From IMG/VR virus record IMGVR_UViG_3300033145_002663, positions 28,470 to 92,469 of that record: a DNA stretch of 64,000 bases. One strand, 5' to 3'. Below, piece by piece: positions 1 to 64,000 of the stretch. The position numbers and the translations under genes are program-made. Source of the DNA: a virus. Positions within the stretch are counted from its first letter, which is position 1. Each line of letters starts with the position of its first letter. The notes below the pieces were generated by a model. The model had not been told where the DNA came from. It did not search any database and saw only the letters and a program-made list of their open reading frames with translations.

Positions 1-472
1 TATTCTTTTTCTTCCTATTAATGTTTAAATCCTGGCTGTAAATATTATCGGTAAGTTTGCTAATTTTATTGCAATAATCTGTTATTGTTTCTGACGCTTT
101 GATATCTGGAAACATAGTGGCGACTGCTGTGATATTGTCCGGTAATAACTTAGAAAAGATCTCTTTTTCGTAATTGGGATATTGTTCTGCAAGGTATTGT
201 TTAAAAACAACTGTTAATTCTTCCCGTTTCTTTCGGTAAACTTCTTTGTCTTGTTCTTTTTCTTTTATCGATTCAATGTCTTCAATTTGAGAAATATAAA
301 CATTCCAACAATCTACAATCGTAGCTATAAAAACAATTATAAAAACAATCGAAGATAGGATTGTAAAGACCGGAATAACGCTATCGCTGCCTTCCCAATC
401 CTTTACATAAGTATAACTACTTAATATATAAACAATAGTCCCTAAGCAAAATGTTCCTAACAATTTAATCAT
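1..472 (-). pseudogene. Membrane-anchored hypothetical protein, frameshifted near 403 and running off the window
   Basis: ATG at 472 gives MIKLLGTFCLGTIVYILSSYTYV; the long open frame (KDWEGSDSVIPVFTILSSIVFII...) continues to position 1 in another frame; one extra A in the AAA run would join them. Confidence 0.55.
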
Positions 473-475
473 TTT

Positions 476-1783
476 TTATCCTCCATTCCCCGGAAACTTA
501 ATCACGTTATTAAAATCCTCAACACAAACCTTCCTTGCTTCCCTCTGTCGCTTGATCGCGGCTTCCTGCACCTGGCGTTTCTTATCCATGGTGATCTCAG
601 CGTACTGCTCCACGGACTTCCGTGTGGCATGATCTGTTAGGATCTGCAGGTCGTCGATCGATCCTCCCTCCTCAATAAAATTCGTACATGCCGTATGTTT
701 TAATCCCTGGTACGTCCAGATACGCCTCACCCCCGCGTCGTCGCAGGCCTGGTACCACAAATTCCTGAGCGCCTCGAGGGTGTACCTCCGTCCTTTCTTC
801 CGGGCCCGTGGATTTGCAAACAGGAACGGGCTGTCCGGATCCTGATTTAAAAGCTGCTCGGCAGTTGCTTTGAACCGATCATCGCATGCCACGTAATGAA
901 TCTTGGGTTTCTGCCAGTTGGTCTTAACCGAATTAACAAGCTGCCTGGCAGATATGGCCCGGTGAACCTTAAAACACTCCGTGAACGGATCGTAATCGAT
1001 CTTATGCAGGGCGCAGGCCTCACCGAGTCTCCGGTAGTGCAAATACACCCAGTGAAATATCGGGCGCGTAGTTCCAGGCAGCTTGTTATACACGGCGTCC
1101 CATTCTTCCCGTGTGAGCCACTGAATTTCAGGCTTTTGGAGGTTGTAGTCCTCAAGTGTAGGGAAGGGCGGAACCACCGAGATACGCTTGGATCTGCGGG
1201 CGTAGAGCATCATTTTCTTTAAGGTGCTCATAATGTTCAGAGCGGTCTTATCAATATTGCCCTCCGGGTTCTTTCGTCTAAGCCGATCAAGGATGTAATT
1301 TAAAAACGACATCAGAATATCATGCTCGATCTCATGCAGCCGAACCGGGTGCTTGGAGAAGAAAGGTTCGATCCAGGTGCGGGCATATGATTGATACGCT
1401 TTTATCGTGGCCGGCTTACGGCGTTTGGCCACGACGTCATTGATAAACGTATGGTAATACTCGATGGTGTCCGTCCAGCCGTCCTGTGTGAACTCCTCGA
1501 TCCTGAAGACGCACTCGCCCTTCTTCGCTTGCTCAGCGCGTCCCTGCATGAGAGAGCGGAGTTTTCTGGCCAGCTCGTACCCTTTGCACTTATCCTTGTC
1601 CGGTACCGGGCGCCCATTATTAAGAACAATCGTGCCGCTGCGCATCTTAAACGCGGTGCAGGGCATGTGGCCACCCTTGTATTTTGTGATCCAGCGGTTC
1701 TTATTTTTCTTCGTGGACTTTTCATCATACCAAATCACGGCCCACCGGTTCCGGTCAGCCTGATATTGAATTGAGCCTTTCAT
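476..1783 (-). CDS. int: Tyrosine integrase
   Basis: SAM-like region (RKPATIKAYQSY), catalytic R in RRLGEACAL, YQGLKHT variant of HxxR, DH...QY nucleophile; start moved to ATG 1783 after a GGGAGG SD. Confidence 0.9.
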   Translation of the reverse strand: MKGSIQYQADRNRWAVIWYDEKSTKKNKNRWITKYKGGHMPCTAFKMRSGTIVLNNGRPVPDKDKCKGYELARKLRSLMQGRAEQAKKGECVFRIEEFTQDGWTDTIEYYHTFINDVVAKRRKPATIKAYQSYARTWIEPFFSKHPVRLHEIEHDILMSFLNYILDRLRRKNPEGNIDKTALNIMSTLKKMMLYARRSKRISVVPPFPTLEDYNLQKPEIQWLTREEWDAVYNKLPGTTRPIFHWVYLHYRRLGEACALHKIDYDPFTECFKVHRAISARQLVNSVKTNWQKPKIHYVACDDRFKATAEQLLNQDPDSPFLFANPRARKKGRRYTLEALRNLWYQACDDAGVRRIWTYQGLKHTACTNFIEEGGSIDDLQILTDHATRKSVEQYAEITMDKKRQVQEAAIKRQREARKVCVEDFNNVIKFPGNGG

Positions 1784-1830
1784 AACATAATCCTCCCTGA
1801 AGGGAAGATTATCATATATTTGATTCTTAA

Positions 1831-2421
1831 TCAATATTTCGTCAACGTTAAATTTAAATATTTTTTTCTGGCGTTATATTCCATCCTATTTATACAAAAC
1901 CCATCTGTGTTTGCATAATCCACATCAAAGGAAATCTTGGCGGTACTGGATACAGGCAGTCTTGTTAAAATCTTTTTAAATTCTAATACGGTTAAATTTT
2001 TCTTTCCCAATGAGTTCCTTCCGTTTAATACGAAGTTTATGTAGTTTTTATTATTGTCAATTAGTTCAATTATGCCTATATTATCTTCATTAAAGAAAAT
2101 TTCTGTATCATCAGGCATTTGGTTTAAAATTGCTTTAAGATTCATTACTGTTAAAACGCGGTTAATTTCTTTTACAAATCCTTTTTTAGAGCGAATATAA
2201 TTAAGCAATTCATCAGAAAGCTTAAACCATTCACCACGAATTTTTAAATGATGAAACTGTTGATGTAATTTCATTTCATCATTTTTATTACCATTAATTG
2301 TTTTGAGTAATTTTAATTTAGAAGGAGTCCCTATTTGCAATTCAGCCAATCTTTTTTTTGGACTTTGTGATGTTCCGATTTTAATATCACCATTTTGACC
2401 ATTTTGAATAAAATAAATCAT
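1831..2421 (-). CDS. GIY-YIG-like (MUG113/T5orf172) domain protein
   Basis: MIYFIQ...IKIGTSQSPKKRLAELQIG...E.KLHQQF...RGEWF signature. Confidence 0.85.
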   Translation of the reverse strand: MIYFIQNGQNGDIKIGTSQSPKKRLAELQIGTPSKLKLLKTINGNKNDEMKLHQQFHHLKIRGEWFKLSDELLNYIRSKKGFVKEINRVLTVMNLKAILNQMPDDTEIFFNEDNIGIIELIDNNKNYINFVLNGRNSLGKKNLTVLEFKKILTRLPVSSTAKISFDVDYANTDGFCINRMEYNARKKYLNLTLTKY

Positions 2422-2422
2422 G

Positions 2423-2914
2423 TTACATCCCCGGCAACTTCTGCTGCGAGTTTTTAATTGACTCATATTTAGTGGCCACCAATATCCCCACCCGGTCCCG
2501 CCAGCGGGGATCGTCCTCATTTAAATTAACCTCACTGTGAAAATCCTCGATCGAATGCGGGCGCAGTTTGTACGGACTCTTGGATTCGATCTCTATGTGC
2601 GTATGCCTGAGCTCGTGCCGGATAATCCGAACACGATCCAAATCCTCGATGTTGTTCCACATCACCTTGTCCAGGTACATGATATAATCGTAGCCGGTGT
2701 CGGACCCGGATTCGTCAATAGTCAGGTGCCGGGTGAGATCATTGGTTTTTGTAATTCTGCCCAGGGTAATTGTGTCTCCGGTTTTACGTTCTTTGAGATC
2801 CATGAGTATCAGGATCTTGCAATCACCGAGCTCTTTAAAATGGCTTCCAATTAGCAAGCGCATGAGATCATACGCGTGCTCCGGGGCGTCTTCGAATCTG
2901 ATGTCTACATCCAT
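2423..2914 (-). CDS. Putative phage metallopeptidase
   Basis: HELRH (HExxH) followed by LRPHSIEDF. Confidence 0.75.
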   Translation of the reverse strand: MDVDIRFEDAPEHAYDLMRLLIGSHFKELGDCKILILMDLKERKTGDTITLGRITKTNDLTRHLTIDESGSDTGYDYIMYLDKVMWNNIEDLDRVRIIRHELRHTHIEIESKSPYKLRPHSIEDFHSEVNLNEDDPRWRDRVGILVATKYESIKNSQQKLPGM

Positions 2915-3070
2915 GTTAATCCTCCTTTCTTTCTCGTTCAATACCAGCGATGACCGCTTCATATGACCGATTATAAATTTCGGTAAATTCCGGTGACGGC
3001 CAGTTTAAATATTTTCTGATGGCCTCTGCCACTGGCTCCATTATTTTATAAATATTGTAAGTGTCTTCCA

Positions 3071-3799
3071 TTATTTAACCTCCAAAAACTCCTTCGCAGC
3101 CTCACGGCCATTATTATAAAGCGATTCCTTCTGATCATCGGTCAGGTCAAAGTCCGTGGCCATAATATCCATGACCGGGATATAAATTATCTTTCTCACG
3201 GTTTTCGGCAGGTGCTCTTTGTGAATACGCTGGGCATCCACATAGTTGAAGTGGGCCAGGAACAGGTCTTTTATGGTGGGGTTGTCCGTATTTTTCAGAT
3301 AGCACTTGGGGCGTTCATCCATATACATGAACAGTCCAAATGTTGGGATGTCCGTGGTTTTATTGAGACCGTCTGTATTATTATTTAGACCGCCGATATA
3401 GGGGAAATTACTGCATATGGTGCCGTCGGTAGGAAGTTTACAACTTCTTTCTAAAGCATTATACATAGGAAAATCACTTTGGTAGTCCTGTATTTCGCTT
3501 TTGTATATTGATAAATCGCTTATAAAAACTTGGAAATCTTTTGGCCATGTCCATCCCAATCCTTCTTGAAGAAGAACAAGCTCAACAAATCTGTATGGCG
3601 TTATTGGCCTTTTATTTAATAATTTAGGATTATATTTATTAAATATTCCCGTCTTAACCAACGCCCCAACAACAGCGCCGGCAGAAACGCCGGCGAAGTT
3701 TTTAATCTCATATTGTTTTTGAATTTCCTCAATTGCTCCCGCGAAAGCGTACAGCCCGCGAGCCCCGCATCCATCAGCTACGATGTTGCATTGCTTCAT
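3071..3799 (-). CDS. Patatin-like phospholipase (compact or degenerate)
   Basis: DGCGARG oxyanion loop, GVSAG nucleophile elbow, DGTICSNFP (DGG..SNFP-like), C-terminal ATDFDL...LYNNGREAA. Confidence 0.8.
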   Translation of the reverse strand: MKQCNIVADGCGARGLYAFAGAIEEIQKQYEIKNFAGVSAGAVVGALVKTGIFNKYNPKLLNKRPITPYRFVELVLLQEGLGWTWPKDFQVFISDLSIYKSEIQDYQSDFPMYNALERSCKLPTDGTICSNFPYIGGLNNNTDGLNKTTDIPTFGLFMYMDERPKCYLKNTDNPTIKDLFLAHFNYVDAQRIHKEHLPKTVRKIIYIPVMDIMATDFDLTDDQKESLYNNGREAAKEFLEVK

Positions 3800-3812
3800 G
3801 AAGTCTCTCCTA

Positions 3813-4115
3813 TTATTTTTCTGAGGGCCAAGTTATTTTAGTGAAGACAGCAACTCCATTTTTCAATTTACATTCGCCCGACCAAGACTTCATGACAATT
3901 TCCGCTGGGATACCTCTATTTTGCTCATAAGCACTTAAGCAATTGTGTAGTTCTTCAGCCAGCATCAGACCGGCATCAAGAAGAATTTTTGCAAACTGCT
4001 CTTCTTCCGAGGTTAATTCTTTACGCTTTTCAAATTCTTCTTTGATACCTTCAAAAGATAAACTCGCATCCTGAACCCCGATACCACTTATTTCTATTCT
4101 TTTTTCTTCGCTCAT
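3813..4115 (-). CDS. Hypothetical protein
   Basis: ORF with AGGAGG SD, co-oriented in operon. Confidence 0.65.
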   Translation of the reverse strand: MSEEKRIEISGIGVQDASLSFEGIKEEFEKRKELTSEEEQFAKILLDAGLMLAEELHNCLSAYEQNRGIPAEIVMKSWSGECKLKNGVAVFTKITWPSEK

Positions 4116-4132
4116 GCTACCTCCTTATGAGT

Positions 4133-4792
4133 TTATTCAAGACTTTCAGCGTGCCTAACAATATATTCTTCAAGGCCGGAAATATTATAACGTTCCGACA
4201 ATACTCTGATAAGATCATTCTCATGGATTTTGTTACCATCACTATCTTTAACAAACATACTGCTATGTTTTAGGCATTTGGATTTTGGATCGATGAAGAA
4301 GGATTTATTTTTTGCCTTGATTGCTTTCTTGAGAGGTTTTTCAAGACGCTCCTTCTGTTTTTTGATTGATCTAAAACCGTCATTTGAAAATGCAAGGGCT
4401 ATTTCAGAATTGTCCATGTCTTCCAATTTTTTAGTGATTGATGTAATGTTGTCACCTATAATGACTGCAAGGGGAATCTGTTTCTCTCCGGTTACAACTG
4501 CTAACTGATCTTGCCTGGAGATATGCTCAAGTTTTTTAAGTAAGGGTTTATTAGTAAAGAATTTTATAAAAGCTTTTTCATGGAGCAATCCACTGCCAAT
4601 GCTTTGCAGCCACCTGCGCCATTTCAGTTGTGGCTCCCTTCCCATCTGAATTAATCTGACAGTAATTTTAGCTGCACGACAAATTGTCCTTTCAGTTAAT
4701 CCAAGACATTTTGCAAGCTCGGCTTCCAATTGCTCTGCGTTCATTCCATCAATGTCGCTATCAGGATTGATTGGTTGTACTTGTGTTTCCAT
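4133..4792 (-). CDS. Hypothetical protein
   Basis: 219-aa ORF with SD, overlapping the upstream gene end. Confidence 0.7.
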   Translation of the reverse strand: METQVQPINPDSDIDGMNAEQLEAELAKCLGLTERTICRAAKITVRLIQMGREPQLKWRRWLQSIGSGLLHEKAFIKFFTNKPLLKKLEHISRQDQLAVVTGEKQIPLAVIIGDNITSITKKLEDMDNSEIALAFSNDGFRSIKKQKERLEKPLKKAIKAKNKSFFIDPKSKCLKHSSMFVKDSDGNKIHENDLIRVLSERYNISGLEEYIVRHAESLE

Positions 4793-5645
4793 TTAATTCC
4801 TCCTTACATAAAATATAATACATTAAAATTTCATCTTCTTTAATTTTTCTTAAATAATTTTTCTTGTATGTAGATTCCTTAGAAATACCCCCCTTCCAAT
4901 TTCCTGAACCTCCATTGGCCTGATATCTCCCATTGCATTTTGCAGAACAACAAAAGTTTTTATTTCTTTTCTCTTGGCATGGTGTAATATATTTTGTTTT
5001 TCCACAAACAACGCATGGCACTTCCTTTCCTGTTTGCATTTTTTCGCCCTGTCGCTTTGATGAACAAATTTTGCATGTACCTCCACGCCTTATAACAGAG
5101 AGATATGCATCCCATTTTTCCCCACATTTGCATATTACTAGGATTTTAGTTTCGTAGTTTACATATGGCCCAATAAACTTATGTCCCATTTTTTCGATTT
5201 CATTTTTTACATTTTCCTCACTTAACATATGGGTGTAGCAATTTTTTCCTTTACGCCATTCGTAATGACATTTTTGAGAACAAAAGTTGTTTCTTCTGAT
5301 TCCGATTTCACACTTATGTTTTTCGAATAACTTTTTGCAATTTTTACATTCCACTTTGATCTTTGTTTTGCGAAATTCACCGTTGCATTTTTGAGAACAG
5401 AATATTTTTTGGTTTTTATGAATGTTTTTTGCATATTTTACTTTTGGCCTCAGAAAAAAGCGTTGACAATTTTCGCATCTTAATTTTACTTTATTTCTTT
5501 CTAAAGATTTTTTATTCATAATTCGTTTGCATTTCAAACATTCATGCTTACGAATCCACCTCAAACTCTTCCCCGTTCCCTCATAATCATGCCCCCGCTT
5601 GCAGAGAGTCCCGAGATAATATTTTGATTCGTCGAAGGGGTTCAT
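4761..5645 (-). CDS. Cys-rich multi zinc-finger protein (CxxC...FCSxKC repeats, homing-endonuclease-type DNA-binding modules)
   Basis: Three CxxC/FCS.KC treble-clef repeats and NWKGG motif; no HNH catalytic motif seen. Confidence 0.7.
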   Translation of the reverse strand: MNPFDESKYYLGTLCKRGHDYEGTGKSLRWIRKHECLKCKRIMNKKSLERNKVKLRCENCQRFFLRPKVKYAKNIHKNQKIFCSQKCNGEFRKTKIKVECKNCKKLFEKHKCEIGIRRNNFCSQKCHYEWRKGKNCYTHMLSEENVKNEIEKMGHKFIGPYVNYETKILVICKCGEKWDAYLSVIRRGGTCKICSSKRQGEKMQTGKEVPCVVCGKTKYITPCQEKRNKNFCCSAKCNGRYQANGGSGNWKGGISKESTYKKNYLRKIKEDEILMYYILCKEELNGNTSTTNQS

Positions 5646-6022
5646 TCCTCTCCCAACAATACCTTGCTTATATATAAACATTCGAGTTTTGTTTTAAGAT
5701 CAGCGAAATTTTCATCATCGGAACACACCCGTATTAACTGCTTAATAATATTACGGGTTACTGTACCCGTGATGTAATCCAAATAGCGCCCATTGTGGAA
5801 TAAATAATAGCCGTTACCACGCTTTTTAAACTTATATACTTCCTTGTTCAAAAATTGATCGAGAAAATTATGAAACGTATCTTCATCATCATCATTAACT
5901 TTAAATATGTATCCTGGTTTCATTTTAACCTTTTTTGATGTTATCATTCCTTTTTGAGCCAAAGCGAATGGCATTGCTATTTTTATGATTTTCGATCCAT
6001 GTGGTCTATGTCCTCCAACCAT
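5642..6022 (-). CDS. Hypothetical protein, paralogue of 23491-23907
   Basis: Shared PGYIFKV...VTRN.IK.L.RVCSDDE...LY..K.LLGEE. Confidence 0.7.
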   Translation of the reverse strand: MVGGHRPHGSKIIKIAMPFALAQKGMITSKKVKMKPGYIFKVNDDDEDTFHNFLDQFLNKEVYKFKKRGNGYYLFHNGRYLDYITGTVTRNIIKQLIRVCSDDENFADLKTKLECLYISKVLLGEE

Positions 6023-6205
6023 TACGACGCTCCTTATTTGATCGATACAAAAATATGAGGATGATTGAGTCTTTGTAAATCGATAATGCAGTTTTTTTTA
6101 ATCATTGACGTTCCTTTCATGATTGTGTTCGCCCCTGCCATATGGCAGAAAGAACACCGCGCAAAAGCAGGGGCGAACGGTTGGAGGATTGTTGCGCGAT
6201 GTTCA

Positions 6206-6250
6206 ATTTTAAATAGTTTAATAATGAATTTTAGTCAAGTAAAAAATGAA
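6206..6250 (-). promoter_or_regulatory. Leftward sigma70-type promoter with conserved phage upstream motif and operator
   Basis: Minus strand TCATTTTTTACTTGACT-AAAATTCATTATTAAAC-TATTTAAAAT. Confidence 0.55.
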
Positions 6251-6253
6251 GAT

Positions 6254-6637
6254 TTATGGAAGTTTTTTTAGAAGAATTATAAAATGATCGTAAAGCGGTG
6301 CGACATAGAACATTGTTTTCATTGAAGTCGCGCAGATAGTGGTTCGGGTGGTTCGGGCAGTATTAACCGGGCAGCCGGCACAATCATCGTTGCGGCGTTG
6401 ATAACACCCCTTACGGTTTGACCATAACACATTGCCCCCGGTGTCCTGAAGAATGATAACGTCTCTCTTTAAATTAAAAAGAATGTCAAGAGGATATATA
6501 ATATTATTACAGGTAATATATTTTGGAATTTTAAGTTCATACAAAAATGATAGAGCAGTATGTTTAATAAATAGCTGGTCTTGAGTTTGAACAGCTTCCC
6601 GGAAGATTTGATACCGGCAATTTATTGTAGATATCAT
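6254..6637 (-). CDS. Small stand-alone PAS-like protein with Cys motif
   Basis: DVIILQDTGGNVLWSNR (PAS N-terminal strands) plus GCYQRRNDDCAGCPV, resembling the KCY..C..CPV PAS subfamily. Confidence 0.55.
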   Translation of the reverse strand: MISTINCRYQIFREAVQTQDQLFIKHTALSFLYELKIPKYITCNNIIYPLDILFNLKRDVIILQDTGGNVLWSNRKGCYQRRNDDCAGCPVNTARTTRTTICATSMKTMFYVAPLYDHFIILLKKLP

Positions 6638-6685
6638 AAACCATCTCCTGAATTTTTAAGAAAAAGAAAAATATTACAGGAGAAT

Positions 6686-7057
6686 TTACGCTATGTCGAC
6701 TTTCTTTATATACTGTTCCATCTTTTTAAATGTAAATTTAATCAGCTCGGGATCTTTAATTTTAGCTGCCAGATTTATAGATTCCAGATAGTGTCCTAAT
6801 TTTGGAAAATATTCAAGCGCCTCTTTGCTGACGAGAAAACCGTCGGTGTTATCGTCGTTATGATCCAAATCAATCCCCAGTTCAGCGCTGATATCTTTTA
6901 ATTCCTGTAATGTCGGTTTTTGAATCCCCGCCTCGATTTTGCGCATCTTTACGTGCGGTGCGTTCAGTTTCGGGAAAAGTTTTTCCCCAAGCATTTTCTG
7001 TGTCCAACCTTTCCGGCTCCTGTGCAGCGCGATGAGCTCTCCCTGTTTTAATTTCAT
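6686..7057 (-). CDS. XRE-family HTH repressor (cI-like)
   Basis: IALHRSRKGWTQKMLGEKL...KIEAGIQKPTLQELKDISAELGI; divergent from cro-like gene; no S24 peptidase domain. Confidence 0.85.
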   Translation of the reverse strand: MKLKQGELIALHRSRKGWTQKMLGEKLFPKLNAPHVKMRKIEAGIQKPTLQELKDISAELGIDLDHNDDNTDGFLVSKEALEYFPKLGHYLESINLAAKIKDPELIKFTFKKMEQYIKKVDIA

Positions 7058-7087
7058 GTTACCCCCCACTTTTTGTTTAAAAATTAC

Positions 7088-7116
7088 TTGACTAAAGTTC
7101 AAAATTAAACTAAAAA
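7088..7116 (+). promoter_or_regulatory. PR-like promoter with GTTCA-N4-TAAAC operator in the spacer
   Basis: TTGACT-17 nt-TAAAAA in the cI/cro intergenic region. Confidence 0.55.
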
Positions 7117-7151
7117 AGTTTAAAAATAAACTTTTACGGAGACTGAATTAA

Positions 7152-7406
7152 ATGACAATCGATGATTATTTGAAATCAACAAAGTTAAAAGCCCTTGAAT
7201 TTGCTAAAAGAATCAACCGCCACCCATCCTACGTCTCTAAACTAAAAAAGAAAAAAATTGTTCCTTCGCTTCTGGAAGCTTTAGTTATTTTTAAAGTGTC
7301 CGACGGCCATATCAATATCGAAGATATGGTCCATACAAAACATCTAAAAGCTCACGGCTTACTCAAAAGCGACAGTTCCGCTGTTATTAAATTAATACAG
7401 AATTGA
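7152..7406 (+). CDS. Cro-like HTH regulator
   Basis: MTIDDYLK...EFAKRINRHPSYVSKL....VPSL..A..I..VSDGHI. Confidence 0.85.
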   Translation: MTIDDYLKSTKLKALEFAKRINRHPSYVSKLKKKKIVPSLLEALVIFKVSDGHINIEDMVHTKHLKAHGLLKSDSSAVIKLIQN

Positions 7407-7431
7407 ATATAAGTCAAGTAAAAAAGTGAAC
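7388..7431 (-). promoter_or_regulatory. Leftward promoter antisense to cro (PRE-like position)
   Basis: Minus strand GTTCACTTTTTTACTTGACT-17 nt-TAATTT. Confidence 0.4.
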
Positions 7432-7445
7432 AATAGGGTTGTTTT

Positions 7446-8855
7446 ATGACGAAGCTTTGGAAGCATCAGGAAGAAGCGGTGAACCTCGCCTTGCCACATC
7501 CAAGTTATATGTTCGCGCATGACATGGGAGTGGGAAAGTCACTCGAAACGATTGAATACGCCAATCGCATCGAGGCTAAATTAATTTTAATCCTGTGTCC
7601 AAAATCCGTGATGGACGTATGGCCGAATCAATTCTGGCAGCACTCTAAGATTATTAAGTGGGATTGCTTAATCCTAAATAAAGGGTCTGTCAAGAAAAAA
7701 GCTCAAACTTTAACCAATGCTCTGAATCTACAAAAGCTCACCAAAAAACATCTGGCCGTAATTGTCAATTATGAATCGGCCTGGCGATCGGGACTCGGAC
7801 CGGATTATAACAAAAAAAACCGTATCATAAATAAAGGTGTGATTTTATCCACGCTCTGGGATCTGGTTGTGGCTGACGAATCCCACAGATTAAAATCCCC
7901 ATCTTCAAAAGCTTCCTGGTTCGCCTACCAAATCACCAAGAATAAAAAAGCAAAGCGTCGGTTATGCCTGACGGGTACGCCTCTCCCGCATGGGCCATTG
8001 GATATATACGGCCAATATCGGTTCATGGACTTTTCCATATTCAACCGGAACTTCACTCAGTTTAGAAATCGCTACGCCATCATTCGGGACATGGGCGACT
8101 TTAAAAAGGTGGTCGGGTATCAGCGCGAAGAAGAAATGAACGCGTTAATTTACAGCCGGGCGCATCGGGTAATGAAACGGGACGTGCTGGATCTGCCACC
8201 GGTCATGCACGAGCAACGCACCTGTCAATTATCTTCAAAAGCTCAGAAAATATACAACGAGCTTGAAACCGAGTTTGTGGCGTGGATAGAAGAGCAGGGC
8301 GATAAGGTTACGGTAACCAATGTTCTTACCAAGCTGCTTCGATTAGGCCAGATCACCGGCGGGTTCCTACAGATGGATTCCGGTGAGTCGGAAATCGTAT
8401 GCAACAATAAAATATCGCTGCTTGAAGATATCTTTGAAGACCTCCCACCGAACGAACCGGTTGTTGTATTTGCCCGGTTCACCAATGAAATTCAGCGCGT
8501 AAAACAACTGGCCGAAAAAATGAAGCGATCGGCAGCGGAACTATCCGGCCAAATGAACCAGCTCAAAGAATGGCAGAAGGGCGGGTTTAATATTCTTGCA
8601 ACTCAGATTCGTGCAGGGGGTGTGGGCATTGATCTAACCCGCGCGCATTATTGTGTGTATTTTTCCACGGGTTACAGCCTCGGGGATTACGAGCAATCAC
8701 TGGCCAGGCAGGATCGACCGGGGCAGATCGAGAATGTCATGTACTATCACCTGCTGGCTGAAAAAACCGTGGACATAGACGTGTATAACAGCCTGTCAAA
8801 GAAGAAGGAAATTGTAGAGTATGTGCTCAAACAACGGAGGAAAGGAGGTGTGTGA
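7446..8855 (+). CDS. SNF2-family DEAD/DEAH helicase
   Basis: DMGVGKS Walker A, DESH, LTGTP, GGVGIDLT, QSLARQDRPGQ. Confidence 0.93.
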   Translation: MTKLWKHQEEAVNLALPHPSYMFAHDMGVGKSLETIEYANRIEAKLILILCPKSVMDVWPNQFWQHSKIIKWDCLILNKGSVKKKAQTLTNALNLQKLTKKHLAVIVNYESAWRSGLGPDYNKKNRIINKGVILSTLWDLVVADESHRLKSPSSKASWFAYQITKNKKAKRRLCLTGTPLPHGPLDIYGQYRFMDFSIFNRNFTQFRNRYAIIRDMGDFKKVVGYQREEEMNALIYSRAHRVMKRDVLDLPPVMHEQRTCQLSSKAQKIYNELETEFVAWIEEQGDKVTVTNVLTKLLRLGQITGGFLQMDSGESEIVCNNKISLLEDIFEDLPPNEPVVVFARFTNEIQRVKQLAEKMKRSAAELSGQMNQLKEWQKGGFNILATQIRAGGVGIDLTRAHYCVYFSTGYSLGDYEQSLARQDRPGQIENVMYYHLLAEKTVDIDVYNSLSKKKEIVEYVLKQRRKGGV

Positions 8856-9281
8856 ATGACAGATCAAAACGGTATGGGCGTTGACCTGGAAATGCTAACC
8901 GAATTCGCAAAGCTGGACTTGCAGCTGAAAGAATTCGAGATGAAAGTTAAATCCATAAAAAACGTCAAGTCAAAACTGGAAGCACCATTGCTGGAGCAGA
9001 TGGCTAACTCGGGGGTGAATTCAATGAACCTGGAAGGGCTGGGAACCCTATACATCCGGTGCACAGTCTGGCCGAAGTTTAAAGACGGCAAGACCCGGGC
9101 TGATGTGGTGGCCGCTATGAAAGAAGACGGTATCAGCGAGGACTTTCTAAAAGAGGATTACAACGCCAATTCTTTCGCGGCATATGTCCGTGAGATTGAG
9201 AACACCGGCGAAGAATTCCCGGAGCATCTGGCAACGGTGGTGGAAGCATCAGAGAAGTTCAATCTTATCCGATTGAAATAA
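8856..9281 (+). CDS. Phage replication-module hypothetical protein (N-terminal coiled coil)
   Basis: SD, position between helicase and SSB-like gene. Confidence 0.7.
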   Translation: MTDQNGMGVDLEMLTEFAKLDLQLKEFEMKVKSIKNVKSKLEAPLLEQMANSGVNSMNLEGLGTLYIRCTVWPKFKDGKTRADVVAAMKEDGISEDFLKEDYNANSFAAYVREIENTGEEFPEHLATVVEASEKFNLIRLK

Positions 9282-9300
9282 CAAGGAGGAAAAGAAAAAA

Positions 9301-10059
9301 ATGACGAAGAAAAAAAACGGTAAAGAACTTGTAGTTGTGGCGCCGACGGACTACGCGGCGGTGAAAATGGAGGTGGATATAACCGAGGTTATCCGCACCA
9401 ATCTCGGAAACGTGAAAATCAGCCCGCTGGATCTGGATCAGATTAAAATACCGGCCGCTGGTGGAAGAGTATGGTCATATGAAACCCTCGACGGCGAGGT
9501 GGATTCTAAAATCATCGAAGGCATCATTGTTTATACCACAACAACCCGGGTGTATTGGAAGGACTCATACGAGGAATCCGGCGGCGGGTCCCCGCCCGAT
9601 TGCGTATCTATCGACATGATTCATGGACGTGGAGAACCCGGCGGTATGTGTCCTCAATGTCCGCTGTCGGAATTTAAAAGTGCACCTGTACGCAAAGGGC
9701 AGGAAAAAAGCAGGGGTCAGGCCTGCCAGGAACGACGGTTTATGTTTCTTGTTTTACCGAACGCGGCCCTGCCGTATGTAATTAACTTACCGCCAACAAG
9801 TCTGAATCCGAGTAAACGGTTCCTGCTTCGGCTGGCATCGAACGGTATAAACTTCTATGAGAGAATCACTCGCGTCGAGCTGGAACCGGACAAAAGTGCT
9901 GACGGACATAAGTTTTCCAAGGCCAAGTTCTCGGTTGCCGGTCCGGTACCGAACCCTGATTTCTGGAAAGAATATTCCTTGAAGATTGCTCCGATGCTGC
10001 AGGCGACCGCTGAGGAAATCGCGACTGAGATGGAGCAGGATCATCCGGAAACAGAATAA
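9301..10059 (+). CDS. Putative ssDNA-binding or recombination protein
   Basis: PPDC.S.D...CPQCP...ACQ..LPPTSL pattern and acidic C-terminal tail. Confidence 0.55.
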   Translation: MTKKKNGKELVVVAPTDYAAVKMEVDITEVIRTNLGNVKISPLDLDQIKIPAAGGRVWSYETLDGEVDSKIIEGIIVYTTTTRVYWKDSYEESGGGSPPDCVSIDMIHGRGEPGGMCPQCPLSEFKSAPVRKGQEKSRGQACQERRFMFLVLPNAALPYVINLPPTSLNPSKRFLLRLASNGINFYERITRVELEPDKSADGHKFSKAKFSVAGPVPNPDFWKEYSLKIAPMLQATAEEIATEMEQDHPETE

Positions 10060-10070
10060 TAAATCGGGGT

Positions 10071-11765
10071 TTGTCAATGGATCTGCGCGATTTCTTCGAA
10101 TTGCTCTATGGTGACAAGCCCGACAACTCGCACCTGTTGATCTGGACACCGGGGAAAACTAAGGGTGGGCATTCTTTCTGGACACCGGATACCAATGGCG
10201 CGGTGGATCACATCCTGAAGGACCCGAAGAAGGACCAGTATTTTCAGGTGGGGTTGTCGGGTAAAAAATACAAAAAGAACCAAAGGTGTCACCTCGACGA
10301 AAGCGAGGGTCGCCCGGTGGTAGCACTGCCGGCGGCCTTCGCTGACATTGATTTTGGTACCGAAGGCCATAAGAGCAAGAAAAATCCTCCAACGCGAGAT
10401 GATGCGCTGCGGCTGATCCATGGCCACGGCTTTGACCCAACCGTGATCGTTCATTCCGGTCACGGCCTGCAGGCGTACTGGGTGTTCAAAGAAATCTGGA
10501 AACTGGAAACACCGGATGAACGTAAAAAAGCCATGGTGTTTTTACGTCGCGTAGTAGCATTTTTTAAAGACAAGGCCTCTGAAAAAAAATGGTATGTTGA
10601 CAGCGTTCAGGATCTGGCTCGCATTCTTCGACCACCGGAGAGTTACAACTGCAAGACTGACCCCAAATTAGTTGAAATCATTGAGTACAATGAGGATCGC
10701 AGATACAACCCCGAAGACCTCGAAGAATTCCTACCTGAAGATCCCGGCCATCAATCCTATGTGGAATCCAAACAGATTCATAGTACAGGTAAAAAATTAT
10801 TCATAACCGAAGGACGCCAACCTCCATCCGGTAAGTTCGCGCAGCTCTGGGCGATCTTTCCGAAGTTTCAGGCCACGTGGGAAAATCAAAGAACCGGGGA
10901 TTTAAATGATACCAGCCCTTCCGGATACGATATGGCGCTGGCATTATTTGCGGCGCAGGCAAACTGGAAACCGCAGGAAATTGTGGACCTGATCATTGCT
11001 CACCGGGAACATCATGGGCACGATTTAAAATTAAAGAATATTCAATATTACGCCCGCACCGTGATTAATGCACGGGATCTCGCAATCTCGGAATCGTTCG
11101 AGACTCAGCAGGACATTCAGAATCTTCAGTTATCGGAAGAATTGAACCCGACAGAAGAAGATTCTCCGGAGGAACGGTTAAGGAAAGATGTCAGTCTTCG
11201 CATGGGTGTTAAGATTTTAAAGATTGAAAAATACTTAAGTGAGGATCCCGATTATATTATTCATATTGAATATAACGCCAAGATCGAAGAAATCACGTTA
11301 AAAATTACTCACTTTACATCGCAGAATCAATTCCGCAACAAGATAGCGGCGATTACCGGCAAGGTAATTACCAGGTTTAAACCCAGGGAGTGGGACAGCC
11401 ATATTCAGCAGTTATTAAATCTGGCGGAACAAAACATCAAGGAAGTGGGCGAGGAGGCGAGTGATAAGGGTATCACGCGATACTGGCTGGAAGATTATTT
11501 AAAGGGCTGTCATAAGTTAAAGCTGGAAGATGCCGTCGATAACAAAAAACCGTTTATCAAAGACGGTACCTGGTTTTTCTTTTTGGAAAACTTTTATATG
11601 TGGGCCAAGATGAAGCGAGGCGCAACCCTGTCCCGCAGAGAACTTGGAACCCTGGTCAGCAGGCTGGGGTGCTTAAATAAAACGTTTAATATTCTGTCCG
11701 ACAACAACAAACGAACCTCTCGTTCGGCGTATCGAGTGCCGAAAAAGGTGGAACCGCAAACATGA
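10071..11765 (+). CDS. RepB-like DNA primase (AEP superfamily)
   Basis: ADID, HSGHGLQAYW and DLARILRPP motifs; helical DTSPSGYDMALA domain. Confidence 0.8.
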   Translation: MSMDLRDFFELLYGDKPDNSHLLIWTPGKTKGGHSFWTPDTNGAVDHILKDPKKDQYFQVGLSGKKYKKNQRCHLDESEGRPVVALPAAFADIDFGTEGHKSKKNPPTRDDALRLIHGHGFDPTVIVHSGHGLQAYWVFKEIWKLETPDERKKAMVFLRRVVAFFKDKASEKKWYVDSVQDLARILRPPESYNCKTDPKLVEIIEYNEDRRYNPEDLEEFLPEDPGHQSYVESKQIHSTGKKLFITEGRQPPSGKFAQLWAIFPKFQATWENQRTGDLNDTSPSGYDMALALFAAQANWKPQEIVDLIIAHREHHGHDLKLKNIQYYARTVINARDLAISESFETQQDIQNLQLSEELNPTEEDSPEERLRKDVSLRMGVKILKIEKYLSEDPDYIIHIEYNAKIEEITLKITHFTSQNQFRNKIAAITGKVITRFKPREWDSHIQQLLNLAEQNIKEVGEEASDKGITRYWLEDYLKGCHKLKLEDAVDNKKPFIKDGTWFFFLENFYMWAKMKRGATLSRRELGTLVSRLGCLNKTFNILSDNNKRTSRSAYRVPKKVEPQT

Positions 11766-13426
11766 AAGAATATCGCATTTATGGGCCGCCGGGAACTGGG
11801 AAGACCCGAGTGCTTGCACGACGGCACATTCCCCGGGCGGTGGAAAAATACGGGCCTGACAAGGTGATGGTTACATCATTCACCCGGGCGGCGGCAAGGG
11901 AAATCGCCGGGCGGGATATCAAGGTCAATGAGCACAATGTCGGCACGTTGCATAGCATCTGCTTCCACGCGTTCGGGCAGCCTGATCTGGCCGTCAAGCA
12001 TTTAAAAGAATGGAATGAGGCATATCCGAAGTGGCAGATGTCCAAAGGCAGCCAGGATCATGACGAAAGCTTTGAACCTCAAATGGACGGTGATAAACTT
12101 ATATCCGAGATTCAAGTGCTGAAAGCAAGGCTGGTGCCGTCAAACATTTGGAGAATGCACCTTCAAAGTTTCAAGAAAGCATGGGACGGATTCAAGAAAG
12201 AAATGAACGTGCTGGACTTTGACGACCTGATTGAAAGCGCGCTGGAAGAATTTCCGGTGGCGCCAAACAATCCCGCCGTTATGTTCCTGGACGAAGCCCA
12301 GGATTTCACCCCCATACAATTTAAGCTGATCCGGTTATGGGGCATGTCAATGGAATGGTTCGTGATGTGTGCGGACGACGATCAAACTTTATATGAATGG
12401 CTCGGTGCAGATCCCAAAGCCCTTATTTATCCACCGGTGCCTAAAGAATTCAAAACAGTTCTCAATCAATCGTGGCGGGTACCGGCCACGGTTTTGGAAA
12501 TAGCGAACCGTGTAATCAAAGAGGTTTCGATCAGGGAACCTAAAGAATATCGACCGCGCATGGACGATGAGCTTGAATCGGTGCAGGGTGAAGTGATTTT
12601 TCATGATGATCATTATAAAAGCCCGGACGAAGTTTTAGAGATGGCCATAAAATATATCAAACAGCCGTCAACAAGACCGGGCAGAAAAAATAAGGATGTC
12701 ATGTTTTTAGCATCATGTTCTTACATGCTGGAACCGTTAAAGAGACTGCTCAGAGACAGGGGCATTCCTTTTCACAATCCGTACCGGCGGCAGCGGTATG
12801 ACTGGAACCCGTTTTACAGATCGAAAGGTGTGTCCTCGGGTGAGCTGCTGTCCAGTTTTCTTTCTCAGTCGGAGTCTGACGAAACCTACTGGAGCGTGGC
12901 CCAGTTTTTAAAGTGGGCTCAGTTTATCAAAGTGGGTAAGACCGGGTTAATAAAAAAACAGGGCAAGGAAGCGATCAAGGTTTTAAATCAGGCCGTCGAG
13001 GACTGCGCCATGGGTATTCACACCACCCGGGAGGTGCTCCACAATGTGCTGTCTCCGGACGCTCTGCACGCTGCCTTAAATCGGGATATTCGATGGCTGC
13101 AGGACAATATCTTAAAATCCCGTTTAAACGGCCTCGCGTACCCGTTAACGGTGTTGAAGAATCAGGGGTGCGATGCCCTGCGAGAGGAGCCGAGCGTGGT
13201 TTTAGGTACAGTTCACTCGGTAAAAGGAGGTGAGGGATCGTGTGTCGTGCTCTTCCCGGACCTGTCAAGAGCTGCATACTCCGAGATGGATATTCAGGAG
13301 AATGAAGACGCCATACGCCGAATGTTCTATGTAGCCATGACCCGTGCGTATGAAACATTAATATTATGCTCGCCGGTCCCGGCGCCGCGAGGTATGCCGG
13401 CGATGTATTTTGAGTGGCCGGAGTAA
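11762..13426 (+). CDS. UvrD/Rep-family SF1 helicase
   Basis: GPPGTGKT, TLHS, DEAQD, DDDQTLY, TVHSVKGGE, FYVAMTRA. Confidence 0.95.
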   Translation: MKEYRIYGPPGTGKTRVLARRHIPRAVEKYGPDKVMVTSFTRAAAREIAGRDIKVNEHNVGTLHSICFHAFGQPDLAVKHLKEWNEAYPKWQMSKGSQDHDESFEPQMDGDKLISEIQVLKARLVPSNIWRMHLQSFKKAWDGFKKEMNVLDFDDLIESALEEFPVAPNNPAVMFLDEAQDFTPIQFKLIRLWGMSMEWFVMCADDDQTLYEWLGADPKALIYPPVPKEFKTVLNQSWRVPATVLEIANRVIKEVSIREPKEYRPRMDDELESVQGEVIFHDDHYKSPDEVLEMAIKYIKQPSTRPGRKNKDVMFLASCSYMLEPLKRLLRDRGIPFHNPYRRQRYDWNPFYRSKGVSSGELLSSFLSQSESDETYWSVAQFLKWAQFIKVGKTGLIKKQGKEAIKVLNQAVEDCAMGIHTTREVLHNVLSPDALHAALNRDIRWLQDNILKSRLNGLAYPLTVLKNQGCDALREEPSVVLGTVHSVKGGEGSCVVLFPDLSRAAYSEMDIQENEDAIRRMFYVAMTRAYETLILCSPVPAPRGMPAMYFEWPE

Positions 13427-13439
13427 GGAAGGAGAAACC

Positions 13440-13598
13440 ATGAATAAAATAGAGTTAGTTCAAAAGATAGGCAATGAGATTTGTGAGGGATGCGGGCCGC
13501 ATGCTGATTGCGGCATTGAGCCTTCGGATTGCGATCGCATAACCAATGCAGTCAATTTGCTTGATGAATTTTTAGAGGAAAAAGATGCCAAAATGTAA
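13440..13598 (+). CDS. Small Cys-rich hypothetical protein
   Basis: AGGAG SD before ATG 13440. Confidence 0.5.
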   Translation: MNKIELVQKIGNEICEGCGPHADCGIEPSDCDRITNAVNLLDEFLEEKDAKM

Positions 13599-13767
13599 AG
13601 GCTGCGGCCAGGAAATTAAATGGATAGAGATGGCAACAGGAAAGAAAATGCCACTGGATGCAAAACCAATACAAATGATTCAGGTAAAAGAAGGAATCGG
13701 CGAAGTGATCCCGGTTTACATGCCCCACTGGGCAACTTGTCCGAATGCCCCGGATTTTAAAAAATGA
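13585..13767 (+). CDS. Small zinc-binding phage protein
   Basis: CKGCGQEIKW...GKKMPLD...HWATCP. Confidence 0.7.
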   Translation: MPKCKGCGQEIKWIEMATGKKMPLDAKPIQMIQVKEGIGEVIPVYMPHWATCPNAPDFKK

Positions 13768-14015
13768 AAAAAGTTAAAGGCATCTCTCTTTCAGTCAAAG
13801 GAACCGAGGTATCGTACAACAAAGGGTATCTTGTCAGGGACTCTCCTTTTGTTAAGATCAAACAGTTCGTGGATGGTTCAAGCATATCCGAGGATGAAGT
13901 CAGGAAAATTATCAAAGGAATTCCGCACCCGGACAGGCACGAAACCTATATCGGTGCGAAAGAACTCGCATTATTAAAACAGGCATGGAGGAAATTGGAT
14001 GGTAACCGTTCATAA
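13764..14015 (+). CDS. Hypothetical protein
   Basis: Translationally coupled ORF. Confidence 0.55.
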   Translation: MKKVKGISLSVKGTEVSYNKGYLVRDSPFVKIKQFVDGSSISEDEVRKIIKGIPHPDRHETYIGAKELALLKQAWRKLDGNRS

Positions 14016-14232
14016 AGCATCGCCAATTGGTAAAGAGATTATTCCAGATGGACATCTTTCAATCAGCATTCCGCTGAAAGATTCCATTACATTGGAAGAC
14101 TGCGAAGCTACCATGGAGGAAGACGCATCTAAGATAGCAAAGGTTTTAACAGAGCATCTTCCACAAGGGGTAAGGCATAAACTCTTAATCAAAATGCTTC
14201 AAGCCACCTTGAATCTTTATATTGGAAAATAA
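13999..14232 (+). CDS. Hypothetical protein
   Basis: GGAGG SD, coupled ORF. Confidence 0.55.
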   Translation: MVTVHKASPIGKEIIPDGHLSISIPLKDSITLEDCEATMEEDASKIAKVLTEHLPQGVRHKLLIKMLQATLNLYIGK

Positions 14233-14245
14233 TGGAGGAAATTAG

Positions 14246-14837
14246 ATGGGTAAAATTTTTTGGTTTGATACTGAAACAACCGGCTTGGATGACAAAATTC
14301 ATGGCATTACTGAGCTGGCCATATTGATTGAGGATGATGGCAAAATAATTGATGAGATTCATTATGCGGTTCGTTCGTCCGGATGACAAGTGCATTGTCA
14401 ACCCGGATGCGTTGGAAATTCAGGGTAGGACGTGGGAAGATATAATTATGGGCATGCCTGAGCGACTGGTACTCGATGATCTTAAGAACAGATTAAAAAA
14501 GCATGTTGATCCCTACAATCCCAAAGATAAGTTCGTGCAGGCCGGATACCGCGTGGGATTCGATGATGGTTTTCTTAGGGAATTTTTTATCCGGAACAAT
14601 GACAAGTATTATGGGAGCTGGTTTTTTAATGCCAGGATCGATGTGTTGTCATTAGCGGCGATGTGTCATGCCAGAAATTCATTCCCGGTGGACAATTTCA
14701 AGCTCGCCACGATGTGTAAACATTTTTATATTCCGCTTGATGCTCATAAAGCCATGGATGATATCAAAGCAACGCAGGATCTGTATTATAGACTACATTC
14801 AATTATGGGGTGGACGAATGGCAAACAGGGTCAGTGA
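14246..14837 (+). pseudogene. DnaQ-like DEDDh 3'-5' exonuclease, frameshifted at ~14370
   Basis: ExoI (WFDTETTGLD) lies in the frame starting at ATG 14246; ExoII (FDDGFL) and ExoIII (HKAMDDI) lie in the +1 frame; junction GTTCGTTCGT. Confidence 0.8.
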
Positions 14838-15195
14838 AGACTCAATCGTAAAGGCCAGTCAGCGGTGGTTGAAGTCACTCCCGGGGTGCAAGGTCCGCAA
14901 GCGCCGGGGAGGGATGTCCAACCGTGGCGAGCCGGATCTGTACGGATGTATTCACGGGATTCATTTTGAGATCGAGGTGAAGGCGCCGGGAAATACACCA
15001 ACAAAGCACCAGGTGGCGCGGCTGGAAGAATGGGAAGTGACCGGCGCGATAACCGGAGTATCGTACTGTCTGGATGATACAAAAACGATCATACTTACCG
15101 GCCTGTTGAATATCGCGTCTAAAATTAAACCTGTAATCAAACAGTTTTTATCAGGGAGGAGCGGAGAATGCCTGAAACATGTGAGACCAAATTAA
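14818..15195 (+). CDS. VRR-NUC (PD-(D/E)xK) nuclease, putative junction resolvase
   Basis: SEDSIV...GEPDL...EIEVKAPG..PT.HQ. Confidence 0.85.
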   Translation: MANRVSEDSIVKASQRWLKSLPGCKVRKRRGGMSNRGEPDLYGCIHGIHFEIEVKAPGNTPTKHQVARLEEWEVTGAITGVSYCLDDTKTIILTGLLNIASKIKPVIKQFLSGRSGECLKHVRPN

Positions 15196-15536
15196 AAATC
15201 TATCTGATTGTCGGTATGGGGCATGTTATTGGAGAGCTGGTTCATGACTGGAAAGAAAAAATCGTGCTGCAAAATGCCGGTGTGGTTAAAGGCGACGGCA
15301 AACATATTGCCGTAACGCCTCCGATCCTTCATTGGTTTGCTCATCAGATGGATAAGATTCAAAGATTCGAGATCCCGAAACGTTTAATCATCAACGATGA
15401 TGATGCCAGTCCTGATTTATACGCAGTGTACGATATGTATGTCAAGAAACTCACCGAGAAGACTACCGGCATTAAGGTGGCCAATGAGCAGGACATGCAG
15501 CGAGTGATTAATATCGCTCAGAAAAAGCTGCATTAA
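15168..15536 (+). CDS. Hypothetical protein (Sm-like beta fold possible)
   Basis: HVIGELV...IVLQNA pattern; SD present. Confidence 0.55.
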   Translation: MPETCETKLKIYLIVGMGHVIGELVHDWKEKIVLQNAGVVKGDGKHIAVTPPILHWFAHQMDKIQRFEIPKRLIINDDDASPDLYAVYDMYVKKLTEKTTGIKVANEQDMQRVINIAQKKLH

Positions 15537-15748
15537 TGGCAACGATAATTTTTGAAAACTGGCCCAACACATGCTGGATGGATAAAGAGTGGGTCAAAGA
15601 TAGGCTTGAAACGGAACAAAAGAAAAAGATTATACAGATAGAATCTCTTTTTTCTAAGGCAAGCATGAAAAGAAAAGCTCAAATCATGGGAATTTCTGTT
15701 GGATATTATTATCAATTAAGAAGCAAGTATAAAATTACCACCCCATAG
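15536..15748 (+). CDS. Small HTH protein
   Basis: MKRKAQIMGISVGYYYQLRSKY. Confidence 0.55.
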   Translation: MATIIFENWPNTCWMDKEWVKDRLETEQKKKIIQIESLFSKASMKRKAQIMGISVGYYYQLRSKYKITTP

Positions 15749-16613
15749 CCGCATCCACCCGGCGCTGAAGCATGTTCGGTGTCGGGTGAATGTAGTTATC
15801 CTCGATTGTTTTCGGTGTGTCCCCCAGCAGGAACGCAATGTCCATGATACTCATACCGCCTTCATAGTGCAGCCATGTGGCCACGTAATGCCTAAAGGTG
15901 TGGGGGCCCCGACCATCGGCACCGTTCTTTAGTCCCAGGTCAATCAGCATGTCATTAATAATCTTCTGGACCTGCTTGGTGGAGGGGAATATTCTATCCT
16001 GCCATCCCATATCCAGCATTGCGCGTTCCTTATATATTAATAATATGCGCGCGGTGTCTTTTGAGAAGAACGCCGGCCGGGGTTCGGTCTTGGAGTCAGA
16101 CAGAAATACGGTTCTGTTCTCAAGATCCACGTCCCTGGACATGATGCGGCTGACCTCCCGGACCCTGGCACCGGTATCGATCAGCAGGCACACGATCGCC
16201 TGGTTCCGGACAGAGTTTCTTGAATCCGGGAACGAGTATTCTCTGCACATCTCGACCTCAATTTCAGTGAACCAGCGGCTCACAGCCTTGAGCTGGGCTT
16301 CCTTGCGCTCGGATGCAGGAATGCGGTAGGTGTATTCTATGGGGGTGCCGTTCCATTTGAAGAACATTTTAGCAATGGTGAGGTATTGCTGGATGGTGGG
16401 TCCACCGCAGTTCAAACTTTCAAGATAGGCCGCATACCCTGGCATGTATTCCTGGAAGTTATTTAAGTCTACGTTATCCATTCCTAACCAATTGCAATAC
16501 CCTTGAAGCCTTTGCAGACCATTTCTGTATAGATTGATTGTGTTCGGCCTCAATGAAGATATTGAGGATAAATATTGAGCTATAACCATGTTTATATCTG
16601 CTTTGTGTGCCAT
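15735..16613 (-). CDS. XerC/D-like tyrosine recombinase
   Basis: LIDTGARVREV, SK, HTFRH, LLGD...NY. Confidence 0.92.
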   Translation of the reverse strand: MAHKADINMVIAQYLSSISSLRPNTINLYRNGLQRLQGYCNWLGMDNVDLNNFQEYMPGYAAYLESLNCGGPTIQQYLTIAKMFFKWNGTPIEYTYRIPASERKEAQLKAVSRWFTEIEVEMCREYSFPDSRNSVRNQAIVCLLIDTGARVREVSRIMSRDVDLENRTVFLSDSKTEPRPAFFSKDTARILLIYKERAMLDMGWQDRIFPSTKQVQKIINDMLIDLGLKNGADGRGPHTFRHYVATWLHYEGGMSIMDIAFLLGDTPKTIEDNYIHPTPNMLQRRVDAAMGW

Positions 16614-16906
16614 TAATCCTCATCTCCCTCGTAGAGTTTGACCCATTCTTCAAATAACATAACTTGCCATTTAATCGATGGTATTCGTTTTTGCAGCAAC
16701 GCTTGAAATTCATAAGCCTCAAAGGTGGTGCAAAACATTCCATATGGTACATGTTTTTTGGGGTCATCAATAACGATATCGTAACTTCCAATATATTTAA
16801 GTAATTGATCAAGATCCTCAAGTACTGCTCCATAATACCCACATGCGCCGCATGCACCTTCGAGCATTGCCTTTTGTTGACACCGTGGACATTTATAGTG
16901 ATTCAT
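16613..16906 (-). CDS. Hypothetical zinc-ribbon protein
   Basis: CPRC...CGACG. Confidence 0.6.
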   Translation of the reverse strand: MNHYKCPRCQQKAMLEGACGACGYYGAVLEDLDQLLKYIGSYDIVIDDPKKHVPYGMFCTTFEAYEFQALLQKRIPSIKWQVMLFEEWVKLYEGDED

Positions 16907-16972
16907 TTTACAATCCTCGCTTTAATAGTTACAAGCATTCATCCGCAATTTTACGGTATTCATTAAGTTCTT

Positions 16973-17404
16973 TTATTTTGCAAACATAAATCTATGTGGA
17001 ATCCTCGCTTTCTGCACCTTCCTCGGGGCCATACCCTTGAACACTCCACTTGGATCAATGCCTAATGCCTGCGTGAAATTCGCCAGCTTCAATGCACACA
17101 TCGGACATACGCTTGTGTCCGGGCCGTACTCATCGGCGTTCGGGTCAATGTCGCTGCAGAAATAACAGTCGCCGGCGGCTTCGTCGTAAATGTCCTGGAT
17201 CTTGTCAAAGATCTTCAACTCACCGGGATCCTCCTCGGTGTCCACCAGGCCCAGACCAACACGAACTTCGGTCATCACATACGTTAACAGGAATGTCATA
17301 GCCCTGTTGGCGATTTCAGGATCCAGGCTGTTGATGGCGTCAATGCCGTCGTCGTACCAGGTGTCTTTATCTTTTAGAATCTTTGTGAAATCAATGATTT
17401 TCAC
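16973..17404 (-). CDS. Hypothetical protein (CxxC pairs)
   Basis: ORF with SD; CYFC...CPMC. Confidence 0.65.
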   Translation of the reverse strand: MKIIDFTKILKDKDTWYDDGIDAINSLDPEIANRAMTFLLTYVMTEVRVGLGLVDTEEDPGELKIFDKIQDIYDEAAGDCYFCSDIDPNADEYGPDTSVCPMCALKLANFTQALGIDPSGVFKGMAPRKVQKARIPHRFMFAK

Positions 17405-18041
17405 TCCATACCTCCTTTACATGTTTGATGCTCGGATAAAGTTTATGCGATGCTATCATATTGGCAATTTCAGGTTTGAATTTTGGTGGACAGTCCTCTT
17501 TACTCCACTTGTAAAACAAATCAAACTCGTCATTGAACTCTTTTATCTGACGATCCTTTTCCGCTATTTCTTTCTTGAATAATTCGTGCAGTTTTTTAAT
17601 TTCCGGTACTACCTGCCTGACAATCATATCTGAAAGATTAAGTTTTTTTGCTTCGTATTCATGACGGGAGGGCAGGGGCCACGAATAGGACAAGCAGTTT
17701 TTAAATGTAGTATTATTTAAAGTAATTTGTGAGTTGTCGTTGAACGTATATCTCTGCTTTAAAATATCCGCGATTTTATCAAATGCGTATTTACGATCTT
17801 GTTCGCTTAGGTCATAGTTAAATATACGGTTCCCATATTTCATAGTACCGTAACACCTGAAATTAATACCCTCACCAGTCATTTTAAAATCTTCGGATCT
17901 CACAATATTAACTAGTTCAAACTGATAAGGATCATCGCATATTACAACTGTATTAACATTCCCACCACGATGAAGACCTAACTGCTTGTTCAATAAAAGT
18001 TTAATATGGTGTATGTTTCTCAGTACATTTTCAGCTAACAT
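17391..18041 (-). CDS. Hypothetical protein
   Basis: 216-aa ORF in operon. Confidence 0.6.
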   Translation of the reverse strand: MLAENVLRNIHHIKLLLNKQLGLHRGGNVNTVVICDDPYQFELVNIVRSEDFKMTGEGINFRCYGTMKYGNRIFNYDLSEQDRKYAFDKIADILKQRYTFNDNSQITLNNTTFKNCLSYSWPLPSRHEYEAKKLNLSDMIVRQVVPEIKKLHELFKKEIAEKDRQIKEFNDEFDLFYKWSKEDCPPKFKPEIANMIASHKLYPSIKHVKEVWSENH

Positions 18042-18048
18042 ATTCCCT

Positions 18049-18264
18049 CTATTTACACGGGTACCACCCGTATCGGTACCGCATTCACCTTTTCATTTCA
18101 AACGTGTTCATCATCAGCGCGTCCGGGTTCCCACCTCTACCGTATACGCACTCCCACTTATCCCTTTCAAAATCCGCCGGGCCTTTTGTTGGATGGCACC
18201 ATTTGGTTTGAGCGCAACCATAAATACATAGAGCCATGATTAAAACTGCGATAACTGTTTTCAT
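18049..18264 (-). CDS. Small lipoprotein with in-frame UGA at 18085-18087 (Sec read-through or nonsense mutation)
   Basis: Signal peptide with IYGC lipobox; frame continues after TGA as MRYRYGWYPCK to TAG at 18049, next to the RBS of the following gene. Confidence 0.55.
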
Positions 18265-18329
18265 AATTTTATCCTCCTTTTTAATTTTAGAGGATAGAAT
18301 TATACCTTCTTTTTGATTATTAATCAAGA

Positions 18330-18923
18330 TTAAAAAGCATAGCGCCCGGAGGGTTTACGGACCTTCCACATCCAGCTGGAATCATAAGCGGAGTTTCGAC
18401 CGAGCTTTAACAGTCCGGCTTTGTTTTTAATGACCAGCCCCTCAATTTCATTATCCTCGATAACGTCAAAGAACACCTTGCGAAAGTTGTCCGGGAACTC
18501 CTCGGGGATCCCCAGGGGATCACTGTTCACTTTGAACAGGTTCTCGATGATGGTTCTTCGGTACCAACGCGGTTTCCCAACCAGAAGTTTTCCCTGCCAC
18601 ACAAACACGTCGTAGATCATAACCTTATGTTTTATGCCCGGCACCTTATTATGGCGGAGGCCTCCGTCAAATAAACAGTACCCGTTAAGCTGAAGACGGC
18701 TTAACGCTTCCATCAGCTCATCGTTCGGGGTGTAGTTTAATTTTTCCTCGTGCCGGTTCCAGAACTCAAAATTGCCGTTGCAGTGCAGCTCTAAACGCTG
18801 CTCATTATATTTTCGTTCGGCAACGAAAGAGTTGTGATCAGAAAGCCTTTGAAACAGGGGTTGCTCTATGCTGAGCAGGCGGGGTTTCTCCGGGTAGAAA
18901 TATTTAAAAGCGGTGAGTTTCAT
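18330..18923 (-). CDS. ATP-dependent DNA ligase, adenylation domain only
   Basis: ERKYNEQR (KxDGxR-like), LFDGGL, IYDV, EGLVIK, WKVR. Confidence 0.8.
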   Translation of the reverse strand: MKLTAFKYFYPEKPRLLSIEQPLFQRLSDHNSFVAERKYNEQRLELHCNGNFEFWNRHEEKLNYTPNDELMEALSRLQLNGYCLFDGGLRHNKVPGIKHKVMIYDVFVWQGKLLVGKPRWYRRTIIENLFKVNSDPLGIPEEFPDNFRKVFFDVIEDNEIEGLVIKNKAGLLKLGRNSAYDSSWMWKVRKPSGRYAF

Positions 18924-19348
18924 GCAGTAACCTCCTTCTTGAAATTCCGAGTACAATAATAAATTCCATTTTGGTACCTCATGGGCTTGCCGCAATATGG
19001 GCATAGTTTTTGCTTACATTGTTCACAAATTGTTTCATCTTCGCTTCCTTTCAATAAACTTTGCCAAAGATTTACCATATATTCTACAAGCTCTTTCAGT
19101 TCGGTTTGCGTTAATGACTGAACACTGCAGAACTCTCCGTCATACCCGTAATCAATAACTCCAACCTCAACACCATCTTCGGATAACCCTAAAATTCCAG
19201 AAGGAGCATCTATTTTTTTGCCAGTAGAGAAAACAAACGTATTGTTATGAACAAGCTTCATGCCTGATTGCCTCCTCGATTTCGTCTTTGTATAATAATT
19301 CAAAAGAACTCCACAGCAAGTACGGAACCTGCTCGTACGTTCTTTCAT
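18920..19348 (-). CDS. Hypothetical protein with C-terminal Zn ribbon
   Basis: CEQC..CPYC...YYC; true start probably MKLVHN. Confidence 0.55.
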   Translation of the reverse strand: MKERTSRFRTCCGVLLNYYTKTKSRRQSGMKLVHNNTFVFSTGKKIDAPSGILGLSEDGVEVGVIDYGYDGEFCSVQSLTQTELKELVEYMVNLWQSLLKGSEDETICEQCKQKLCPYCGKPMRYQNGIYYCTRNFKKEVTA

Positions 19349-19487
19349 TCACCACGTCTATAATTTCCCAGCTGAGCGATTCACCCGGACAGTGGAAGCT
19401 TGCCGGTTCGCCCTTGTGGGCATGAATAAACAGGGTGTAGGATTTTCCATTGACTGATATCGTTAATTTTAATTTTAGGGGGGTCAT
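19245..19487 (-). CDS. Hypothetical protein
   Basis: Coupled ORF. Confidence 0.5.
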   Translation of the reverse strand: MTPLKLKLTISVNGKSYTLFIHAHKGEPASFHCPGESLSWEIIDVVNERTYEQVPYLLWSSFELLYKDEIEEAIRHEACS

Positions 19488-19750
19488 TTCAATTTCTCAC
19501 CTCTCTTAATCAACTCGGGCCGCCACAATGATTTTGTTTCTTCACTGCAATGAGCCATGGCATCCTCCCATGTCGGCCATCGCCCATGTTTATTATAAAA
19601 ACTATACTGGTAGCACAGGCTATTTCTATCATGCGGGGCATCGATAGGATGATCAACCGCACATTCCTGACATACCCCCGGCCTGGGTGGCAACATAGTA
19701 AGTGGGCTTAAGTGTGATTTCATTATCCCTCCAACTTTTTTAAGAACCAC
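19484..19750 (-). CDS. Conserved-looking phage protein (CxxC-H-H)
   Basis: CQECAVDH...PH...YQY.FY..HGRWPTWEDAMAHC. Confidence 0.65.
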   Translation of the reverse strand: MVLKKVGGIMKSHLSPLTMLPPRPGVCQECAVDHPIDAPHDRNSLCYQYSFYNKHGRWPTWEDAMAHCSEETKSLWRPELIKRGEKLK

Positions 19751-19914
19751 GACGCCTTAACATCCAGCGTAAACTCCTCGTTATAATAATAAAACTGCGA
19801 ATCATCCCAATCAATCAGCACGGACTTGGGGATGAACACCATGCGCTTTTTGTACCGGACGCGGATAGCCTTTCCGGAGAAAGACTCCCGCATCCATTTA
19901 ACTTGGATTTTCAT
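19723..19914 (-). CDS. Hypothetical protein
   Basis: KAI.V.....FIPKS motif of small phage beta-barrels. Confidence 0.55.
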   Translation of the reverse strand: MKIQVKWMRESFSGKAIRVRYKKRMVFIPKSVLIDWDDSQFYYYNEEFTLDVKASWFLKKLEG

Positions 19915-20159
19915 TTAGCCAAATTCACTCTCTGCCCCTTGTTATTTCTTGCCACAAGGTCGGCTGCCGGTGGAAAATCTATGCTTTTATCGTCCACGTT
20001 GATTGTTCCGTAGCTGGCTACGTCAAAACGATTGTATGATACCACCTCGGTAACCCGGGACGGCGACTGAAGCTCAACGGCCAGCTTTTCAAATGCCACC
20101 CGAAGATTACAGAGAACAATTGTTATTATGATCAGGGCTATGAGTATTAAAACTCTCAT
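19911..20159 (-). CDS. Small membrane-anchored protein
   Basis: N-terminal hydrophobic helix. Confidence 0.55.
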   Translation of the reverse strand: MRVLILIALIIITIVLCNLRVAFEKLAVELQSPSRVTEVVSYNRFDVASYGTINVDDKSIDFPPAADLVARNNKGQRVNLAK

Positions 20160-20596
20160 TGCTTCAACGCCTCCTTTCTTGCGAGATAATCCGCCCGCTC
20201 ATTAAGCTTATTGCCAGCATGACCGGGCACCCAGTGAATACTAAACTGATATTTGGCGTACAGCTTTAGCAGTTTCAACCACAGATCTTTGTTCTTAACT
20301 GCCTGGCCGCTGGCTGTTCTCCATCCGTTCGCCTGCCACCTGGCCAGCCAGCCTTTGGTGAAAGCGTGTTGAACGTACTTGCTGTCGGTGTATATGCTAA
20401 CACCAAAAACCGGGAAACTGATGGCCTGCAGGCCGGCAATCACGCCCATCAGCTCCATACGGTTGTTCGTTGTTCTGGACTCACCGCCCTTAACCTCTCG
20501 ATCCCTGCCGCCGTAACTTAAGATCGCGGCGTATCCTCCCCTGCCTCCCGGGTTGCGGAGGCAGGAACCGTCGGTGTAGATTGTGACATTTTTCAT
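20156..20596 (-). CDS. rnhA: Ribonuclease HI
   Basis: IYTDGSCLRNPG.GG, TTNNRMEL, TDSKYV, VKNKDLW, WVPGHAG...NERADYLA. Confidence 0.97.
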   Translation of the reverse strand: MKNVTIYTDGSCLRNPGGRGGYAAILSYGGRDREVKGGESRTTNNRMELMGVIAGLQAISFPVFGVSIYTDSKYVQHAFTKGWLARWQANGWRTASGQAVKNKDLWLKLLKLYAKYQFSIHWVPGHAGNKLNERADYLARKEALKQ

Positions 20597-20711
20597 GGTT
20601 TCCTTTCTTCGAGCAAGTCGAATAACCTTAATTTCCGCCATTCTCAAGCGAGCCTTTTTCATTTCTAATCCTTAATCTGTACTCCCATGATGCAAAATAA
20701 ATCCATGCTCG

Positions 20712-21335
20712 TTACCCCCTTAGGCTCGGTGTGTACGGCCGGCAGAACGTGCGCAGCGCGGCCAGGTTATCTTCGTCCACGGCCCGATACAATTTGCGAT
20801 CAAACTCGTTACACACCTTCAGGTTGGTGGTGGTGTCAAAGAATACGGTGAACCGATCGCCCATGCATTCCATGAGCTCCGCCTGCAGATCATCGTCCTC
20901 AAATACTTCTGCTTTGAGCTTGACTGAAAACTTCTGGTCGATCAGGTCCGGGTACTTATCTCCCAGAATTTCCTCGATCTCACAACCATCCTCGGCATTG
21001 ACAGAAAAGCGGTTGCTGCTGACAAATTTCACTTGACTATCATTCATGCCTGGGATACTGTAACTATGCCGGAAGTTGCTGTTATAACCATCCTTGTCTT
21101 GGCGGACGCGGGTAAATTCTATAATGGTGCCTCCGGCATCTTTCTTTTCGGCGGTAGCTTCTTTTAATGCCTTATCCGCCGCCAGGTAGCGATCCACCTC
21201 CTCCCTGATATGATCCGGCGCGTCGATCACCGGGATCTTGAACTTGGACGACTTCTTCTTCTTGGTCGTTGCCGTCTGTTTCAGCATGTCTCCAAATCCT
21301 ACTGCGGGTTTAATCTTCCTTGCTGCTTGTGCCAT
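20712..21335 (-). CDS. Hypothetical protein
   Basis: AGGAGG SD, 207 aa. Confidence 0.7.
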   Translation of the reverse strand: MAQAARKIKPAVGFGDMLKQTATTKKKKSSKFKIPVIDAPDHIREEVDRYLAADKALKEATAEKKDAGGTIIEFTRVRQDKDGYNSNFRHSYSIPGMNDSQVKFVSSNRFSVNAEDGCEIEEILGDKYPDLIDQKFSVKLKAEVFEDDDLQAELMECMGDRFTVFFDTTTNLKVCNEFDRKLYRAVDEDNLAALRTFCRPYTPSLRG

Positions 21336-21499
21336 GCGGTTTCCTCCTTTGGTTAATAAATCTATTCAGTGCTTCTAAAACACTGGGTTCCAAATAAACT
21401 TTGTCGGTCGGATTGAGATGATCATTTGCCAAAAGCCAGACGCCAAATCCATCGAACTTTGCGTAAACGCCATCACCGAGATACTCATAAATATGTCAT
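21310..21499 (-). pseudogene. Small phage protein (YLGDGVYAKFDG type) with frameshift just after the start
   Basis: GGAGG-ATG ACA TAT TTA TGA; the body EYLGDGVYAKFDGFGVWL...VYLEPSVLEAL is in the +1 frame. Confidence 0.5.
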
Positions 21500-21588
21500 A
21501 CCTCCCTGTTAAAGACTCGAAAGTCCTTTACCAAAAAACTCCCACAATTGCCTTCTTCCACGCCATGTAATCCGTTTTTTCTCGGTCA

Positions 21589-23229
21589 TTAACCCAAGGT
21601 CAACGAGCAACATAAATGCCGTATATCCGGTGCTAAATTCACCTCATGAGTCAATTTGATTTGTGTTGACCTATCCGCAAATACAGGTTGATTTAAGTTC
21701 TGGCTGTATGATTCCCAGCCCTCGAAGCTGTCAACGATATTCTGTTCTTCATTATTCATGTTCTGATATGATTTATTGCCGTAATCATGGGGCAACCAGT
21801 TCTTACCCAGACATGCCGCCATGTTAAACCGTCTGAGGATATCCTCATCCCTGAAAGTTAAATGAATCGTGCCCTTTTTATAGCAGTTCATTTTAAAGTA
21901 GGTACTATGAATACCTCTTGACTCGCCTCTATCGAAAGCACGCGTTATTGCGCTTGTTATTGTTTGATAATGAGCGCATCCGTCAAAGTAATTCATAACG
22001 ATATCAATGTCTCTTAGTTCTCTTGCGGCATCGTAGTGCAATTTCCATCGTCCATCAAACCAATCATTAAACGGGCCGCTTCCATATCCGCCATACATTG
22101 GAATGATAACCTTCTTACCCACTTTAAAAGCGTTATTGGTTTTCCAACCACTAAAATAATGAATGTTATCTTCATACAGACCACCGCTATAGCAATTCTT
22201 GATAGTAAACTTATCAAAAATTTCCAGCACGGCCCTGGTGAGTGCGTCCGTATATCCACCGATTAAATTAAGAACAAACTGCCTGATATTATGCTCGGTG
22301 AAATCCATATCACATCGCTCATTCAGCGCGTGCTCGAACTCCGACTGTCGCTTGGCGGTCATGCGGCTGTTGACTTCTTTCAGGTCAAGCGTTTTTCGCC
22401 AGAACGTTTTTCGAACGGCGATCACCAGGACATTGACCTCGTTCTGCATTTGTGTGGTAAGATCTTCGTCCCTGCAATACTTATCCGGTTCCTTGTTTAA
22501 TCCAATAAAGACACCGACCTTTTTGTAATTCTTATAATAATCCGTGATGGTTTGAATGCCAATATTTACGATCTGATTGTACTCAGCCACCAGCTCCTGG
22601 ATGGTTCGACGGTTGGACACTTCGTGGTTGGTTTCAATTCCAGGCTTTAATTCACCGGCGGTATCACTGACATCTTTGAAAAGATCTTCCTCAACATTAC
22701 GCGTGACAATGATATTCACCAGGGCAACTTCGACCTTGGTTTTTCGTTCCGCGAACTCAAAACCGTTTTGGATATATTCAATCTCGGCGTTGAGTTCGTC
22801 CAGCTTCTTAACCAGCTCCTTGCGGGTGTTGCTGTACGGATTGCACAAAGTTTCGGCATTGAGCAGGAATATGATCTGCCCTCTGTACATAATATCGATT
22901 GCTTTGAGCAGATGCTTATCCCCCTCATCAAACGGCGGGTTCGCAATAATTAAATCGAACTTATCCGGTCCGGCGTAAGTGAGAAAGTTACTATCAATGA
23001 CTTTAATACCCTTGCCTCTGAGTGTTGCCTGAAATTCCTCATCAATCTCTATGGCCGATATGTTGCTGAAATTTCGACTATGGCTATATCGGCTACGCTC
23101 CTTGAGAAATTCGATAATACCCCCCCTACCCGCCGAAGGATCCAATACGTTGACAAATGAACCTTTCTGAACCTTGTCAAGCATCTTTCTTATCAGACGC
23201 TTCGGGGTAGGATAATCATTTTTTAACAT
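21589..23229 (-). CDS. N6-adenine DNA methyltransferase with DUF4942-like C-terminus
   Basis: YPTP, LDPSAGRG, IANPPF, GWKTN.AFKVGKKVI, YKKGTIHL.F. Confidence 0.88.
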   Translation of the reverse strand: MLKNDYPTPKRLIRKMLDKVQKGSFVNVLDPSAGRGGIIEFLKERSRYSHSRNFSNISAIEIDEEFQATLRGKGIKVIDSNFLTYAGPDKFDLIIANPPFDEGDKHLLKAIDIMYRGQIIFLLNAETLCNPYSNTRKELVKKLDELNAEIEYIQNGFEFAERKTKVEVALVNIIVTRNVEEDLFKDVSDTAGELKPGIETNHEVSNRRTIQELVAEYNQIVNIGIQTITDYYKNYKKVGVFIGLNKEPDKYCRDEDLTTQMQNEVNVLVIAVRKTFWRKTLDLKEVNSRMTAKRQSEFEHALNERCDMDFTEHNIRQFVLNLIGGYTDALTRAVLEIFDKFTIKNCYSGGLYEDNIHYFSGWKTNNAFKVGKKVIIPMYGGYGSGPFNDWFDGRWKLHYDAARELRDIDIVMNYFDGCAHYQTITSAITRAFDRGESRGIHSTYFKMNCYKKGTIHLTFRDEDILRRFNMAACLGKNWLPHDYGNKSYQNMNNEEQNIVDSFEGWESYSQNLNQPVFADRSTQIKLTHEVNLAPDIRHLCCSLTLG

Positions 23230-23239
23230 TTATCCCTCC

Positions 23240-23494
23240 TTAAATCATCGGTTGATTCCGTTCGGACAGCGGACGACCCACCTCTGGAACTTCCTCAAAA
23301 TATAATTTCATATCCTTATCCAAATCCATTCCGTGAGGCGGTTCTCCATCATCATCGATCAAATAAACATCTGTCCATTGATCCCCTTTATAGTCGTGGC
23401 GACATCGATCAACCTCTTCGTAAATCTTACCTGACGTAAAGACTATCCTGTTATCTTGAATCATCCTAAAGTCTTTCTTGCACAGCCATTTCAT
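23240..23494 (-). CDS. Hypothetical protein, paralogue of 24597-24791
   Basis: MKWLCKKDF.M..DNR.VFT.GK.YEEV. Confidence 0.7.
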   Translation of the reverse strand: MKWLCKKDFRMIQDNRIVFTSGKIYEEVDRCRHDYKGDQWTDVYLIDDDGEPPHGMDLDKDMKLYFEEVPEVGRPLSERNQPMI

Positions 23495-23907
23495 CCTTCC
23501 TCCCCCAACAATGTTTTAGCTACATAGAGCCGTTCCAGTTTCTCGGCAATACCGGACAAATCCTCGTCGTCGGAGCATACCCGCTTTAATTCTTTGATAA
23601 GGTTACGGGTCACTGCACCGCGCATCACGTGCAACTCTTGATAAACCCTGCCAACTTCCCGACGTAAGTACTCATGTTGACTAGCGTTAAGCTGTTTTAA
23701 ATCATTATTTAAATCTTTATACTGTAAATAATATCGATGCATGGGAACTTGATGAATATGTTTTCCATCCTGACCACGTCGTCTAAAGCGGTATGTTTTA
23801 CTTAAAAATTTCTTGGCAAGGGATCGAAATAAATCTCCCTCCTTAGTGTTTGGGACTTTAAAAATATATCCCGGATTGTCCTTCATATATTTTTCAAGTT
23901 TCTTCAA
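23491..23907 (-). CDS. Hypothetical protein, paralogue of 5642-6022
   Basis: Shared N- and C-terminal motifs. Confidence 0.7.
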   Translation of the reverse strand: MKKLEKYMKDNPGYIFKVPNTKEGDLFRSLAKKFLSKTYRFRRRGQDGKHIHQVPMHRYYLQYKDLNNDLKQLNASQHEYLRREVGRVYQELHVMRGAVTRNLIKELKRVCSDDEDLSGIAEKLERLYVAKTLLGEEG

Positions 23908-23916
23908 AGCTCCTCC

Positions 23917-24597
23917 TTACGCCGGCAACGGCGCACGATCGTCCGGGTTCGCCTGCGTTCCCAGCATAATATCGTCGCTGATCTTGCCTAATATTTCCTC
24001 GATGTACTCATCCTCATCCGGGTGCGCGGCCTTCATGAAGTTTAAAGCGATGTCCTTTTCTCCCTCGGCCAGTTGCAGGTAGCGGGCGTATTGCTTTTTG
24101 TACCGATTGATTTTCTCAACCTCATCAAATGCCAAACCTACAGCAACACTAACTTTATCAATAACACTTTTACGCTCTTTGATGATGCCATCATATTCTT
24201 TCTTCGCCAAATTATAACGAGTTTCAATTTCTTTAGCAGCCTTCTCTTGAGCCTTATGCTTTTCTCGATGCTCTGACGAGAAAGCCTTTTGCGGCTTAAA
24301 AGAAACAGATTCTTCATTCAATACATAACCATCTGTTGACCAATCTCGTCGCATACGTGTCATGCCATTAAGAAGATTAACAATTTCTTGAGCATCTTCT
24401 TTGCGCTCAAGCAATACATCATCAATATTGAAAAGGTTTAAATCTTCCTGCGGCTTGTTTACTTCCGGTTTGACTGGCGACGACTCCGGCAGTAGCGGTA
24501 TGCCTTCAAAGCAACACTCCAGGTCGATTAAACGCTCAATTCCATCCTGATTTAAATCTCTAAGCTCTTCGTTGGTGTAGTCTGTGAGTCTTTTCAT
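23917..24597 (-). CDS. Hypothetical coiled-coil protein
   Basis: 226-aa ORF with SD. Confidence 0.7.
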   Translation of the reverse strand: MKRLTDYTNEELRDLNQDGIERLIDLECCFEGIPLLPESSPVKPEVNKPQEDLNLFNIDDVLLERKEDAQEIVNLLNGMTRMRRDWSTDGYVLNEESVSFKPQKAFSSEHREKHKAQEKAAKEIETRYNLAKKEYDGIIKERKSVIDKVSVAVGLAFDEVEKINRYKKQYARYLQLAEGEKDIALNFMKAAHPDEDEYIEEILGKISDDIMLGTQANPDDRAPLPA

Positions 24598-24791
24598 TAT
24601 TCCTCCTTAAAATAATTTAACATGTCTTCTATTAAATCCATTCCATGACGTTCACCCTCATCATCAATCAGAAAAATATCAACCCATTTGTCATGCTTAA
24701 TACGAGAAACTTCCTCGTAAGTTTTACCTGCTGTAAATACCACCCGATTATCATGATTCATTTTAAAGTCTTTTTTACATAACCATTTCAT
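24597..24791 (-). CDS. Hypothetical protein, paralogue of 23240-23494
   Basis: Near-identical N-terminus. Confidence 0.7.
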   Translation of the reverse strand: MKWLCKKDFKMNHDNRVVFTAGKTYEEVSRIKHDKWVDIFLIDDEGERHGMDLIEDMLNYFKEE

Positions 24792-24792
24792 C

Positions 24793-25929
24793 TTAATTCA
24801 CCCCCATATGCACCAGCTCGCCCCAGGGCGGATCACTGCCCCGGCCGCTTGGGGTTTTCACCCACAGCACGGGATAATCCGGCGGGCTTGCCGGGTAATC
24901 GCTGCTTTCCAGGTCTGTCAGATAAATCGCAAATCCCGGAGTGCCGTCATAGTTTCTTTCGATCCACTCAAATGCCGGTGAAAACCGGGTACCGCCGCCC
25001 CCGCTAAATTCAAGGGACAATATCGGCAGGTCCTCACGGGTGTAAATCGCGGGTGTTCCCTGCACCTTAGTATCAACATAAACCACGGTCAGCTCGGTGG
25101 GATACGTTTCAAGGATACCGTTAAACTCCCCGAGAAACTGCTGCCGGTCCTTTAATGTGGAACCTGAAGCGTCCATGATCAGGACACCGGGATTAAGCTC
25201 CCTGCAAAACATGCTCGGCAGATAAATACCCATGTGAATAAAGCGGCGGTTCGGCGGGATCCACTGATAGTCGTTCCGGGTTATCTTCTCGATGAACCTC
25301 ATGAGCACGACTCGCCAGTCCACCTTGGGCTTTAAGATGTTATCCACCATCTCTTTAATACCACCCAGCATCTTACCCTCGGCACTCGCCTGGTTCTTGG
25401 CCTGTCTTACGGTCAGCTCCCAGTCGACCTCGTGCTCTCGTTTCTGGGATTCGGTGGCGGGCTGGTTTTCGTCTTCCGGGTTCGGCATGTCTCGAACTTC
25501 GCCAAAGCCGCCACCTTCAGGCGGATCGGGAATTAATGAATAGATCTCCTCTGCACACATCCCGTAAAACGCCGGGTCGTCCAAGCCGCCTTCCGGCAAC
25601 CTAAATCCGGCATCCGTTACCAGCGGATTAATCGCATAATCGGCAGCCCTGTTAAATTTCTCATGTTTCCGATCACCCCTTCTGGTATGATGCATGCAAG
25701 CACAGTGCATGCATTCGTGACAGACAACACCCCGGATCTTACCGATGGTAAGCGAGTGCACGAACTCAGGGTTGTATCCAAGGTGTATGCCGTCGGTCCA
25801 CATCGTTTTACAGCCGTAGTCTTCCTTTAAAATGAGCTTTAGGGACAGCGTACCGAAGAACGGTGCTTCAGCTATCAGCCCGGATCGTGCCCGCACCATC
25901 TGGAAGCGGGCCTCTTTGTCTTTGATCAT
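24793..25929 (-). CDS. HExxH metallopeptidase plus VWA-like domain protein (DUF2201 type)
   Basis: TDG..L.YNP.F, HECMH, N.AADYAIN, MIDAS DASGS, GGGGT.F, YLTDL. Confidence 0.9.
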   Translation of the reverse strand: MIKDKEARFQMVRARSGLIAEAPFFGTLSLKLILKEDYGCKTMWTDGIHLGYNPEFVHSLTIGKIRGVVCHECMHCACMHHTRRGDRKHEKFNRAADYAINPLVTDAGFRLPEGGLDDPAFYGMCAEEIYSLIPDPPEGGGFGEVRDMPNPEDENQPATESQKREHEVDWELTVRQAKNQASAEGKMLGGIKEMVDNILKPKVDWRVVLMRFIEKITRNDYQWIPPNRRFIHMGIYLPSMFCRELNPGVLIMDASGSTLKDRQQFLGEFNGILETYPTELTVVYVDTKVQGTPAIYTREDLPILSLEFSGGGGTRFSPAFEWIERNYDGTPGFAIYLTDLESSDYPASPPDYPVLWVKTPSGRGSDPPWGELVHMGVN

Positions 25930-25940
25930 TTTTCACCTCC

Positions 25941-26429
25941 TCACTCCCACATATGCCGGAAATCGTTGTTTGGCATGATCCAGAAATACTGATTCAAAAT
26001 AATTCGGCATAGTTTGTGGAGATCGTCGAAATATAACTTATCTTTATCAAAATAGGGTTCCCATGAACCCGACTCAATCACTTTGTGCATATCGTCACAC
26101 TCATATGGGTAGTTTGGATCAAAACCGTACCTTAGAAAATGATCAACCTCCGCTTCGCATCCGTATTGAGTCAGAGTATTATCCAATCTTTGAAAGCATG
26201 TTTCGCAATACGGGGTTCCATCACCATCTGTACCCCAACCACCATCAACATCATACTCGCCATCCGGATCTGATCTTCGGAGATCCTCCACTTTTTTATG
26301 TGCGCAATCATAACAAAAACTTAATCCTTCATCGTATCCGCTGATCCAGTGTTCATTTTCTTCCGTGACGAGCATGGCGCCGGCCAGAAAAACTTCTTCC
26401 AGTCTCATGCGTTCAGTTTTTGTTAACAT
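25941..26429 (-). CDS. Hypothetical protein (CxxC x2)
   Basis: ORF in operon. Confidence 0.6.
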   Translation of the reverse strand: MLTKTERMRLEEVFLAGAMLVTEENEHWISGYDEGLSFCYDCAHKKVEDLRRSDPDGEYDVDGGWGTDGDGTPYCETCFQRLDNTLTQYGCEAEVDHFLRYGFDPNYPYECDDMHKVIESGSWEPYFDKDKLYFDDLHKLCRIILNQYFWIMPNNDFRHMWE

Positions 26430-26436
26430 ACCTTTG

Positions 26437-27303
26437 TTAACATACCACCCCCGCGTACGGCGCCATCTTCTTCATGATCTCAGCTGTGGCGTCCTTTAAA
26501 GTGTTTCGAACTTCCTCGTTCCCCCTGATCTCCTTGCCGGAAAACCGGCACAGTTTTTGCTCGATCTCTTTGGCCATTTCGTCCAGCTTGGGATCGTTGC
26601 CGATGTTCAGCTTGGGCAGCACCGGGAGCAGGTCTTTAATATTCTGCACGATGGAGTTGTGCGGTTTCTTGGACTCCGCCAAACGGTCCGCCATTTTCTT
26701 GATCGGATCGTACAGCTTTTTCCATACACCGGCCATTGCCCCGGCAAACCGGGCAGTGATCTGTTTTTCCAGGTTGTCGTTCAGATAGTCCAGTTCGTCC
26801 TGGGACAGCTTCACGCGCCAGTCCCCCACCGAAGGGATAGGAACAATGTTCAGTTTAGTTCCGAACAGGTCACGAATTTTCGAGACAGCCGGGTAATCCC
26901 CAGCCTTCCACATCGTTCCGAGTAATTCTTTCTCGGCATGAACATAACCGGAATAGTTAATACAGAACTGATCATAGCGATCCTCGAACGTTGAGATTCG
27001 CTGGCGCTGACCGTCCATGTATTCCTGGTGCAGCTCGATGGCCAGAATGCGGTTAACAGGATCCCACGGCAGGGTCATGAGTTTATGAAAGTTCTTAATA
27101 TCGGCGGCCGCGGACTCGTACCCGCTGGTACAATCCTTGGCCATCGTATATTTCGTGAATGATCCTGCCTTTCTCCTGCATCCCTCATTAATCTTGTTTG
27201 TTACTTCCTTGTCCACCCGGTTCGTGCGGTACATGTTCACCTCACATGACACCAGGACGGCTCTTGAGCTTAGGTCTAACAACATTGGTTTTCTCCTTTC
27301 CAA
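26437..27303 (-). CDS. Helical protein typical of AAA/VWA clusters (DUF3150-like)
   Basis: A.LV...TLPW...DYP...KLNI.NDP.L motifs; position between AAA and VWA genes. Confidence 0.6.
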   Translation of the reverse strand: MERRKPMLLDLSSRAVLVSCEVNMYRTNRVDKEVTNKINEGCRRKAGSFTKYTMAKDCTSGYESAAADIKNFHKLMTLPWDPVNRILAIELHQEYMDGQRQRISTFEDRYDQFCINYSGYVHAEKELLGTMWKAGDYPAVSKIRDLFGTKLNIVPIPSVGDWRVKLSQDELDYLNDNLEKQITARFAGAMAGVWKKLYDPIKKMADRLAESKKPHNSIVQNIKDLLPVLPKLNIGNDPKLDEMAKEIEQKLCRFSGKEIRGNEEVRNTLKDATAEIMKKMAPYAGVVC

Positions 27304-27619
27304 AAACTTTTAAGATGCGAATACATTCGGGATGATTTTTATATCCCAAAGCATTTGACACTTCGCGCCAGGTTTTCCCACCACCTCGCATACGTTTAAT
27401 AATTTTCACCTGCTTCATGCGCTGTTCAATGGTAAACCGAGGCTGTCTGCCAGGTTTTCGGTTTAAATTTTTAATAATTTCTTGTCTTTTTTTACGCAAT
27501 TGACATAATTGCATCCGAACGGATCGTTTTTGTTTAAATAATTCGATTTCCTTTTGATTGATTTTATCATCAATCTCGACCAAACGAGCTATTTCTTCAT
27601 CAATGAGTTTTGTTGGCAT
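27242..27619 (-). CDS. Coiled-coil plus HTH protein
   Basis: MRGGGKTWREVSNALGY. Confidence 0.6.
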   Translation of the reverse strand: MPTKLIDEEIARLVEIDDKINQKEIELFKQKRSVRMQLCQLRKKRQEIIKNLNRKPGRQPRFTIEQRMKQVKIIKRMRGGGKTWREVSNALGYKNHPECIRILKVFGKEKTNVVRPKLKSRPGVM

Positions 27620-27777
27620 TAATCGCCTCCGTCGAAATCTAATGAATCTGCATCAGAACCGACGACTTCAAATTGATCGCTACCACACTTGGGGCACCTT
27701 GCTCCGTGTTCGGCCCAATCAATGTCGTTATCGTATGGGCTTGCTGTTTTCCATTGATCATAATTTGTAAACGGCAT

Positions 27778-27972
27778 CTATTCCTCCTTAAACACGCAAT
27801 TTTGACAACGCGTCTTATCTCTACAAAATTTACATACTTTATTGCTGTCTATGGCCTCGCAAGTATGATCGATAATCACTCCTATCGCTTTTGTCATAGG
27901 CACATCCAAAGCCCATGCAATACGCCTCAATGCGCAACTACGCTGATAGTTTAATTCTGGCGTATATGCCAT
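27778..27972 (-). CDS. Small RHH-like protein with Cys-rich tail
   Basis: YTPEL...LRRIAWALDVPMT...CKFC.D..RC..C. Confidence 0.6.
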   Translation of the reverse strand: MAYTPELNYQRSCALRRIAWALDVPMTKAIGVIIDHTCEAIDSNKVCKFCRDKTRCQNCVFKEE

Positions 27973-27985
27973 CTTGCCTCACCCC

Positions 27986-29050
27986 CTACTGCAAATACTG
28001 CCCGTGCTCCGGGAACCACTGCGTGGTGTACGCTTTGTGCTTCATGAGCATGGGGTCTTTGCGGACGATGTCTTTCATTAATTTCATGGACCACTCTTTT
28101 TCCACCCGCATAGAATATGTTACGATGTTCTTAAAGTTGTCCTGATCGGCCATGGATGCCAGCGCGCAGGTCAGCGAGTACATTATGTCAGGCTTACCTG
28201 TGGGAACACCGGCGGTCTTGGGATGCGCCAGGATATTGTCCATGTCCGGCAGCTCGTTATAAACTTTCTCGAATGTCATGAACTCACCGGTGGGCCCCTT
28301 GCCGACCGTGCCGCTTAACAGCTCGAACTTTAAATCCTGCGGCGGGTGCTGCTTTAAAATGTCGGATGTAAATTCCCATGTCCTAGGCGAGGCGAACGCT
28401 TTTTCGTTTTTCTTTTCCGGGTTCTGAGAATCGTTCATCGGGTCAAAGTCCAACAGCAGCTGCGGAAAATTATGAATGAACGCAATCACCATTGGATAAA
28501 TATCAGCGCGGTACGCCCATGTAATCCAATCTTCCTGGCTTACATCGTAGTTAATATGAATGAGCCGGTTCGCCATGGGGGTGCTCATCCGGTGGGTGAA
28601 CGCTCTGTCAATTTCCCGGTTGCCGGCGGCTACGATCCACCAGCCAGGCGGCAGCTCGTACTCCCCGATTTTTCGATCAAGGAATAACTGAAGCAGGGCG
28701 TTCTGTGTGAGCGGCGGTGCTGAGGGCAGCTCATCAAAAAAGATGATGCCCTTGCCTTCCGTCGGCAGGAATGCCGGCGGACACCAGTGCGCTTTCTGGT
28801 CGCCGTTGATTGATGGCAACCCACGAATATCAACAGGATCGAGCAGCAATGCCCGAATATCCCTGAAGCCGTACAGTGCCTTTGCCTTTTGTTTGATTAA
28901 TTTGCAATCACCGCCCTCGGTGGCGTTAAGCCAGTCCACCAGTTGTTGGATGATACATGACTTTCCAACTCCCGGCGGGCCCCATAAAATGCAGGGCAGG
29001 TCGGCGTTTTTAAGAATCTTTAATGATTCAAATACTTGGGTTGGCCTCAT
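27986..29050 (-). CDS. MoxR/dynein-related AAA+ ATPase
   Basis: WGPPGVGKS, FFDEL, IVAAGNR, MANRL, SPRTW. Confidence 0.93.
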   Translation of the reverse strand: MRPTQVFESLKILKNADLPCILWGPPGVGKSCIIQQLVDWLNATEGGDCKLIKQKAKALYGFRDIRALLLDPVDIRGLPSINGDQKAHWCPPAFLPTEGKGIIFFDELPSAPPLTQNALLQLFLDRKIGEYELPPGWWIVAAGNREIDRAFTHRMSTPMANRLIHINYDVSQEDWITWAYRADIYPMVIAFIHNFPQLLLDFDPMNDSQNPEKKNEKAFASPRTWEFTSDILKQHPPQDLKFELLSGTVGKGPTGEFMTFEKVYNELPDMDNILAHPKTAGVPTGKPDIMYSLTCALASMADQDNFKNIVTYSMRVEKEWSMKLMKDIVRKDPMLMKHKAYTTQWFPEHGQYLQ

Positions 29051-29211
29051 TGCTTTCCTCCTTTCTGTTACATCCAAATTTCTCCTGCAGGGAGTACAGA
29101 CATTTGTTGCACTTTGAGCACCTTTCCCGCCTGCAATTTAACTGCTCATCAGTTTCAAGCTCTCCCTTGCACCTTTTACACTTATAAATATAAACCAATA
29201 GTTTCACCTCC

Positions 29212-29976
29212 TTAAATTGGTATTGGATTAACCTTCATGGTCTCTAAATTTACAAAGACACCATGATATTCGATTCGGGTTTCTCGAATTAGTTTCCAGA
29301 GTATGTCCATGCCGAGCATAGCCAGCGTGGAATTGATAAACAGATCCTGCCTGCCTAAAGCCTCGGCAAGGCTGCATGACGGCCCCTGATCTTCCTCGGT
29401 TGCCCGTTCAAACTCGTCATAGAACAATTCCAGCACGTGAGGGAGCTTTTGGGATTGACCATCGGGTTGCTTTATTTCGTCCCATGAGCCAAGCACGGCC
29501 TGACCGGTCTTCTGGGTGTTGCCAAAATCCATCCAGTACATTCCTTCGTTATACTCCTGCCCCCCTCGAACATCCTCGTCCCAAAGTTCCGCCAATGCGA
29601 TGCGTGCTTCAACAGTATCGACACAGGATATAATTATATTGGTGGGATCAATAACTTCGACGGTATCCCTGCAGTACGGGATGGCATTAGCTTCCCATGC
29701 CAGTCCGAAGAACCGGTTTACCCTTGTAATCAGAGCGACGGCTTTGTTCTGCTCGATTTCGGCGGGTGAGAACAATTGTCGCCCGAAGTTGGACTCGCTC
29801 ACGATGTCCGGATCGTATGCCTGAACATAGAACCCAGGGTGCCCCAGGCCCTGCAGGGCGAAGTCCATGCGGGCCAGGCAGGTTAGCACCTGCGATCCGG
29901 TACCGCCGCACCCTACCAGCGCGACGGTGATCGGGTGTGTGGGGTCTAATAAGTATTTGTCAGCGTAGTGAGTCAT
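29212..29976 (-). CDS. PRTRC system ThiF (E1-like) protein
   Basis: VGCGGTGS, D.DIVSESNFGRQLF, CVD, WMDFGN, PSCSLAEALGRQDLFIN. Confidence 0.93.
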   Translation of the reverse strand: MTHYADKYLLDPTHPITVALVGCGGTGSQVLTCLARMDFALQGLGHPGFYVQAYDPDIVSESNFGRQLFSPAEIEQNKAVALITRVNRFFGLAWEANAIPYCRDTVEVIDPTNIIISCVDTVEARIALAELWDEDVRGGQEYNEGMYWMDFGNTQKTGQAVLGSWDEIKQPDGQSQKLPHVLELFYDEFERATEEDQGPSCSLAEALGRQDLFINSTLAMLGMDILWKLIRETRIEYHGVFVNLETMKVNPIPI

Positions 29977-30659
29977 AATAAATCCCCCAGTACCTTTGCT
30001 TTTTTCTTGGAAACCATATGTTTTTTCATGGTTGTTTTAAGGGGGAACCGGCCTCCTTTAGTTATAAGTTTCGTCCAAATAGCATTCAGGTTCTTTCTTC
30101 CCTTGCAGGGATTGGCTACAAAATGAGAAAATTTGGAGTTGAAGAAAGCCGATTCCCAGCCACGGATAATCTGATCAATGGTTTTTCCTTGTATTCTTTT
30201 AGCACTCCCCATACACATATTCCCGTCCTCGTACCTGTTGTGAAACGGGGCATAGTACAGCTCGGTTTCGAGGGTAGGGCGGTCTTTGCCGACGTAGGCA
30301 AACACGGACAGGGTGCTTCCCGTAACCATAAAGATCAAACCGGGGCACCATGCCAGGCCGTCAGGAATGTTCAAGGCGTCCGAAAAATATAGCTGGCGAA
30401 TCATCGGCGGGTAATACCAGAGGGTTTTATGAACATCATGTGTTAATAAATTTACAGGGAACAACCCGGATTTATCCGGCTGATTTTTTTGCTGAAACAG
30501 GGTGATCAAACCTTTCAGGTTTTTCCATGTCAGAGGCTTCCCGCCCAGCAGGGTGCCGTCCCGTGTAATATCATGCAGTTCCGCATAGTAATCTGTATTG
30601 GTGTCCGCCTGATATATCATCAGGGATTTTCTTAGGTGAAAGTTAGAGTAATCCATCAA
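29973..30659 (-). CDS. PRTRC system protein B (prokaryotic E2-like)
   Basis: WY.PP..R.LYF, P.LIF, RPT..T.LY.APF.N...G.MCMG, WESAFFNSKFSH. Confidence 0.88.
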   Translation of the reverse strand: MMDYSNFHLRKSLMIYQADTNTDYYAELHDITRDGTLLGGKPLTWKNLKGLITLFQQKNQPDKSGLFPVNLLTHDVHKTLWYYPPMIRQLYFSDALNIPDGLAWCPGLIFMVTGSTLSVFAYVGKDRPTLETELYYAPFHNRYEDGNMCMGSAKRIQGKTIDQIIRGWESAFFNSKFSHFVANPCKGRKNLNAIWTKLITKGGRFPLKTTMKKHMVSKKKAKVLGDLL

Positions 30660-31879
30660 GCCTCCATTAATTTTTGAGAAACACCTGTCCCCATTTCAAA
30701 AAATTTCATAAGGTTATAAGGCCATTGAGGAACTTTCAGCCTGTTAATTTCCAGGCAATCCTTGCCGGTTAAGTAAAAGTTGTGCACAAACGGAATCATG
30801 CCGACACTATTGCAATATTCTTCAGAATCTCTTAAAACTTCCTCGCCCATATAATCATCCAATGACCATACGAATCGCATATAATTATATGGGTTCGCCC
30901 CATCAATGCCTCGTTCAAATTCATAGTCGAGAAAATCATTATAGTCCAAACCGCTTCTGATTAATTCATACCCCTTAAAGCACCAGCTAAAAATCTCTAC
31001 TTCAAGATCGTTTTCAGGGTTGAATTGAGCGAGCATTTGCGCAAAATCATCTATGGAAAAATTCAGCCGATTAATACAATTTTCATAGAAACCGGGTTCA
31101 CCTTTCATGTATTTATGAATCATGTCTGAATAATACGAAATTAAACCTTCATCCGGATCGTCCTCATATTTTTCTTCCCCGATGCGCTCATCAAAATAAT
31201 CAAGCATACGCTCATCCATATCCATGTGCGGCATATTGCAATGCTTGTTTAACAAGCTCATCATGGATAGAATTAAATTATAAATCTTACGATTTTGATT
31301 CTTTAGTTTTGGCAGGTATTCCAGGGAGAGCATATAAATATCATACTCACAGACATTAGAGTATTTATGGTAAACTCGAATCAAATAGTTTGGTGACTCG
31401 ATTATTTCCCATTGAAAATCATTCGGGATGAGTCCGTGCAGTTTTTCAAGGATCGTGCCCAGCACTTTCCAGGTTGGTGTGTTTTTATCTAAGTCCGGTA
31501 TGGAAATTTCATAGTTTTTTAAGATGTTTCGTATTTCCCTTATGGCTTGAAGTTGTTTTCTTTCTGAATCAAACATTCCGTAGTGCAATTTCGCACACAC
31601 CTCCAGCTCGTGCTTTACGGCAGGCACACCATGCAGGGCGGGGCAGGTAATCGCTCGGGCCGCTCTATGCCGGTCCGGTATGCCCTGTCGGAGTCCACCA
31701 GCAGGCGCCCGACACCGTTGTGCAGCATTTTGAGCTGTTTCTCCTTTTTTTTCCTGCATTTTTTCACCTTCAAATATTCTTCGAGTGTCATTGTCTGCTA
31801 CTCCAATCGGCATACTCATCAACGTCATCGTTCTGTTTGGTTTTAAAGCAGTACTCCGATAAAAAATGGAGGCCTTCAC
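30656..31879 (-). CDS. Probable PRTRC system protein F (start uncertain)
   Basis: Size and position between proteins C and B; N-terminal ~90 aa overlap other small ORFs. Confidence 0.5.
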   Translation of the reverse strand: MKASIFYRSTALKPNRTMTLMSMPIGVADNDTRRIFEGEKMQEKKGETAQNAAQRCRAPAGGLRQGIPDRHRAARAITCPALHGVPAVKHELEVCAKLHYGMFDSERKQLQAIREIRNILKNYEISIPDLDKNTPTWKVLGTILEKLHGLIPNDFQWEIIESPNYLIRVYHKYSNVCEYDIYMLSLEYLPKLKNQNRKIYNLILSMMSLLNKHCNMPHMDMDERMLDYFDERIGEEKYEDDPDEGLISYYSDMIHKYMKGEPGFYENCINRLNFSIDDFAQMLAQFNPENDLEVEIFSWCFKGYELIRSGLDYNDFLDYEFERGIDGANPYNYMRFVWSLDDYMGEEVLRDSEEYCNSVGMIPFVHNFYLTGKDCLEINRLKVPQWPYNLMKFFEMGTGVSQKLMEA

Positions 31880-32099
31880 CCACCGGGCGACCGCACCCGC
31901 AGGAGCAGAGCTTTATTTTCTTGGGATCCTTTTTTTCGTCCTTGTGCGCTCTGTAATAATCCCTGCATCTTTTACGGTGCATATCTTTGTTGCACTCCGG
32001 ACAATATTTTCGACGGGCAGCAAAGTGGTTTGCCACCTTAAATATCTTGCCGCACTTGGGGTTTTGGCATATTACGGTGAGCATGATAACTCCTGGCAC
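31788..32099 (-). CDS. Zinc-finger protein
   Basis: CQNPKC...YCPEC...CSCGC..EYC. Confidence 0.6.
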   Translation of the reverse strand: MPGVIMLTVICQNPKCGKIFKVANHFAARRKYCPECNKDMHRKRCRDYYRAHKDEKKDPKKIKLCSCGCGRPVGEGLHFLSEYCFKTKQNDDVDEYADWSSRQ

Positions 32100-32263
32100 T
32101 CATATTTCTTGAGCATTTTTATGGCGTTCCGGTAATTTTTAAACCTTAAGAAGTGACGCAGTTTTTTTAGCTGAGCCTGGGGAAAGCCAAAATAGCAATA
32201 CTGACGCGATTCCCAGGCCACCTCCAGCTCGCCGTATGAGTTGTAATTAATGATTTCTATCAT
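32072..32263 (-). CDS. KTSC-like small protein
   Basis: YNSYGELEV.W...Y.YFGFP resembles the KTSC pattern. Confidence 0.4.
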   Translation of the reverse strand: MIEIINYNSYGELEVAWESRQYCYFGFPQAQLKKLRHFLRFKNYRNAIKMLKKYECQELSCSP

Positions 32264-32370
32264 CTTTCACCACCTCATGAATTTTCCATGCGATATCCAT
32301 GAATTCAGCAAGGCGTTCACCCTGCTGATCCATGGATAAAAATTTAAAGGGCGGTATGTCTTTGATTTGA

Positions 32371-32577
32371 TTATAGAGCTTTTGCTCCATCTCTTGCCGG
32401 GTCATTCTCCTTTATTACCTCCTTAATAATATTAGCTAATGCTACTATAGCAGCACCCTGATTCCCAAAGTATTCAGCTACAGTTTTTCCATTGAAGGGT
32501 TGACCATCAAAGTGCTTTGCATCATTTGATGTATTAGTAATTATTAAATCTAAAACCCTAATCTTCCTCTCGTTCAT
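32371..32577 (-). CDS. Hypothetical protein
   Basis: Coupled ORF. Confidence 0.55.
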   Translation of the reverse strand: MNERKIRVLDLIITNTSNDAKHFDGQPFNGKTVAEYFGNQGAAIVALANIIKEVIKENDPARDGAKAL

Positions 32578-32759
32578 TCAGTCACACCTCCTCCATACCA
32601 GGCATGGACCGTGCCGGTTTCTTCGTCCACCAGAAGATCCAATGCCACGAAATTAAAGTGGCGAAACATTGCCAGTGCTTCGCCACTTAAACCTAATTTT
32701 TCGCCCATATCTTCCATGTACTCCCGATCCAGTTCAGCTTGAACGGATACTTTTCTCAT
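32574..32759 (-). CDS. Hypothetical protein
   Basis: Coupled ORF. Confidence 0.55.
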   Translation of the reverse strand: MRKVSVQAELDREYMEDMGEKLGLSGEALAMFRHFNFVALDLLVDEETGTVHAWYGGGVTE

Positions 32760-32761
32760 AC

Positions 32762-32980
32762 CTATCCTTTCATCCCCACGGATGTGGAAAACTTGTACTC
32801 GGCTACACCGTCCTTGATTTCCGGGCCGGTAACCGTGGCAGTGGTTAGTTCGGGGTAGGTGTTGCTGTAAAACTGCAACACGTCGTGCGGGGACATCTCA
32901 GGGGCGGGATCGGTGAGCGGTTCGCCCTTATGAAGAAACACCCGTTTTATATTCGTTACGTCTAATGCCATTTGAGCCAC
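32762..32980 (-). CDS. PRTRC system protein C (ubiquitin-like)
   Basis: RVF...L.DPAP.MSP.DV..FYS..YPELTTA.V.GP.....Y.F..SVG.KG with terminal Gly. Confidence 0.93.
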   Translation of the reverse strand: MAQMALDVTNIKRVFLHKGEPLTDPAPEMSPHDVLQFYSNTYPELTTATVTGPEIKDGVAEYKFSTSVGMKG

Positions 32981-32986
32981 CCCCTT

Positions 32987-33364
32987 TTATGTAAACAAAC
33001 CTGGTTGTTGACTGACAGCACCAGGTGTCTTAACCGGCGCGGCCTTCTTTTTCACGGTCTTGTCGGTCTTTTTCACCACGGCTCGCTTTTGTTTCTCGAC
33101 CAGATCGTTATACTCGTCTATGGAACTCATTAAACCATGGGTCGATCGGCCGGCTCTTGTCAGTTCATTAATGAACCCCTCGTCCAGTTCTTTGGGAGTT
33201 CCGGATATAACCAGCGGTTTAACCTCAATCTTATCCGCTTTCTCATCCGTCTGTTTGGGCAGCACGCTCACGGCGATTTTCCCATGAACAGGCTTGCTGA
33301 TAACCATTGTTATTGTTAACTTACCCGATTCTATGACCGGGTAAATTCGTTCAAAAAACTCCAT
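32987..33364 (-). CDS. PRTRC system protein E
   Basis: MEFF...VSVLPK...PLVISGTPKELDEGF. Confidence 0.9.
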   Translation of the reverse strand: MEFFERIYPVIESGKLTITMVISKPVHGKIAVSVLPKQTDEKADKIEVKPLVISGTPKELDEGFINELTRAGRSTHGLMSSIDEYNDLVEKQKRAVVKKTDKTVKKKAAPVKTPGAVSQQPGLFT

Positions 33365-33399
33365 GCGTTTCCTCCTTTTGGGCTAATAAAATACCTCTT

Positions 33400-33439
33400 T
33401 TATACTCCAAAGTGAACATAAGTCAAGTAAAAAATGACT
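33400..33439 (-). promoter_or_regulatory. Promoter for the PRTRC-led transcript
   Basis: Minus strand GTCATTTTTTACTTGACT-16 nt-TATAAA. Confidence 0.6.
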
Positions 33440-33472
33440 TTCAAGGAATATAAAAGAGGGGTTCGCTGATAT

Positions 33473-34777
33473 CTAACTGTTTATTCCCATGATAGCGGCT
33501 TTTAAATTTCCGCCTTCGAAAAACACGGGTTTCATCGAATCATCGGACAGCTTCAGGGTAACTTTTTTACCCACGTGCTTCAGGGCGTCCGCGACATAGC
33601 CCGTATTCAACCGGACGGTCATTTCGGGATCAACCTTGCCTTTGAGAAACGGTACGTCAAACCTGCGGTATTCTCCCTTGTCGTCATTGGCAGCCTCGAC
33701 GTTCATCACGCCGTTGAGTGTGAAATCCGCGACCTCGGAGATCAGCCCGACCTGTTTTACGACGTCTTTGAACACGTCGTTGTCAATCTCGATGCTGTGA
33801 ACGGTTTTCGTACCGTTCATAAATCCCATGTAATCCGGGAAATTAACGTCTTCATCCTTGGTCAACACGGTCAGCTTGCCGTAGGTAAATTGAGCCCGGC
33901 TTCCGTTCTTGTCGATCTTCATGGTAACATCTTTGTCCTTGGCAACTTTCGCCAAAGTTCCCAGAGCACCCGCCGGCAGCGTGATGTTTTGCTTCAGGTT
34001 GATCTGATGCTTCAGCATGTGCAAACGGTTACCGTTGGTGGACACCAGATTTTTCTCCTTGGCATCGAACATAACAACCGTTTGATGCGGCGAAGCGTCA
34101 TCTTTGTAATTGCAGGCATCCGTCAAGCTTCTCAGGTCATCACCCTTTATGGTGGCAACCTGAGTCCCGGTAAATTCTCGAGCATCAGGGAACTCTTTGA
34201 TGTCGGTCAGCGGGATGCGCTGAAAATGCTCCCCGATTGCCAGGGCCGTTGCGTTGACACCCTCGGTCAAAAAGTCCGATTTTTGCTCGAACTCCTCAAC
34301 ATGAAGATCAATAACATCCCCGGAATTCTCGGAATTCACGATCTTAAGCAGGTGGTCCGGGTCTACCAGGAACCGTTCGTCAACCTCGGTCTCGGGCGGC
34401 GGCAGTTTCTCCTCGGTCTGGGCGGCGGCTTCGCTGGCATTAAATATCGATTCAACCATATCAGCTTTCTTGGCCTTCTCGCCGAGATCGATGCCGGCGT
34501 ACTCGCACAGATCGACAAGCTGCCCGACCTTCAATGATTTCAGGTCTGTGGTAAGGTCTTCGTCCGGATGCACCACGGCGGGTTTTTCGCCAACGATTTT
34601 CTGCTTGTAATCAGTCAGCGAAATCGCTACCTCACCCCTGGTCTGCATATCCGTTGCGATGATCTTCTGGCTGGGGCCATCAATCAAAACTTTTCCCAGC
34701 TCCGGATAGGACTTACCATTTTTAAACCCTTTGACCATTTTCAGGCCCTCTACAAGGTCTTTCTTTGCTACTTTCAT
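33473..34777 (-). CDS. dnaN: DNA polymerase III beta sliding clamp homologue with inserted helical domain
   Basis: IIATD, EFP, LVSTNGNRLH, FPDY, LN.GY..DAL, KPV.F....AAIM; start after AGGAGG SD. Confidence 0.8.
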   Translation of the reverse strand: MKVAKKDLVEGLKMVKGFKNGKSYPELGKVLIDGPSQKIIATDMQTRGEVAISLTDYKQKIVGEKPAVVHPDEDLTTDLKSLKVGQLVDLCEYAGIDLGEKAKKADMVESIFNASEAAAQTEEKLPPPETEVDERFLVDPDHLLKIVNSENSGDVIDLHVEEFEQKSDFLTEGVNATALAIGEHFQRIPLTDIKEFPDAREFTGTQVATIKGDDLRSLTDACNYKDDASPHQTVVMFDAKEKNLVSTNGNRLHMLKHQINLKQNITLPAGALGTLAKVAKDKDVTMKIDKNGSRAQFTYGKLTVLTKDEDVNFPDYMGFMNGTKTVHSIEIDNDVFKDVVKQVGLISEVADFTLNGVMNVEAANDDKGEYRRFDVPFLKGKVDPEMTVRLNTGYVADALKHVGKKVTLKLSDDSMKPVFFEGGNLKAAIMGINS

Positions 34778-34875
34778 ATGCACCTCCTTTGAAATAAATT
34801 TACCGAACCATACAGCCCGGCCGGATCTTATGAATCCGTGAGAACCGTCGAATTTTTTCAACAGCTCTCATGGAG

Positions 34876-35229
34876 TCACACTCGGGTTAAATCTTTATAC
34901 TTCGTTTTTAATCGAGCTATCGTTCCTCGATCTGCCATACTGTAAAACGCCCTATCGCCGACGATCAGGTGTTCGTGTATTGTGACACCAACCGATTGCA
35001 GGGCGATCATCAGTTGAAAGGTGATAGAAAGATCTTCAGGCGACGGATCGGAACTTCCTGAAGGATGGTTGTGGCAAAAAATTACCGCTGCGGCTTGTTC
35101 CTGGGCAGTCAAAGGTTTCATAATATTATATAACTCCTCAGAGTTATTTACCTTTTGCCCTTTAATATTTTCCTTAACCATTGTTGCAAATTTACCGGAT
35201 ATCAAATCCTGATAGAACTTACAATTCAT
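34876..35229 (-). pseudogene. radC: RadC/JAB domain protein with internal in-frame deletion
   Basis: AAAVIFCHNHPSG..DPSPED..IT...HEHLIVG present; central segment (..G.....V.PREV..) absent. Confidence 0.75.
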
Positions 35230-35249
35230 GCTACCACCTCCTTTTTCGC

Positions 35250-35278
35250 TTGACATTATCAATCAAAAATATTAGATT
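35250..35278 (+). promoter_or_regulatory. Sigma70 promoter
   Basis: TTGACA-17-TAGATT. Confidence 0.6.
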
Positions 35279-35285
35279 TTTCTCT

Positions 35286-35501
35286 ATGGAAAAAAAACAT
35301 GGCGGGGCGAGGGCAGGGGCAGGACGACCCAGGGGTTCAAAATCTCCAAAGACGAAATTCAAGCCGAAACATCTTCAGAGAACAGAGGTATTTTTGGGCA
35401 TTCTACGGGTAACAAAGGTGGAAATGAACCAGCTGAAAAGCCGGATCAGGAAGTCCGGCTTATCGGCCAGTGAGTGGGCGAGGCGAAGATTGTTGGGTTA
35501 G
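35286..35501 (+). CDS. Small DNA-binding protein (GGARxGAGR motif plus RHH-like tail)
   Basis: HGGARAGAGRPRG...LRVT..E...L......SGLSASEWARR. Confidence 0.7.
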   Translation: MEKKHGGARAGAGRPRGSKSPKTKFKPKHLQRTEVFLGILRVTKVEMNQLKSRIRKSGLSASEWARRRLLG

Positions 35502-35775
35502 CATTATTTTCGAACCATTCCGAAAAATTTATGCAGACTATTTCCGGATTCATCATAAAATCTCTGATTTTCTTCCTGAGATTTCTCCAGCTCATCGGTT
35601 AAAAGCAGTAATTTTCTCAATAGATCTCACCTCCTTTTTTTAGGCTCATCCTCTTTTCTCAAGAGTTAGCCTCCCCAGGGGGGCTCGCCATTACCACCAG
35701 CCTGGGGATTAAATGTAATCACAACATGTTCTGTTTTTTCCTTTCTCAAAATGGATTTTTTCTCTTACTTAAGAT

Positions 35776-35961
35776 TTACTTTTTGTAAATGTTGATACCC
35801 ATGATCGCATCTGTGCCATCAATCTTCTGGTTTCCCTCGGTGCTGGCGATGCGGATGGTTTTTCCTGACTTTGACCGGCCAAATTCCTTGGTCAGGTCAA
35901 TCTCGATCGTCATTTTTCCTTCTTTGACCTCGTAGGCCACATTCGTTCCGACAGTTTGCAT
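35776..35961 (-). CDS. Conserved small hypothetical protein
   Basis: IEIDLTKEFG.SKSGKTI.IASTEGN; AGGAGG SD. Confidence 0.75.
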   Translation of the reverse strand: MQTVGTNVAYEVKEGKMTIEIDLTKEFGRSKSGKTIRIASTEGNQKIDGTDAIMGINIYKK

Positions 35962-36156
35962 AATTTTCTCCTCCTTTTTTTTCCAACATTAATAATTAAA
36001 AAACCTTGACATATAAAACTAATGTGGGGTATATAAGAACCATGACATGCCAATTCCCACATACACAAATTGCTAAAACCACCCACATTGTAGTACCTTT
36101 TTCGCAATTCTCCAAAAAAAATTCAAAAAAATAACACCTCGTAACTAATTAAAATC

Positions 36157-36462
36157 ATTCAATGAGTAAGATGATTAACAACTAGTAAGAACTTTTGGCC
36201 TTGTTCTTACTCACTAGTATCCTTTATTATTTCCAATGGTTATCTCCACCGGGGACACTCGTGCAGAAAAAAGTTCTTACTCACCTTTTTTCTCTTATAT
36301 TTCCAATGGTTATCTATTGATTTTTTTCTATGAGTAATAAGTATAGGGGGAAAAAGTTTTCAAAAAAGTGAGATCCTAATTACTCGGGTTAGTCATCAAT
36401 GATAACAGGGGTTTACAGCGAAAAAGTTCTTACTCACACGTTAATCATGTTACTCATTGAAT
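36157..36462. repeat. Iteron-like TTACTCA(C/T) cluster bounded by ~40-bp inverted arms (candidate origin)
   Basis: 36157-36196 vs reverse complement of 36422-36462; GTTCTTACTCAC x3; TATTTCCAATGGTTATCT x2. Confidence 0.7.
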
Positions 36463-36928
36463 AATTTCCATGGGTTAAGTGTGTTTTTCGCTGCTTTTTT
36501 GATTATTGGTCAAGAAAATTCAACGAAAAACAGCGAAAAAATGCCCTATATTCCCAAGAGAGAATATATAGGCAAGAAATCTGTCAAGCCTGACCCTTTT
36601 TCGCAGGCACGTTATTTGCATAGAGCTAAAAAATGAGTTTTGGTGCAATGAATTTCCAGACGTGAAAAGCCATGTATGAGATGGCCAAAGCATAGAAAAT
36701 TTTCTCCATCAATTTTAAAATCATCATATTTTTTTCCACCCCCTTTATAGAAAAATAAACTTCATAGAAATTCCACCCAGGGTGAGCATGGAATTTCTAT
36801 CAAACCTATTTTTTCCCTCTGCATTTCGGACATAATTTTTCGTGCTCCCTGTTTATAAAGATCACACAAGTTTTCCGTCTGCACTTTTCACATTTCATGG
36901 CAGTCCCCCTTCCGTGCGTACGCACGCA

Positions 36929-36968
36929 TAAAAAAAACCGGAGGGCATACTCGATGCGCCTCCGGTTC
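36929..36968 (-). terminator. Intrinsic terminator after ParB gene
   Basis: ACCGGAGG...CCTCCGGT stem followed by T8. Confidence 0.85.
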
Positions 36969-37000
36969 TGTGTATTAAAACCTCCCCTATATAAAGCGAT

Positions 37001-37942
37001 TTATACCACGGCTTCTTTTTTCTGAACTCGAAATTCATTGAGGGTTTCGAGTAAATTGCTTGCGATTTTCGCCATCTCTTTTGCCGTTCTTTCAATCTCC
37101 GGCAATTTCTGCTTGTTGCAGAGGATGAGCATTTTCGACTCGCCATTGGTAAATGGCGACTGTGAAAATTTCTCCATCTGATTCTTGATCTGACCAAATA
37201 ACACCTTTGCAGCCTTGCGAGTTTTCTCGTCTGCTCCGTCTTTAATCTCCGCCCACAAACTCATCTGGTTATACTCGGCTAAATAGGCATCAACTTTTTT
37301 CAACATCACATCAGCGGTTCTGCCGTTTTTCGCCCATGAATAAGCCTTCTCGAATTGACTCGGCTTAAGAGAAGCGATTTTCCTTGCCACAGGTTTCGGC
37401 AGTCGGCCTTGATCCCACTCTCTTTTCATGAGTGTCGGCAGTTGCAGAATAGGGAGATCCGCCTCGATCATAGCTACGGATTTTCCAAAAGCCTTCGCAA
37501 CTTTTTCCATCGGAAGCTCATGCTCATTCAAAGCTCTGTCAATGGCTTCCAAGGTTTCCAGCGGATCCATGTTTTTCCTGACCAGGTTATCCATGATTTG
37601 ATTCAGAAAAACATCGGCCTGAGTCATGGGTTTTTCGTAGACCCTCGCCAAGATGTAAGTTTTTCCATCTTCGATCTTGAAACCATGACGGGGTTGACCA
37701 TCCCAAAATTCCTTAATAAACATTGAAACAGCAGTCAGCCGACATTCTCCATTCATCAGCATTTGCCATCCCGGAGTCTTGGGGTGCGGAAAAACATCAA
37801 TAGCGTTTTTCATGCCTTCATTCGCTATGGAAACCGCAAGTTCGCCCTTGATGTAAGACTGGGGCTTGTTTTTTCTTGGCTGATTTGGGTCAGCCTCGAT
37901 GTAATCGACATTGACATATTCATACTTGTAATCTTCTTGCAT
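37001..37942 (-). CDS. parB: ParB/Spo0J-family protein
   Basis: DPNQPRK, LA.SI...G, NGECRL.A, Q.MDNL.R.NMDPLE, HTH VAKAFGKS. Confidence 0.9.
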   Translation of the reverse strand: MQEDYKYEYVNVDYIEADPNQPRKNKPQSYIKGELAVSIANEGMKNAIDVFPHPKTPGWQMLMNGECRLTAVSMFIKEFWDGQPRHGFKIEDGKTYILARVYEKPMTQADVFLNQIMDNLVRKNMDPLETLEAIDRALNEHELPMEKVAKAFGKSVAMIEADLPILQLPTLMKREWDQGRLPKPVARKIASLKPSQFEKAYSWAKNGRTADVMLKKVDAYLAEYNQMSLWAEIKDGADEKTRKAAKVLFGQIKNQMEKFSQSPFTNGESKMLILCNKQKLPEIERTAKEMAKIASNLLETLNEFRVQKKEAVV

Positions 37943-38024
37943 AATTTTTTCCCTCCCATTTTATTGGTTGTTGTGAAAATACCTGAGCCGAGCAAACATT
38001 GGCTCAGCGATTGCCACAACTGAG

Positions 38025-38059
38025 AGGAAAAGAAACGCCGGGCTGGTTAAGCCCGGCGT
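38025..38059 (-). terminator. Intrinsic terminator or attenuator upstream of parB
   Basis: ACGCCGGGCT-TAACC-AGCCCGGCGT then TTCTTTT. Confidence 0.7.
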
Positions 38060-38219
38060 GGGAAAGCACAAATTTAAGGTTGAAAATTTTCCAAGCCGCT
38101 GAATATTTTCCATGAGATTTTATCCCGCAAATCCGTATAGCTAACAATCCCTGCCACATGGATTTAAAAAACCCATTGCCTAATTGAAAGCAAGATAAGC
38201 AGTTCCACCTCACTTCCAA

Positions 38220-38870
38220 AATTCAGCCCGGATGTTACCATCCAGTATGTGGCCGGAGAAAATATCCAACCGCCCAATATTAACCCACTATGAGCACGGA
38301 CTGACCTTTTAGCGTGTTTCAGCTCACGGAGGATCTTTCATCCACAGTCATTGGCCAGACATAGACCGCATTTCTAACCGTTAGCGTGGTAGGCACACGG
38401 AGGGACTTTGCCCCACAGTCAGCCCGCTGTTTGTGAGGGGATCAGAGGACTACCACCCCACCAATCAAAAATACCAGGATAACCGATTGGCAAATTATCC
38501 ATCCTGCAATCTGTGCGCATAGAAGGCGCACCGCTCGATCCGTATTTCAGGCTCCCTTGCGACCATGATGTTACAGGACGGCATATCGGTCGCATTGGTA
38601 TATCCAAGTGTTAGCGTCATGGCAGTTGGGCTTTATTCAGCCCGCAGCTCCGCAATACAGCATCCCGGCTCCGTGGCTTAATAATCAAGCTCACAAAATA
38701 TGCCGATCACACGTTACGGCAATCAAGCCATAGTTGATGAAGGGCATCCTATACACAGCGAGCCTCAAGCCGTGTGTAGGATCTTAGCCAATGAGTTTTA
38801 TGGGCGACAAGCTGACTGGCAGGTTAGGCCGCCAGGATGAGGCCGGTTGCTCTATGGCCGTTCAAGTTGT
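38220..38870 (-). ncRNA. Candidate large structured RNA (unassigned family)
   Basis: No credible ORF, GC-rich, more than 10 hairpins with G-U pairs and a GUAA tetraloop on the minus strand, duplicated junction module with compensatory changes. Confidence 0.55.
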
Positions 38871-38875
38871 TCGGG

Positions 38876-38917
38876 TGTCCAGAAAGTGAACACCACTGTC
38901 CAGAAAGTGAACACCAC
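38876..38917 (+). repeat. Perfect 21-bp tandem repeat x2
   Basis: TGTCCAGAAAGTGAACACCAC twice. Confidence 0.95.
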
Positions 38918-39153
38918 TGTCTCAAGTTAAAATGATACATTTATGTCCCGAATAATCTGATACAGTTTTGTATCGGTGAGACATGTCTCAAGTTATACAC
39001 ACTTGTGTCTCAAATTATTGAGGCAGAAGTGTATCAGCATAATGAGACAGGTGTCTCGGATTAGATGAAACAATAGTGTCTCAATTAAAATGAGACGGTT
39101 TGAAATAAATCATCTTTAAAATAGTGTCTTAAAAATTAATGAGACACTATTTT
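38918..39153. repeat. Array of TGTCTCA-N6/8-TGAGACA dyads
   Basis: Seven dyads starting 38918, 38944, 39006, 39030, 39052, 39077, 39125 plus half sites at 38969-38990. Confidence 0.85.
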
Positions 39154-39437
39154 AGAAAAAATTTATTAAATAATCGGTTTTGCCTGAAAATTTTTCAGGG
39201 TTTCAATGTTAACAAGTTTTTTTGTTCTGAAAACTTTTGACTTTGATTTACGAATAACGGTTACTTTTTTACGGTTCATAAAACACCTATTTTTTAAAGG
39301 TTAAATATCTTTTCAAATATATAGACGTTTCAAATTCAAAAAAATTACAAAAAAGATTTATACTGATATTTAATTAATTATCAATAGGTTATAATGATTT
39401 ATTAATAAACTGATAAAAATAAATAGAAAAATAATGT

Positions 39438-39465
39438 TTGACAAGATTAATCATACATATAGAAT
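39438..39465 (+). promoter_or_regulatory. Strong sigma70 promoter
   Basis: TTGACA-16-TAGAAT with A-rich UP region. Confidence 0.7.
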
Positions 39466-39507
39466 GTATATCAATATCAACCATTAAATAGAAAGGAAGG
39501 TGTAACC

Positions 39508-40845
39508 ATGCAATTAGTTATTAAGGAAGCATACAACCCAGAAAGTAAAGAGTATGAACCAAAAGTTTTTGACAAGAGGGATTTATACAACCCAGAACCA
39601 AAAACAGAAAAGGAAGGTGTAACCATGCAAACAAAACAACTATTAAGGCTGTATTCACAAAAAATGAGTCAGTTCCAAAAATTGAGATTGCAGGATACAA
39701 AAGGCATAAGTCAAAAACAGATAATCATGCAAGATATTTTGAATGAAAGTATGATTAAATTACTTGCATTATCTGAAAAGGAAACCATTAAAAATGTTGA
39801 ACATCTTTTTAATAAGACGTTACGCAATACCACTATTGATAAAATGAGATCGTTTGAAACGTCTGAAAACATCATTGAATTTTTTGACTCATACAATGAT
39901 ATTGAAAAGAGTACGGATTTCACGCAATACAATAATTACAAAGGACTATTAAAACACGTTTTGAAAAAACTTAAAAAGAAAGTCAATAAAAAACTTTTTG
40001 TCCTGTATCATGTCAAAGGTATGAGTCAAAAAGAAATTGCTTTAAAATTATATCCAAATTTAACAGAAAATAATGCAAGGGTTAAAACTAACAGAACCAT
40101 AAAAGCATTGAATCAAAAATTATACCGAATGAAGTTAAAAAATCTTTACAGAACTGAATTTGCTACACCTTGCACGACACAGGATAAAAAACTTCCAAAA
40201 TACAAAGATCATACACCCAGTAACGCAGTAAAAATAAAACGTGAATACGGACCTTTTAAAGGGCAAGTGGCATACCTTTACAAGTCTGATCTGCTTGACA
40301 AGGAAACTTTTGACAAGGAAACCTTTGATAATAACTTAAAACTTGCTAATAATAGAGGATATTTGGCAACTAAAACAAGTCAAGGTTATACAAGTGATAA
40401 CCATATAACATACGATTTCACAAAGTACGCTGGGATTGCAGTTAAAAATAACTTTTATATAAATCATTCTTTTACAAGTACGCCTTTTGGAGTGAAGGCC
40501 ATACCTTTAGTTAATAGCATAAGCACTTATAAAAAGTGGGTAACAGATAACCTTTATGAAAAGAGTATGATATTTAAAAAACAAGACGTTACTGTCAAGG
40601 GTTATGATCGAATAGGTTGTTTGTACTCGAATAATCAGGCAAGTATTGACAAGTTTTATAATCAGGTTACACCTAAAAGGATTGTAATTAAAACAATTAA
40701 CAAGGGTTATCTGCTTTATAGCCATAAGATTTCAAAGGATATAACCCTGACTCATAACAAAACAAAAGAACATTACACGGTAACCATACCAAATAGTCAA
40801 AGGGTTGTTGAATCAACTAACTTTAAATTGAGATATGCGGAATAG
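39508..40845 (+). CDS. ECF-type sigma factor with long C-terminal extension
   Basis: Region 2 QDILNESMIKLL...LFNKTLRNTTIDKMR; region 4 LFVLYHVKGMSQKEIALKL...NARVKTNRTIKAL. Confidence 0.7.
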   Translation: MQLVIKEAYNPESKEYEPKVFDKRDLYNPEPKTEKEGVTMQTKQLLRLYSQKMSQFQKLRLQDTKGISQKQIIMQDILNESMIKLLALSEKETIKNVEHLFNKTLRNTTIDKMRSFETSENIIEFFDSYNDIEKSTDFTQYNNYKGLLKHVLKKLKKKVNKKLFVLYHVKGMSQKEIALKLYPNLTENNARVKTNRTIKALNQKLYRMKLKNLYRTEFATPCTTQDKKLPKYKDHTPSNAVKIKREYGPFKGQVAYLYKSDLLDKETFDKETFDNNLKLANNRGYLATKTSQGYTSDNHITYDFTKYAGIAVKNNFYINHSFTSTPFGVKAIPLVNSISTYKKWVTDNLYEKSMIFKKQDVTVKGYDRIGCLYSNNQASIDKFYNQVTPKRIVIKTINKGYLLYSHKISKDITLTHNKTKEHYTVTIPNSQRVVESTNFKLRYAE

Positions 40846-40863
40846 ATAAAAACAACTGATTTA

Positions 40864-40898
40864 AAAGGCCCGGTTATCTGATAACCGGGCTTTTTTTG
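40864..40898 (+). terminator. Intrinsic terminator
   Basis: GCCCGGTTATC-T-GATAACCGGGC dyad then T7. Confidence 0.9.
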
Positions 40899-40904
40899 TT
40901 TTGT

Positions 40905-40998
40905 CTGCTCTGCTCTGCTCTGCTCTGCTCTGCTCTGCTGCTCTGCTCTGCTGCTCTGCTCTGCTGCTCTGCTCTGCTCTGCTCTGCTCTGCTGCTCT
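40905..40998 (+). repeat. CTGCT/CTG microsatellite
   Basis: ~94 bp of CTGCT and CTG units with no adenine on the + strand. Confidence 0.95.
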
Positions 40999-41031
40999 AA
41001 TCAAAAGAAAATTAACTATTGAATATCATAC

Positions 41032-41325
41032 TATGCAGTTATTGCATAGGTGGGTAACGGTGGGTAACGTTACCTTGTGGTAACGGTAACGGTTGGGTAA
41101 CGTTGCTGGTACGGTTGGTATTGACGACAGGCGTACTATGCAGAAACTGCCTACCTGTTCAATAACTGAACAGGAAGGTGTTAAGAAACTGAACAGGCAA
41201 CTGTTAAGAAACTGAACAGGCAGTAATTGTATACTTATAAGTCTTTATGGCCTATAAAGTCTTATTATCACTAATAAAATGGATAAGTGTTAAGTAATTG
41301 AACACCCCTGTTCAAATCTTAAACA
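41032..41325. repeat. Palindrome and short-repeat cluster upstream of TerS (candidate packaging or terminus region)
   Basis: TGTT(C/A)A-N5-T(G/A)AACA at 41156, 41179, 41202, 41288, 41309; TATGCA-N5-TGC(A/C)TA x2; GGTAACG x5. Confidence 0.8.
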
Positions 41326-41431
41326 CCCCCCCCGGCTCTTTTGAGGTGTGGGGACATGACCATAAATTGTCACATCATTTTGCTTCACGCGATAACCCTC
41401 TTTTCGCACAGTTTGCTTCCAGAACCTCGCC

Positions 41432-41476
41432 AAAGTTCAAAAATGAATTGACAAATAGTAAAAAATAAAGCATACT
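41432..41476 (+). promoter_or_regulatory. Late promoter with upstream operator
   Basis: GTTCA-AAAA-TGAAT then TTGACA-17-CATACT. Confidence 0.55.
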
Positions 41477-41537
41477 CGACGAGATTTTATTTAAAAATAA
41501 ACAATTCTCCCCCTATAATAAGTCTTTGTGAAGAAAA

Positions 41538-42098
41538 ATGACCCTTGATCGTGCCAGAATTGGAGAGCTTAATCTCTCAAAAGGAAGTTTAAACAGCGAT
41601 ATTCAGATTAATATCTGGGATAAAGTAAAAGTTTGTACCGGTATTCACTGTAAGTTTGCCCTCCTTTGTCCATATAAGTGTTCCGAGCAAGAGCCCAAGG
41701 GTGAGGCCGCCTGTTTGATAGAGAGGAAATATCTCACAGCCAACCTTGAACCTTTCATGCAGCTTTTAGAGCGCGCCAACGATCAATTCCTAATGCAATG
41801 GGTTGGCATGCACTTGATCCCGTTATACTACGATTTGTGTCAGCTCAAGATGGAGAAGCTGCTCATCGGCGATGAAATCATTTATGATGATTCCAAAGGC
41901 CAGAAGCGTATCCACCCGATCTTTGAGGAGATCCGCAAGGTCCATAGAGAGATCTTCGCCATTTGGAGAACCACGGGTTTAAAGAAGATCGCCGAGGACG
42001 CCGGCTTTTTCCAGCAGGGCGGTACGATTATCCCGGACCGTGACCCGGACATCCACGGCACCGGCGCTGACTATGACGATATGGCCAGGGGAGCGTGA
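41538..42098 (+). CDS. Putative terminase small subunit
   Basis: First late gene; G.KRIHP.F motif reminiscent of P27-family TerS; N-terminal Cys cluster. Confidence 0.5.
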   Translation: MTLDRARIGELNLSKGSLNSDIQINIWDKVKVCTGIHCKFALLCPYKCSEQEPKGEAACLIERKYLTANLEPFMQLLERANDQFLMQWVGMHLIPLYYDLCQLKMEKLLIGDEIIYDDSKGQKRIHPIFEEIRKVHREIFAIWRTTGLKKIAEDAGFFQQGGTIIPDRDPDIHGTGADYDDMARGA

Positions 42099-42289
42099 GC
42101 ATGGATTTTGAAGAAAACATACTACGTGTGTTGACTGTGGAAGAATCAGCTTACATGCCCGAGCTGACCGAGTTTAATCCTGTGGGCATCATGGAAGTTC
42201 AGGCCCGGGACATTGCCAGGCGCAACAATCTTCGAATTACGAGAGGAAAATTATCTACCGGTGACACACTTTTTAAATTCCGTCGGTGA
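42095..42289 (+). CDS. Hypothetical protein
   Basis: Coupled ORF. Confidence 0.5.
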   Translation: MSMDFEENILRVLTVEESAYMPELTEFNPVGIMEVQARDIARRNNLRITRGKLSTGDTLFKFRR

Positions 42290-42807
42290 TCTGCAACCAC
42301 TGTGGTTGCGAAACATACACTATTTTTATTACCCGCCACCACGATCATGTTTGTTACAAATGTTACAGCGAGGTGAGAGGCATGTTTATTCCGGAAGGTT
42401 TTGAGCTGTACGAGTTGTTCCCGCCCGAGATTTTTCGCTCCTACCAACCCCTGACATTGTGGGGAGTCTTTGACGATCGGTTGAAAATTACCATGGATCG
42501 GCTCCGGAAGCGGTACGGACCGATGGTTGCTAATGATTGGTACTGGGGTGGTGCGAATCAGTATCGGGGGTGGCGTCCCTGGGATTGTAAAATCGGCGCG
42601 GAATTGAGCCAGCACAAGTTTGGCAGGGCCATTGATTTAAAACCTGTGAAGGAGAGTGTTGATAAGGTTCGTGCCGATGTTTTAGCCGATCCGTGGAATG
42701 ATGATTTTAGATACATCACCTGTATAGAGATGGAGGTGCCATGGTTACACATCGACACAAGAAATCGAGACAAAGCAAAGTATGGTATTTTGTTGGTTTA
42801 TCCTTAA
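42286..42807 (+). CDS. Peptidase M15-family endolysin
   Basis: RG.R, SQHKFGRAID, WLHIDTR Zn ligands. Confidence 0.85.
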   Translation: MICNHCGCETYTIFITRHHDHVCYKCYSEVRGMFIPEGFELYELFPPEIFRSYQPLTLWGVFDDRLKITMDRLRKRYGPMVANDWYWGGANQYRGWRPWDCKIGAELSQHKFGRAIDLKPVKESVDKVRADVLADPWNDDFRYITCIEMEVPWLHIDTRNRDKAKYGILLVYP

Positions 42808-43115
42808 TATTTTTACTGATTGCGGGTTCAGCTTTGGCCGAGCGGTATATTGTTGCGACTGCATTTGATACTGAGGCATTGCACTCTGGTTGGTCTAACG
42901 AGGTTGTGTGGTTCGGAGGTGGTTCTTCGATTACTTTGGAATGGAGTGCAAACAGCGAGGTTGATCTCAGGGGGTATGGGGTGTGGTGTAGTTATAATCC
43001 CGGTGAGGATTATATGCCCTCTAAAAGTGTATCCTGCCCTGCCAATGATAGTTCCTGTTGTACTTTAACAATATCGGTAGACGAACCAACTAACATTCAA
43101 TTGAAAGGAGAGTAA
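42741..43115 (+). CDS. Exported Fn3-like protein (permuted; start uncertain)
   Basis: Hydrophobic LSLIFLLIAGSALA; TAFD...SGWSNEV and TLEWSANSEVDLRGY motifs. Confidence 0.55.
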   Translation: MVTHRHKKSRQSKVWYFVGLSLIFLLIAGSALAERYIVATAFDTEALHSGWSNEVVWFGGGSSITLEWSANSEVDLRGYGVWCSYNPGEDYMPSKSVSCPANDSSCCTLTISVDEPTNIQLKGE

Positions 43116-43117
43116 AA

Positions 43118-43459
43118 ATGAAAAAGGTTATTTTTTTGGTGATTTTTGGAGTAGTTGTTTTTAGTGCTGTTTGTTTTGCGAAGCCGTTTATTATAACGGA
43201 ACCGACGTCTTCGGATGTGACAGAGTACGCCGTGGAGATTGACGGTGTTGTAACTCCTGTTGCCCCGGAAATTTTAGGGGACGGCACGGCAAGGTTGCAT
43301 TATGATCTGGCTCCCCTTGGGTTATCTTCTGGAAATCATACAGTTAAGATTAAAGAGATCAACAATTTATGGGATCTGGAGAGTTCCCCTGTCCCTTTCG
43401 ACTTCAGCAAGCCTGCAAGCCTCACCGGCCCTGCAGGTATCGGATTAAGTGCCGAATGA
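43118..43459 (+). CDS. Exported Ig/Fn3-like small protein
   Basis: Signal peptide MKKVIFLVIFGVVVFSAVCFA; L..G.HTV.I...N.W..ES. Confidence 0.7.
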   Translation: MKKVIFLVIFGVVVFSAVCFAKPFIITEPTSSDVTEYAVEIDGVVTPVAPEILGDGTARLHYDLAPLGLSSGNHTVKIKEINNLWDLESSPVPFDFSKPASLTGPAGIGLSAE

Positions 43460-43948
43460 AAGACTATATTTATTTTGATGTCAACAGGTTGATTTATCCT
43501 TAAAGGTAAGATTTTAAAAATTCACTGGGATGGTCGCTGGAACATTTCCATTGAGCGGGTGAAAAAGTCATTTTTAGATTACGACGAGCTGCGCTCATGG
43601 CTGATTGCTATTTCCGGCAAGGTTCGGGATCCCGCGAAGAAACAGTTGTTGTTAAAGGACATGAGAAATCTATGATTGCGTTAACTTGGGATGATGCCTC
43701 TGATTGTACCAGGGTTGTTGGTACCGCCTTGCAAAAGAGTTCGAAGATTTTGCCGAAGCCTTGCAAGAAGCCATAGTTTTAAATCGTGTGCAGGCCCAGG
43801 CGGTGCTTGGAAATTTTGAACCCATCGCAATCCCGGTAATAATCAGTTTGCAGACCCGCAAAATTAATCGCCGGAACAGATACAAGCGGTATATTTCGGT
43901 ACGGTTAATTATTTTAATGATCGCACTTATTTTAATGTTTTAGGGAGA

Positions 43949-44257
43949 ATGAATTTTATGGACAAAATGGAAGCAGTGACAAAAGTATCACAATTTAGTG
44001 ATTTTTCATTGCGTGTTTTAAAACATATCAACGAATACGTAGTGCCTCAATATGGCAACTTTCCGGATAAAACTATTGCCAAATTTACGCCGGAGAAAAT
44101 TCAGGGAAAGTTGGAAGCATACGTTGACCGGATTGGTAAAAGCAGCCGTGGTCCCGAAGATGCAAAAAGAGACTGTCTGAAGATCGCCCATTTTGCGTGC
44201 TACCTGTATGCGATTTTAGAAAAGGGGGATGCACAAGCGGATTTATTTATTTTGTAG
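43949..44257 (+). CDS. Small helical protein (DUF3310-like)
   Basis: Y..R.GK......RD.LKIAHFA. Confidence 0.55.
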   Translation: MNFMDKMEAVTKVSQFSDFSLRVLKHINEYVVPQYGNFPDKTIAKFTPEKIQGKLEAYVDRIGKSSRGPEDAKRDCLKIAHFACYLYAILEKGDAQADLFIL

Positions 44258-44357
44258 GGAGGAAAAAAATGCAAGATTTAATTTTATTGCTTACGTTGGC
44301 CGTGCTGGTCTGCGCATTAATCATCAATGCGCCCGGACAACACTACAGTTTGAATAG

Positions 44358-44429
44358 TCGATTAAGGCTGGAAATCGCCCGATGGAATTTGGTTCCTCGA
44401 TTAAGGCTGGAAATCGCCCGATGGAATTT
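44358..44429 (+). repeat. 33-bp direct repeat x2 (39-bp period) within a small membrane ORF
   Basis: TCGATTAAGGCTGGAAATCGCCCGATGGAATTT twice. Confidence 0.95.
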
Positions 44430-44452
44430 TTTACACGAGCATTATCCGCACC

Positions 44453-46375
44453 GTGGCTGGTAAAAAATCATACGCTGCATACCGGAAGGGCGCTGACGGT
44501 CTGATTTTATGGGCTGAAGATTGTGTCTGGGTTTCTATCTATCCCGTTGGCTCCGAATTTGCGGTCTGGGTTCCGCTGGGTTCCGCGAACCTGCCCGATA
44601 CTATTATTTGTCCGGAGACCGGGCAGCCGTATTGTGAGATGTGGTGCAAGGTGAATCCGGAGACCGGGCGGTCGTACCAGTATATGTGGGAAAAACAGAA
44701 GGAGGTGTTGCGGGAAGCCCTGGTTATGGAGGGAGGTAAGTTCCGGTACCGGCTGATTGTGTTATGTTGGCCCCGGGGAGAGGGTAAATCTTTTTTAGCG
44801 GTTTTAATTTTAAAGTGGAAGTGGCATTGCTGGCCGAAACAGGATATCCGGTTGTGCGCGAACAGTAAAGAGCAGACCGGTCATGCGCATTTAAGCATTG
44901 CCAAAGACATGATTTTAAACTCTCCCAAGCTGTTAAAGAGTGTCGGCAAGAAAAATATTTTAGAAAAAGAGATTCGAAGGAGGGACTCCCGGGGGAATGT
45001 GGTAAGCAAGCTGGAGATTATTTCTTCAGCGAGCGGTATTTTCAGCAATATTAACGGGTACGCTTTTTCCGAAATATTTGAGCTCAAGAATCGCACGTTC
45101 TGGGACAAGGTTGACGGCAATATTCGTAATGTTCCGAACGCATTCGGCGTGATTGATTCCACGGTTTCTTCAAAAGAGCACCTGCTGTATATTTTATACG
45201 ATGGGTTTGTTAAGGGTGAAGATCCGCTCACATATTTTTCATATCGTTGCTCCGAGAAACTGGACTATCGTGATTACTGGCATCCGAACCAGACCCAGGC
45301 TCAGTTAAATTCGTACAAGTCCAAACAGCCGCTGACTTACGCTAAGCAGTTCAAGAATTTATGGAGTGCCGGCGCCGAGAAGATTTTCTCTGCCGATCAG
45401 GTCGAGGCCATGAATTACATGGGTGCCGAGGGAGTTGTGGATCATCGGAGGGTAATAGAGCTGATTCAGCGCAAGCACCAGATTATCGACAGCGAATCCG
45501 GGCCCGTGTCCAGGGGTGTCGAGGTTTACAACCAGGATCTGGAGATCAACCATGTGGAATCATTGCTGTGGCCGGTAAACGATATTTATTCTTTGGTTCC
45601 CACCCATACCGGGTCTGTCATGGCATCGCACGAAGTGCTGGATGTTCTGGGCGACATGTTTGATACCGAGTGGGCCGTGATTGCCGGGATTGACCGTGCC
45701 CAGCCGTTTAAGCGTCGAACCGATGCCCGCACGATTTATGTTGCCATGGCCAAAGGTTTGGTAGGTAGCCGTAGCAATCCGGATGTTGGTATTATTCCGC
45801 CGGCACCGTCATTGGAGATCAAGGGTTCCGGTGAGTATATGATGCGAGGTCCGGCATATATTTATTTTTATTTGCAGATCGCGGATATTATCGATCACTC
45901 CCTGGAAGGTTTGAAGGATGAGATTTTATTGACGCACGAAGAATTTGACGGTATTGACACGATTGGTTCCGAGACGTGGGGTGTGTTTGATTTAAAGCCC
46001 TGGGCCGAGACGATTGATGTTGAGGTGAACTTGTGGCAGCCGACTTATGCCCGGCAGCTGGGGGCATTCACCGAATTGTTCACCCTGGTTAATGATGGGA
46101 GATTAAAGACCCCGCCTGTCTCGATTGTCGGCGCGAAAGAGGGCGATATTGTTAATGAGGAGATGAATAATTTTGATCACGATGATGATATTCGCTGGTT
46201 TGGGAGTCCTGAAAAGAACGCCAAGGGCGGTATTCAGGACGACGTTGTTTATGCCACGGGCTGGTGTATTTATGGGGGCCGCGAATTAACCATCCATAAT
46301 TTTAGGCCGAGGCTGAAATCCATGTTTACAGGGACGATTATTCAACCGACCGGTTTATTGGGGGATTGGGGATAA
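44453..46375 (+). CDS. terL: Terminase large subunit
   Basis: WEKQ adenine motif, PRGEGKS Walker A, ANSKEQ, GIDRA and QDDVVYA nuclease residues. Confidence 0.88.
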   Translation: MAGKKSYAAYRKGADGLILWAEDCVWVSIYPVGSEFAVWVPLGSANLPDTIICPETGQPYCEMWCKVNPETGRSYQYMWEKQKEVLREALVMEGGKFRYRLIVLCWPRGEGKSFLAVLILKWKWHCWPKQDIRLCANSKEQTGHAHLSIAKDMILNSPKLLKSVGKKNILEKEIRRRDSRGNVVSKLEIISSASGIFSNINGYAFSEIFELKNRTFWDKVDGNIRNVPNAFGVIDSTVSSKEHLLYILYDGFVKGEDPLTYFSYRCSEKLDYRDYWHPNQTQAQLNSYKSKQPLTYAKQFKNLWSAGAEKIFSADQVEAMNYMGAEGVVDHRRVIELIQRKHQIIDSESGPVSRGVEVYNQDLEINHVESLLWPVNDIYSLVPTHTGSVMASHEVLDVLGDMFDTEWAVIAGIDRAQPFKRRTDARTIYVAMAKGLVGSRSNPDVGIIPPAPSLEIKGSGEYMMRGPAYIYFYLQIADIIDHSLEGLKDEILLTHEEFDGIDTIGSETWGVFDLKPWAETIDVEVNLWQPTYARQLGAFTELFTLVNDGRLKTPPVSIVGAKEGDIVNEEMNNFDHDDDIRWFGSPEKNAKGGIQDDVVYATGWCIYGGRELTIHNFRPRLKSMFTGTIIQPTGLLGDWG

Positions 46376-46667
46376 AAAAAGGAGGAATTTTTTATGGATG
46401 AACGTGTAAAGCTTTATTTTGAATATGTTAATGTTGTTATTGACATGAATCGGGTTGCAAATGGTGGTTGTCGCGTCCGATGATGTAATTGAACAGTTTA
46501 TAAAATGGCGCGCACTGGCCATGGCCGGGGATATATCCGGCAAAGAGAATATTGTTAGGGTATTTGCAGATGTTGTTTTTGCCATGCGCAAGGATATTAT
46601 GGGTGAAACCAAGAGAAAATCTGATGATGTTATGGATATTCTTTTTTGAATAAAAGTCACAAATAAA

Positions 46668-46696
46668 CTTGACAAGTTTAATTATGAACAGTAAGC
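46668..46696 (+). promoter_or_regulatory. Promoter with operator in spacer
   Basis: TTGACA-AGTTTAATTATGAACAG-TAAGCT. Confidence 0.65.
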
Positions 46697-46756
46697 TTAG
46701 TTTTAATATTTTTTTGTAGCCTTAAAAATCTATAAACCTTAAAAAGGAGATGAAAA

Positions 46757-47284
46757 ATGCCCGATAAAAATAAGGACGACCCTGTAACAATCGACAAAAA
46801 TGTTCTTAATACCCTGATAAGCGATCAAATGTCGGCGTTTGTGACTCAGTTGTCGTCACAAGTGGCCAAAGAAGGTGTGGCCGGAGAAAAAACGACTCGA
46901 TCCACTGTTGAATCTGATATCAGCGATCCGGGCCATGCAGAGGCCATGCAAGCTTCAGTGGTTAGGGGAGATAGCGCTGCTGCTGCTCTTCAGCTCATGA
47001 TGATTTCCGGTGATTATTCTTTCAATAACATGGTTCGAAGTCAGGCCCAGACAGTTACCCACGCCATGGACCTGGCATATGCCTCCATTGCCAAGAAACT
47101 TGATATTTCTATGGTAGATCACGGAGATGCGTCCTTTGACAGGCTTATTAATATTGATGAACAATCGGCATGGTTGAACCGAATCTTTAGGAATGAGAAT
47201 TTTGCGGATGCACTCCAGGTGGCCATGACGAACTTTGTCAATGCCGTATGGGAGAAAATCCTTGAAGTGAAAGAAGAAGCATAA
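46757..47284 (+). CDS. Hypothetical helical protein, stand-alone transcription unit
   Basis: Own promoter, AGGAG SD and terminator. Confidence 0.75.
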   Translation: MPDKNKDDPVTIDKNVLNTLISDQMSAFVTQLSSQVAKEGVAGEKTTRSTVESDISDPGHAEAMQASVVRGDSAAAALQLMMISGDYSFNNMVRSQAQTVTHAMDLAYASIAKKLDISMVDHGDASFDRLINIDEQSAWLNRIFRNENFADALQVAMTNFVNAVWEKILEVKEEA

Positions 47285-47316
47285 AAGACCCACACCAAAG
47301 CCCCAGGTGTTTCCGG

Positions 47317-47352
47317 AAAAGCCGTGGTTTTTAATTAAACCCGGCTTTTTTT
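47317..47352 (+). terminator. Intrinsic terminator
   Basis: AAAAGCCG...CGGCTTTTTTT. Confidence 0.65.
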
Positions 47353-47353
47353 G

Positions 47354-47382
47354 TTGACAAATTCAATAATAAACTCTAAAAG
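47354..47382 (+). promoter_or_regulatory. Promoter with operator in spacer, upstream of portal
   Basis: TTGACA-AATTCAATAATAAACTC-TAAAAG. Confidence 0.55.
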
Positions 47383-47457
47383 TTAAATAATTACCCGCCT
47401 TTCAATCCTATTTGTGTAGGAATTTAATTAAAAACTTAGCTTTAGCAGGGGTTTTTT

Positions 47458-49089
47458 ATGAATTCCGACGCCAATATGTCCTTTGAAGAAATCCAGAACA
47501 AAATTCAGGAAATCCCGGACGAAGTTTTTTTGCACCTGCAGGCAACCATGCCGTGGCAGCCGGGAATATTGCACGATGCTAAAACAACCGATGCTGATGG
47601 TTGTCCGATTGGCAGCGCGGATTTTAAAGACGACGATTCGGGTAGCCGTGAGTTTCTGCAAACCGAGTGCTGGCGGATGTTCAATAAAAATCCGCAGGTT
47701 TCAACTTCTGTGCGGGGTGCCGCCGGCCGGATTACCGGGCTGGGATTTGAGCCCACCTCAGAAATTTGGGCTATTCAGCAGGTTTTGGAAGACATCGAGT
47801 ACGATCCGAGAAACCGGCTGTATCATTATTGGCCCAAGTATGTTGTCCGCGCGATTATCGAAGGAGAATTATTCTTAATTCTAACCTGTCATACTGACGG
47901 GTTTATCGAGGTGGATTTTTTAGACCCGTCCCAATTAGACACCAAGGGCGACGAGAATTCCGGCATAATCTTTCATCCCACCAAGAAATTGTTCCCCTTG
48001 TTTTACTGTATCCGATCCAAGGATTCCACCGGCCAGGAATACACCCAGCAAATTCCGAGCATTAATATTGCCCGATACCCGAACCTGGTTAACGCATTGA
48101 ATGGTAACCGGTGGTTTAATTCGGTTGAGACTAAAGCGTCCCGTCATAGCGATCAAAAATTTAAAAAAACTGGTGGCTACAATCGGTTTATCGTGTCATG
48201 GGACCGTGGTTTTTTAACCCGGCGCGCCGTGAGTTATTTACGAACCGTGCTTGAATGGCTGAATCATTACGAGACGTTAAAAAAGTACGAGATCGACCAT
48301 AAGAAATCATGCGGCGCCTACGCGTGGACGTTCACCTTTGAGGATGTGAAAGCATTTAAACTATGGGTTTCGCTGTCCGAGGAAGAGCGCAAGAAGACCG
48401 CACTGATGCAGCCGATTATTCCCGGGAGTAAATTGTTTGTTCCGCCCGGGATGAAGCTGGAAGCTAAAAGTCCGCAGCTGCCAAAGATTAGCGGTCAGGA
48501 CACGGATATCATGGAAATGGCAATATCCGGTTTAAACGAGTCCGCCGATGTTACTACCGGTACCGTAAAGGGCACATATGCCAGTGTGAAGGCTACCCGC
48601 GGACCGATGAGTGACCGGACATCCGATGAAATCGCGGATTTTGACCGGTTTTACCGGCACGATTTCTGGGGGTCCGTATTTTTTTTAAAGTCCGCCCTGA
48701 CCGATTTTAAGGCATATTTTGAAGTTGAGGAAGCGACTTCCTTTGATAACGGCAAGGAAAAATTTGAGAAGGTCAAGCGCAAGCCCCAGTTTTTGGTGGA
48801 TGTGCAGTACCCGATTTCAAACACCATTGATCTTGAAAGTATAATTAAAGCCTTGTTTGGAGTTAAGCACGGGCCGCTCACTGAAACCGTAGGTATTCCG
48901 CCGAGCAAGGCCGCAGAGATGGCCGGTATTGGTGGGTATGGCCGGAATCGGCTAAAGAAAGCCACGGAGGATAAAAAATACCCGAAATTAATTTACGCGG
49001 ACGGCATGGACCCGGAATCCAAGCAGGAGAAAACCGAGGGCGAACTGACCAAAAAGAAGAAGGAGGCTCAAAATGCTCAAAAAGATTAG
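47458..49089 (+). CDS. Portal protein
   Basis: 543 aa after TerL; NP.V..V....I.G.G, EGELF, G...GTYAS motifs of lambda-type portals. Confidence 0.8.
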   Translation: MNSDANMSFEEIQNKIQEIPDEVFLHLQATMPWQPGILHDAKTTDADGCPIGSADFKDDDSGSREFLQTECWRMFNKNPQVSTSVRGAAGRITGLGFEPTSEIWAIQQVLEDIEYDPRNRLYHYWPKYVVRAIIEGELFLILTCHTDGFIEVDFLDPSQLDTKGDENSGIIFHPTKKLFPLFYCIRSKDSTGQEYTQQIPSINIARYPNLVNALNGNRWFNSVETKASRHSDQKFKKTGGYNRFIVSWDRGFLTRRAVSYLRTVLEWLNHYETLKKYEIDHKKSCGAYAWTFTFEDVKAFKLWVSLSEEERKKTALMQPIIPGSKLFVPPGMKLEAKSPQLPKISGQDTDIMEMAISGLNESADVTTGTVKGTYASVKATRGPMSDRTSDEIADFDRFYRHDFWGSVFFLKSALTDFKAYFEVEEATSFDNGKEKFEKVKRKPQFLVDVQYPISNTIDLESIIKALFGVKHGPLTETVGIPPSKAAEMAGIGGYGRNRLKKATEDKKYPKLIYADGMDPESKQEKTEGELTKKKKEAQNAQKD

Positions 49090-49558
49090 TTTAATATTTG
49101 CGATCTTGTTTTTCATGGCTCTGCCGGTGCATGCGGCGTGGGATATTGACACAGAGGTTTCTGCTACTTCGGCGCATTGGATTAAATTTAAGGTGGTTTG
49201 CACTTCTGATGGCGATGCTTTGACTGCTACGGATTTGGTCGCTGAATTTGAAGAGCAGATATCAAAGAAATATGTGCAGGGATTATCTGCCATCTGGTTA
49301 AGAGTGGTTCCAGGGACCGAGGATGTTATTCCGAACACCACGATTAATATTACCTTGACCGACGAAGAAGAAGAAACGCTCTGGTCAGAAACCAGTATCT
49401 CAAAAGACGGATCTACCGAGCATTTGTTATATACGTCAGAGAATGGCGATTCAATCGGCATGTGGCCGCCGATTTTAGATAAATTTTATTTGGCAATAAA
49501 TGATATCGGCGATGAAGATGATCAAGTCACATTGATTTTTCATTGCTGGTTTGAATAG
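49073..49558 (+). CDS. Exported beta-rich protein
   Basis: Signal peptide ending VHA. Confidence 0.7.
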   Translation: MLKKISLIFAILFFMALPVHAAWDIDTEVSATSAHWIKFKVVCTSDGDALTATDLVAEFEEQISKKYVQGLSAIWLRVVPGTEDVIPNTTINITLTDEEEETLWSETSISKDGSTEHLLYTSENGDSIGMWPPILDKFYLAINDIGDEDDQVTLIFHCWFE

Positions 49559-49568
49559 GGGACTGACT

Positions 49569-50531
49569 ATGAAAAGAATATTAAGCTATCTTTTAATCTC
49601 GTTTTTTTTAATGGCAGGGACAGCCTGGGCGGACCCTCCATCAATTCCTCCTTTTTCAATTCCAAATTTAACTATTACTAAAAATTTTAGACAGCATCAA
49701 GGCTTAGACGTTGATAGCGCAAACGCCATGACTCTTGGGAACGGAAACCTGTTCGACATTACCGGAACTACGACGATTAACACGATTGCTACAAAGGGTA
49801 TTGGAACCATTGTGGTTCTTGAGTTTGACGGTATTCTTCAGTTGACTCACTCAAACGATTTGTTTTTGCCAACGGCTGTCAACATCACGACCGCTGCCGG
49901 GGATATTGCTGCTTTCTATGAGTATGCGGCGGCTGATTGGCGTTGTTATAATTATATGAGGGCTGATGGTACGGCCTTGGTGAGCAGTGGTGGAGATATG
50001 GAAGCTGCAAGCTATCCTACAATAGTATCCCTTGAGGGTCTTACACTCACAAATGGGGATATTGTATATGCCACCGGCGCGGATGCTTTGGCAAAGCTGG
50101 ATCATGGAACTGCAGGATACAAACTGACTGCTAATGGTGTAGCTGCTCCAACATGGAATGCCCTAAGAGAACTTTCCACCCAAAATCACACCGCAACCGG
50201 CAACATTACCGAAGCTCATATACTCGCAAACAAATGGCACACCAACAACGGGGCAAGTGCTGAGATTGATTTAACCCTTCCTGCTCTGAGTTACACGGTG
50301 AATATTATATTCATTGTTCAGGATGCTTTTATCAGTGAGATCAATCCTCCATCTGGTGAATTGTTTGACCATGATGGTGATGATCTTGATGCAAACGATT
50401 GCATTGATCTTTCCATAGTCGTCGGAGATAAGATTGGATTTACCCGACTACTTCTTGCTGATGGTTCAACGTGGAGATGGTCAACGGATACGATTCGTGG
50501 AAACCATGTTGATACGGGGGCAAGCGACTAA
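49569..50531 (+). CDS. Exported fibre or spike-like protein
   Basis: Signal peptide ending AWA; ITGTTTI..I...F.GILQLTH...L.LPT..NITTAAGD and GDIVYA...L..GTAG..L phage fibre motifs. Confidence 0.7.
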   Translation: MKRILSYLLISFFLMAGTAWADPPSIPPFSIPNLTITKNFRQHQGLDVDSANAMTLGNGNLFDITGTTTINTIATKGIGTIVVLEFDGILQLTHSNDLFLPTAVNITTAAGDIAAFYEYAAADWRCYNYMRADGTALVSSGGDMEAASYPTIVSLEGLTLTNGDIVYATGADALAKLDHGTAGYKLTANGVAAPTWNALRELSTQNHTATGNITEAHILANKWHTNNGASAEIDLTLPALSYTVNIIFIVQDAFISEINPPSGELFDHDGDDLDANDCIDLSIVVGDKIGFTRLLLADGSTWRWSTDTIRGNHVDTGASD

Positions 50532-52353
50532 TGAAAAAACTCATATTATCAATTCTTTGTAGTTTGTTGCTTTGTGGGCAGGTGTGGGGGGCAACTTATG
50601 CAATTGGCTCTGATGGCGATTATGTTTCATGGGCGGCTATGGAAGCCGATGGAAAACCAAGTGCTAATGATACAGTACAGTACAAAAAAGGCGAAACATT
50701 CAGAGAGTCTTTTACTGTAGATGATAGTAGTTTGGCAATTGAAAGTTATGGAGCAGGTGCCAGGCCCAAACTTTCTGGTGCTACGACTCTTGGAGCCTGG
50801 ACAGATACGACAGCAAATGATGAACATTATATAGCAGTTCCTGTTGATATTGATGGGACTAATAAAATCCGCTTTTTGCTTAAAGACGGTGTTCCAGTTG
50901 ATAGGCTTGACGATGATTCACAACATGACGGGGCAGGAGCTAATGAGCTTGGTGCTGGACAGTGGTGTTTAGACACAGGCAATACAAGAATTTATTATGT
51001 ATTAGATGGTGTTGAAGCTGACATGACGGGTTCTACGTGGGAGGCTGGATACGGCCTAATTATGGACTTGAATGGTGCTGACAGCCTCACAATTGATGGG
51101 TTAGAGTTTTATGGGGGTTCACGTCAGATATATACAGATGATGAAAACAAAGTGGAAACCATTTTAATAACTGACTGCGTTTTTACCGCTGCCGGTCTTG
51201 TCGCAATTTGGCCACAAAATGCTGATGGTTTCGATATAGGAGATCAAACTACATTAGCAACTTCAACTTCATGGTCTAATAAATTTCAGTACTGTCGTAT
51301 GGATATACTAACAGGAGGAGGTGGAGGTCCAGAGTAAATACCGGCTATAATTATGATGAAGACAACGCAGGAGGGCATTGCGTTGATATAACCTCTTTTT
51401 CTGATGGGTTTGTGTTTCAATGGAATCTTATCGAAGGGTATGCTTACTTTGGCGGAGAATTACACAGTCCTGCTTTTAGTCGTGGGATTACACTATCTTT
51501 TGATGGTGCACAGAATGTAAAGATTTTAAATAACTGGTTTAAAGACAATTATTTAGGGGGCATAGCTTTTGGTGAAGATCCAGATGCCAGTCGAATCGGT
51601 TCTGGTGCTATGATAATCAATAATATTATTTCTGGTATTAATTCAAGTTCTGTTACTGATACTACTACTCTTACAGCTGTAAGAGGTATTAGAATGACAA
51701 TCGACAATGCTGACCCTGTTGATTTTGATGCACTTATTTCCGGGAATGTTTTTTATAATAATGGAAATGCAAACGGCAATAATAACAACGGGGCATACTG
51801 TTTATATTTGGGAAATAATGCAGATGTGATCATAGGAACAGTCGAGAACAATATTTTTTATAATAATACAAACAAAGGGGATTTGCGGTTAAAAACAGAT
51901 GATGGAAATGGGTATACCATCACTGTTACACTTGATAATAATCTATATTATCGTCCAGCCGGAGATTATATTCTTGTGGGTCAAGGGCCACTATCAAGCA
52001 AACTTGATGAATATCCATCAACCCGTTCTTTTGCTGACTTTAAAAATGGTATTGGTGATGCTGATGAACCAAATGCAGCCGAAAGTAATTGGGACGAAAT
52101 AACCAGAACTGGGGGAAGTAACGAACTTAATTCAGACCCCTATTTCGTATCAGCAACAAACTTCAACCTCCAAAACAAATCCCCCTGCATAAACGCCGGA
52201 ACAGATCCTTTCTCTGACGGTGATGGGGATCAATACGATATGAAAGACCGGCTGGTATGGTCAGACGTAACCGATGCTCCCGTAGGTCCGTGGGCTGATG
52301 GTGTGGATATTGGCGCTTATGGGGATAACACAGGACCGGCGATAGGGATGTGA
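50531..52353 (+). pseudogene. Exported parallel beta-helix protein split by a frameshift at ~51283-51334
   Basis: Signal peptide, KKGETFRE, I.NN repeats, NNIF.NN, SDP.FV...NF.LQ..SPCINAG...DIGAY; second frame is open upstream of 51412. Confidence 0.7.
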
Positions 52354-52438
52354 TGATACTCACATTGTTTTTCGGGATAGATAAACCTGATCTTGATGGG
52401 TATAATATTTATCGAAGTGCAACATACCTGCGCTGATC

Positions 52439-52549
52439 GCGGCGTTGAACAATATCTCCGTTGGCGATATTACCGGGACCGAGGTGGACAATGACGGGTC
52501 CGCCATCTCCCTGGCCGGCGCGTTCAAACTGATACTATCAGGACGCTAA
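52439..52549 (+). pseudogene. Remnant copy of the 3' part of gene 54088-56091
   Basis: AALNNISVGDITGTEVDNDGSAISLAGAFKL vs AALNNLSVADITGTEVDNDGTAISLSGAFKL. Confidence 0.85.
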
Positions 52550-52664
52550 AAACAGGATGTTACTGGTTATAAATTTATTGTGACATTTTAGAAAACAACT
52601 ATCGAGAATGACCCAACAGGAGGACATTCGAGACGTCCATAAATAAGTAAATAAAGGAGCAACC

Positions 52665-53021
52665 ATGAAAACAATCACAACAATTCTATGTATTTTAATT
52701 ATGACCTTGGCAATGGCAGGGGTGGCGTGTGCTGATGTTCAGTTCACGGTAAATTGGAATCAGAGTGCCGATGCTGTAGCTACCCTGGATAAGCAGGAAG
52801 TTCTTTATGACTCGGCTATTAAGAAAACGCTTGCATTCACGAACCCAAGCGATCCGCATAGTTGTGTGTGGGTAGAATCGGGGATTGACGTTGCTGACGC
52901 AATTGGGAAGGAAGTCTCGATTAGAACTTGGAACACCCAGGGTCTTTATACAGACACGTCGCTTACAATAGGATTGACTGCCGGGGCAACAGGGTTGACG
53001 ATATTCTTACTTCAGCAATAA
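52665..53021 (+). CDS. Exported small beta-sandwich protein
   Basis: AGGAG SD; signal peptide ending ACA. Confidence 0.75.
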   Translation: MKTITTILCILIMTLAMAGVACADVQFTVNWNQSADAVATLDKQEVLYDSAIKKTLAFTNPSDPHSCVWVESGIDVADAIGKEVSIRTWNTQGLYTDTSLTIGLTAGATGLTIFLLQQ

Positions 53022-54091
53022 GAATATTATGCCTGCTATTATGGCTACCGTGTTCAGCATGTGCATTAAATCTAAGTTTCACATGGGACGCAAACACAGA
53101 ACCCGACATAGCAGGATACAGGGTATTTTGTCGAGAAGCGGGACAAAGCTATGACTATAACAATCCGTCATGGCAGGGAACTGAAACCGAATGTACTCTT
53201 TATGGGCTGGGTGAAGATGCAACATACTACTTTGTTTCAAGGGCTTATGATGTTTATGAGAATGAAGGCGTTGACTCTGATGAATTGTTTTGTGAAGGTA
53301 GTTCATCAGAATATCCACTTGGAGCGACTAATTTACAGGTTGAATATGAAGGGGTTGGTCTAATGGCAATTACGCCTCAAGCGAACGATACCGCAGATAG
53401 CTATGGTGCAACAGCAACACTAACCTTATCGGTCAATGTTGCGACAGGAGATTTGATTGTTGTCAGTGCAGGATCTTTCTCAACCTGTGCTATCACGGGT
53501 ATATCAGATGATGACGGTAATAGCTATACGTTGCGGGATGAAATGGAAGACCCGGTTCATGCTCTTACTTTAAGGCAAGGATATGTTCTAAGTGCAACTG
53601 CTACATCTTCTCCGCTTGTAATTACTGTTACATTTGCTGCGGGTACGGAACACAGGTCGGCGGCGGTCGTTATTTATACTCCTGATGGTAGTGAGACCGT
53701 TACGCTTGATTGCGCTGCTACGAAGTATGGGGCTGCCGAGGCTTCTCCATTTGAAACTGATAGTAATTCAAGCACGACCGGAGATGATGTAGTGGCTCAT
53801 GCCGCTATAATAATCAATGGTGCATCGGCATTAAGTAATCATGAGATACCAAGTGGTGTAGCAGCGGATGCAGTAATAGCAGACGATGTGAGAAACCTTA
53901 CAGTATTTTACAGGATTTTATCGAGTACGGTTAGTAACATAGAAGCTGAGATTGATAGTTCGGGTGCTGAAACTTATGCCTTTGAACTTTTATGCTTCAA
54001 GTCTGTGGCAGCAGGCGGGCTTTCAATACCAGGATTCTTTGGAGCAACACTTTCTCCGGTATTACCTTTATTTAAAGGGAGTAATTTATGA
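52928..54091 (+). CDS. Fn3-domain protein fused to a virion-type beta domain (probable internal start 53363)
   Basis: FTWDANTEPDIAGYRV...YYFVSRAYD; MAI...ATGDLIVV..GNSYT. Confidence 0.7.
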   Translation: MEHPGSLYRHVAYNRIDCRGNRVDDILTSAIRILCLLLWLPCSACALNLSFTWDANTEPDIAGYRVFCREAGQSYDYNNPSWQGTETECTLYGLGEDATYYFVSRAYDVYENEGVDSDELFCEGSSSEYPLGATNLQVEYEGVGLMAITPQANDTADSYGATATLTLSVNVATGDLIVVSAGSFSTCAITGISDDDGNSYTLRDEMEDPVHALTLRQGYVLSATATSSPLVITVTFAAGTEHRSAAVVIYTPDGSETVTLDCAATKYGAAEASPFETDSNSSTTGDDVVAHAAIIINGASALSNHEIPSGVAADAVIADDVRNLTVFYRILSSTVSNIEAEIDSSGAETYAFELLCFKSVAAGGLSIPGFFGATLSPVLPLFKGSNL

Positions 54092-56091
54092 GTCAATACA
54101 AACACGCAGAAATAGGCGACGATGTATATTTCTGGTTCGCGGCAAACTCAACATCCGGATCAGGAGACGATGGGGCAAGTCCACTTTATGATGTTAGATT
54201 AGCCGGAGCCGCTTCGGACGCTGCTGCAAAGGCAAGTGGTTCTCCTACACTATTGTCTCACGGAGATTATGGGGCAGGTCTACACGAAATTGCTATTGAC
54301 ACTGATGGATGGGATGCCGGGGAGTACGCTGTGTTCTGCACAATCACGGTTTCTGCGGTAAATCCTGCGGGGTTTTGCGGGAGCTTCTTACTGAGAACGG
54401 CTGGAGCCGGAGCACTTGATGTAAATACTACTCATGTATCAGGAACAGCACAAACTGGTAATGATAACGGCGCTGATATTAACAGTATCCTTACAGCCGT
54501 TGGAACCACCCTTGACACCCTCATTAAAGCTATCCCAACCAACACAGAATTTGCGGCTCTTCTTGGTGCAATAGACACCGCAGCAAACACAGGGGCGGTT
54601 GCTGCTGATGTTACGCTTATGGGATACATTAAACAATTAATCAACGTCTTAATGGGTGGGCCGGGAATAGCTGCATGGCCTGCCGGGGTAGCGCCGGGAA
54701 ATGGCGTTTCTATCGCAGAAGGTTTAAGAAAACTCTATGAAGACAGAACACTTGCGGCGGCTGACTATACAATAGTTGGGGACTTGGGAACTGTACAATC
54801 AGCCGACAATAACACCATCCTTGCTCATGCGGATTACGGGCTTGCCAAGCTTGTAAGATCTACCACTCCGGCAAACAAGCTTGATATTTCAGCCACAGGA
54901 GAGGCAGGGCTTGATTTTGACAATATAAAGAATGCGTCAGGGGCACACACTCTGACAAATATTACAGTTCCTATCGTGACCACGAATACCGATATGAGGG
55001 GTACGGATGGAGCTAATACTGTCGAACCAGATCCCGTTGGCACTGCAGCTACACCAGCTGAGGTTGCGACAGCATTGGAAAATATACATCTTGATCATCT
55101 ACTAGCAACTACGTACGACCCAGCCTCCAAACCTGGTGTTGCTGATGCTCTTTTAAATGAAATAATCGAAAGTGATAGTGGTGTGTCGAGGTTCACCGAG
55201 AACTCGCTCGAACAAGCTCCTTCAGGCACAGGAGCAAGTGCAGCTACTATTGCCGATGCTGTTTGGGACGAAGATCAGGTAGACCATACAGGGGCTGGAA
55301 CATTTGGAGTTGTTGCTTCTGAAATAGCAAGTATTCTTGATGATACGAACGAACTTCAAACTGATGACTTGCCAACATTAATTGCAGCACTACCTACTGC
55401 CGTAGAAATCCAAGCTGAAATGGAAGAGAACGGAGCTTCTATCCTTGACACACTGAGAGACGACCTTGCAGACGGTGGCAGACTTGATCTCCTTATTGAC
55501 GCTATTAAAGAAAGAACGGATAATTTACCGGATGATCCAGCGGACGATTCGGATATTGATGCTCAATTAGCGGCCATTGTTGGATATATTGATACAGAAA
55601 TTGGTACAATTATAACGGCAGTCGGAACAACACTTGTAAACCATTTGCTTGATATCAAGGGGACAGGGTTTGCAAAAGATACTCATTCGTTGCCACAATG
55701 CTTGACTGCAACAGGTTTTAGTACCCATGATGCGGCGGCGGTAAAAACAGCCATTGAAGCGGCTGGAAGTCATCTTGCGCTCATCAAGGCTATTTCGGAA
55801 GCCTTGCCGGATTCCGGAGCGTTAACCTCATTGGCCACGGCCACGGCTTTGGCTGCGCTGAACAATCTCTCGGTTGCGGACATCACCGGGACCGAGGTGG
55901 ACAATGACGGGACTGCTATTTCGCTGTCTGGGGCTTTCAAATTACTATTGGCAGCATTGACTGGCAAATCATCGGGCGGCGGTACATCCACCCCCGCTTT
56001 TAGGGATATTGCGGATACAAAAAACCGGATTTCGGCCACCGTGGATGAAAACGGTAACCGGACCGCCATCGGCACCAGGGACGCGACCTAA
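54088..56091 (+). CDS. Ala/Asp/Thr-rich putative virion fibre protein
   Basis: IADAVWDE, DGGRLDLLIDAI, FRDIADTKNRISATVDENGNRTA modules. Confidence 0.7.
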   Translation: MSQYKHAEIGDDVYFWFAANSTSGSGDDGASPLYDVRLAGAASDAAAKASGSPTLLSHGDYGAGLHEIAIDTDGWDAGEYAVFCTITVSAVNPAGFCGSFLLRTAGAGALDVNTTHVSGTAQTGNDNGADINSILTAVGTTLDTLIKAIPTNTEFAALLGAIDTAANTGAVAADVTLMGYIKQLINVLMGGPGIAAWPAGVAPGNGVSIAEGLRKLYEDRTLAAADYTIVGDLGTVQSADNNTILAHADYGLAKLVRSTTPANKLDISATGEAGLDFDNIKNASGAHTLTNITVPIVTTNTDMRGTDGANTVEPDPVGTAATPAEVATALENIHLDHLLATTYDPASKPGVADALLNEIIESDSGVSRFTENSLEQAPSGTGASAATIADAVWDEDQVDHTGAGTFGVVASEIASILDDTNELQTDDLPTLIAALPTAVEIQAEMEENGASILDTLRDDLADGGRLDLLIDAIKERTDNLPDDPADDSDIDAQLAAIVGYIDTEIGTIITAVGTTLVNHLLDIKGTGFAKDTHSLPQCLTATGFSTHDAAAVKTAIEAAGSHLALIKAISEALPDSGALTSLATATALAALNNLSVADITGTEVDNDGTAISLSGAFKLLLAALTGKSSGGGTSTPAFRDIADTKNRISATVDENGNRTAIGTRDAT

Positions 56092-56280
56092 ATGGCACTA
56101 CTAACTCCGGGATATTGGCCGGATACGTTTTGGCCGGCAAGCTATTGGCAGGATGAATACTGGCCGGATTATGCCCTGGTGGCAGGCCTGGGCGTGATTA
56201 TCGACCCGACAATTGGTTCCTTGACGCCCGTCAGAACCCTGGTATCAGCAACAGTACAGCGGACAATTGAGGAAAAGTAA
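56092..56280 (+). CDS. Small Trp-repeat virion protein
   Basis: GYWPDTFWPASYWQDEYWP. Confidence 0.6.
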   Translation: MALLTPGYWPDTFWPASYWQDEYWPDYALVAGLGVIIDPTIGSLTPVRTLVSATVQRTIEEK

Positions 56281-56609
56281 TGGCCGAAACATTATATTTA
56301 GGGCATGATAATGTAATAGATCGTCAAGCCAAAATTGATGGGTCCGCAGAGGATTTATCTGCCGTCACAAAAATTACGGCGACATTTGACGATATTCTTG
56401 TTGAATCAACAAGCCATATTTCCGGTGAAATTCGCTGGAATAATACCGGGTATTCAAGTGGTGAAATAAGACTATGCCTTGGTAGCAATTCTGAAATTAT
56501 TCCGGGGGCCTACAATGTTCATATTGTTACCTATGATTCGGATAATCTCAACGGTGTGGTATGGGGTTCAATCGATATAATTGTAAAGGGCGAGGTTGAA
56601 GCGAGTTAA
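56280..56609 (+). CDS. Putative structural Ig-like (BppU-like) protein
   Basis: DGSAEDLS...GEI.L.LG. Confidence 0.5.
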   Translation: MAETLYLGHDNVIDRQAKIDGSAEDLSAVTKITATFDDILVESTSHISGEIRWNNTGYSSGEIRLCLGSNSEIIPGAYNVHIVTYDSDNLNGVVWGSIDIIVKGEVEAS

Positions 56610-56612
56610 AAA

Positions 56613-56655
56613 GTTCATTTTTTACTTGCAAAGTTCAAAAATAAACAGTATGGGT
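56613..56655 (+). promoter_or_regulatory. Promoter of capsid operon with operator in spacer
   Basis: TTCATTTTTTTAC-TTGCAA-AGTTCAAAAATAAACAG-TATGGG. Confidence 0.5.
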
Positions 56656-56723
56656 TTAAAAATAAACTAAAAATTAGTGCAAGTTATCTGAGATTTGGCC
56701 GTCTTCGGTAACAATTTTTACTT

Positions 56724-56774
56724 GGGAATGATAGCGGGCGTCCCGCCGCTTGCTATTATTCCCTTTTTCTTTTT
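56724..56774 (+). terminator. 17-bp stem plus U-tract immediately before the protease RBS
   Basis: GGGAATGATAGCGGGCG / CGCTTGCTATTATTCCC then TTTTTCTTTTT. Confidence 0.75.
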
Positions 56775-56784
56775 GGAGGGCACT

Positions 56785-58200
56785 ATGAATATATTAGATG
56801 TTATTACAGCGCCTTGGGCAATAATGCCTGATAAGCTTTATGAAATTCAGGAGATTTATCTCAAGCATTCCCGTGGAGAAAAGATCGATCTCGATGCAAT
56901 CGAGGCCAGGATTGGAAAACCTCTTCAGAATGAAACCACCCCCTACCAGATTGTTAATAATGACATCGCAATTATCCCCATCCACGGCGTGATAGCCAAG
57001 CGTGCCAATTTATTCACAAGGGTTTCAGGAGGTGTGTCGACAGAGCTTGCCATGCAGGATATCGGGCAGGCATTAGACGATTCCGACATTAAAGCCATCG
57101 TGCTGCATATCGATGGACCCGGCGGAGCTGTTGACGGAACTTTGGAGTTGGCCGAGTTTATTTTTGAAGGGCGGGATAAAAAACGAATCGTTGCTTATTC
57201 TGATGGACTGATGGCGTCCGCTGCGTATTGGATCGGCGCCGCCGCTCATGAAGTTTATATCTCCAGCGATACGGTTCAGGTCGGATCGATCGGTGTTATT
57301 GCCAAGCATGTAGATTATTCCGAGGCTGAGAAAAAGGCCGGCATTAAAACCACGGAAATTTATTCCGGCAAGTATAAACGTATTGCTTCTCAATATAAGC
57401 CACTCTCAAAAGAAGGCTATGAAAATATTAAGGGTATGACGGATTATTTGTATTCCGTAATGGTGGACAGTGTTGCCAAGTACCGGGGAGTTTCTTCCGA
57501 GGAAGTGCTTCAGAATATGGCGGACGGCAGAGTGTTTATCGGGAAACAAGGCATTGCCGCCGGTCTGGTGGATGAAATTTCCACGCTTGACAATCTAACC
57601 GGCACAATCCTGCCAGCGCAGGTTCAAAATAAAGTTATCACCGTAAAAAAGGAGGTTAAGTCTATGGATCTTACAAAATTAAAAGCGGATCACCCGGATT
57701 TGGTGAAACAAATTCAGGCTGATACACGGACCGATGTGACTGCGGAATTCGATCAGGAGCGAAGTCAACTCCAATCGGAAAACGAGTCATTGAAAACCGA
57801 AAATCAAACTCTTGCCGCAACCAACGATGAACTTGGCAAAGAGAACAAAGAAATTGGCAAACGCATGGTTGCCCTGGAACAAAAAGACATCTCCAGGGAT
57901 CGCCGGGATGCTCAGGACGATGCGGATGATATTTTTAACAGCGCTCTGTCCGACAGCAAAATTCCGGAAAAGCATTATGCCCGTGTCAGGCGGGGGGTTG
58001 CGTTCGATGATTTTTACAAAGATGACAAGTTTGATAAGCAGGGTTACGCCGATGCCGTCAAGGCAGAGATCGAGGACTGGGAAAAAGATATCGAGCCCCA
58101 GGTGGCCGGTGCCGGGTTCCCCGAAAAGACGGCCGAGGGTGGTGTCGATACGGTTGAGGAAGATGAGATGGTCGATGAACTTGTCGGCATGGTCGAATAA
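56785..58200 (+). CDS. S49 (SppA-like) head maturation protease with C-terminal scaffold
   Basis: IDGPGG, MASAAYWIG, VGSIGV, GKYK; coiled-coil tail. Confidence 0.93.
   Translation: MNILDVITAPWAIMPDKLYEIQEIYLKHSRGEKIDLDAIEARIGKPLQNETTPYQIVNNDIAIIPIHGVIAKRANLFTRVSGGVSTELAMQDIGQALDDSDIKAIVLHIDGPGGAVDGTLELAEFIFEGRDKKRIVAYSDGLMASAAYWIGAAAHEVYISSDTVQVGSIGVIAKHVDYSEAEKKAGIKTTEIYSGKYKRIASQYKPLSKEGYENIKGMTDYLYSVMVDSVAKYRGVSSEEVLQNMADGRVFIGKQGIAAGLVDEISTLDNLTGTILPAQVQNKVITVKKEVKSMDLTKLKADHPDLVKQIQADTRTDVTAEFDQERSQLQSENESLKTENQTLAATNDELGKENKEIGKRMVALEQKDISRDRRDAQDDADDIFNSALSDSKIPEKHYARVRRGVAFDDFYKDDKFDKQGYADAVKAEIEDWEKDIEPQVAGAGFPEKTAEGGVDTVEEDEMVDELVGMVE
57664..58200 (+). CDS. Nested in-frame scaffolding protein (lambda Nu3-like)
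   Basis: AAGGAGGT SD before in-frame ATG; MDLTKLKADHPDLV. Confidence 0.65.
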   Translation: MDLTKLKADHPDLVKQIQADTRTDVTAEFDQERSQLQSENESLKTENQTLAATNDELGKENKEIGKRMVALEQKDISRDRRDAQDDADDIFNSALSDSKIPEKHYARVRRGVAFDDFYKDDKFDKQGYADAVKAEIEDWEKDIEPQVAGAGFPEKTAEGGVDTVEEDEMVDELVGMVE

Positions 58201-58237
58201 AAAAGTCGGCAGGTGAAATAAAATAAGGAGGTGCAAA

Positions 58238-58918
58238 ATGGGTTTAAGTGACACTCCTCAAATGTTGAGGGGATACCAGGATGATCCAAAGCGTGTGTTT
58301 TACAGTGATATTGAGAAGGCGCTGATGCGAGAAGTTACTATCGTCGGTGGTTATGGTGTTTTGCCGCCCGGCACTGTGCTGGCTGAAATATCTGAGAGCA
58401 CCAATCGCGTGAGTCGGGTTGTGCCGTACGCGCTCGAAGATCCTTCGGACGATGATTATACTTTTTACGGCGCAAAAATACTGGCCGATGGAGCTGATGA
58501 TACCAGTGTGTATGTCACCCAGGACGACAGTTATAAGTTCGCCGTGGGTGATCATCTGCTTGCGGTGGATAGTGATACCACCCCCGAGGATCTGGGTGCA
58601 ATTACTGCAATTGATCGAACCACATACACTCAGATGGCTCTTATTACCGTCACCAACAGTATTTCTTCAAGCATTACGATTGCTAAGCATGGTGCGGTGG
58701 CTATCCAAACCACAATGGCCACTCCGTGGACTAAGGCAGTGGGTTTTCTGTTTGGCGGTGTGGATACCGGTATCGGAGAAAATTACGCCGAGGGTGGTCA
58801 GGGCGTGATGGTTCTGTCCAATGCTATGATTTATAGCGGCATGGTCAAAAATTACGATTCTGAAGCACAGACCGACCTTGGAAGCAGCACGTCCGGTCAG
58901 TTTATTATCTTGAAGTAG
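58238..58918 (+). CDS. Head decoration protein with inserted domain
   Basis: VTI..G.GVL.PGTVLA, AVG.L; position between protease and capsid. Confidence 0.7.
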   Translation: MGLSDTPQMLRGYQDDPKRVFYSDIEKALMREVTIVGGYGVLPPGTVLAEISESTNRVSRVVPYALEDPSDDDYTFYGAKILADGADDTSVYVTQDDSYKFAVGDHLLAVDSDTTPEDLGAITAIDRTTYTQMALITVTNSISSSITIAKHGAVAIQTTMATPWTKAVGFLFGGVDTGIGENYAEGGQGVMVLSNAMIYSGMVKNYDSEAQTDLGSSTSGQFIILK

Positions 58919-58974
58919 ATTGTGTCCGCCAAGACAAGGATGGTTTTTAATAGCAACTTTATGGAGGTAGAAAA

Positions 58975-60186
58975 ATGCGAGATATTCCAGCCCTTAAATT
59001 AACCACTTTGACCAAGCTGATTCAAAAGTTTATGGCGAGCCCGAAATTGCTCCTCATGAAACTTTTTGGAGAAGATAATTGGCCGAGTGATGAAATTGAG
59101 TGGGAGGCCCAGGTTGGAGACAGGGGCCTGACTCCGTTTTCAAACGAGGACGCAGAGTCACCCAGACTGGCGCCGCTTGGCATTTCCAGCCACAGAGCTA
59201 TGGCAGCGTTCTGGAAAGAAAAGATGTATTTTGGGTCGTCTTTTTTGAATAATATTCGACAACCCGGAACCAAGCAGACATATTATGCGGCCAAGAAGTT
59301 TCTGGCGCAACAGATGAAAATGCTTCGAAACCGGTGCGATCGTCGGAAAGAATGGATGTTTGCCCAGATGCTTACCGGGGGATCGATGTCTTACCAGGAT
59401 CCTAACGGTAAATACATCTCCGTGGATTACGGTGTTCCTTCGGATCATTTTGAGTCTTTGCTTGCGGCCCAGAAATGGGATCAGGACACATCCGATATTG
59501 TATCAAATATCATGGATGCCAAACTGTTCATGGAGAACGCGAACAGCTCCGAGCTTGACTATGCCATTTTTACCACTGAGATTTTGAATGTCATGGTGAA
59601 AAACCCCACGATTCAAACCTTGCTGGGTAAATCTCAGTATGGCCAGGGTGATTTGTTTGCGCGCCCGCTTCAGGTGCTTGGCGATCTTTTGAATATTCCG
59701 AACATGATTCTGTACAACCAGATGTACCAGATTCGAGGCTGGTTGACAGCGGCTCTTGCCGCCGGCGCCGGTCCGCATACGATTTACGTGGACGATGCTA
59801 CGGACTTTGTGGTGGGTTCGACCGTTTATGCCCGGGATATTACGGCCAATACCAAGGAGGATCTGACGGTTACCGCCACTGATCCCGTCGCCGGCACTGT
59901 AACGGCAACCGGCACACTGGCGAGTGCTTACAAGGCCGGCGAAGACTGCGTGACCATGACCCGCAAGTTTATTCCCACAACCAAATTCTGCATGTTTTCT
60001 TCAGTGGTTGAAGGGCAGAAAATTGCGGAGTTTGCAAAGTCGCCGTTCGGTTTGGACAGGCACTATGGCATGAAGCTGGATCGCTGGGAGAAGAAAGATC
60101 CCGATGGTGTTTTCGTAAGGGTGGAAAACAAGGGTCTGCCCGTTCTGTATTTTGAAGACAGCATCTTCGTTTACACGGTCCTATAA
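58975..60186 (+). CDS. Major capsid protein (lambda gpE family)
   Basis: RRKEWMFAQMLTGG, VDYGVP, KW, KDPDG.FV..E..GLPVL. Confidence 0.9.
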   Translation: MRDIPALKLTTLTKLIQKFMASPKLLLMKLFGEDNWPSDEIEWEAQVGDRGLTPFSNEDAESPRLAPLGISSHRAMAAFWKEKMYFGSSFLNNIRQPGTKQTYYAAKKFLAQQMKMLRNRCDRRKEWMFAQMLTGGSMSYQDPNGKYISVDYGVPSDHFESLLAAQKWDQDTSDIVSNIMDAKLFMENANSSELDYAIFTTEILNVMVKNPTIQTLLGKSQYGQGDLFARPLQVLGDLLNIPNMILYNQMYQIRGWLTAALAAGAGPHTIYVDDATDFVVGSTVYARDITANTKEDLTVTATDPVAGTVTATGTLASAYKAGEDCVTMTRKFIPTTKFCMFSSVVEGQKIAEFAKSPFGLDRHYGMKLDRWEKKDPDGVFVRVENKGLPVLYFEDSIFVYTVL

Positions 60187-60198
60187 GGGAGGTGTTCA

Positions 60199-60759
60199 AT
60201 GTCTTTAAATAAAATAAAAGGTCCTTGGCCGAGCATTAAAACCAAAAAGTTGGCTGAAAACCTGCAGGCAACGATTGGGCTGCCGGTTGCCCTTCGGTTG
60301 GAAACCGGTGCTGCGATCTCAGCATATTCCGGTGAGCATACAGACGGCTTTCAACAGCAGAGCAGTAAAGAACTCATGTTGCGCTGGAATAATGCCGGAA
60401 CAAGCCATACCAAAATGGCGGCTGTGTTTATGTTGCCGGACGATCTGGATACTACCGAAGATTTAACCGTGCATTTTCTGGCCGCGACAAGCGGTGAGAA
60501 CGACACTCCGACAATGCAGGTTGAGGCGTATATTGTTGGTGTGGGTAGTCTGCCCGCGGCCGATTCTAACTGCGGCGGATATTCCAGTGGCGAATCAACC
60601 TCAAGCGGTCTTTACGTTGATCATACATTCACGATCGATGCGGATGATTTGATTTCCGGTGAAGCGGCATTAACAGTGATTTTCAATCCGGTAAGCGGTG
60701 AGCTGGTGACGGATGATCTCATTTCCAGTCCGCCCTGGATCACGTTTATCAGGGAGTAA
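60199..60759 (+). CDS. Putative virion jelly-roll protein
   Basis: LPDDLDT..DLTVHF; position after capsid. Confidence 0.55.
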   Translation: MSLNKIKGPWPSIKTKKLAENLQATIGLPVALRLETGAAISAYSGEHTDGFQQQSSKELMLRWNNAGTSHTKMAAVFMLPDDLDTTEDLTVHFLAATSGENDTPTMQVEAYIVGVGSLPAADSNCGGYSSGESTSSGLYVDHTFTIDADDLISGEAALTVIFNPVSGELVTDDLISSPPWITFIRE

Positions 60760-60781
60760 TCAATCATGAAGGGATTAAATC

Positions 60782-61192
60782 ATGAAAGTAACAACGACGT
60801 GCAATCTAAAAGGCAAAACACGAACCTGGCGGAAAGGGACTGAAATTGAAGAGCCCTTTCCGCCGGATATTGCTGAAGAAATTAAAGCTGTCCAGGAAGG
60901 TCGGTCTGATGCTTTGACAGTTGTAATTTTAGACAAAGCTATTACTGAATCCAATATAGCGATTGATGGTTTAATAAAAGCAATTGATCCTGGCTTACGG
61001 GGCAGTGCGGTAGGTACCGCTCTTAGGCAAACATTAAATGACAGGGCAATTTTATTTCGCAAGTTTGATCGCCCGGTATTGAATTGTTATGGCTGTGCCC
61101 CTAAGCAGATCGAGTACCAGTCATCCCCATGGTTTTTTAATCAGGCCGGCGCGAAGAAAAAACGTCAATTGTTGCTCAGGAAGTTTAAATAA
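60782..61192 (+). CDS. Hypothetical protein
   Basis: ORF in late operon. Confidence 0.55.
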   Translation: MKVTTTCNLKGKTRTWRKGTEIEEPFPPDIAEEIKAVQEGRSDALTVVILDKAITESNIAIDGLIKAIDPGLRGSAVGTALRQTLNDRAILFRKFDRPVLNCYGCAPKQIEYQSSPWFFNQAGAKKKRQLLLRKFK

Positions 61193-61626
61193 TGACAAAA
61201 AAAGAATTGGCAGCATTAATTTTTGGCGATAGCAGCATCGGCAGTTATTTGGGTGTCTCGGAAGTTTTAGAGTGCTGCGACGAAGCCATGGGTGATACGG
61301 GATGGTCGTTTCCCGTATCCGGCACCTTCAAAGAGCATTGGTCAAAACAGCGATGCAAGCGTCATTGTTATTTTCGATTGTGGACGGAATCTGCCCGCAA
61401 GTTCAAGGTCGAGCAGCTTCATTTAGGAGATCGGTTCAATCATTACGGTAAAGTCATTGAGTTGATGGATATCCGTTTTGAGAAAATCATGGAGGATTGC
61501 CCGGAAGAATTCTCAGGAGTTGATACCTACAAGATGTTCGGAACGGTTGTAAGGCCCGGCATACAATATGATATCGCCGGCAATGATATCACTGACTATA
61601 CGGATTATTCGGATTTTCACGAATGA
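61192..61626 (+). CDS. Putative head-tail adaptor
   Basis: Size and synteny. Confidence 0.55.
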   Translation: MTKKELAALIFGDSSIGSYLGVSEVLECCDEAMGDTGWSFPVSGTFKEHWSKQRCKRHCYFRLWTESARKFKVEQLHLGDRFNHYGKVIELMDIRFEKIMEDCPEEFSGVDTYKMFGTVVRPGIQYDIAGNDITDYTDYSDFHE

Positions 61627-62228
61627 CACTTGGCGCTGACATAAAAGAAGTTCTTGCTGATGTTGGTATATCCATCACGATTCTGAGGGATGCCGGCAAT
61701 ATTACCGGTGAGTATATTTATGGCAAAATTAATAAACAAGTCACAAAGCCTTTTATTCGTGAATTCTTCATGGAGGCCTGGCTTGCCAGCGATTCGCAGG
61801 CAGTCGGCGGGGATGTGGTTCAATTATCCGACGGTAGAATTTGTATCGTCATGAACAAGACTCCGAGCATGTTCGAAGATGCGATCTATCGATACGACTC
61901 GGTTCTTTATAAGTGCAATACCGTTGCAACATTGCAGCGGCCCACGGAAACGAGAGTTAACTATACGATTACAACCACGTTTCCGACGATTCAAGAAACC
62001 GTGAACGCGTTAATTACTGAGTCCTTGTACGGAAATGAGCTGGACACGGATGAGGAGTTGGCGCTTTTAGGAATATCATCTGAGGACTGTTATGTTTCAA
62101 GCTCGGTTGGGGTAGAGTGCCAGGACCGGTTTTGGATTTCAGACTCGGAATATTATCAGGTGGAAGTAGTAAGAACCAGAAGGTTCGATGGTGTGGATTT
62201 AATTGTCCTGGGTGAAGATACCCGGTAA
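61623..62228 (+). CDS. Putative head closure protein
   Basis: Synteny; duplicated beta-barrel-like halves (GDVV..., DRF...YQV). Confidence 0.55.
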   Translation: MTLGADIKEVLADVGISITILRDAGNITGEYIYGKINKQVTKPFIREFFMEAWLASDSQAVGGDVVQLSDGRICIVMNKTPSMFEDAIYRYDSVLYKCNTVATLQRPTETRVNYTITTTFPTIQETVNALITESLYGNELDTDEELALLGISSEDCYVSSSVGVECQDRFWISDSEYYQVEVVRTRRFDGVDLIVLGEDTR

Positions 62229-62288
62229 CTTGAGAACCTTTTTGTTAAGGATAGAGCGTTCTTAACATAATCACATAGGTGAAAATAA

Positions 62289-64000
62289 ATGAAGAAAGTT
62301 TTATTCGTAGGGCTGAATCCCTTTGCGACGGCGGGTAACTCCGCTATGATGTCCGCAATTTTAGATCAACTGGACAAGACCCGTTATTCCGCGTCATGCT
62401 TTGCGTCAGATCCCCCAACGGTTGAATGGTCCGCACTGCTTTATAATCCTTTGCCGTATTCTATTATTCCCGCTTTCGACGGAGCGCAACCCCAGAGTCA
62501 TTCCAGATTATACCAGGTCATTATGCACGGGTGTCACGACGCCGTTGTGTTTGTGGGCATGGATATTTGGGAGTACATAGACGTGCTTCAAAAGTTGGCG
62601 GAGACTCGCAATAAGCCGTTTAAAATTGCCGCGATATTCCCGTATGACCTTCAGATGGTTCGTGAAGACTGGGTTGACTGGAGCAATAAATTATTAGATT
62701 TCCCCTGCGTGTATTCTCAGTACGGGCATGACATGCTTAAAGATTCCGTACCCGCAATTCGATACTTTCGGCCACCTCTTAAAAGCTCTGATGTCTGGCA
62801 ACCGGCAGACGAAAAAACTCGTCTTAAAATTCGCAGGAAACTATACCCGACGCTTAAACCTGACGATTTGGTGATGGGATGCGTTGCGGCCAATCAGAAA
62901 AGGAAAGATCTGCAGGGACTCATTAAAGCGTTTTCAATCGCTCATAAAGAATGTCCCAACTTGCACTTATTTTTACAAACCAATTTTAACAGTGAATACA
63001 ACCTGGTTCAAGCGGTGAAAGACTACGGCCTGCTTCCGACATCTATTTTGAAAAAGCCGGATAATCATAAATATATGTTTGAATCAATGCCCAAGCTTTA
63101 TAACTCTTTTGATTTTCTTGTTAATTGCAGCCTGCAGGAAGGGCTTTCGTGGACGCCGTTAGAGGCCATGCTGTGCGGTGTTCCGGTGATTGCGTCCGAC
63201 TCGACGGCTCACAAGGAACTTATCGGGGATGCCGGACTTTTAGTTCCATGTAACCAAGACACCTTGCTGAAAACCGTAACCGAAAGCGGGCCGGCCTATG
63301 TTGACGCAAAAAAATGCGACCCGAAAGATACTGCGGAAGCGATTGTCTCCATGGCTCATGATGGTGAATTGAGACAGGCTTGCGCGGAATGGTGCCTGGA
63401 AAAAGCACGTGACTGGCTGGATGGAGTCAGTAACATTAACGATCTTGTTCGGGACATGCTGAAGCCGTCAAGGCCAATTACTGTCAGAGCTGCTGAAAAT
63501 GCGGTTCTTTTTGCGCAGTACTCGTCTGCCGGCGATGTATTGATGACCACCCGATGTTTTAAAGGGATTAAGGAACGGTATGGCTTGCCCCTGCATTATA
63601 TGACGTCCGAGCAGTATATGGATATCGTTACGAACAATCCTTATATCGACAAGGTTATTCCATGGGAAAACAGTGCCGGGAAGGATTATCGGTTTGTTGT
63701 CAATCCCCATGGCGAGAGAATTGCGCCGGGGCATTGGGGGAGGAACTCGAATTCCATACTGTCCGATTTTTACTGGAAGATTTTGGATGTTGAACCGGAT
63801 GATTTCTTTATTGAGCTGAAGCAGCCGGATCGGATTAAAGAGCAGGACGGTGCTCTCACTTTTTTTGAAGAGGATTTCGGTCTTCTCCGTCCATTCGTGA
63901 GATCTCCAGGTCCCTTTTGTATTTTGCATACCACCGGCGGGGATCCTCGTTTTAGAACCTATAAATTCATGAAGGATGTTCATGAAGGCTTGAGGGATAG
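62289..64000 (+). CDS. GT4 glycosyltransferase fused to GT9 (heptosyltransferase-like) domain; truncated by window, absent from ORF track
   Basis: Hand translation: NQKRKDL, SLQEGLSWTPLEAMLCGVPVIASD, then SSAGDVLMTT...NNPYIDKVI. Confidence 0.88.
   Translation, partial: MKKVLFVGLNPFATAGNSAMMSAILDQLDKTRYSASCFASDPPTVEWSALLYNPLPYSIIPAFDGAQPQSHSRLYQVIMHGCHDAVVFVGMDIWEYIDVLQKLAETRNKPFKIAAIFPYDLQMVREDWVDWSNKLLDFPCVYSQYGHDMLKDSVPAIRYFRPPLKSSDVWQPADEKTRLKIRRKLYPTLKPDDLVMGCVAANQKRKDLQGLIKAFSIAHKECPNLHLFLQTNFNSEYNLVQAVKDYGLLPTSILKKPDNHKYMFESMPKLYNSFDFLVNCSLQEGLSWTPLEAMLCGVPVIASDSTAHKELIGDAGLLVPCNQDTLLKTVTESGPAYVDAKKCDPKDTAEAIVSMAHDGELRQACAEWCLEKARDWLDGVSNINDLVRDMLKPSRPITVRAAENAVLFAQYSSAGDVLMTTRCFKGIKERYGLPLHYMTSEQYMDIVTNNPYIDKVIPWENSAGKDYRFVVNPHGERIAPGHWGRNSNSILSDFYWKILDVEPDDFFIELKQPDRIKEQDGALTFFEEDFGLLRPFVRSPGPFCILHTTGGDPRFRTYKFMKDVHEGLRD

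Follow-up and report, generated by a model that had tools for sequence, protein, structure and literature searches.

In the DNA of an uncultured phage, the stretch between a parB-like gene and an AT-rich spacer holds no recognisable gene, which raises the question of what this region encodes. The window, by which we mean the whole 64-kb stretch of DNA that was analysed, is part of a 92.5-kb IMG/VR virus record. An initial annotation of the window had proposed that the region forms a large structured RNA that heads a leftward arm of 22 kb and acts either on its own or as an antiterminator or regulator of that arm. In this study, we found that the gene-free stretch 5' of parB most likely encodes a folded RNA of ~850 bases, as judged from a comparison with two related phages. 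It would most probably be a structured non-coding RNA of a family that is absent from Rfam 15 and that has three members, all of them in uncultured phages.

Gene context and coding content

The phage of the window is tailed, and its genes include those for an HK97-type major head protein, a head protease and a divergent large terminase. The terminase protein gave no match at 1e-5 in a tblastn search of INPHARED (50,697 phage records); thus, the phage has no cultured relative and a host could not be assigned. The terminase gene (44453-46375, plus strand) is very divergent; its best PHROG match has an E-value of 2e-9.

The candidate RNA sits where the leftward and rightward gene blocks diverge (Table 1). 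The leftward block comprises parB and the genes for a RadC-like JAB protein, a beta-clamp and PRTRC proteins, and the rightward block comprises the sigma-like gene, the terminase and the head genes. The GC content is 0.43-0.53 across the RNA region, as against 0.18-0.30 in the spacer and the sigma-like gene to its right. The region had been described as ~930 nt without a credible gene, and our data agreed with this description. The longest open reading frame (ORF) in 37945-38870 is 71 aa when all frames are considered, and the short ORFs of the region, which range from 33 to 71 aa, are as expected of any sequence of 50% GC. No conserved reading frame was found between the RNA regions of the window and of the related contig L002 by six-frame tblastn. 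The matches were short and equally weak in all six frames, indicating conservation of the DNA without coding.

Repeats were also observed on both sides of parB. An inverted repeat with 20-nt arms (80% complementary) is located at 37970-38020, between the terminator and the ribosome-binding site of parB, and a shorter palindrome occurs at the matching place in L002; this repeat could be an operator or a translational hairpin. A repeat block 3' of parB (36142-36477 in the window, 6416-6735 in L002) is kept in DNA at 74-87% over pieces of 48-90 nt in both orientations, and it may be a centromere or an origin.

Table 1. Position of the candidate RNA, its parts and its neighbours in the window
Feature	Position	Strand	Description
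Whole candidate RNA	38025..38880	-	ORF-free; minus-strand fold z -3.77; homologous stretches at the same place in L002 and L033
Core common to the window and L002	38221..38694 (L002 4230-4697)	-	nhmmer E 3e-27; helices H0-H14
3' domain	38221..38350	-	Sole part detectably conserved in 3/3 phages besides the tail; five helices, two GNRA-type loops; R1 match
H2, long-range helix	38624-38619/38456-38451	-	Within the core common to the window and L002
H3	38593-38588/38564-38559	-	Compensatory or one-sided changes in L002
H5	38531-38527/38517-38513	-	Compensatory or one-sided changes in L002
H6	38491-38485/38466-38460	-	Compensatory or one-sided changes in L002
H13	38271-38265/38257-38251	-	Compensatory or one-sided changes in L002; co-varies in L033
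H14, GNRA hairpin	38245-38239/38234-38228	-	Co-varies in L033
Tail word, two direct copies	38084-38093 and 38103-38112	-	8-10 nt; just 5' of the terminator
Intrinsic terminator ending the RNA	38035..38059	-	10 pairs, 8 of them G-C, then a T-run
parB-like gene	37001..37942	-	Pfam HTH_ParB E 4e-8; PHROG ParB-like; 92 nt 3' of the terminator
Repeat and dyad array	38876..39170		Between the RNA and the AT-rich spacer; sequence phage-specific
Divergent sigma-like gene	39508..40845	+	Region-4 HTH, 445 aa; Pfam Sigma70_r4_2 E 4e-4; PHROG sigma factor E 3e-4

Homologues in related phages

Gathering homologues through the relatives of parB was one of the checks suggested by the initial annotation, and it yielded two, L002 and L033. 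Both are related uncultured phages that carry the candidate RNA at the same place and in the same orientation (the IMG/VR entry L135 is the same contig as L033). L002 is an IMG/VR contig of 59.8 kb that was reached via ParB anchoring, L033 is an 89-kb metagenome contig, and each of their ParB proteins is 44% identical to that of the window. The terminase and the next large gene show ~69% DNA identity between the window and L002, which indicates that L002 is a true relative of the window phage.

In an nhmmer search, the RNA region aligned to L002 4263-4867 on the parB strand with an E-value of 3e-27. The RNA core is ~72% identical between the two, with invariant blocks of 18-31 bases, and it is about as conserved as the terminase DNA, while the ParB protein encoded next door is far less so. 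Besides the RNA, the only DNA matches between the window and L002 around parB are 30 nt within parB and the repeats 3' of it; this 30-nt match aside, the parB gene cannot be aligned as DNA. L002 shows the same order: its divergent gene and AT-rich spacer are followed by eleven tandem repeats of 13 bp, a stretch free of ORFs, a hairpin rich in GC (4859-4883) and finally parB (4983).

A covariance model of the 3' domain with its five helices (window 38221-38350), named R1 and trained on the window and L002, was searched over 100 sources totalling 760 kb. It matched its two training sequences and L033 2901-3048 (33 bits, E 4e-7, full model length). In L033, the divergent gene (1198-2043, minus strand) is followed by an AT-rich spacer that contains two ~40-bp repeats, by ~1 kb of ORF-free sequence rich in GC and by a terminator at ~3285-3318; between the RNA and parB lie four small ORFs and another gap of 325 nt. 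This gap (4665-4990) is the own upstream region of parB in L033, and it contains a palindrome with 16-nt arms and a run of ~27 A. A model of the middle domain (R2) gave nothing above 6 bits on L033. The 5' and middle domains of the RNA are not claimed for this phage, and only the 3' domain and the tail are common to all three. The candidate RNA measures ~850-1000 nt in the three contigs, which all carry the HK97-type head, protease and terminase genes of tailed phages, and it was found in one copy per phage in the two records that were searched whole.

Other searches did not extend the family. The region had no blastn match among INPHARED phages or PLSDB plasmids, and a 23-mer scan of GTDB genome contigs was also negative. 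In IMG/VR, the word taken from the tandem module found nothing and that of the GNRA hairpin found only the contig of L002; the word of the second conserved block found, beyond this contig, a single chance match (L108), which was rejected as it lies inside a 537-aa ORF and shows no nhmmer similarity. A degenerate word built on the three phages found only the two contigs already known. The ParB-anchored searches gave only L002 above 30% identity in IMG/VR, L033 as the sole further carrier in JGI metagenomes and nothing above ~30% identity over >70 residues in GTDB genomes, and a search of IMG/VR anchored on the sigma-like gene gave only the contig of L002. The upstream flanks of L034, L035 and L038 were present without the conserved words, and L034-L038 had no R1 match at E up to 10; the flanks of the ParB relatives P0002 and P0003 (66-69%) lay outside the homologue search. 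In a survey of IMG/VR published in 2023, the candidate structured RNAs were reported to measure only 29-151 nt, and at least three IMG/VR regions were required for each (PMC10690425).

The sigma-like protein of the window is 31% identical (E 5e-30) to the product of the divergent gene of L002 (2746-3684, minus strand), and the latter matches the product of the divergent gene of L033 over the HTH region with an E-value of 1e-4. L033 lacks a counterpart of the C-terminal ~230 aa of the window protein. The AT-rich sigma-like gene was also considered as a foreign island, and this idea was rejected as the gene is a conserved divergent gene in L002 and L033. Repeat arrays are located at 3950-4090 in L002 (13-bp tandem repeats) and at 2161-2290 in L033 (two ~40-bp repeats). 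On this comparison, the conserved module is the sigma-like gene, the AT-rich spacer, a phage-specific repeat array and the RNA. The initial annotation had the RNA heading and controlling the 22-kb arm, and this claim was not supported: in L033, the four small ORFs and the 325-nt gap come before parB. The neighbours that are constant in all three phages are the sigma-like gene and the repeat array, and parB is not always adjacent.

Secondary structure, strand and family assignment

The minus strand of the region folds with -283.8 kcal/mol, which corresponds to z -3.77 against dinucleotide shuffles, while the plus strand of the same region reached only z -0.90. A folding energy no better than that of shuffled controls had been named beforehand as evidence against an RNA, and the minus strand was better than its shuffles. 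Similarly, the RNAs of L002 and L033, folded alone, gave z -5.9 and -5.7 in the sense and -4.3 and -3.6 in the antisense orientation, respectively.

Covariation was a further check suggested at that time. When the 3' domain is aligned across the three phages, its 5 helices comprise 27 pairs, which are 98.7% paired, and 13 of the 27 changed on both sides; these counts from three sequences lean toward structure, as the model that aligned L033 had been built from the two remaining sequences, and the margin is still large, since partners slid by 1-3 columns gave only 34-46% paired cells and 1-2 pairs changed on both sides. None of 500 shuffles reached the observed values of pairing and covariation. 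Between the window and L002, the helices H0-H14 contain 87 pairs, of which 54 are unchanged, 11 changed on one side and 22 compensatory, with none broken. These helices were chosen by hand, and hence the pairs of the window were also mapped onto L002 independently by MAFFT only, which kept 66 pairs (9 of them compensatory) and broke 17, whereas slid partners kept 19-27. RNAalifold on the sequence-only MAFFT alignment of the window and L002 gave z -3.6 for the sense strand versus -2.1 for the antisense strand, relative to column shuffles. The six stems listed in the initial annotation were all present at their places and five of them recur in the relatives; the sixth, in the 5' part near 38815-38835, turned out to be a local hairpin of this phage only.

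Both GNRA-type loops of the 3' domain remain GNRA although their letters change, and one hairpin of this domain is longer in L033 and is capped by another GNRA loop. The two GNRA-capped hairpins suggest a compact tertiary fold. Of the 79 cells in this alignment, 11 hold a G-U pair, which would be an A-C mismatch on the opposite strand. The G-U cells and the retained GNRA loops establish that the sense strand of the RNA is that of parB, which agreed with the earlier argument that the G-U pairs and the GNRA loop favour the minus strand. The 5' two-thirds appears to consist of hairpins that the close relatives share and that have given way to others in the distant phage. The window also contains two tandem copies of a junction module on the minus strand (38385-38420 and 38313-38350). 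In L002, only the second hairpin of the first copy is kept, and an extra hairpin (4556-4572) precedes the second copy, as it also does in L033.

A search of the window with cmscan against Rfam 15 at the gathering score gave no match. For positions 37700-39600, only noise was obtained at E up to 10, the top score being 24.9 bits against a threshold of 70 and falling on the terminator hairpin, and nothing was found at the L002 and L033 loci at E up to 1. The initial annotation had assigned the RNA to no family, and Infernal with Rfam agreed for all three copies.

Terminator, tail word and promoters

The intrinsic terminator that had been proposed between the RNA and parB is real, and in strength it far exceeds every other such site in 18200-38100. 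L002 and L033 have a GC-rich hairpin at the matching position, with a T-run after it in L033 and only three T in L002. The distance from the terminator to the next ORF is 92 nt in the window (parB), ~98 nt in L002 and ~15-60 nt in L033 (the first small ORF). In none of the three phages did the search reveal a sigma-70-type promoter-like site in the interval from the terminator to the next ORF, so that the downstream genes may depend on read-through, as would suit a leader. Within 18200-38100, there are 29 terminator-like sites versus 22 +/- 5 in shuffles, none of them near the strength of that at 38035-38059, and promoter-like sites inside the leftward arm lie near 33415-33475 and 36087-36114.

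No sigma-70-type promoter for the RNA strand was found in L002 or L033, and the minus-strand promoter candidates of the window lie only at 39289-39444, to the right of the repeat array. The 5' end of the candidate RNA may be further right than the limit given in Table 1, in or past the array.

Just 5' of the terminator, the tail carries direct copies of a short word, of which the window and L002 have two each and L033 has three. Over 7-8 nt, this word is perfectly complementary in every one of the phages to the loop and 3' strand of H13, and none of the remaining 7-mers of the core finds two complementary sites there. Elsewhere in the window, the enrichment that would mark a genome-wide promoter or operator word was not seen (14 matches versus 11 +/- 3.5 expected). 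The duplexes of the H13-H14 segment with the tail have energies of -34.9, -33.7 and -28.7 kcal/mol and z-scores of -3.6, -2.8 and -1.1 in the window, L002 and L033, respectively. This complementarity may represent an alternative long-range helix, an intermolecular contact, or the DNA sites of one protein in both orientations. The tail of L033 additionally repeats the changed 3' strand of H14. For each of the phages, RNAduplex paired upstream segments with the arms of the terminator no better than it did 200 shuffles (z +1.0 to -1.6).

Proposed role of the RNA and alternatives

The reading that we prefer, and to which we give about an even chance, is a stand-alone RNA whose terminator acts constitutively, while read-through would supply the genes downstream. 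Transcription of the minus strand would start at a promoter in or past the repeat array, run the same way as that of parB and stop at the intrinsic terminator (38059-38035). The conserved heart of the RNA would be the ~130-nt 3' domain with its five co-varying helices. It would most likely function by itself, be it as a scaffold, a decoy or the partner of a phage protein, and the divergent sigma-like regulator would be the obvious candidate for a partner because it always accompanies the RNA, together with the repeat array. As a side effect, the terminator would limit transcription running on into parB. The constant presence of the sigma-like gene and the varying downstream genes favour such a stand-alone RNA.

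A bolder proposal, which we put forward only tentatively, is that the RNA belongs to an undescribed class of ornate phage RNAs (~0.85-1 kb) that work with the sigma-like factor. Such an RNA could form a multimer through pairing of the H13 loop with the tail word, or it could serve as a decoy or modifier of the polymerase or of the sigma-like protein that times the replication/ParB/PRTRC arm.

Alternatively, the region could be a cis-acting leader of the parB/replication/PRTRC operon, in which the terminator would be a regulated gate opened by a factor that renders the polymerase resistant to terminators, in the manner of HK022 put RNA or the ConAn system of pLS20, or by a protein that binds the tail word. 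Its placement agrees with this, as the RNA lies on the same strand and in a promoter-proximal position in all three phages, with the strong terminator 60-100 nt ahead of the next ORF, no sigma-70-like promoter between them and 2-3 copies of a conserved word just before the terminator. It is also reported that long terminator-bearing leaders precede large operons of mobile elements (PMC13401043, PMC8191782). The genes that such a leader would control are, however, not the same, being parB in two phages but the four small ORFs in L033, whose parB is preceded by a 325-nt region of its own, and the conserved domain lies 150-250 nt from the terminator with non-conserved sequence between. A leader comes second among the readings, and we find it rather doubtful. 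A refolding attenuator in particular is unlikely, since no upstream segment competes for the terminator arms beyond the level of shuffles and no excess of terminators follows. The case for processive antitermination is weak because the terminator-like sites of the arm are at chance level and promoter-like sites exist inside it; nothing that we found points to the antiterminator suggested in the initial annotation.

An element that acts as DNA, such as a replication origin or a partition or packaging site beside the iteron-like array, where single-stranded DNA would form hairpins or proteins would bind in both orientations, seems improbable to us. It would account for the AT-rich spacer and repeat arrays that adjoin the region in all three phages, for the tail word and its complement in H13 as sites of one protein in opposite orientations, and for the antisense strands of L002 and L033, which also beat their shuffles. 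It would not account for helices that stay paired via G-U intermediates mismatched on the other strand, for GNRA loops kept as a class while their letters change, or for a strand-specific terminator that closes the region and a fold z that is always better on the sense strand. Protein sites on double-stranded DNA would also leave the 13 compensatory pairs in 130 nt unexplained. This strand-specific covariation is poorly compatible with a decayed gene as well, and although short ORFs are present, we consider a pseudogene remnant or a set of several short peptides very improbable, as the six-frame comparison gave no frame-specific signal, the stem substitutions are compensatory and the region is ORF-free in three phages whose proteins diverged to 44% identity.

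Comparison with known systems

To our knowledge, very few bacterial or phage RNAs of more than 500 nt with a conserved fold are known. RNase P, the group I and II introns, OLE, GOLLD, ROOL and HEARO each led to new biochemistry or new structures. The case for a new RNA family is built here on three sequences. The defined set of genomic partners, namely the sigma-like gene, the repeat array and the ParB arm, makes the function of the RNA experimentally approachable given a host or a synthetic system, and the conserved domain of 130 nt is small enough for structure probing or cryo-EM.

The put RNA of phage HK022 is an RNA-only processive antiterminator of ~70 nt with two stem-loops. Like put, the candidate RNA would be a phage RNA just 3' of an early promoter and 5' of a terminator, on the strand of the operon. 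It is, however, more than 10 times larger, and the terminator-like sites that it would have to overcome in its arm are not above chance level.

A long non-coding leader with a terminator directly before a very long operon is reported for the zipper-type attenuator cATT and the ConAn leader of the pLS20 family (PMC13401043, PMC8191782). The candidate RNA is also non-coding, with a terminator directly before the first gene. It differs from these leaders in having about double their length and a conserved domain remote from the terminator, and the complementarity between an upstream segment and the terminator, which is the defining trait of cATT, is absent.

GOLLD (RF01998) and ROOL (RF03087) are similar in several respects. 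The candidate RNA shares with them the size class of 0.6-1 kb, the location in phages, the many helices, the GNRA-type loops and a conserved core with a variable periphery, and at more than 500 nt, multi-helix and phage-encoded, it falls within the size range of these RNAs. On the other hand, their covariance models did not match it in cmscan even at E 10 (L002 and L033 at E up to 1). GOLLD and ROOL often neighbour tRNA genes, whereas ARAGORN found no tRNA in the 64-kb window, and the three members of the candidate family all lie beside a sigma-like gene and a repeat array. GOLLD and ROOL were reported to form RNA-only multimers (bioRxiv 10.1101/2024.12.08.627333). The candidate RNA has a loop that is complementary to a word repeated 2-3 times in its own tail, and this could likewise give RNA-RNA contacts.

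Follow-up and report, generated by a model that had tools for sequence, protein, structure and literature searches.

The window analysed here is a 64,000-nt stretch of a tailed phage (IMG/VR record IMGVR_UViG_3300033145_002663, positions 28,470 to 92,469), an assignment that follows from the terminase and head genes in its right arm. Its leftward operon begins with a parB-like gene (37001–37942, minus strand), recognized by Pfam HTH_ParB, a PHROG ParB-like match, and its homologues, after which come small ORFs, RadC, a clamp-like gene, and a PRTRC cassette. The PRTRC cassette (Pfam PRTRC_E), the RadC-like JAB protein, and the clamp-like protein occupy 29212–35262 of this tailed-phage sequence. 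Divergent from the parB-like gene lies a sigma-factor-like gene (39508–40845), assigned from its domain and family match, and between the two there is a gene-free interval of 1.57 kb. Read in the minus sense, this interval comprises an AT-rich predicted promoter region, a repeat array, a G+C-richer stretch without credible ORFs, a terminator, a long hairpin, and the ribosome-binding site of parB. The repeat array (38876–39153) contains a perfect 21-bp duplication and, after it, dyads with a 7-nt arm; upstream of the arrays, a very basic 37-aa ORF (39166–39279, minus strand) is preceded by a plausible ribosome-binding site.

The terminator (38034–38060, minus strand) is of the strong intrinsic type, with a 10-bp stem containing 8 G-C pairs, a T-run, and a folding energy of −20.3 kcal/mol, and it is the strongest in the 20-kb leftward arm downstream. 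In the 90 nt that separate it from parB, no sigma-70-like promoter was read, and no motif of this stretch is repeated elsewhere in the genome. Since no promoter was read before parB, the operon seems to need transcription through the RNA described below and through its terminator. The long hairpin (37969–38021, minus strand), with arms of about 20 nt, extends between the terminator and the parB ribosome-binding site; it may act as a site of processing or in the control of translation, or be a dyad in the DNA.

Within the G+C-richer stretch, a repeat search of the window identified a family of two units of approximately 48 nt on the minus strand, copy 1 at 38421–38375 and copy 2 at 38350–38302, with a start-to-start distance of 71 nt. 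Each contains two hairpins, P2 and P3, placed at 38402–38414 and 38385–38399 in copy 1 and at 38331–38343 and 38313–38328 in copy 2, and a linker hairpin, Hc (38353–38367), lies between the units. Pairwise alignment of the copies gives a mean column identity of 86%, a resemblance far above chance; the 5′ flank, the P2–P3 junction, the P3 stem, and the 3′ junction are invariant, while the loops vary. These observations agree with the original prediction, which had described two look-alike minus-strand units with fixed junctions and variable loops, as well as compensatory changes in P2, where 2 of the 4 pairs are indeed altered on both sides between the copies. A covariance model was built from the two copies of the window, L084 (introduced below) not being used in its building. 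It recovered no further copy in the 92.5-kb virus record holding the window, and it matched one unit in an independent phage at the syntenic place (E about 1e-4; 4e-5 to 1.5e-4), so that the search for homologues suggested with the prediction returned one. This match corresponds to copy 2, which is the conserved unit.

The phage in question, IMG/VR 3300033150_001833 (L084/L115), was reached by collecting ParB homologues, aligning them, and fetching their loci; its ParB is 45% identical to that of the window and its sigma-like protein 31%. Both phages share the order sigma-like gene, repeat array, RNA, terminator, long hairpin, parB-like gene, small ORFs, RadC, and clamp-like gene, the L084 locus ending before the point at which the PRTRC cassette could be compared. 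The matched unit lies at L084 3573–3621. With nhmmer, the non-coding region of the window aligned to L084 3263–3973 (E 4e-29), and DNA identity reached 76% in the module domain versus 53% in parB. Within the intergenic interval, blastn between both phages picked out only 38221–38350. The array of L084 (2950–3100) is formed by about eleven head-to-tail copies of a 13-bp unit that is unrelated in sequence to the array of the window; in both phages the array separates the sigma-like gene from the RNA and probably provides operator or centromere-like sites in the DNA. The long hairpin has a counterpart of different sequence at L084 3918–3963. Downstream of parB, an inverted repeat block (36152–36213 and 36421–36477) is 80–87% identical to L115 5011–5072 and so constitutes a further conserved non-coding element of the leftward arm.

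Further relatives were sought in loci anchored on ParB, comprising 75 from metagenomes, 30 from IMG/VR, and 26 from genomes, to which the covariance model and nhmmer profiles were applied. Among these loci only L084/L115 has the RNA; in L008, whose ParB is 44% identical, it was not seen within 3.5 kb. Two ParB homologues are closer still, P0002 and P0003 (69% and 66%); the loci searched are those of other homologues. Pattern scans of IMG/VR with module and block motifs returned chance matches in coding sequence or the one relative contig, and a BLAST search of the region against phage and plasmid collections yielded no match. Within the collections searched, the RNA family is rare. The nearest ParB among genome contigs is only 30% identical, too distant to point to a host.

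The two units form part of a structured non-coding core of approximately 0.7–0.8 kb (38100–38835, minus strand), defined by homology, folding, and the lack of a conserved ORF. The folding z-score is −5.0 on the parB strand, with none of 20 shuffles as good, versus −1.2 on the opposite strand; the corresponding region of L084 has a z-score of −3.25, and the hairpin energies, added together, favour the parB strand by about 20 kcal/mol in both phages. When the two phages are compared by coordinates, at least 12 hairpins stand at matching places. The stem sequences of H1, H5, H7, Hc, and He differ largely between them, and H3, Ha, and Hf display wobble-compatible single changes. Four of these hairpins precede the units, namely H1 (38782–38746), H3 (38673–38645), H5 (38593–38559), and H7 (38531–38513). 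On the 3′ side, He (38272–38295; L084 3628–3651) combines a conserved loop core with a covarying stem, of which three different versions are found in the window, in L084, and in a relative from sequencing run X8 that has a loose end at 38298. It is followed by Hf (38251–38271), whose G-U pairs are sensible on the minus strand only (−7.7 versus −2.7 on the opposite strand), and by Hg (38228–38245), an invariant 7-bp hairpin with a GNRA tetraloop located inside the longest identical block (25 nt). The strand-specific folding, along with the double changes in P2 and P3 discussed below, supports the earlier proposal of a structured RNA read from the minus strand. No second copy of the RNA was found elsewhere in either phage genome.

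Smaller differences between the phages were also recorded. In its 5′ part, the RNA of the window has an additional 5-bp hairpin (38626–38643) that is absent from L084, where it corresponds to a 13-nt gap; optional stems are typical of structured RNAs. A 12-nt conserved block just before the terminator region (38086–38097) is partly duplicated in L084 (3785–3796 and 3821–3831), the duplication flanking a 49-nt insertion, and Hg and the terminator are separated by nearly the same distance despite the insertion (167 nt in the window, 168 nt in L084). A protein-coding region was considered and rejected, as the indels between the phages measure 22, 19, 13, 7, and 5 nt, none a multiple of three, and the region holds no ORF shared by both phages. 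Since TIGR-Tas arrays can adjoin parB-like genes (PMC12045711), a guide array of this kind was also considered. Such an array consists of many 36-nt units with two 9-nt spacers beside a Nop-domain protein (PMC12045711); the present locus has only two units, of 47–49 nt, with variable parts of 2–8 nt, and no Nop domain occurs among the neighbouring genes of either phage, so this candidate was rejected as well.

The strand asymmetry bears on whether the element acts as RNA or as DNA. A single-strand origin or other ssDNA fold would likewise present a strand-specific set of hairpins, and the repeated units could alternatively be sites for ParB or the sigma-like protein, a thought encouraged by the adjoining repeat arrays and parB-like gene. 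The units, however, are direct repeats rather than dyads, and direct repeats whose stems change in sequence poorly fit a DNA recognition site. The GNRA loop and the many G-U pairs speak for RNA, the region belongs to a transcription unit closed by a terminator, relatives occur in RNA-library contigs, and the real candidates for DNA sites are the arrays at 38876–39153. A function at the DNA level is therefore considered very improbable, and the following discussion treats the region as RNA.

The internal architecture of the units was assessed by comparing three sequences, among which P2 and P3 each show two pairs with changes on both sides; the observed covariation score of P2 and P3 was reached by 8 of 500 shuffles of these sequences, and slid controls scored 0–1. 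In copy 2, the P3 stem has 2 of its 4 pairs altered on both sides in L084 (3595–3611), and the P2 stem has its third pair altered on both sides and its fourth unpaired. In copy 1, the outer pair of P3 is altered on both sides in L084 (3507–3521). The linker hairpin Hc carries two double changes relative to its counterpart at L084 3529–3551. Pairing of both P2 and P3 is hence maintained in the second phage, consistent with the covariation originally noted between the copies. Full-length sequences come from two phages only, too few for a statistical covariation test such as R-scape, and RNAalifold, which on two sequences favours consistent pairs by design, was not counted as independent support.

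The closing stem behaves differently. The units had been proposed to fold as three-way junctions, but P1, the stem that would close each of them, shows zero double changes and has two unpaired cells in L084, where the duplex between the equivalent flanks is weak and interrupted; the junction model is accordingly not supported. The original prediction also envisaged an alternative long-range pairing and, on that basis, a switch. The pairing does exist in the window, where 38427–38417 can form 11 pairs with 38306–38296 (−19.0 kcal/mol) and the helix appears in minimum-energy folds of the window sequence; in L084, however, it is interrupted and reaches only −9.9 kcal/mol. Its 5′ arm, moreover, overlaps the local helix Ha (38422–38450, minus strand), just upstream of copy 1, which is conserved in both phages (−11.1 and −10.3 kcal/mol) with one wobble-to-Watson–Crick change. 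The alternative helix is thus specific to the window and competes for a strand used by a conserved one, so the comparison does not favour a switch.

Nor is the tandem layout itself conserved, as alignment of both phages shows that unit 1 of L084 lacks P2 through a 22-nt gap. Parts of the stretch are also contained in public sequencing runs, including sediment and aquatic RNA libraries from two studies, and these third lineages provide independent views of the module. In relatives, a variant at 38341 makes the third pair of P2 in copy 2 G-U instead of A-U, and variants at 38365 and 38355 co-occur in contigs of two studies, keeping the third pair of Hc. A relative from a sediment RNA library, with a loose end at 38349, has a single-hairpin unit 1 and is missing the linker hairpin; its unit 1 arose by a deletion different from that of L084 and keeps the P2 loop with the same outer 4-bp stem closing it, P2 itself being only partial. 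Unit 1 of the window has both the P3 loop of the L084 type and the P2 loop of the sediment relative, which suggests that the ancestor probably had the complete two-hairpin form and that two independent reductions followed. Each reduction retained the invariant flanks and one closing stem, pointing to a constraint on the flanks plus a hairpin and not on a three-way junction. Judging from these comparisons, the units do not appear to be self-contained three-way-junction sensors; they are better described as paralogous modules within one long RNA, each with invariant single-stranded flanks and two short hairpins with covarying stems. The presence of relatives in RNA-library contigs is compatible with transcription but does not prove it, and contig depths and uncovered parts (37810–38082 and above 38811) were excluded as evidence of ends or abundance.

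These findings weigh directly on the proposal that the units are tandem ligand-binding aptamers, i.e., a riboswitch, or a self-cleaving ribozyme. Invariant junction strands combined with covarying stems are typical of aptamer cores, a terminator lies downstream, and alternative pairings are possible in the window; against this, P1 and the alternative pairing are not conserved, unit 1 of the relatives loses either hairpin, and the terminator is separated from the units by 240 nt and three conserved hairpins. A search of the 64-kb window with the 4227 models of Rfam 15 gave nothing at or above the gathering threshold, and when E values up to 10 were admitted for 37900–39600 and for L084 3100–3990, only terminator-like or chance matches appeared, all outside the modules. 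These matches included no riboswitch or ribozyme model, and the junction strands contain no hammerhead core motifs. Taken together, a sensor or ribozyme of this kind seems quite unlikely; the invariant strands may bind a protein or the polymerase.

The modules could also be nut-like sites, in which case P2 would be the analogue of boxB, the invariant 3′ strand the analogue of boxA, and a phage antitermination protein would bind both. P2 consists of a short stem and an A-rich loop of five bases, the linear flanks do not vary among the instances, the units are situated between the predicted early promoter region and the first terminator, and the basic 37-aa ORF upstream (39279–39166) could be thought of as a candidate protein. 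In lambda, the five-base boxB loop folds like a GNRA tetraloop, with G first and A last, and is bound by an arginine-rich peptide. The first base of the P2 loop is G in copy 2 and L084 but C in copy 1 and a relative, which misfits such a fold. In addition, L084 does without the P2 of unit 1, the small ORF matched no family and had no clear counterpart in that phage, and no N-like protein was found among the family matches. The surrounding 700 nt of conserved structure would also be left unexplained. A nut-like function is, on this evidence, an unlikely account of the modules.

As in the put and canT systems, an RNA placed between a predicted early promoter region and terminators heads a long operon in both phages. 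Because this layout resembles RNA-centred processive antitermination, we rank first the proposal that the RNA is a cis-acting leader controlling read-through of the terminator at 38060–38034, a reading that we hold tentatively and at somewhat less than an even chance. In such a scheme, the RNA of approximately 0.7–0.8 kb would be the untranslated head of the leftward operon of the phage, read from the minus strand. The nascent leader would then act in cis on the transcribing RNA polymerase, either alone or with a protein that binds the invariant strands of the modules, and the polymerase would read through the terminator and transcribe the long operon, which is the mode of action of HK022 put, Bacillus EAR, and Tn916 canT. 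The repeat, the covarying hairpins and their strand, the terminator, the synteny, and a conservation higher than in the adjacent gene are observed; the transcription start, the action in cis, and antitermination are what we infer from them.

Several points tell against a leader. The RNA is far larger than put or EAR, it has no sequence similarity to any known antiterminator RNA, and the terminator could simply end a separate RNA. At the place of the terminator, L084 has a hairpin of different sequence with an energy of −21.0 kcal/mol and a short, weak U-tract, so that read-through there may need no help. The main alternative is a stand-alone large structured RNA of the GOLLD or ROOL sort, ended by the terminator and functioning in trans or as a structural or assembly RNA, in which the modules would be internal repeats making tertiary or protein contacts. 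Its size, the many covarying hairpins, the optional hairpins, the GNRA loop, and the conserved loop cores are all in keeping with such an RNA, as are the strong terminator on its 3′ side and the relatives among RNA-library contigs; phages are, furthermore, known to have large ornate RNAs (10.1101/2024.12.08.627333). On the other hand, Rfam gives no match to GOLLD, ROOL, or other such families, the U-tract of the terminator is weak in L084, and the operon, with no promoter read before parB, seems dependent on transcription through the RNA. We regard this alternative as possible, yet doubtful. A broader proposition is that the RNA represents a new class of ornate phage RNA of about 0.7 kb, assembled in part from repeated two-hairpin modules with invariant strands, which needs no protein of its own and either reprograms RNA polymerase for processive antitermination of a 22-kb operon or forms a higher-order RNA particle like those of ROOL and GOLLD; this may be the case, although we consider it well short of an even chance.

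Comparison with known systems places these readings in context. The put RNA of phage HK022 measures about 70 nt, forms two stem-loops downstream of early promoters, needs no protein, and is present in two similar copies per genome (PMC9378689). It resembles the present module in its two adjacent stem-loops with conserved unpaired bases and in its position downstream of an early promoter and before terminators. Each put site (putL or putR), however, stands alone, with one copy in each of two early operons, whereas the units described here are in tandem within a fold of approximately 700 nt, and the likeness is one of predicted structure and position, with no sequence similarity found. The canT RNA of Tn916 acts in cis and processively, with active fragments of about 340–450 nt, upstream of terminator T1 and a long operon, and conAn2 and EAR are grouped with it (PMC11658703). 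Like canT, conAn2 of pLS20, and EAR of Bacillus, the phage RNA would be an orientation-specific leader of several hundred nucleotides before a strong terminator gating a long operon; the function of canT has been established by genetics, while the present parallel concerns layout, with no homology found, and here the element belongs to a tailed phage with its own sigma-like factor.

The lambda nut site, with its boxA and boxB, offers a short hairpin with a five-base A-rich loop and a conserved linear element in an early leader, but it differs from the modules in the order of these elements and in loop sequence, whose first base is not always G here. The tandem glycine riboswitch and other three-way-junction aptamers likewise place two similar units side by side, with conserved junction strands and covarying stems; in the phage RNA, by contrast, the closing stem is not maintained, one unit can be cut down to a single hairpin, and there is no Rfam riboswitch match. 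GOLLD and ROOL are similar in size class (0.6–0.8 kb), phage location, number of hairpins, and optional insertions, and differ in that their covariance models do not match and that the present RNA heads an operon, being followed by a terminator and a seemingly dependent gene. The striking tandem unit belongs to a larger RNA, and its junction model has failed against the relative phage. To our knowledge, RNA-only or RNA-centred antiterminators are few (put, EAR, canT, and conAn2), each having come from genetics in one model element. If the RNA described here functions in trans, it would represent a large phage RNA of a new kind; if it is an antiterminator, it would add to these systems a structurally distinct example, a conserved and covarying 0.7-kb leader RNA before a gate terminator in uncultured sediment phages.
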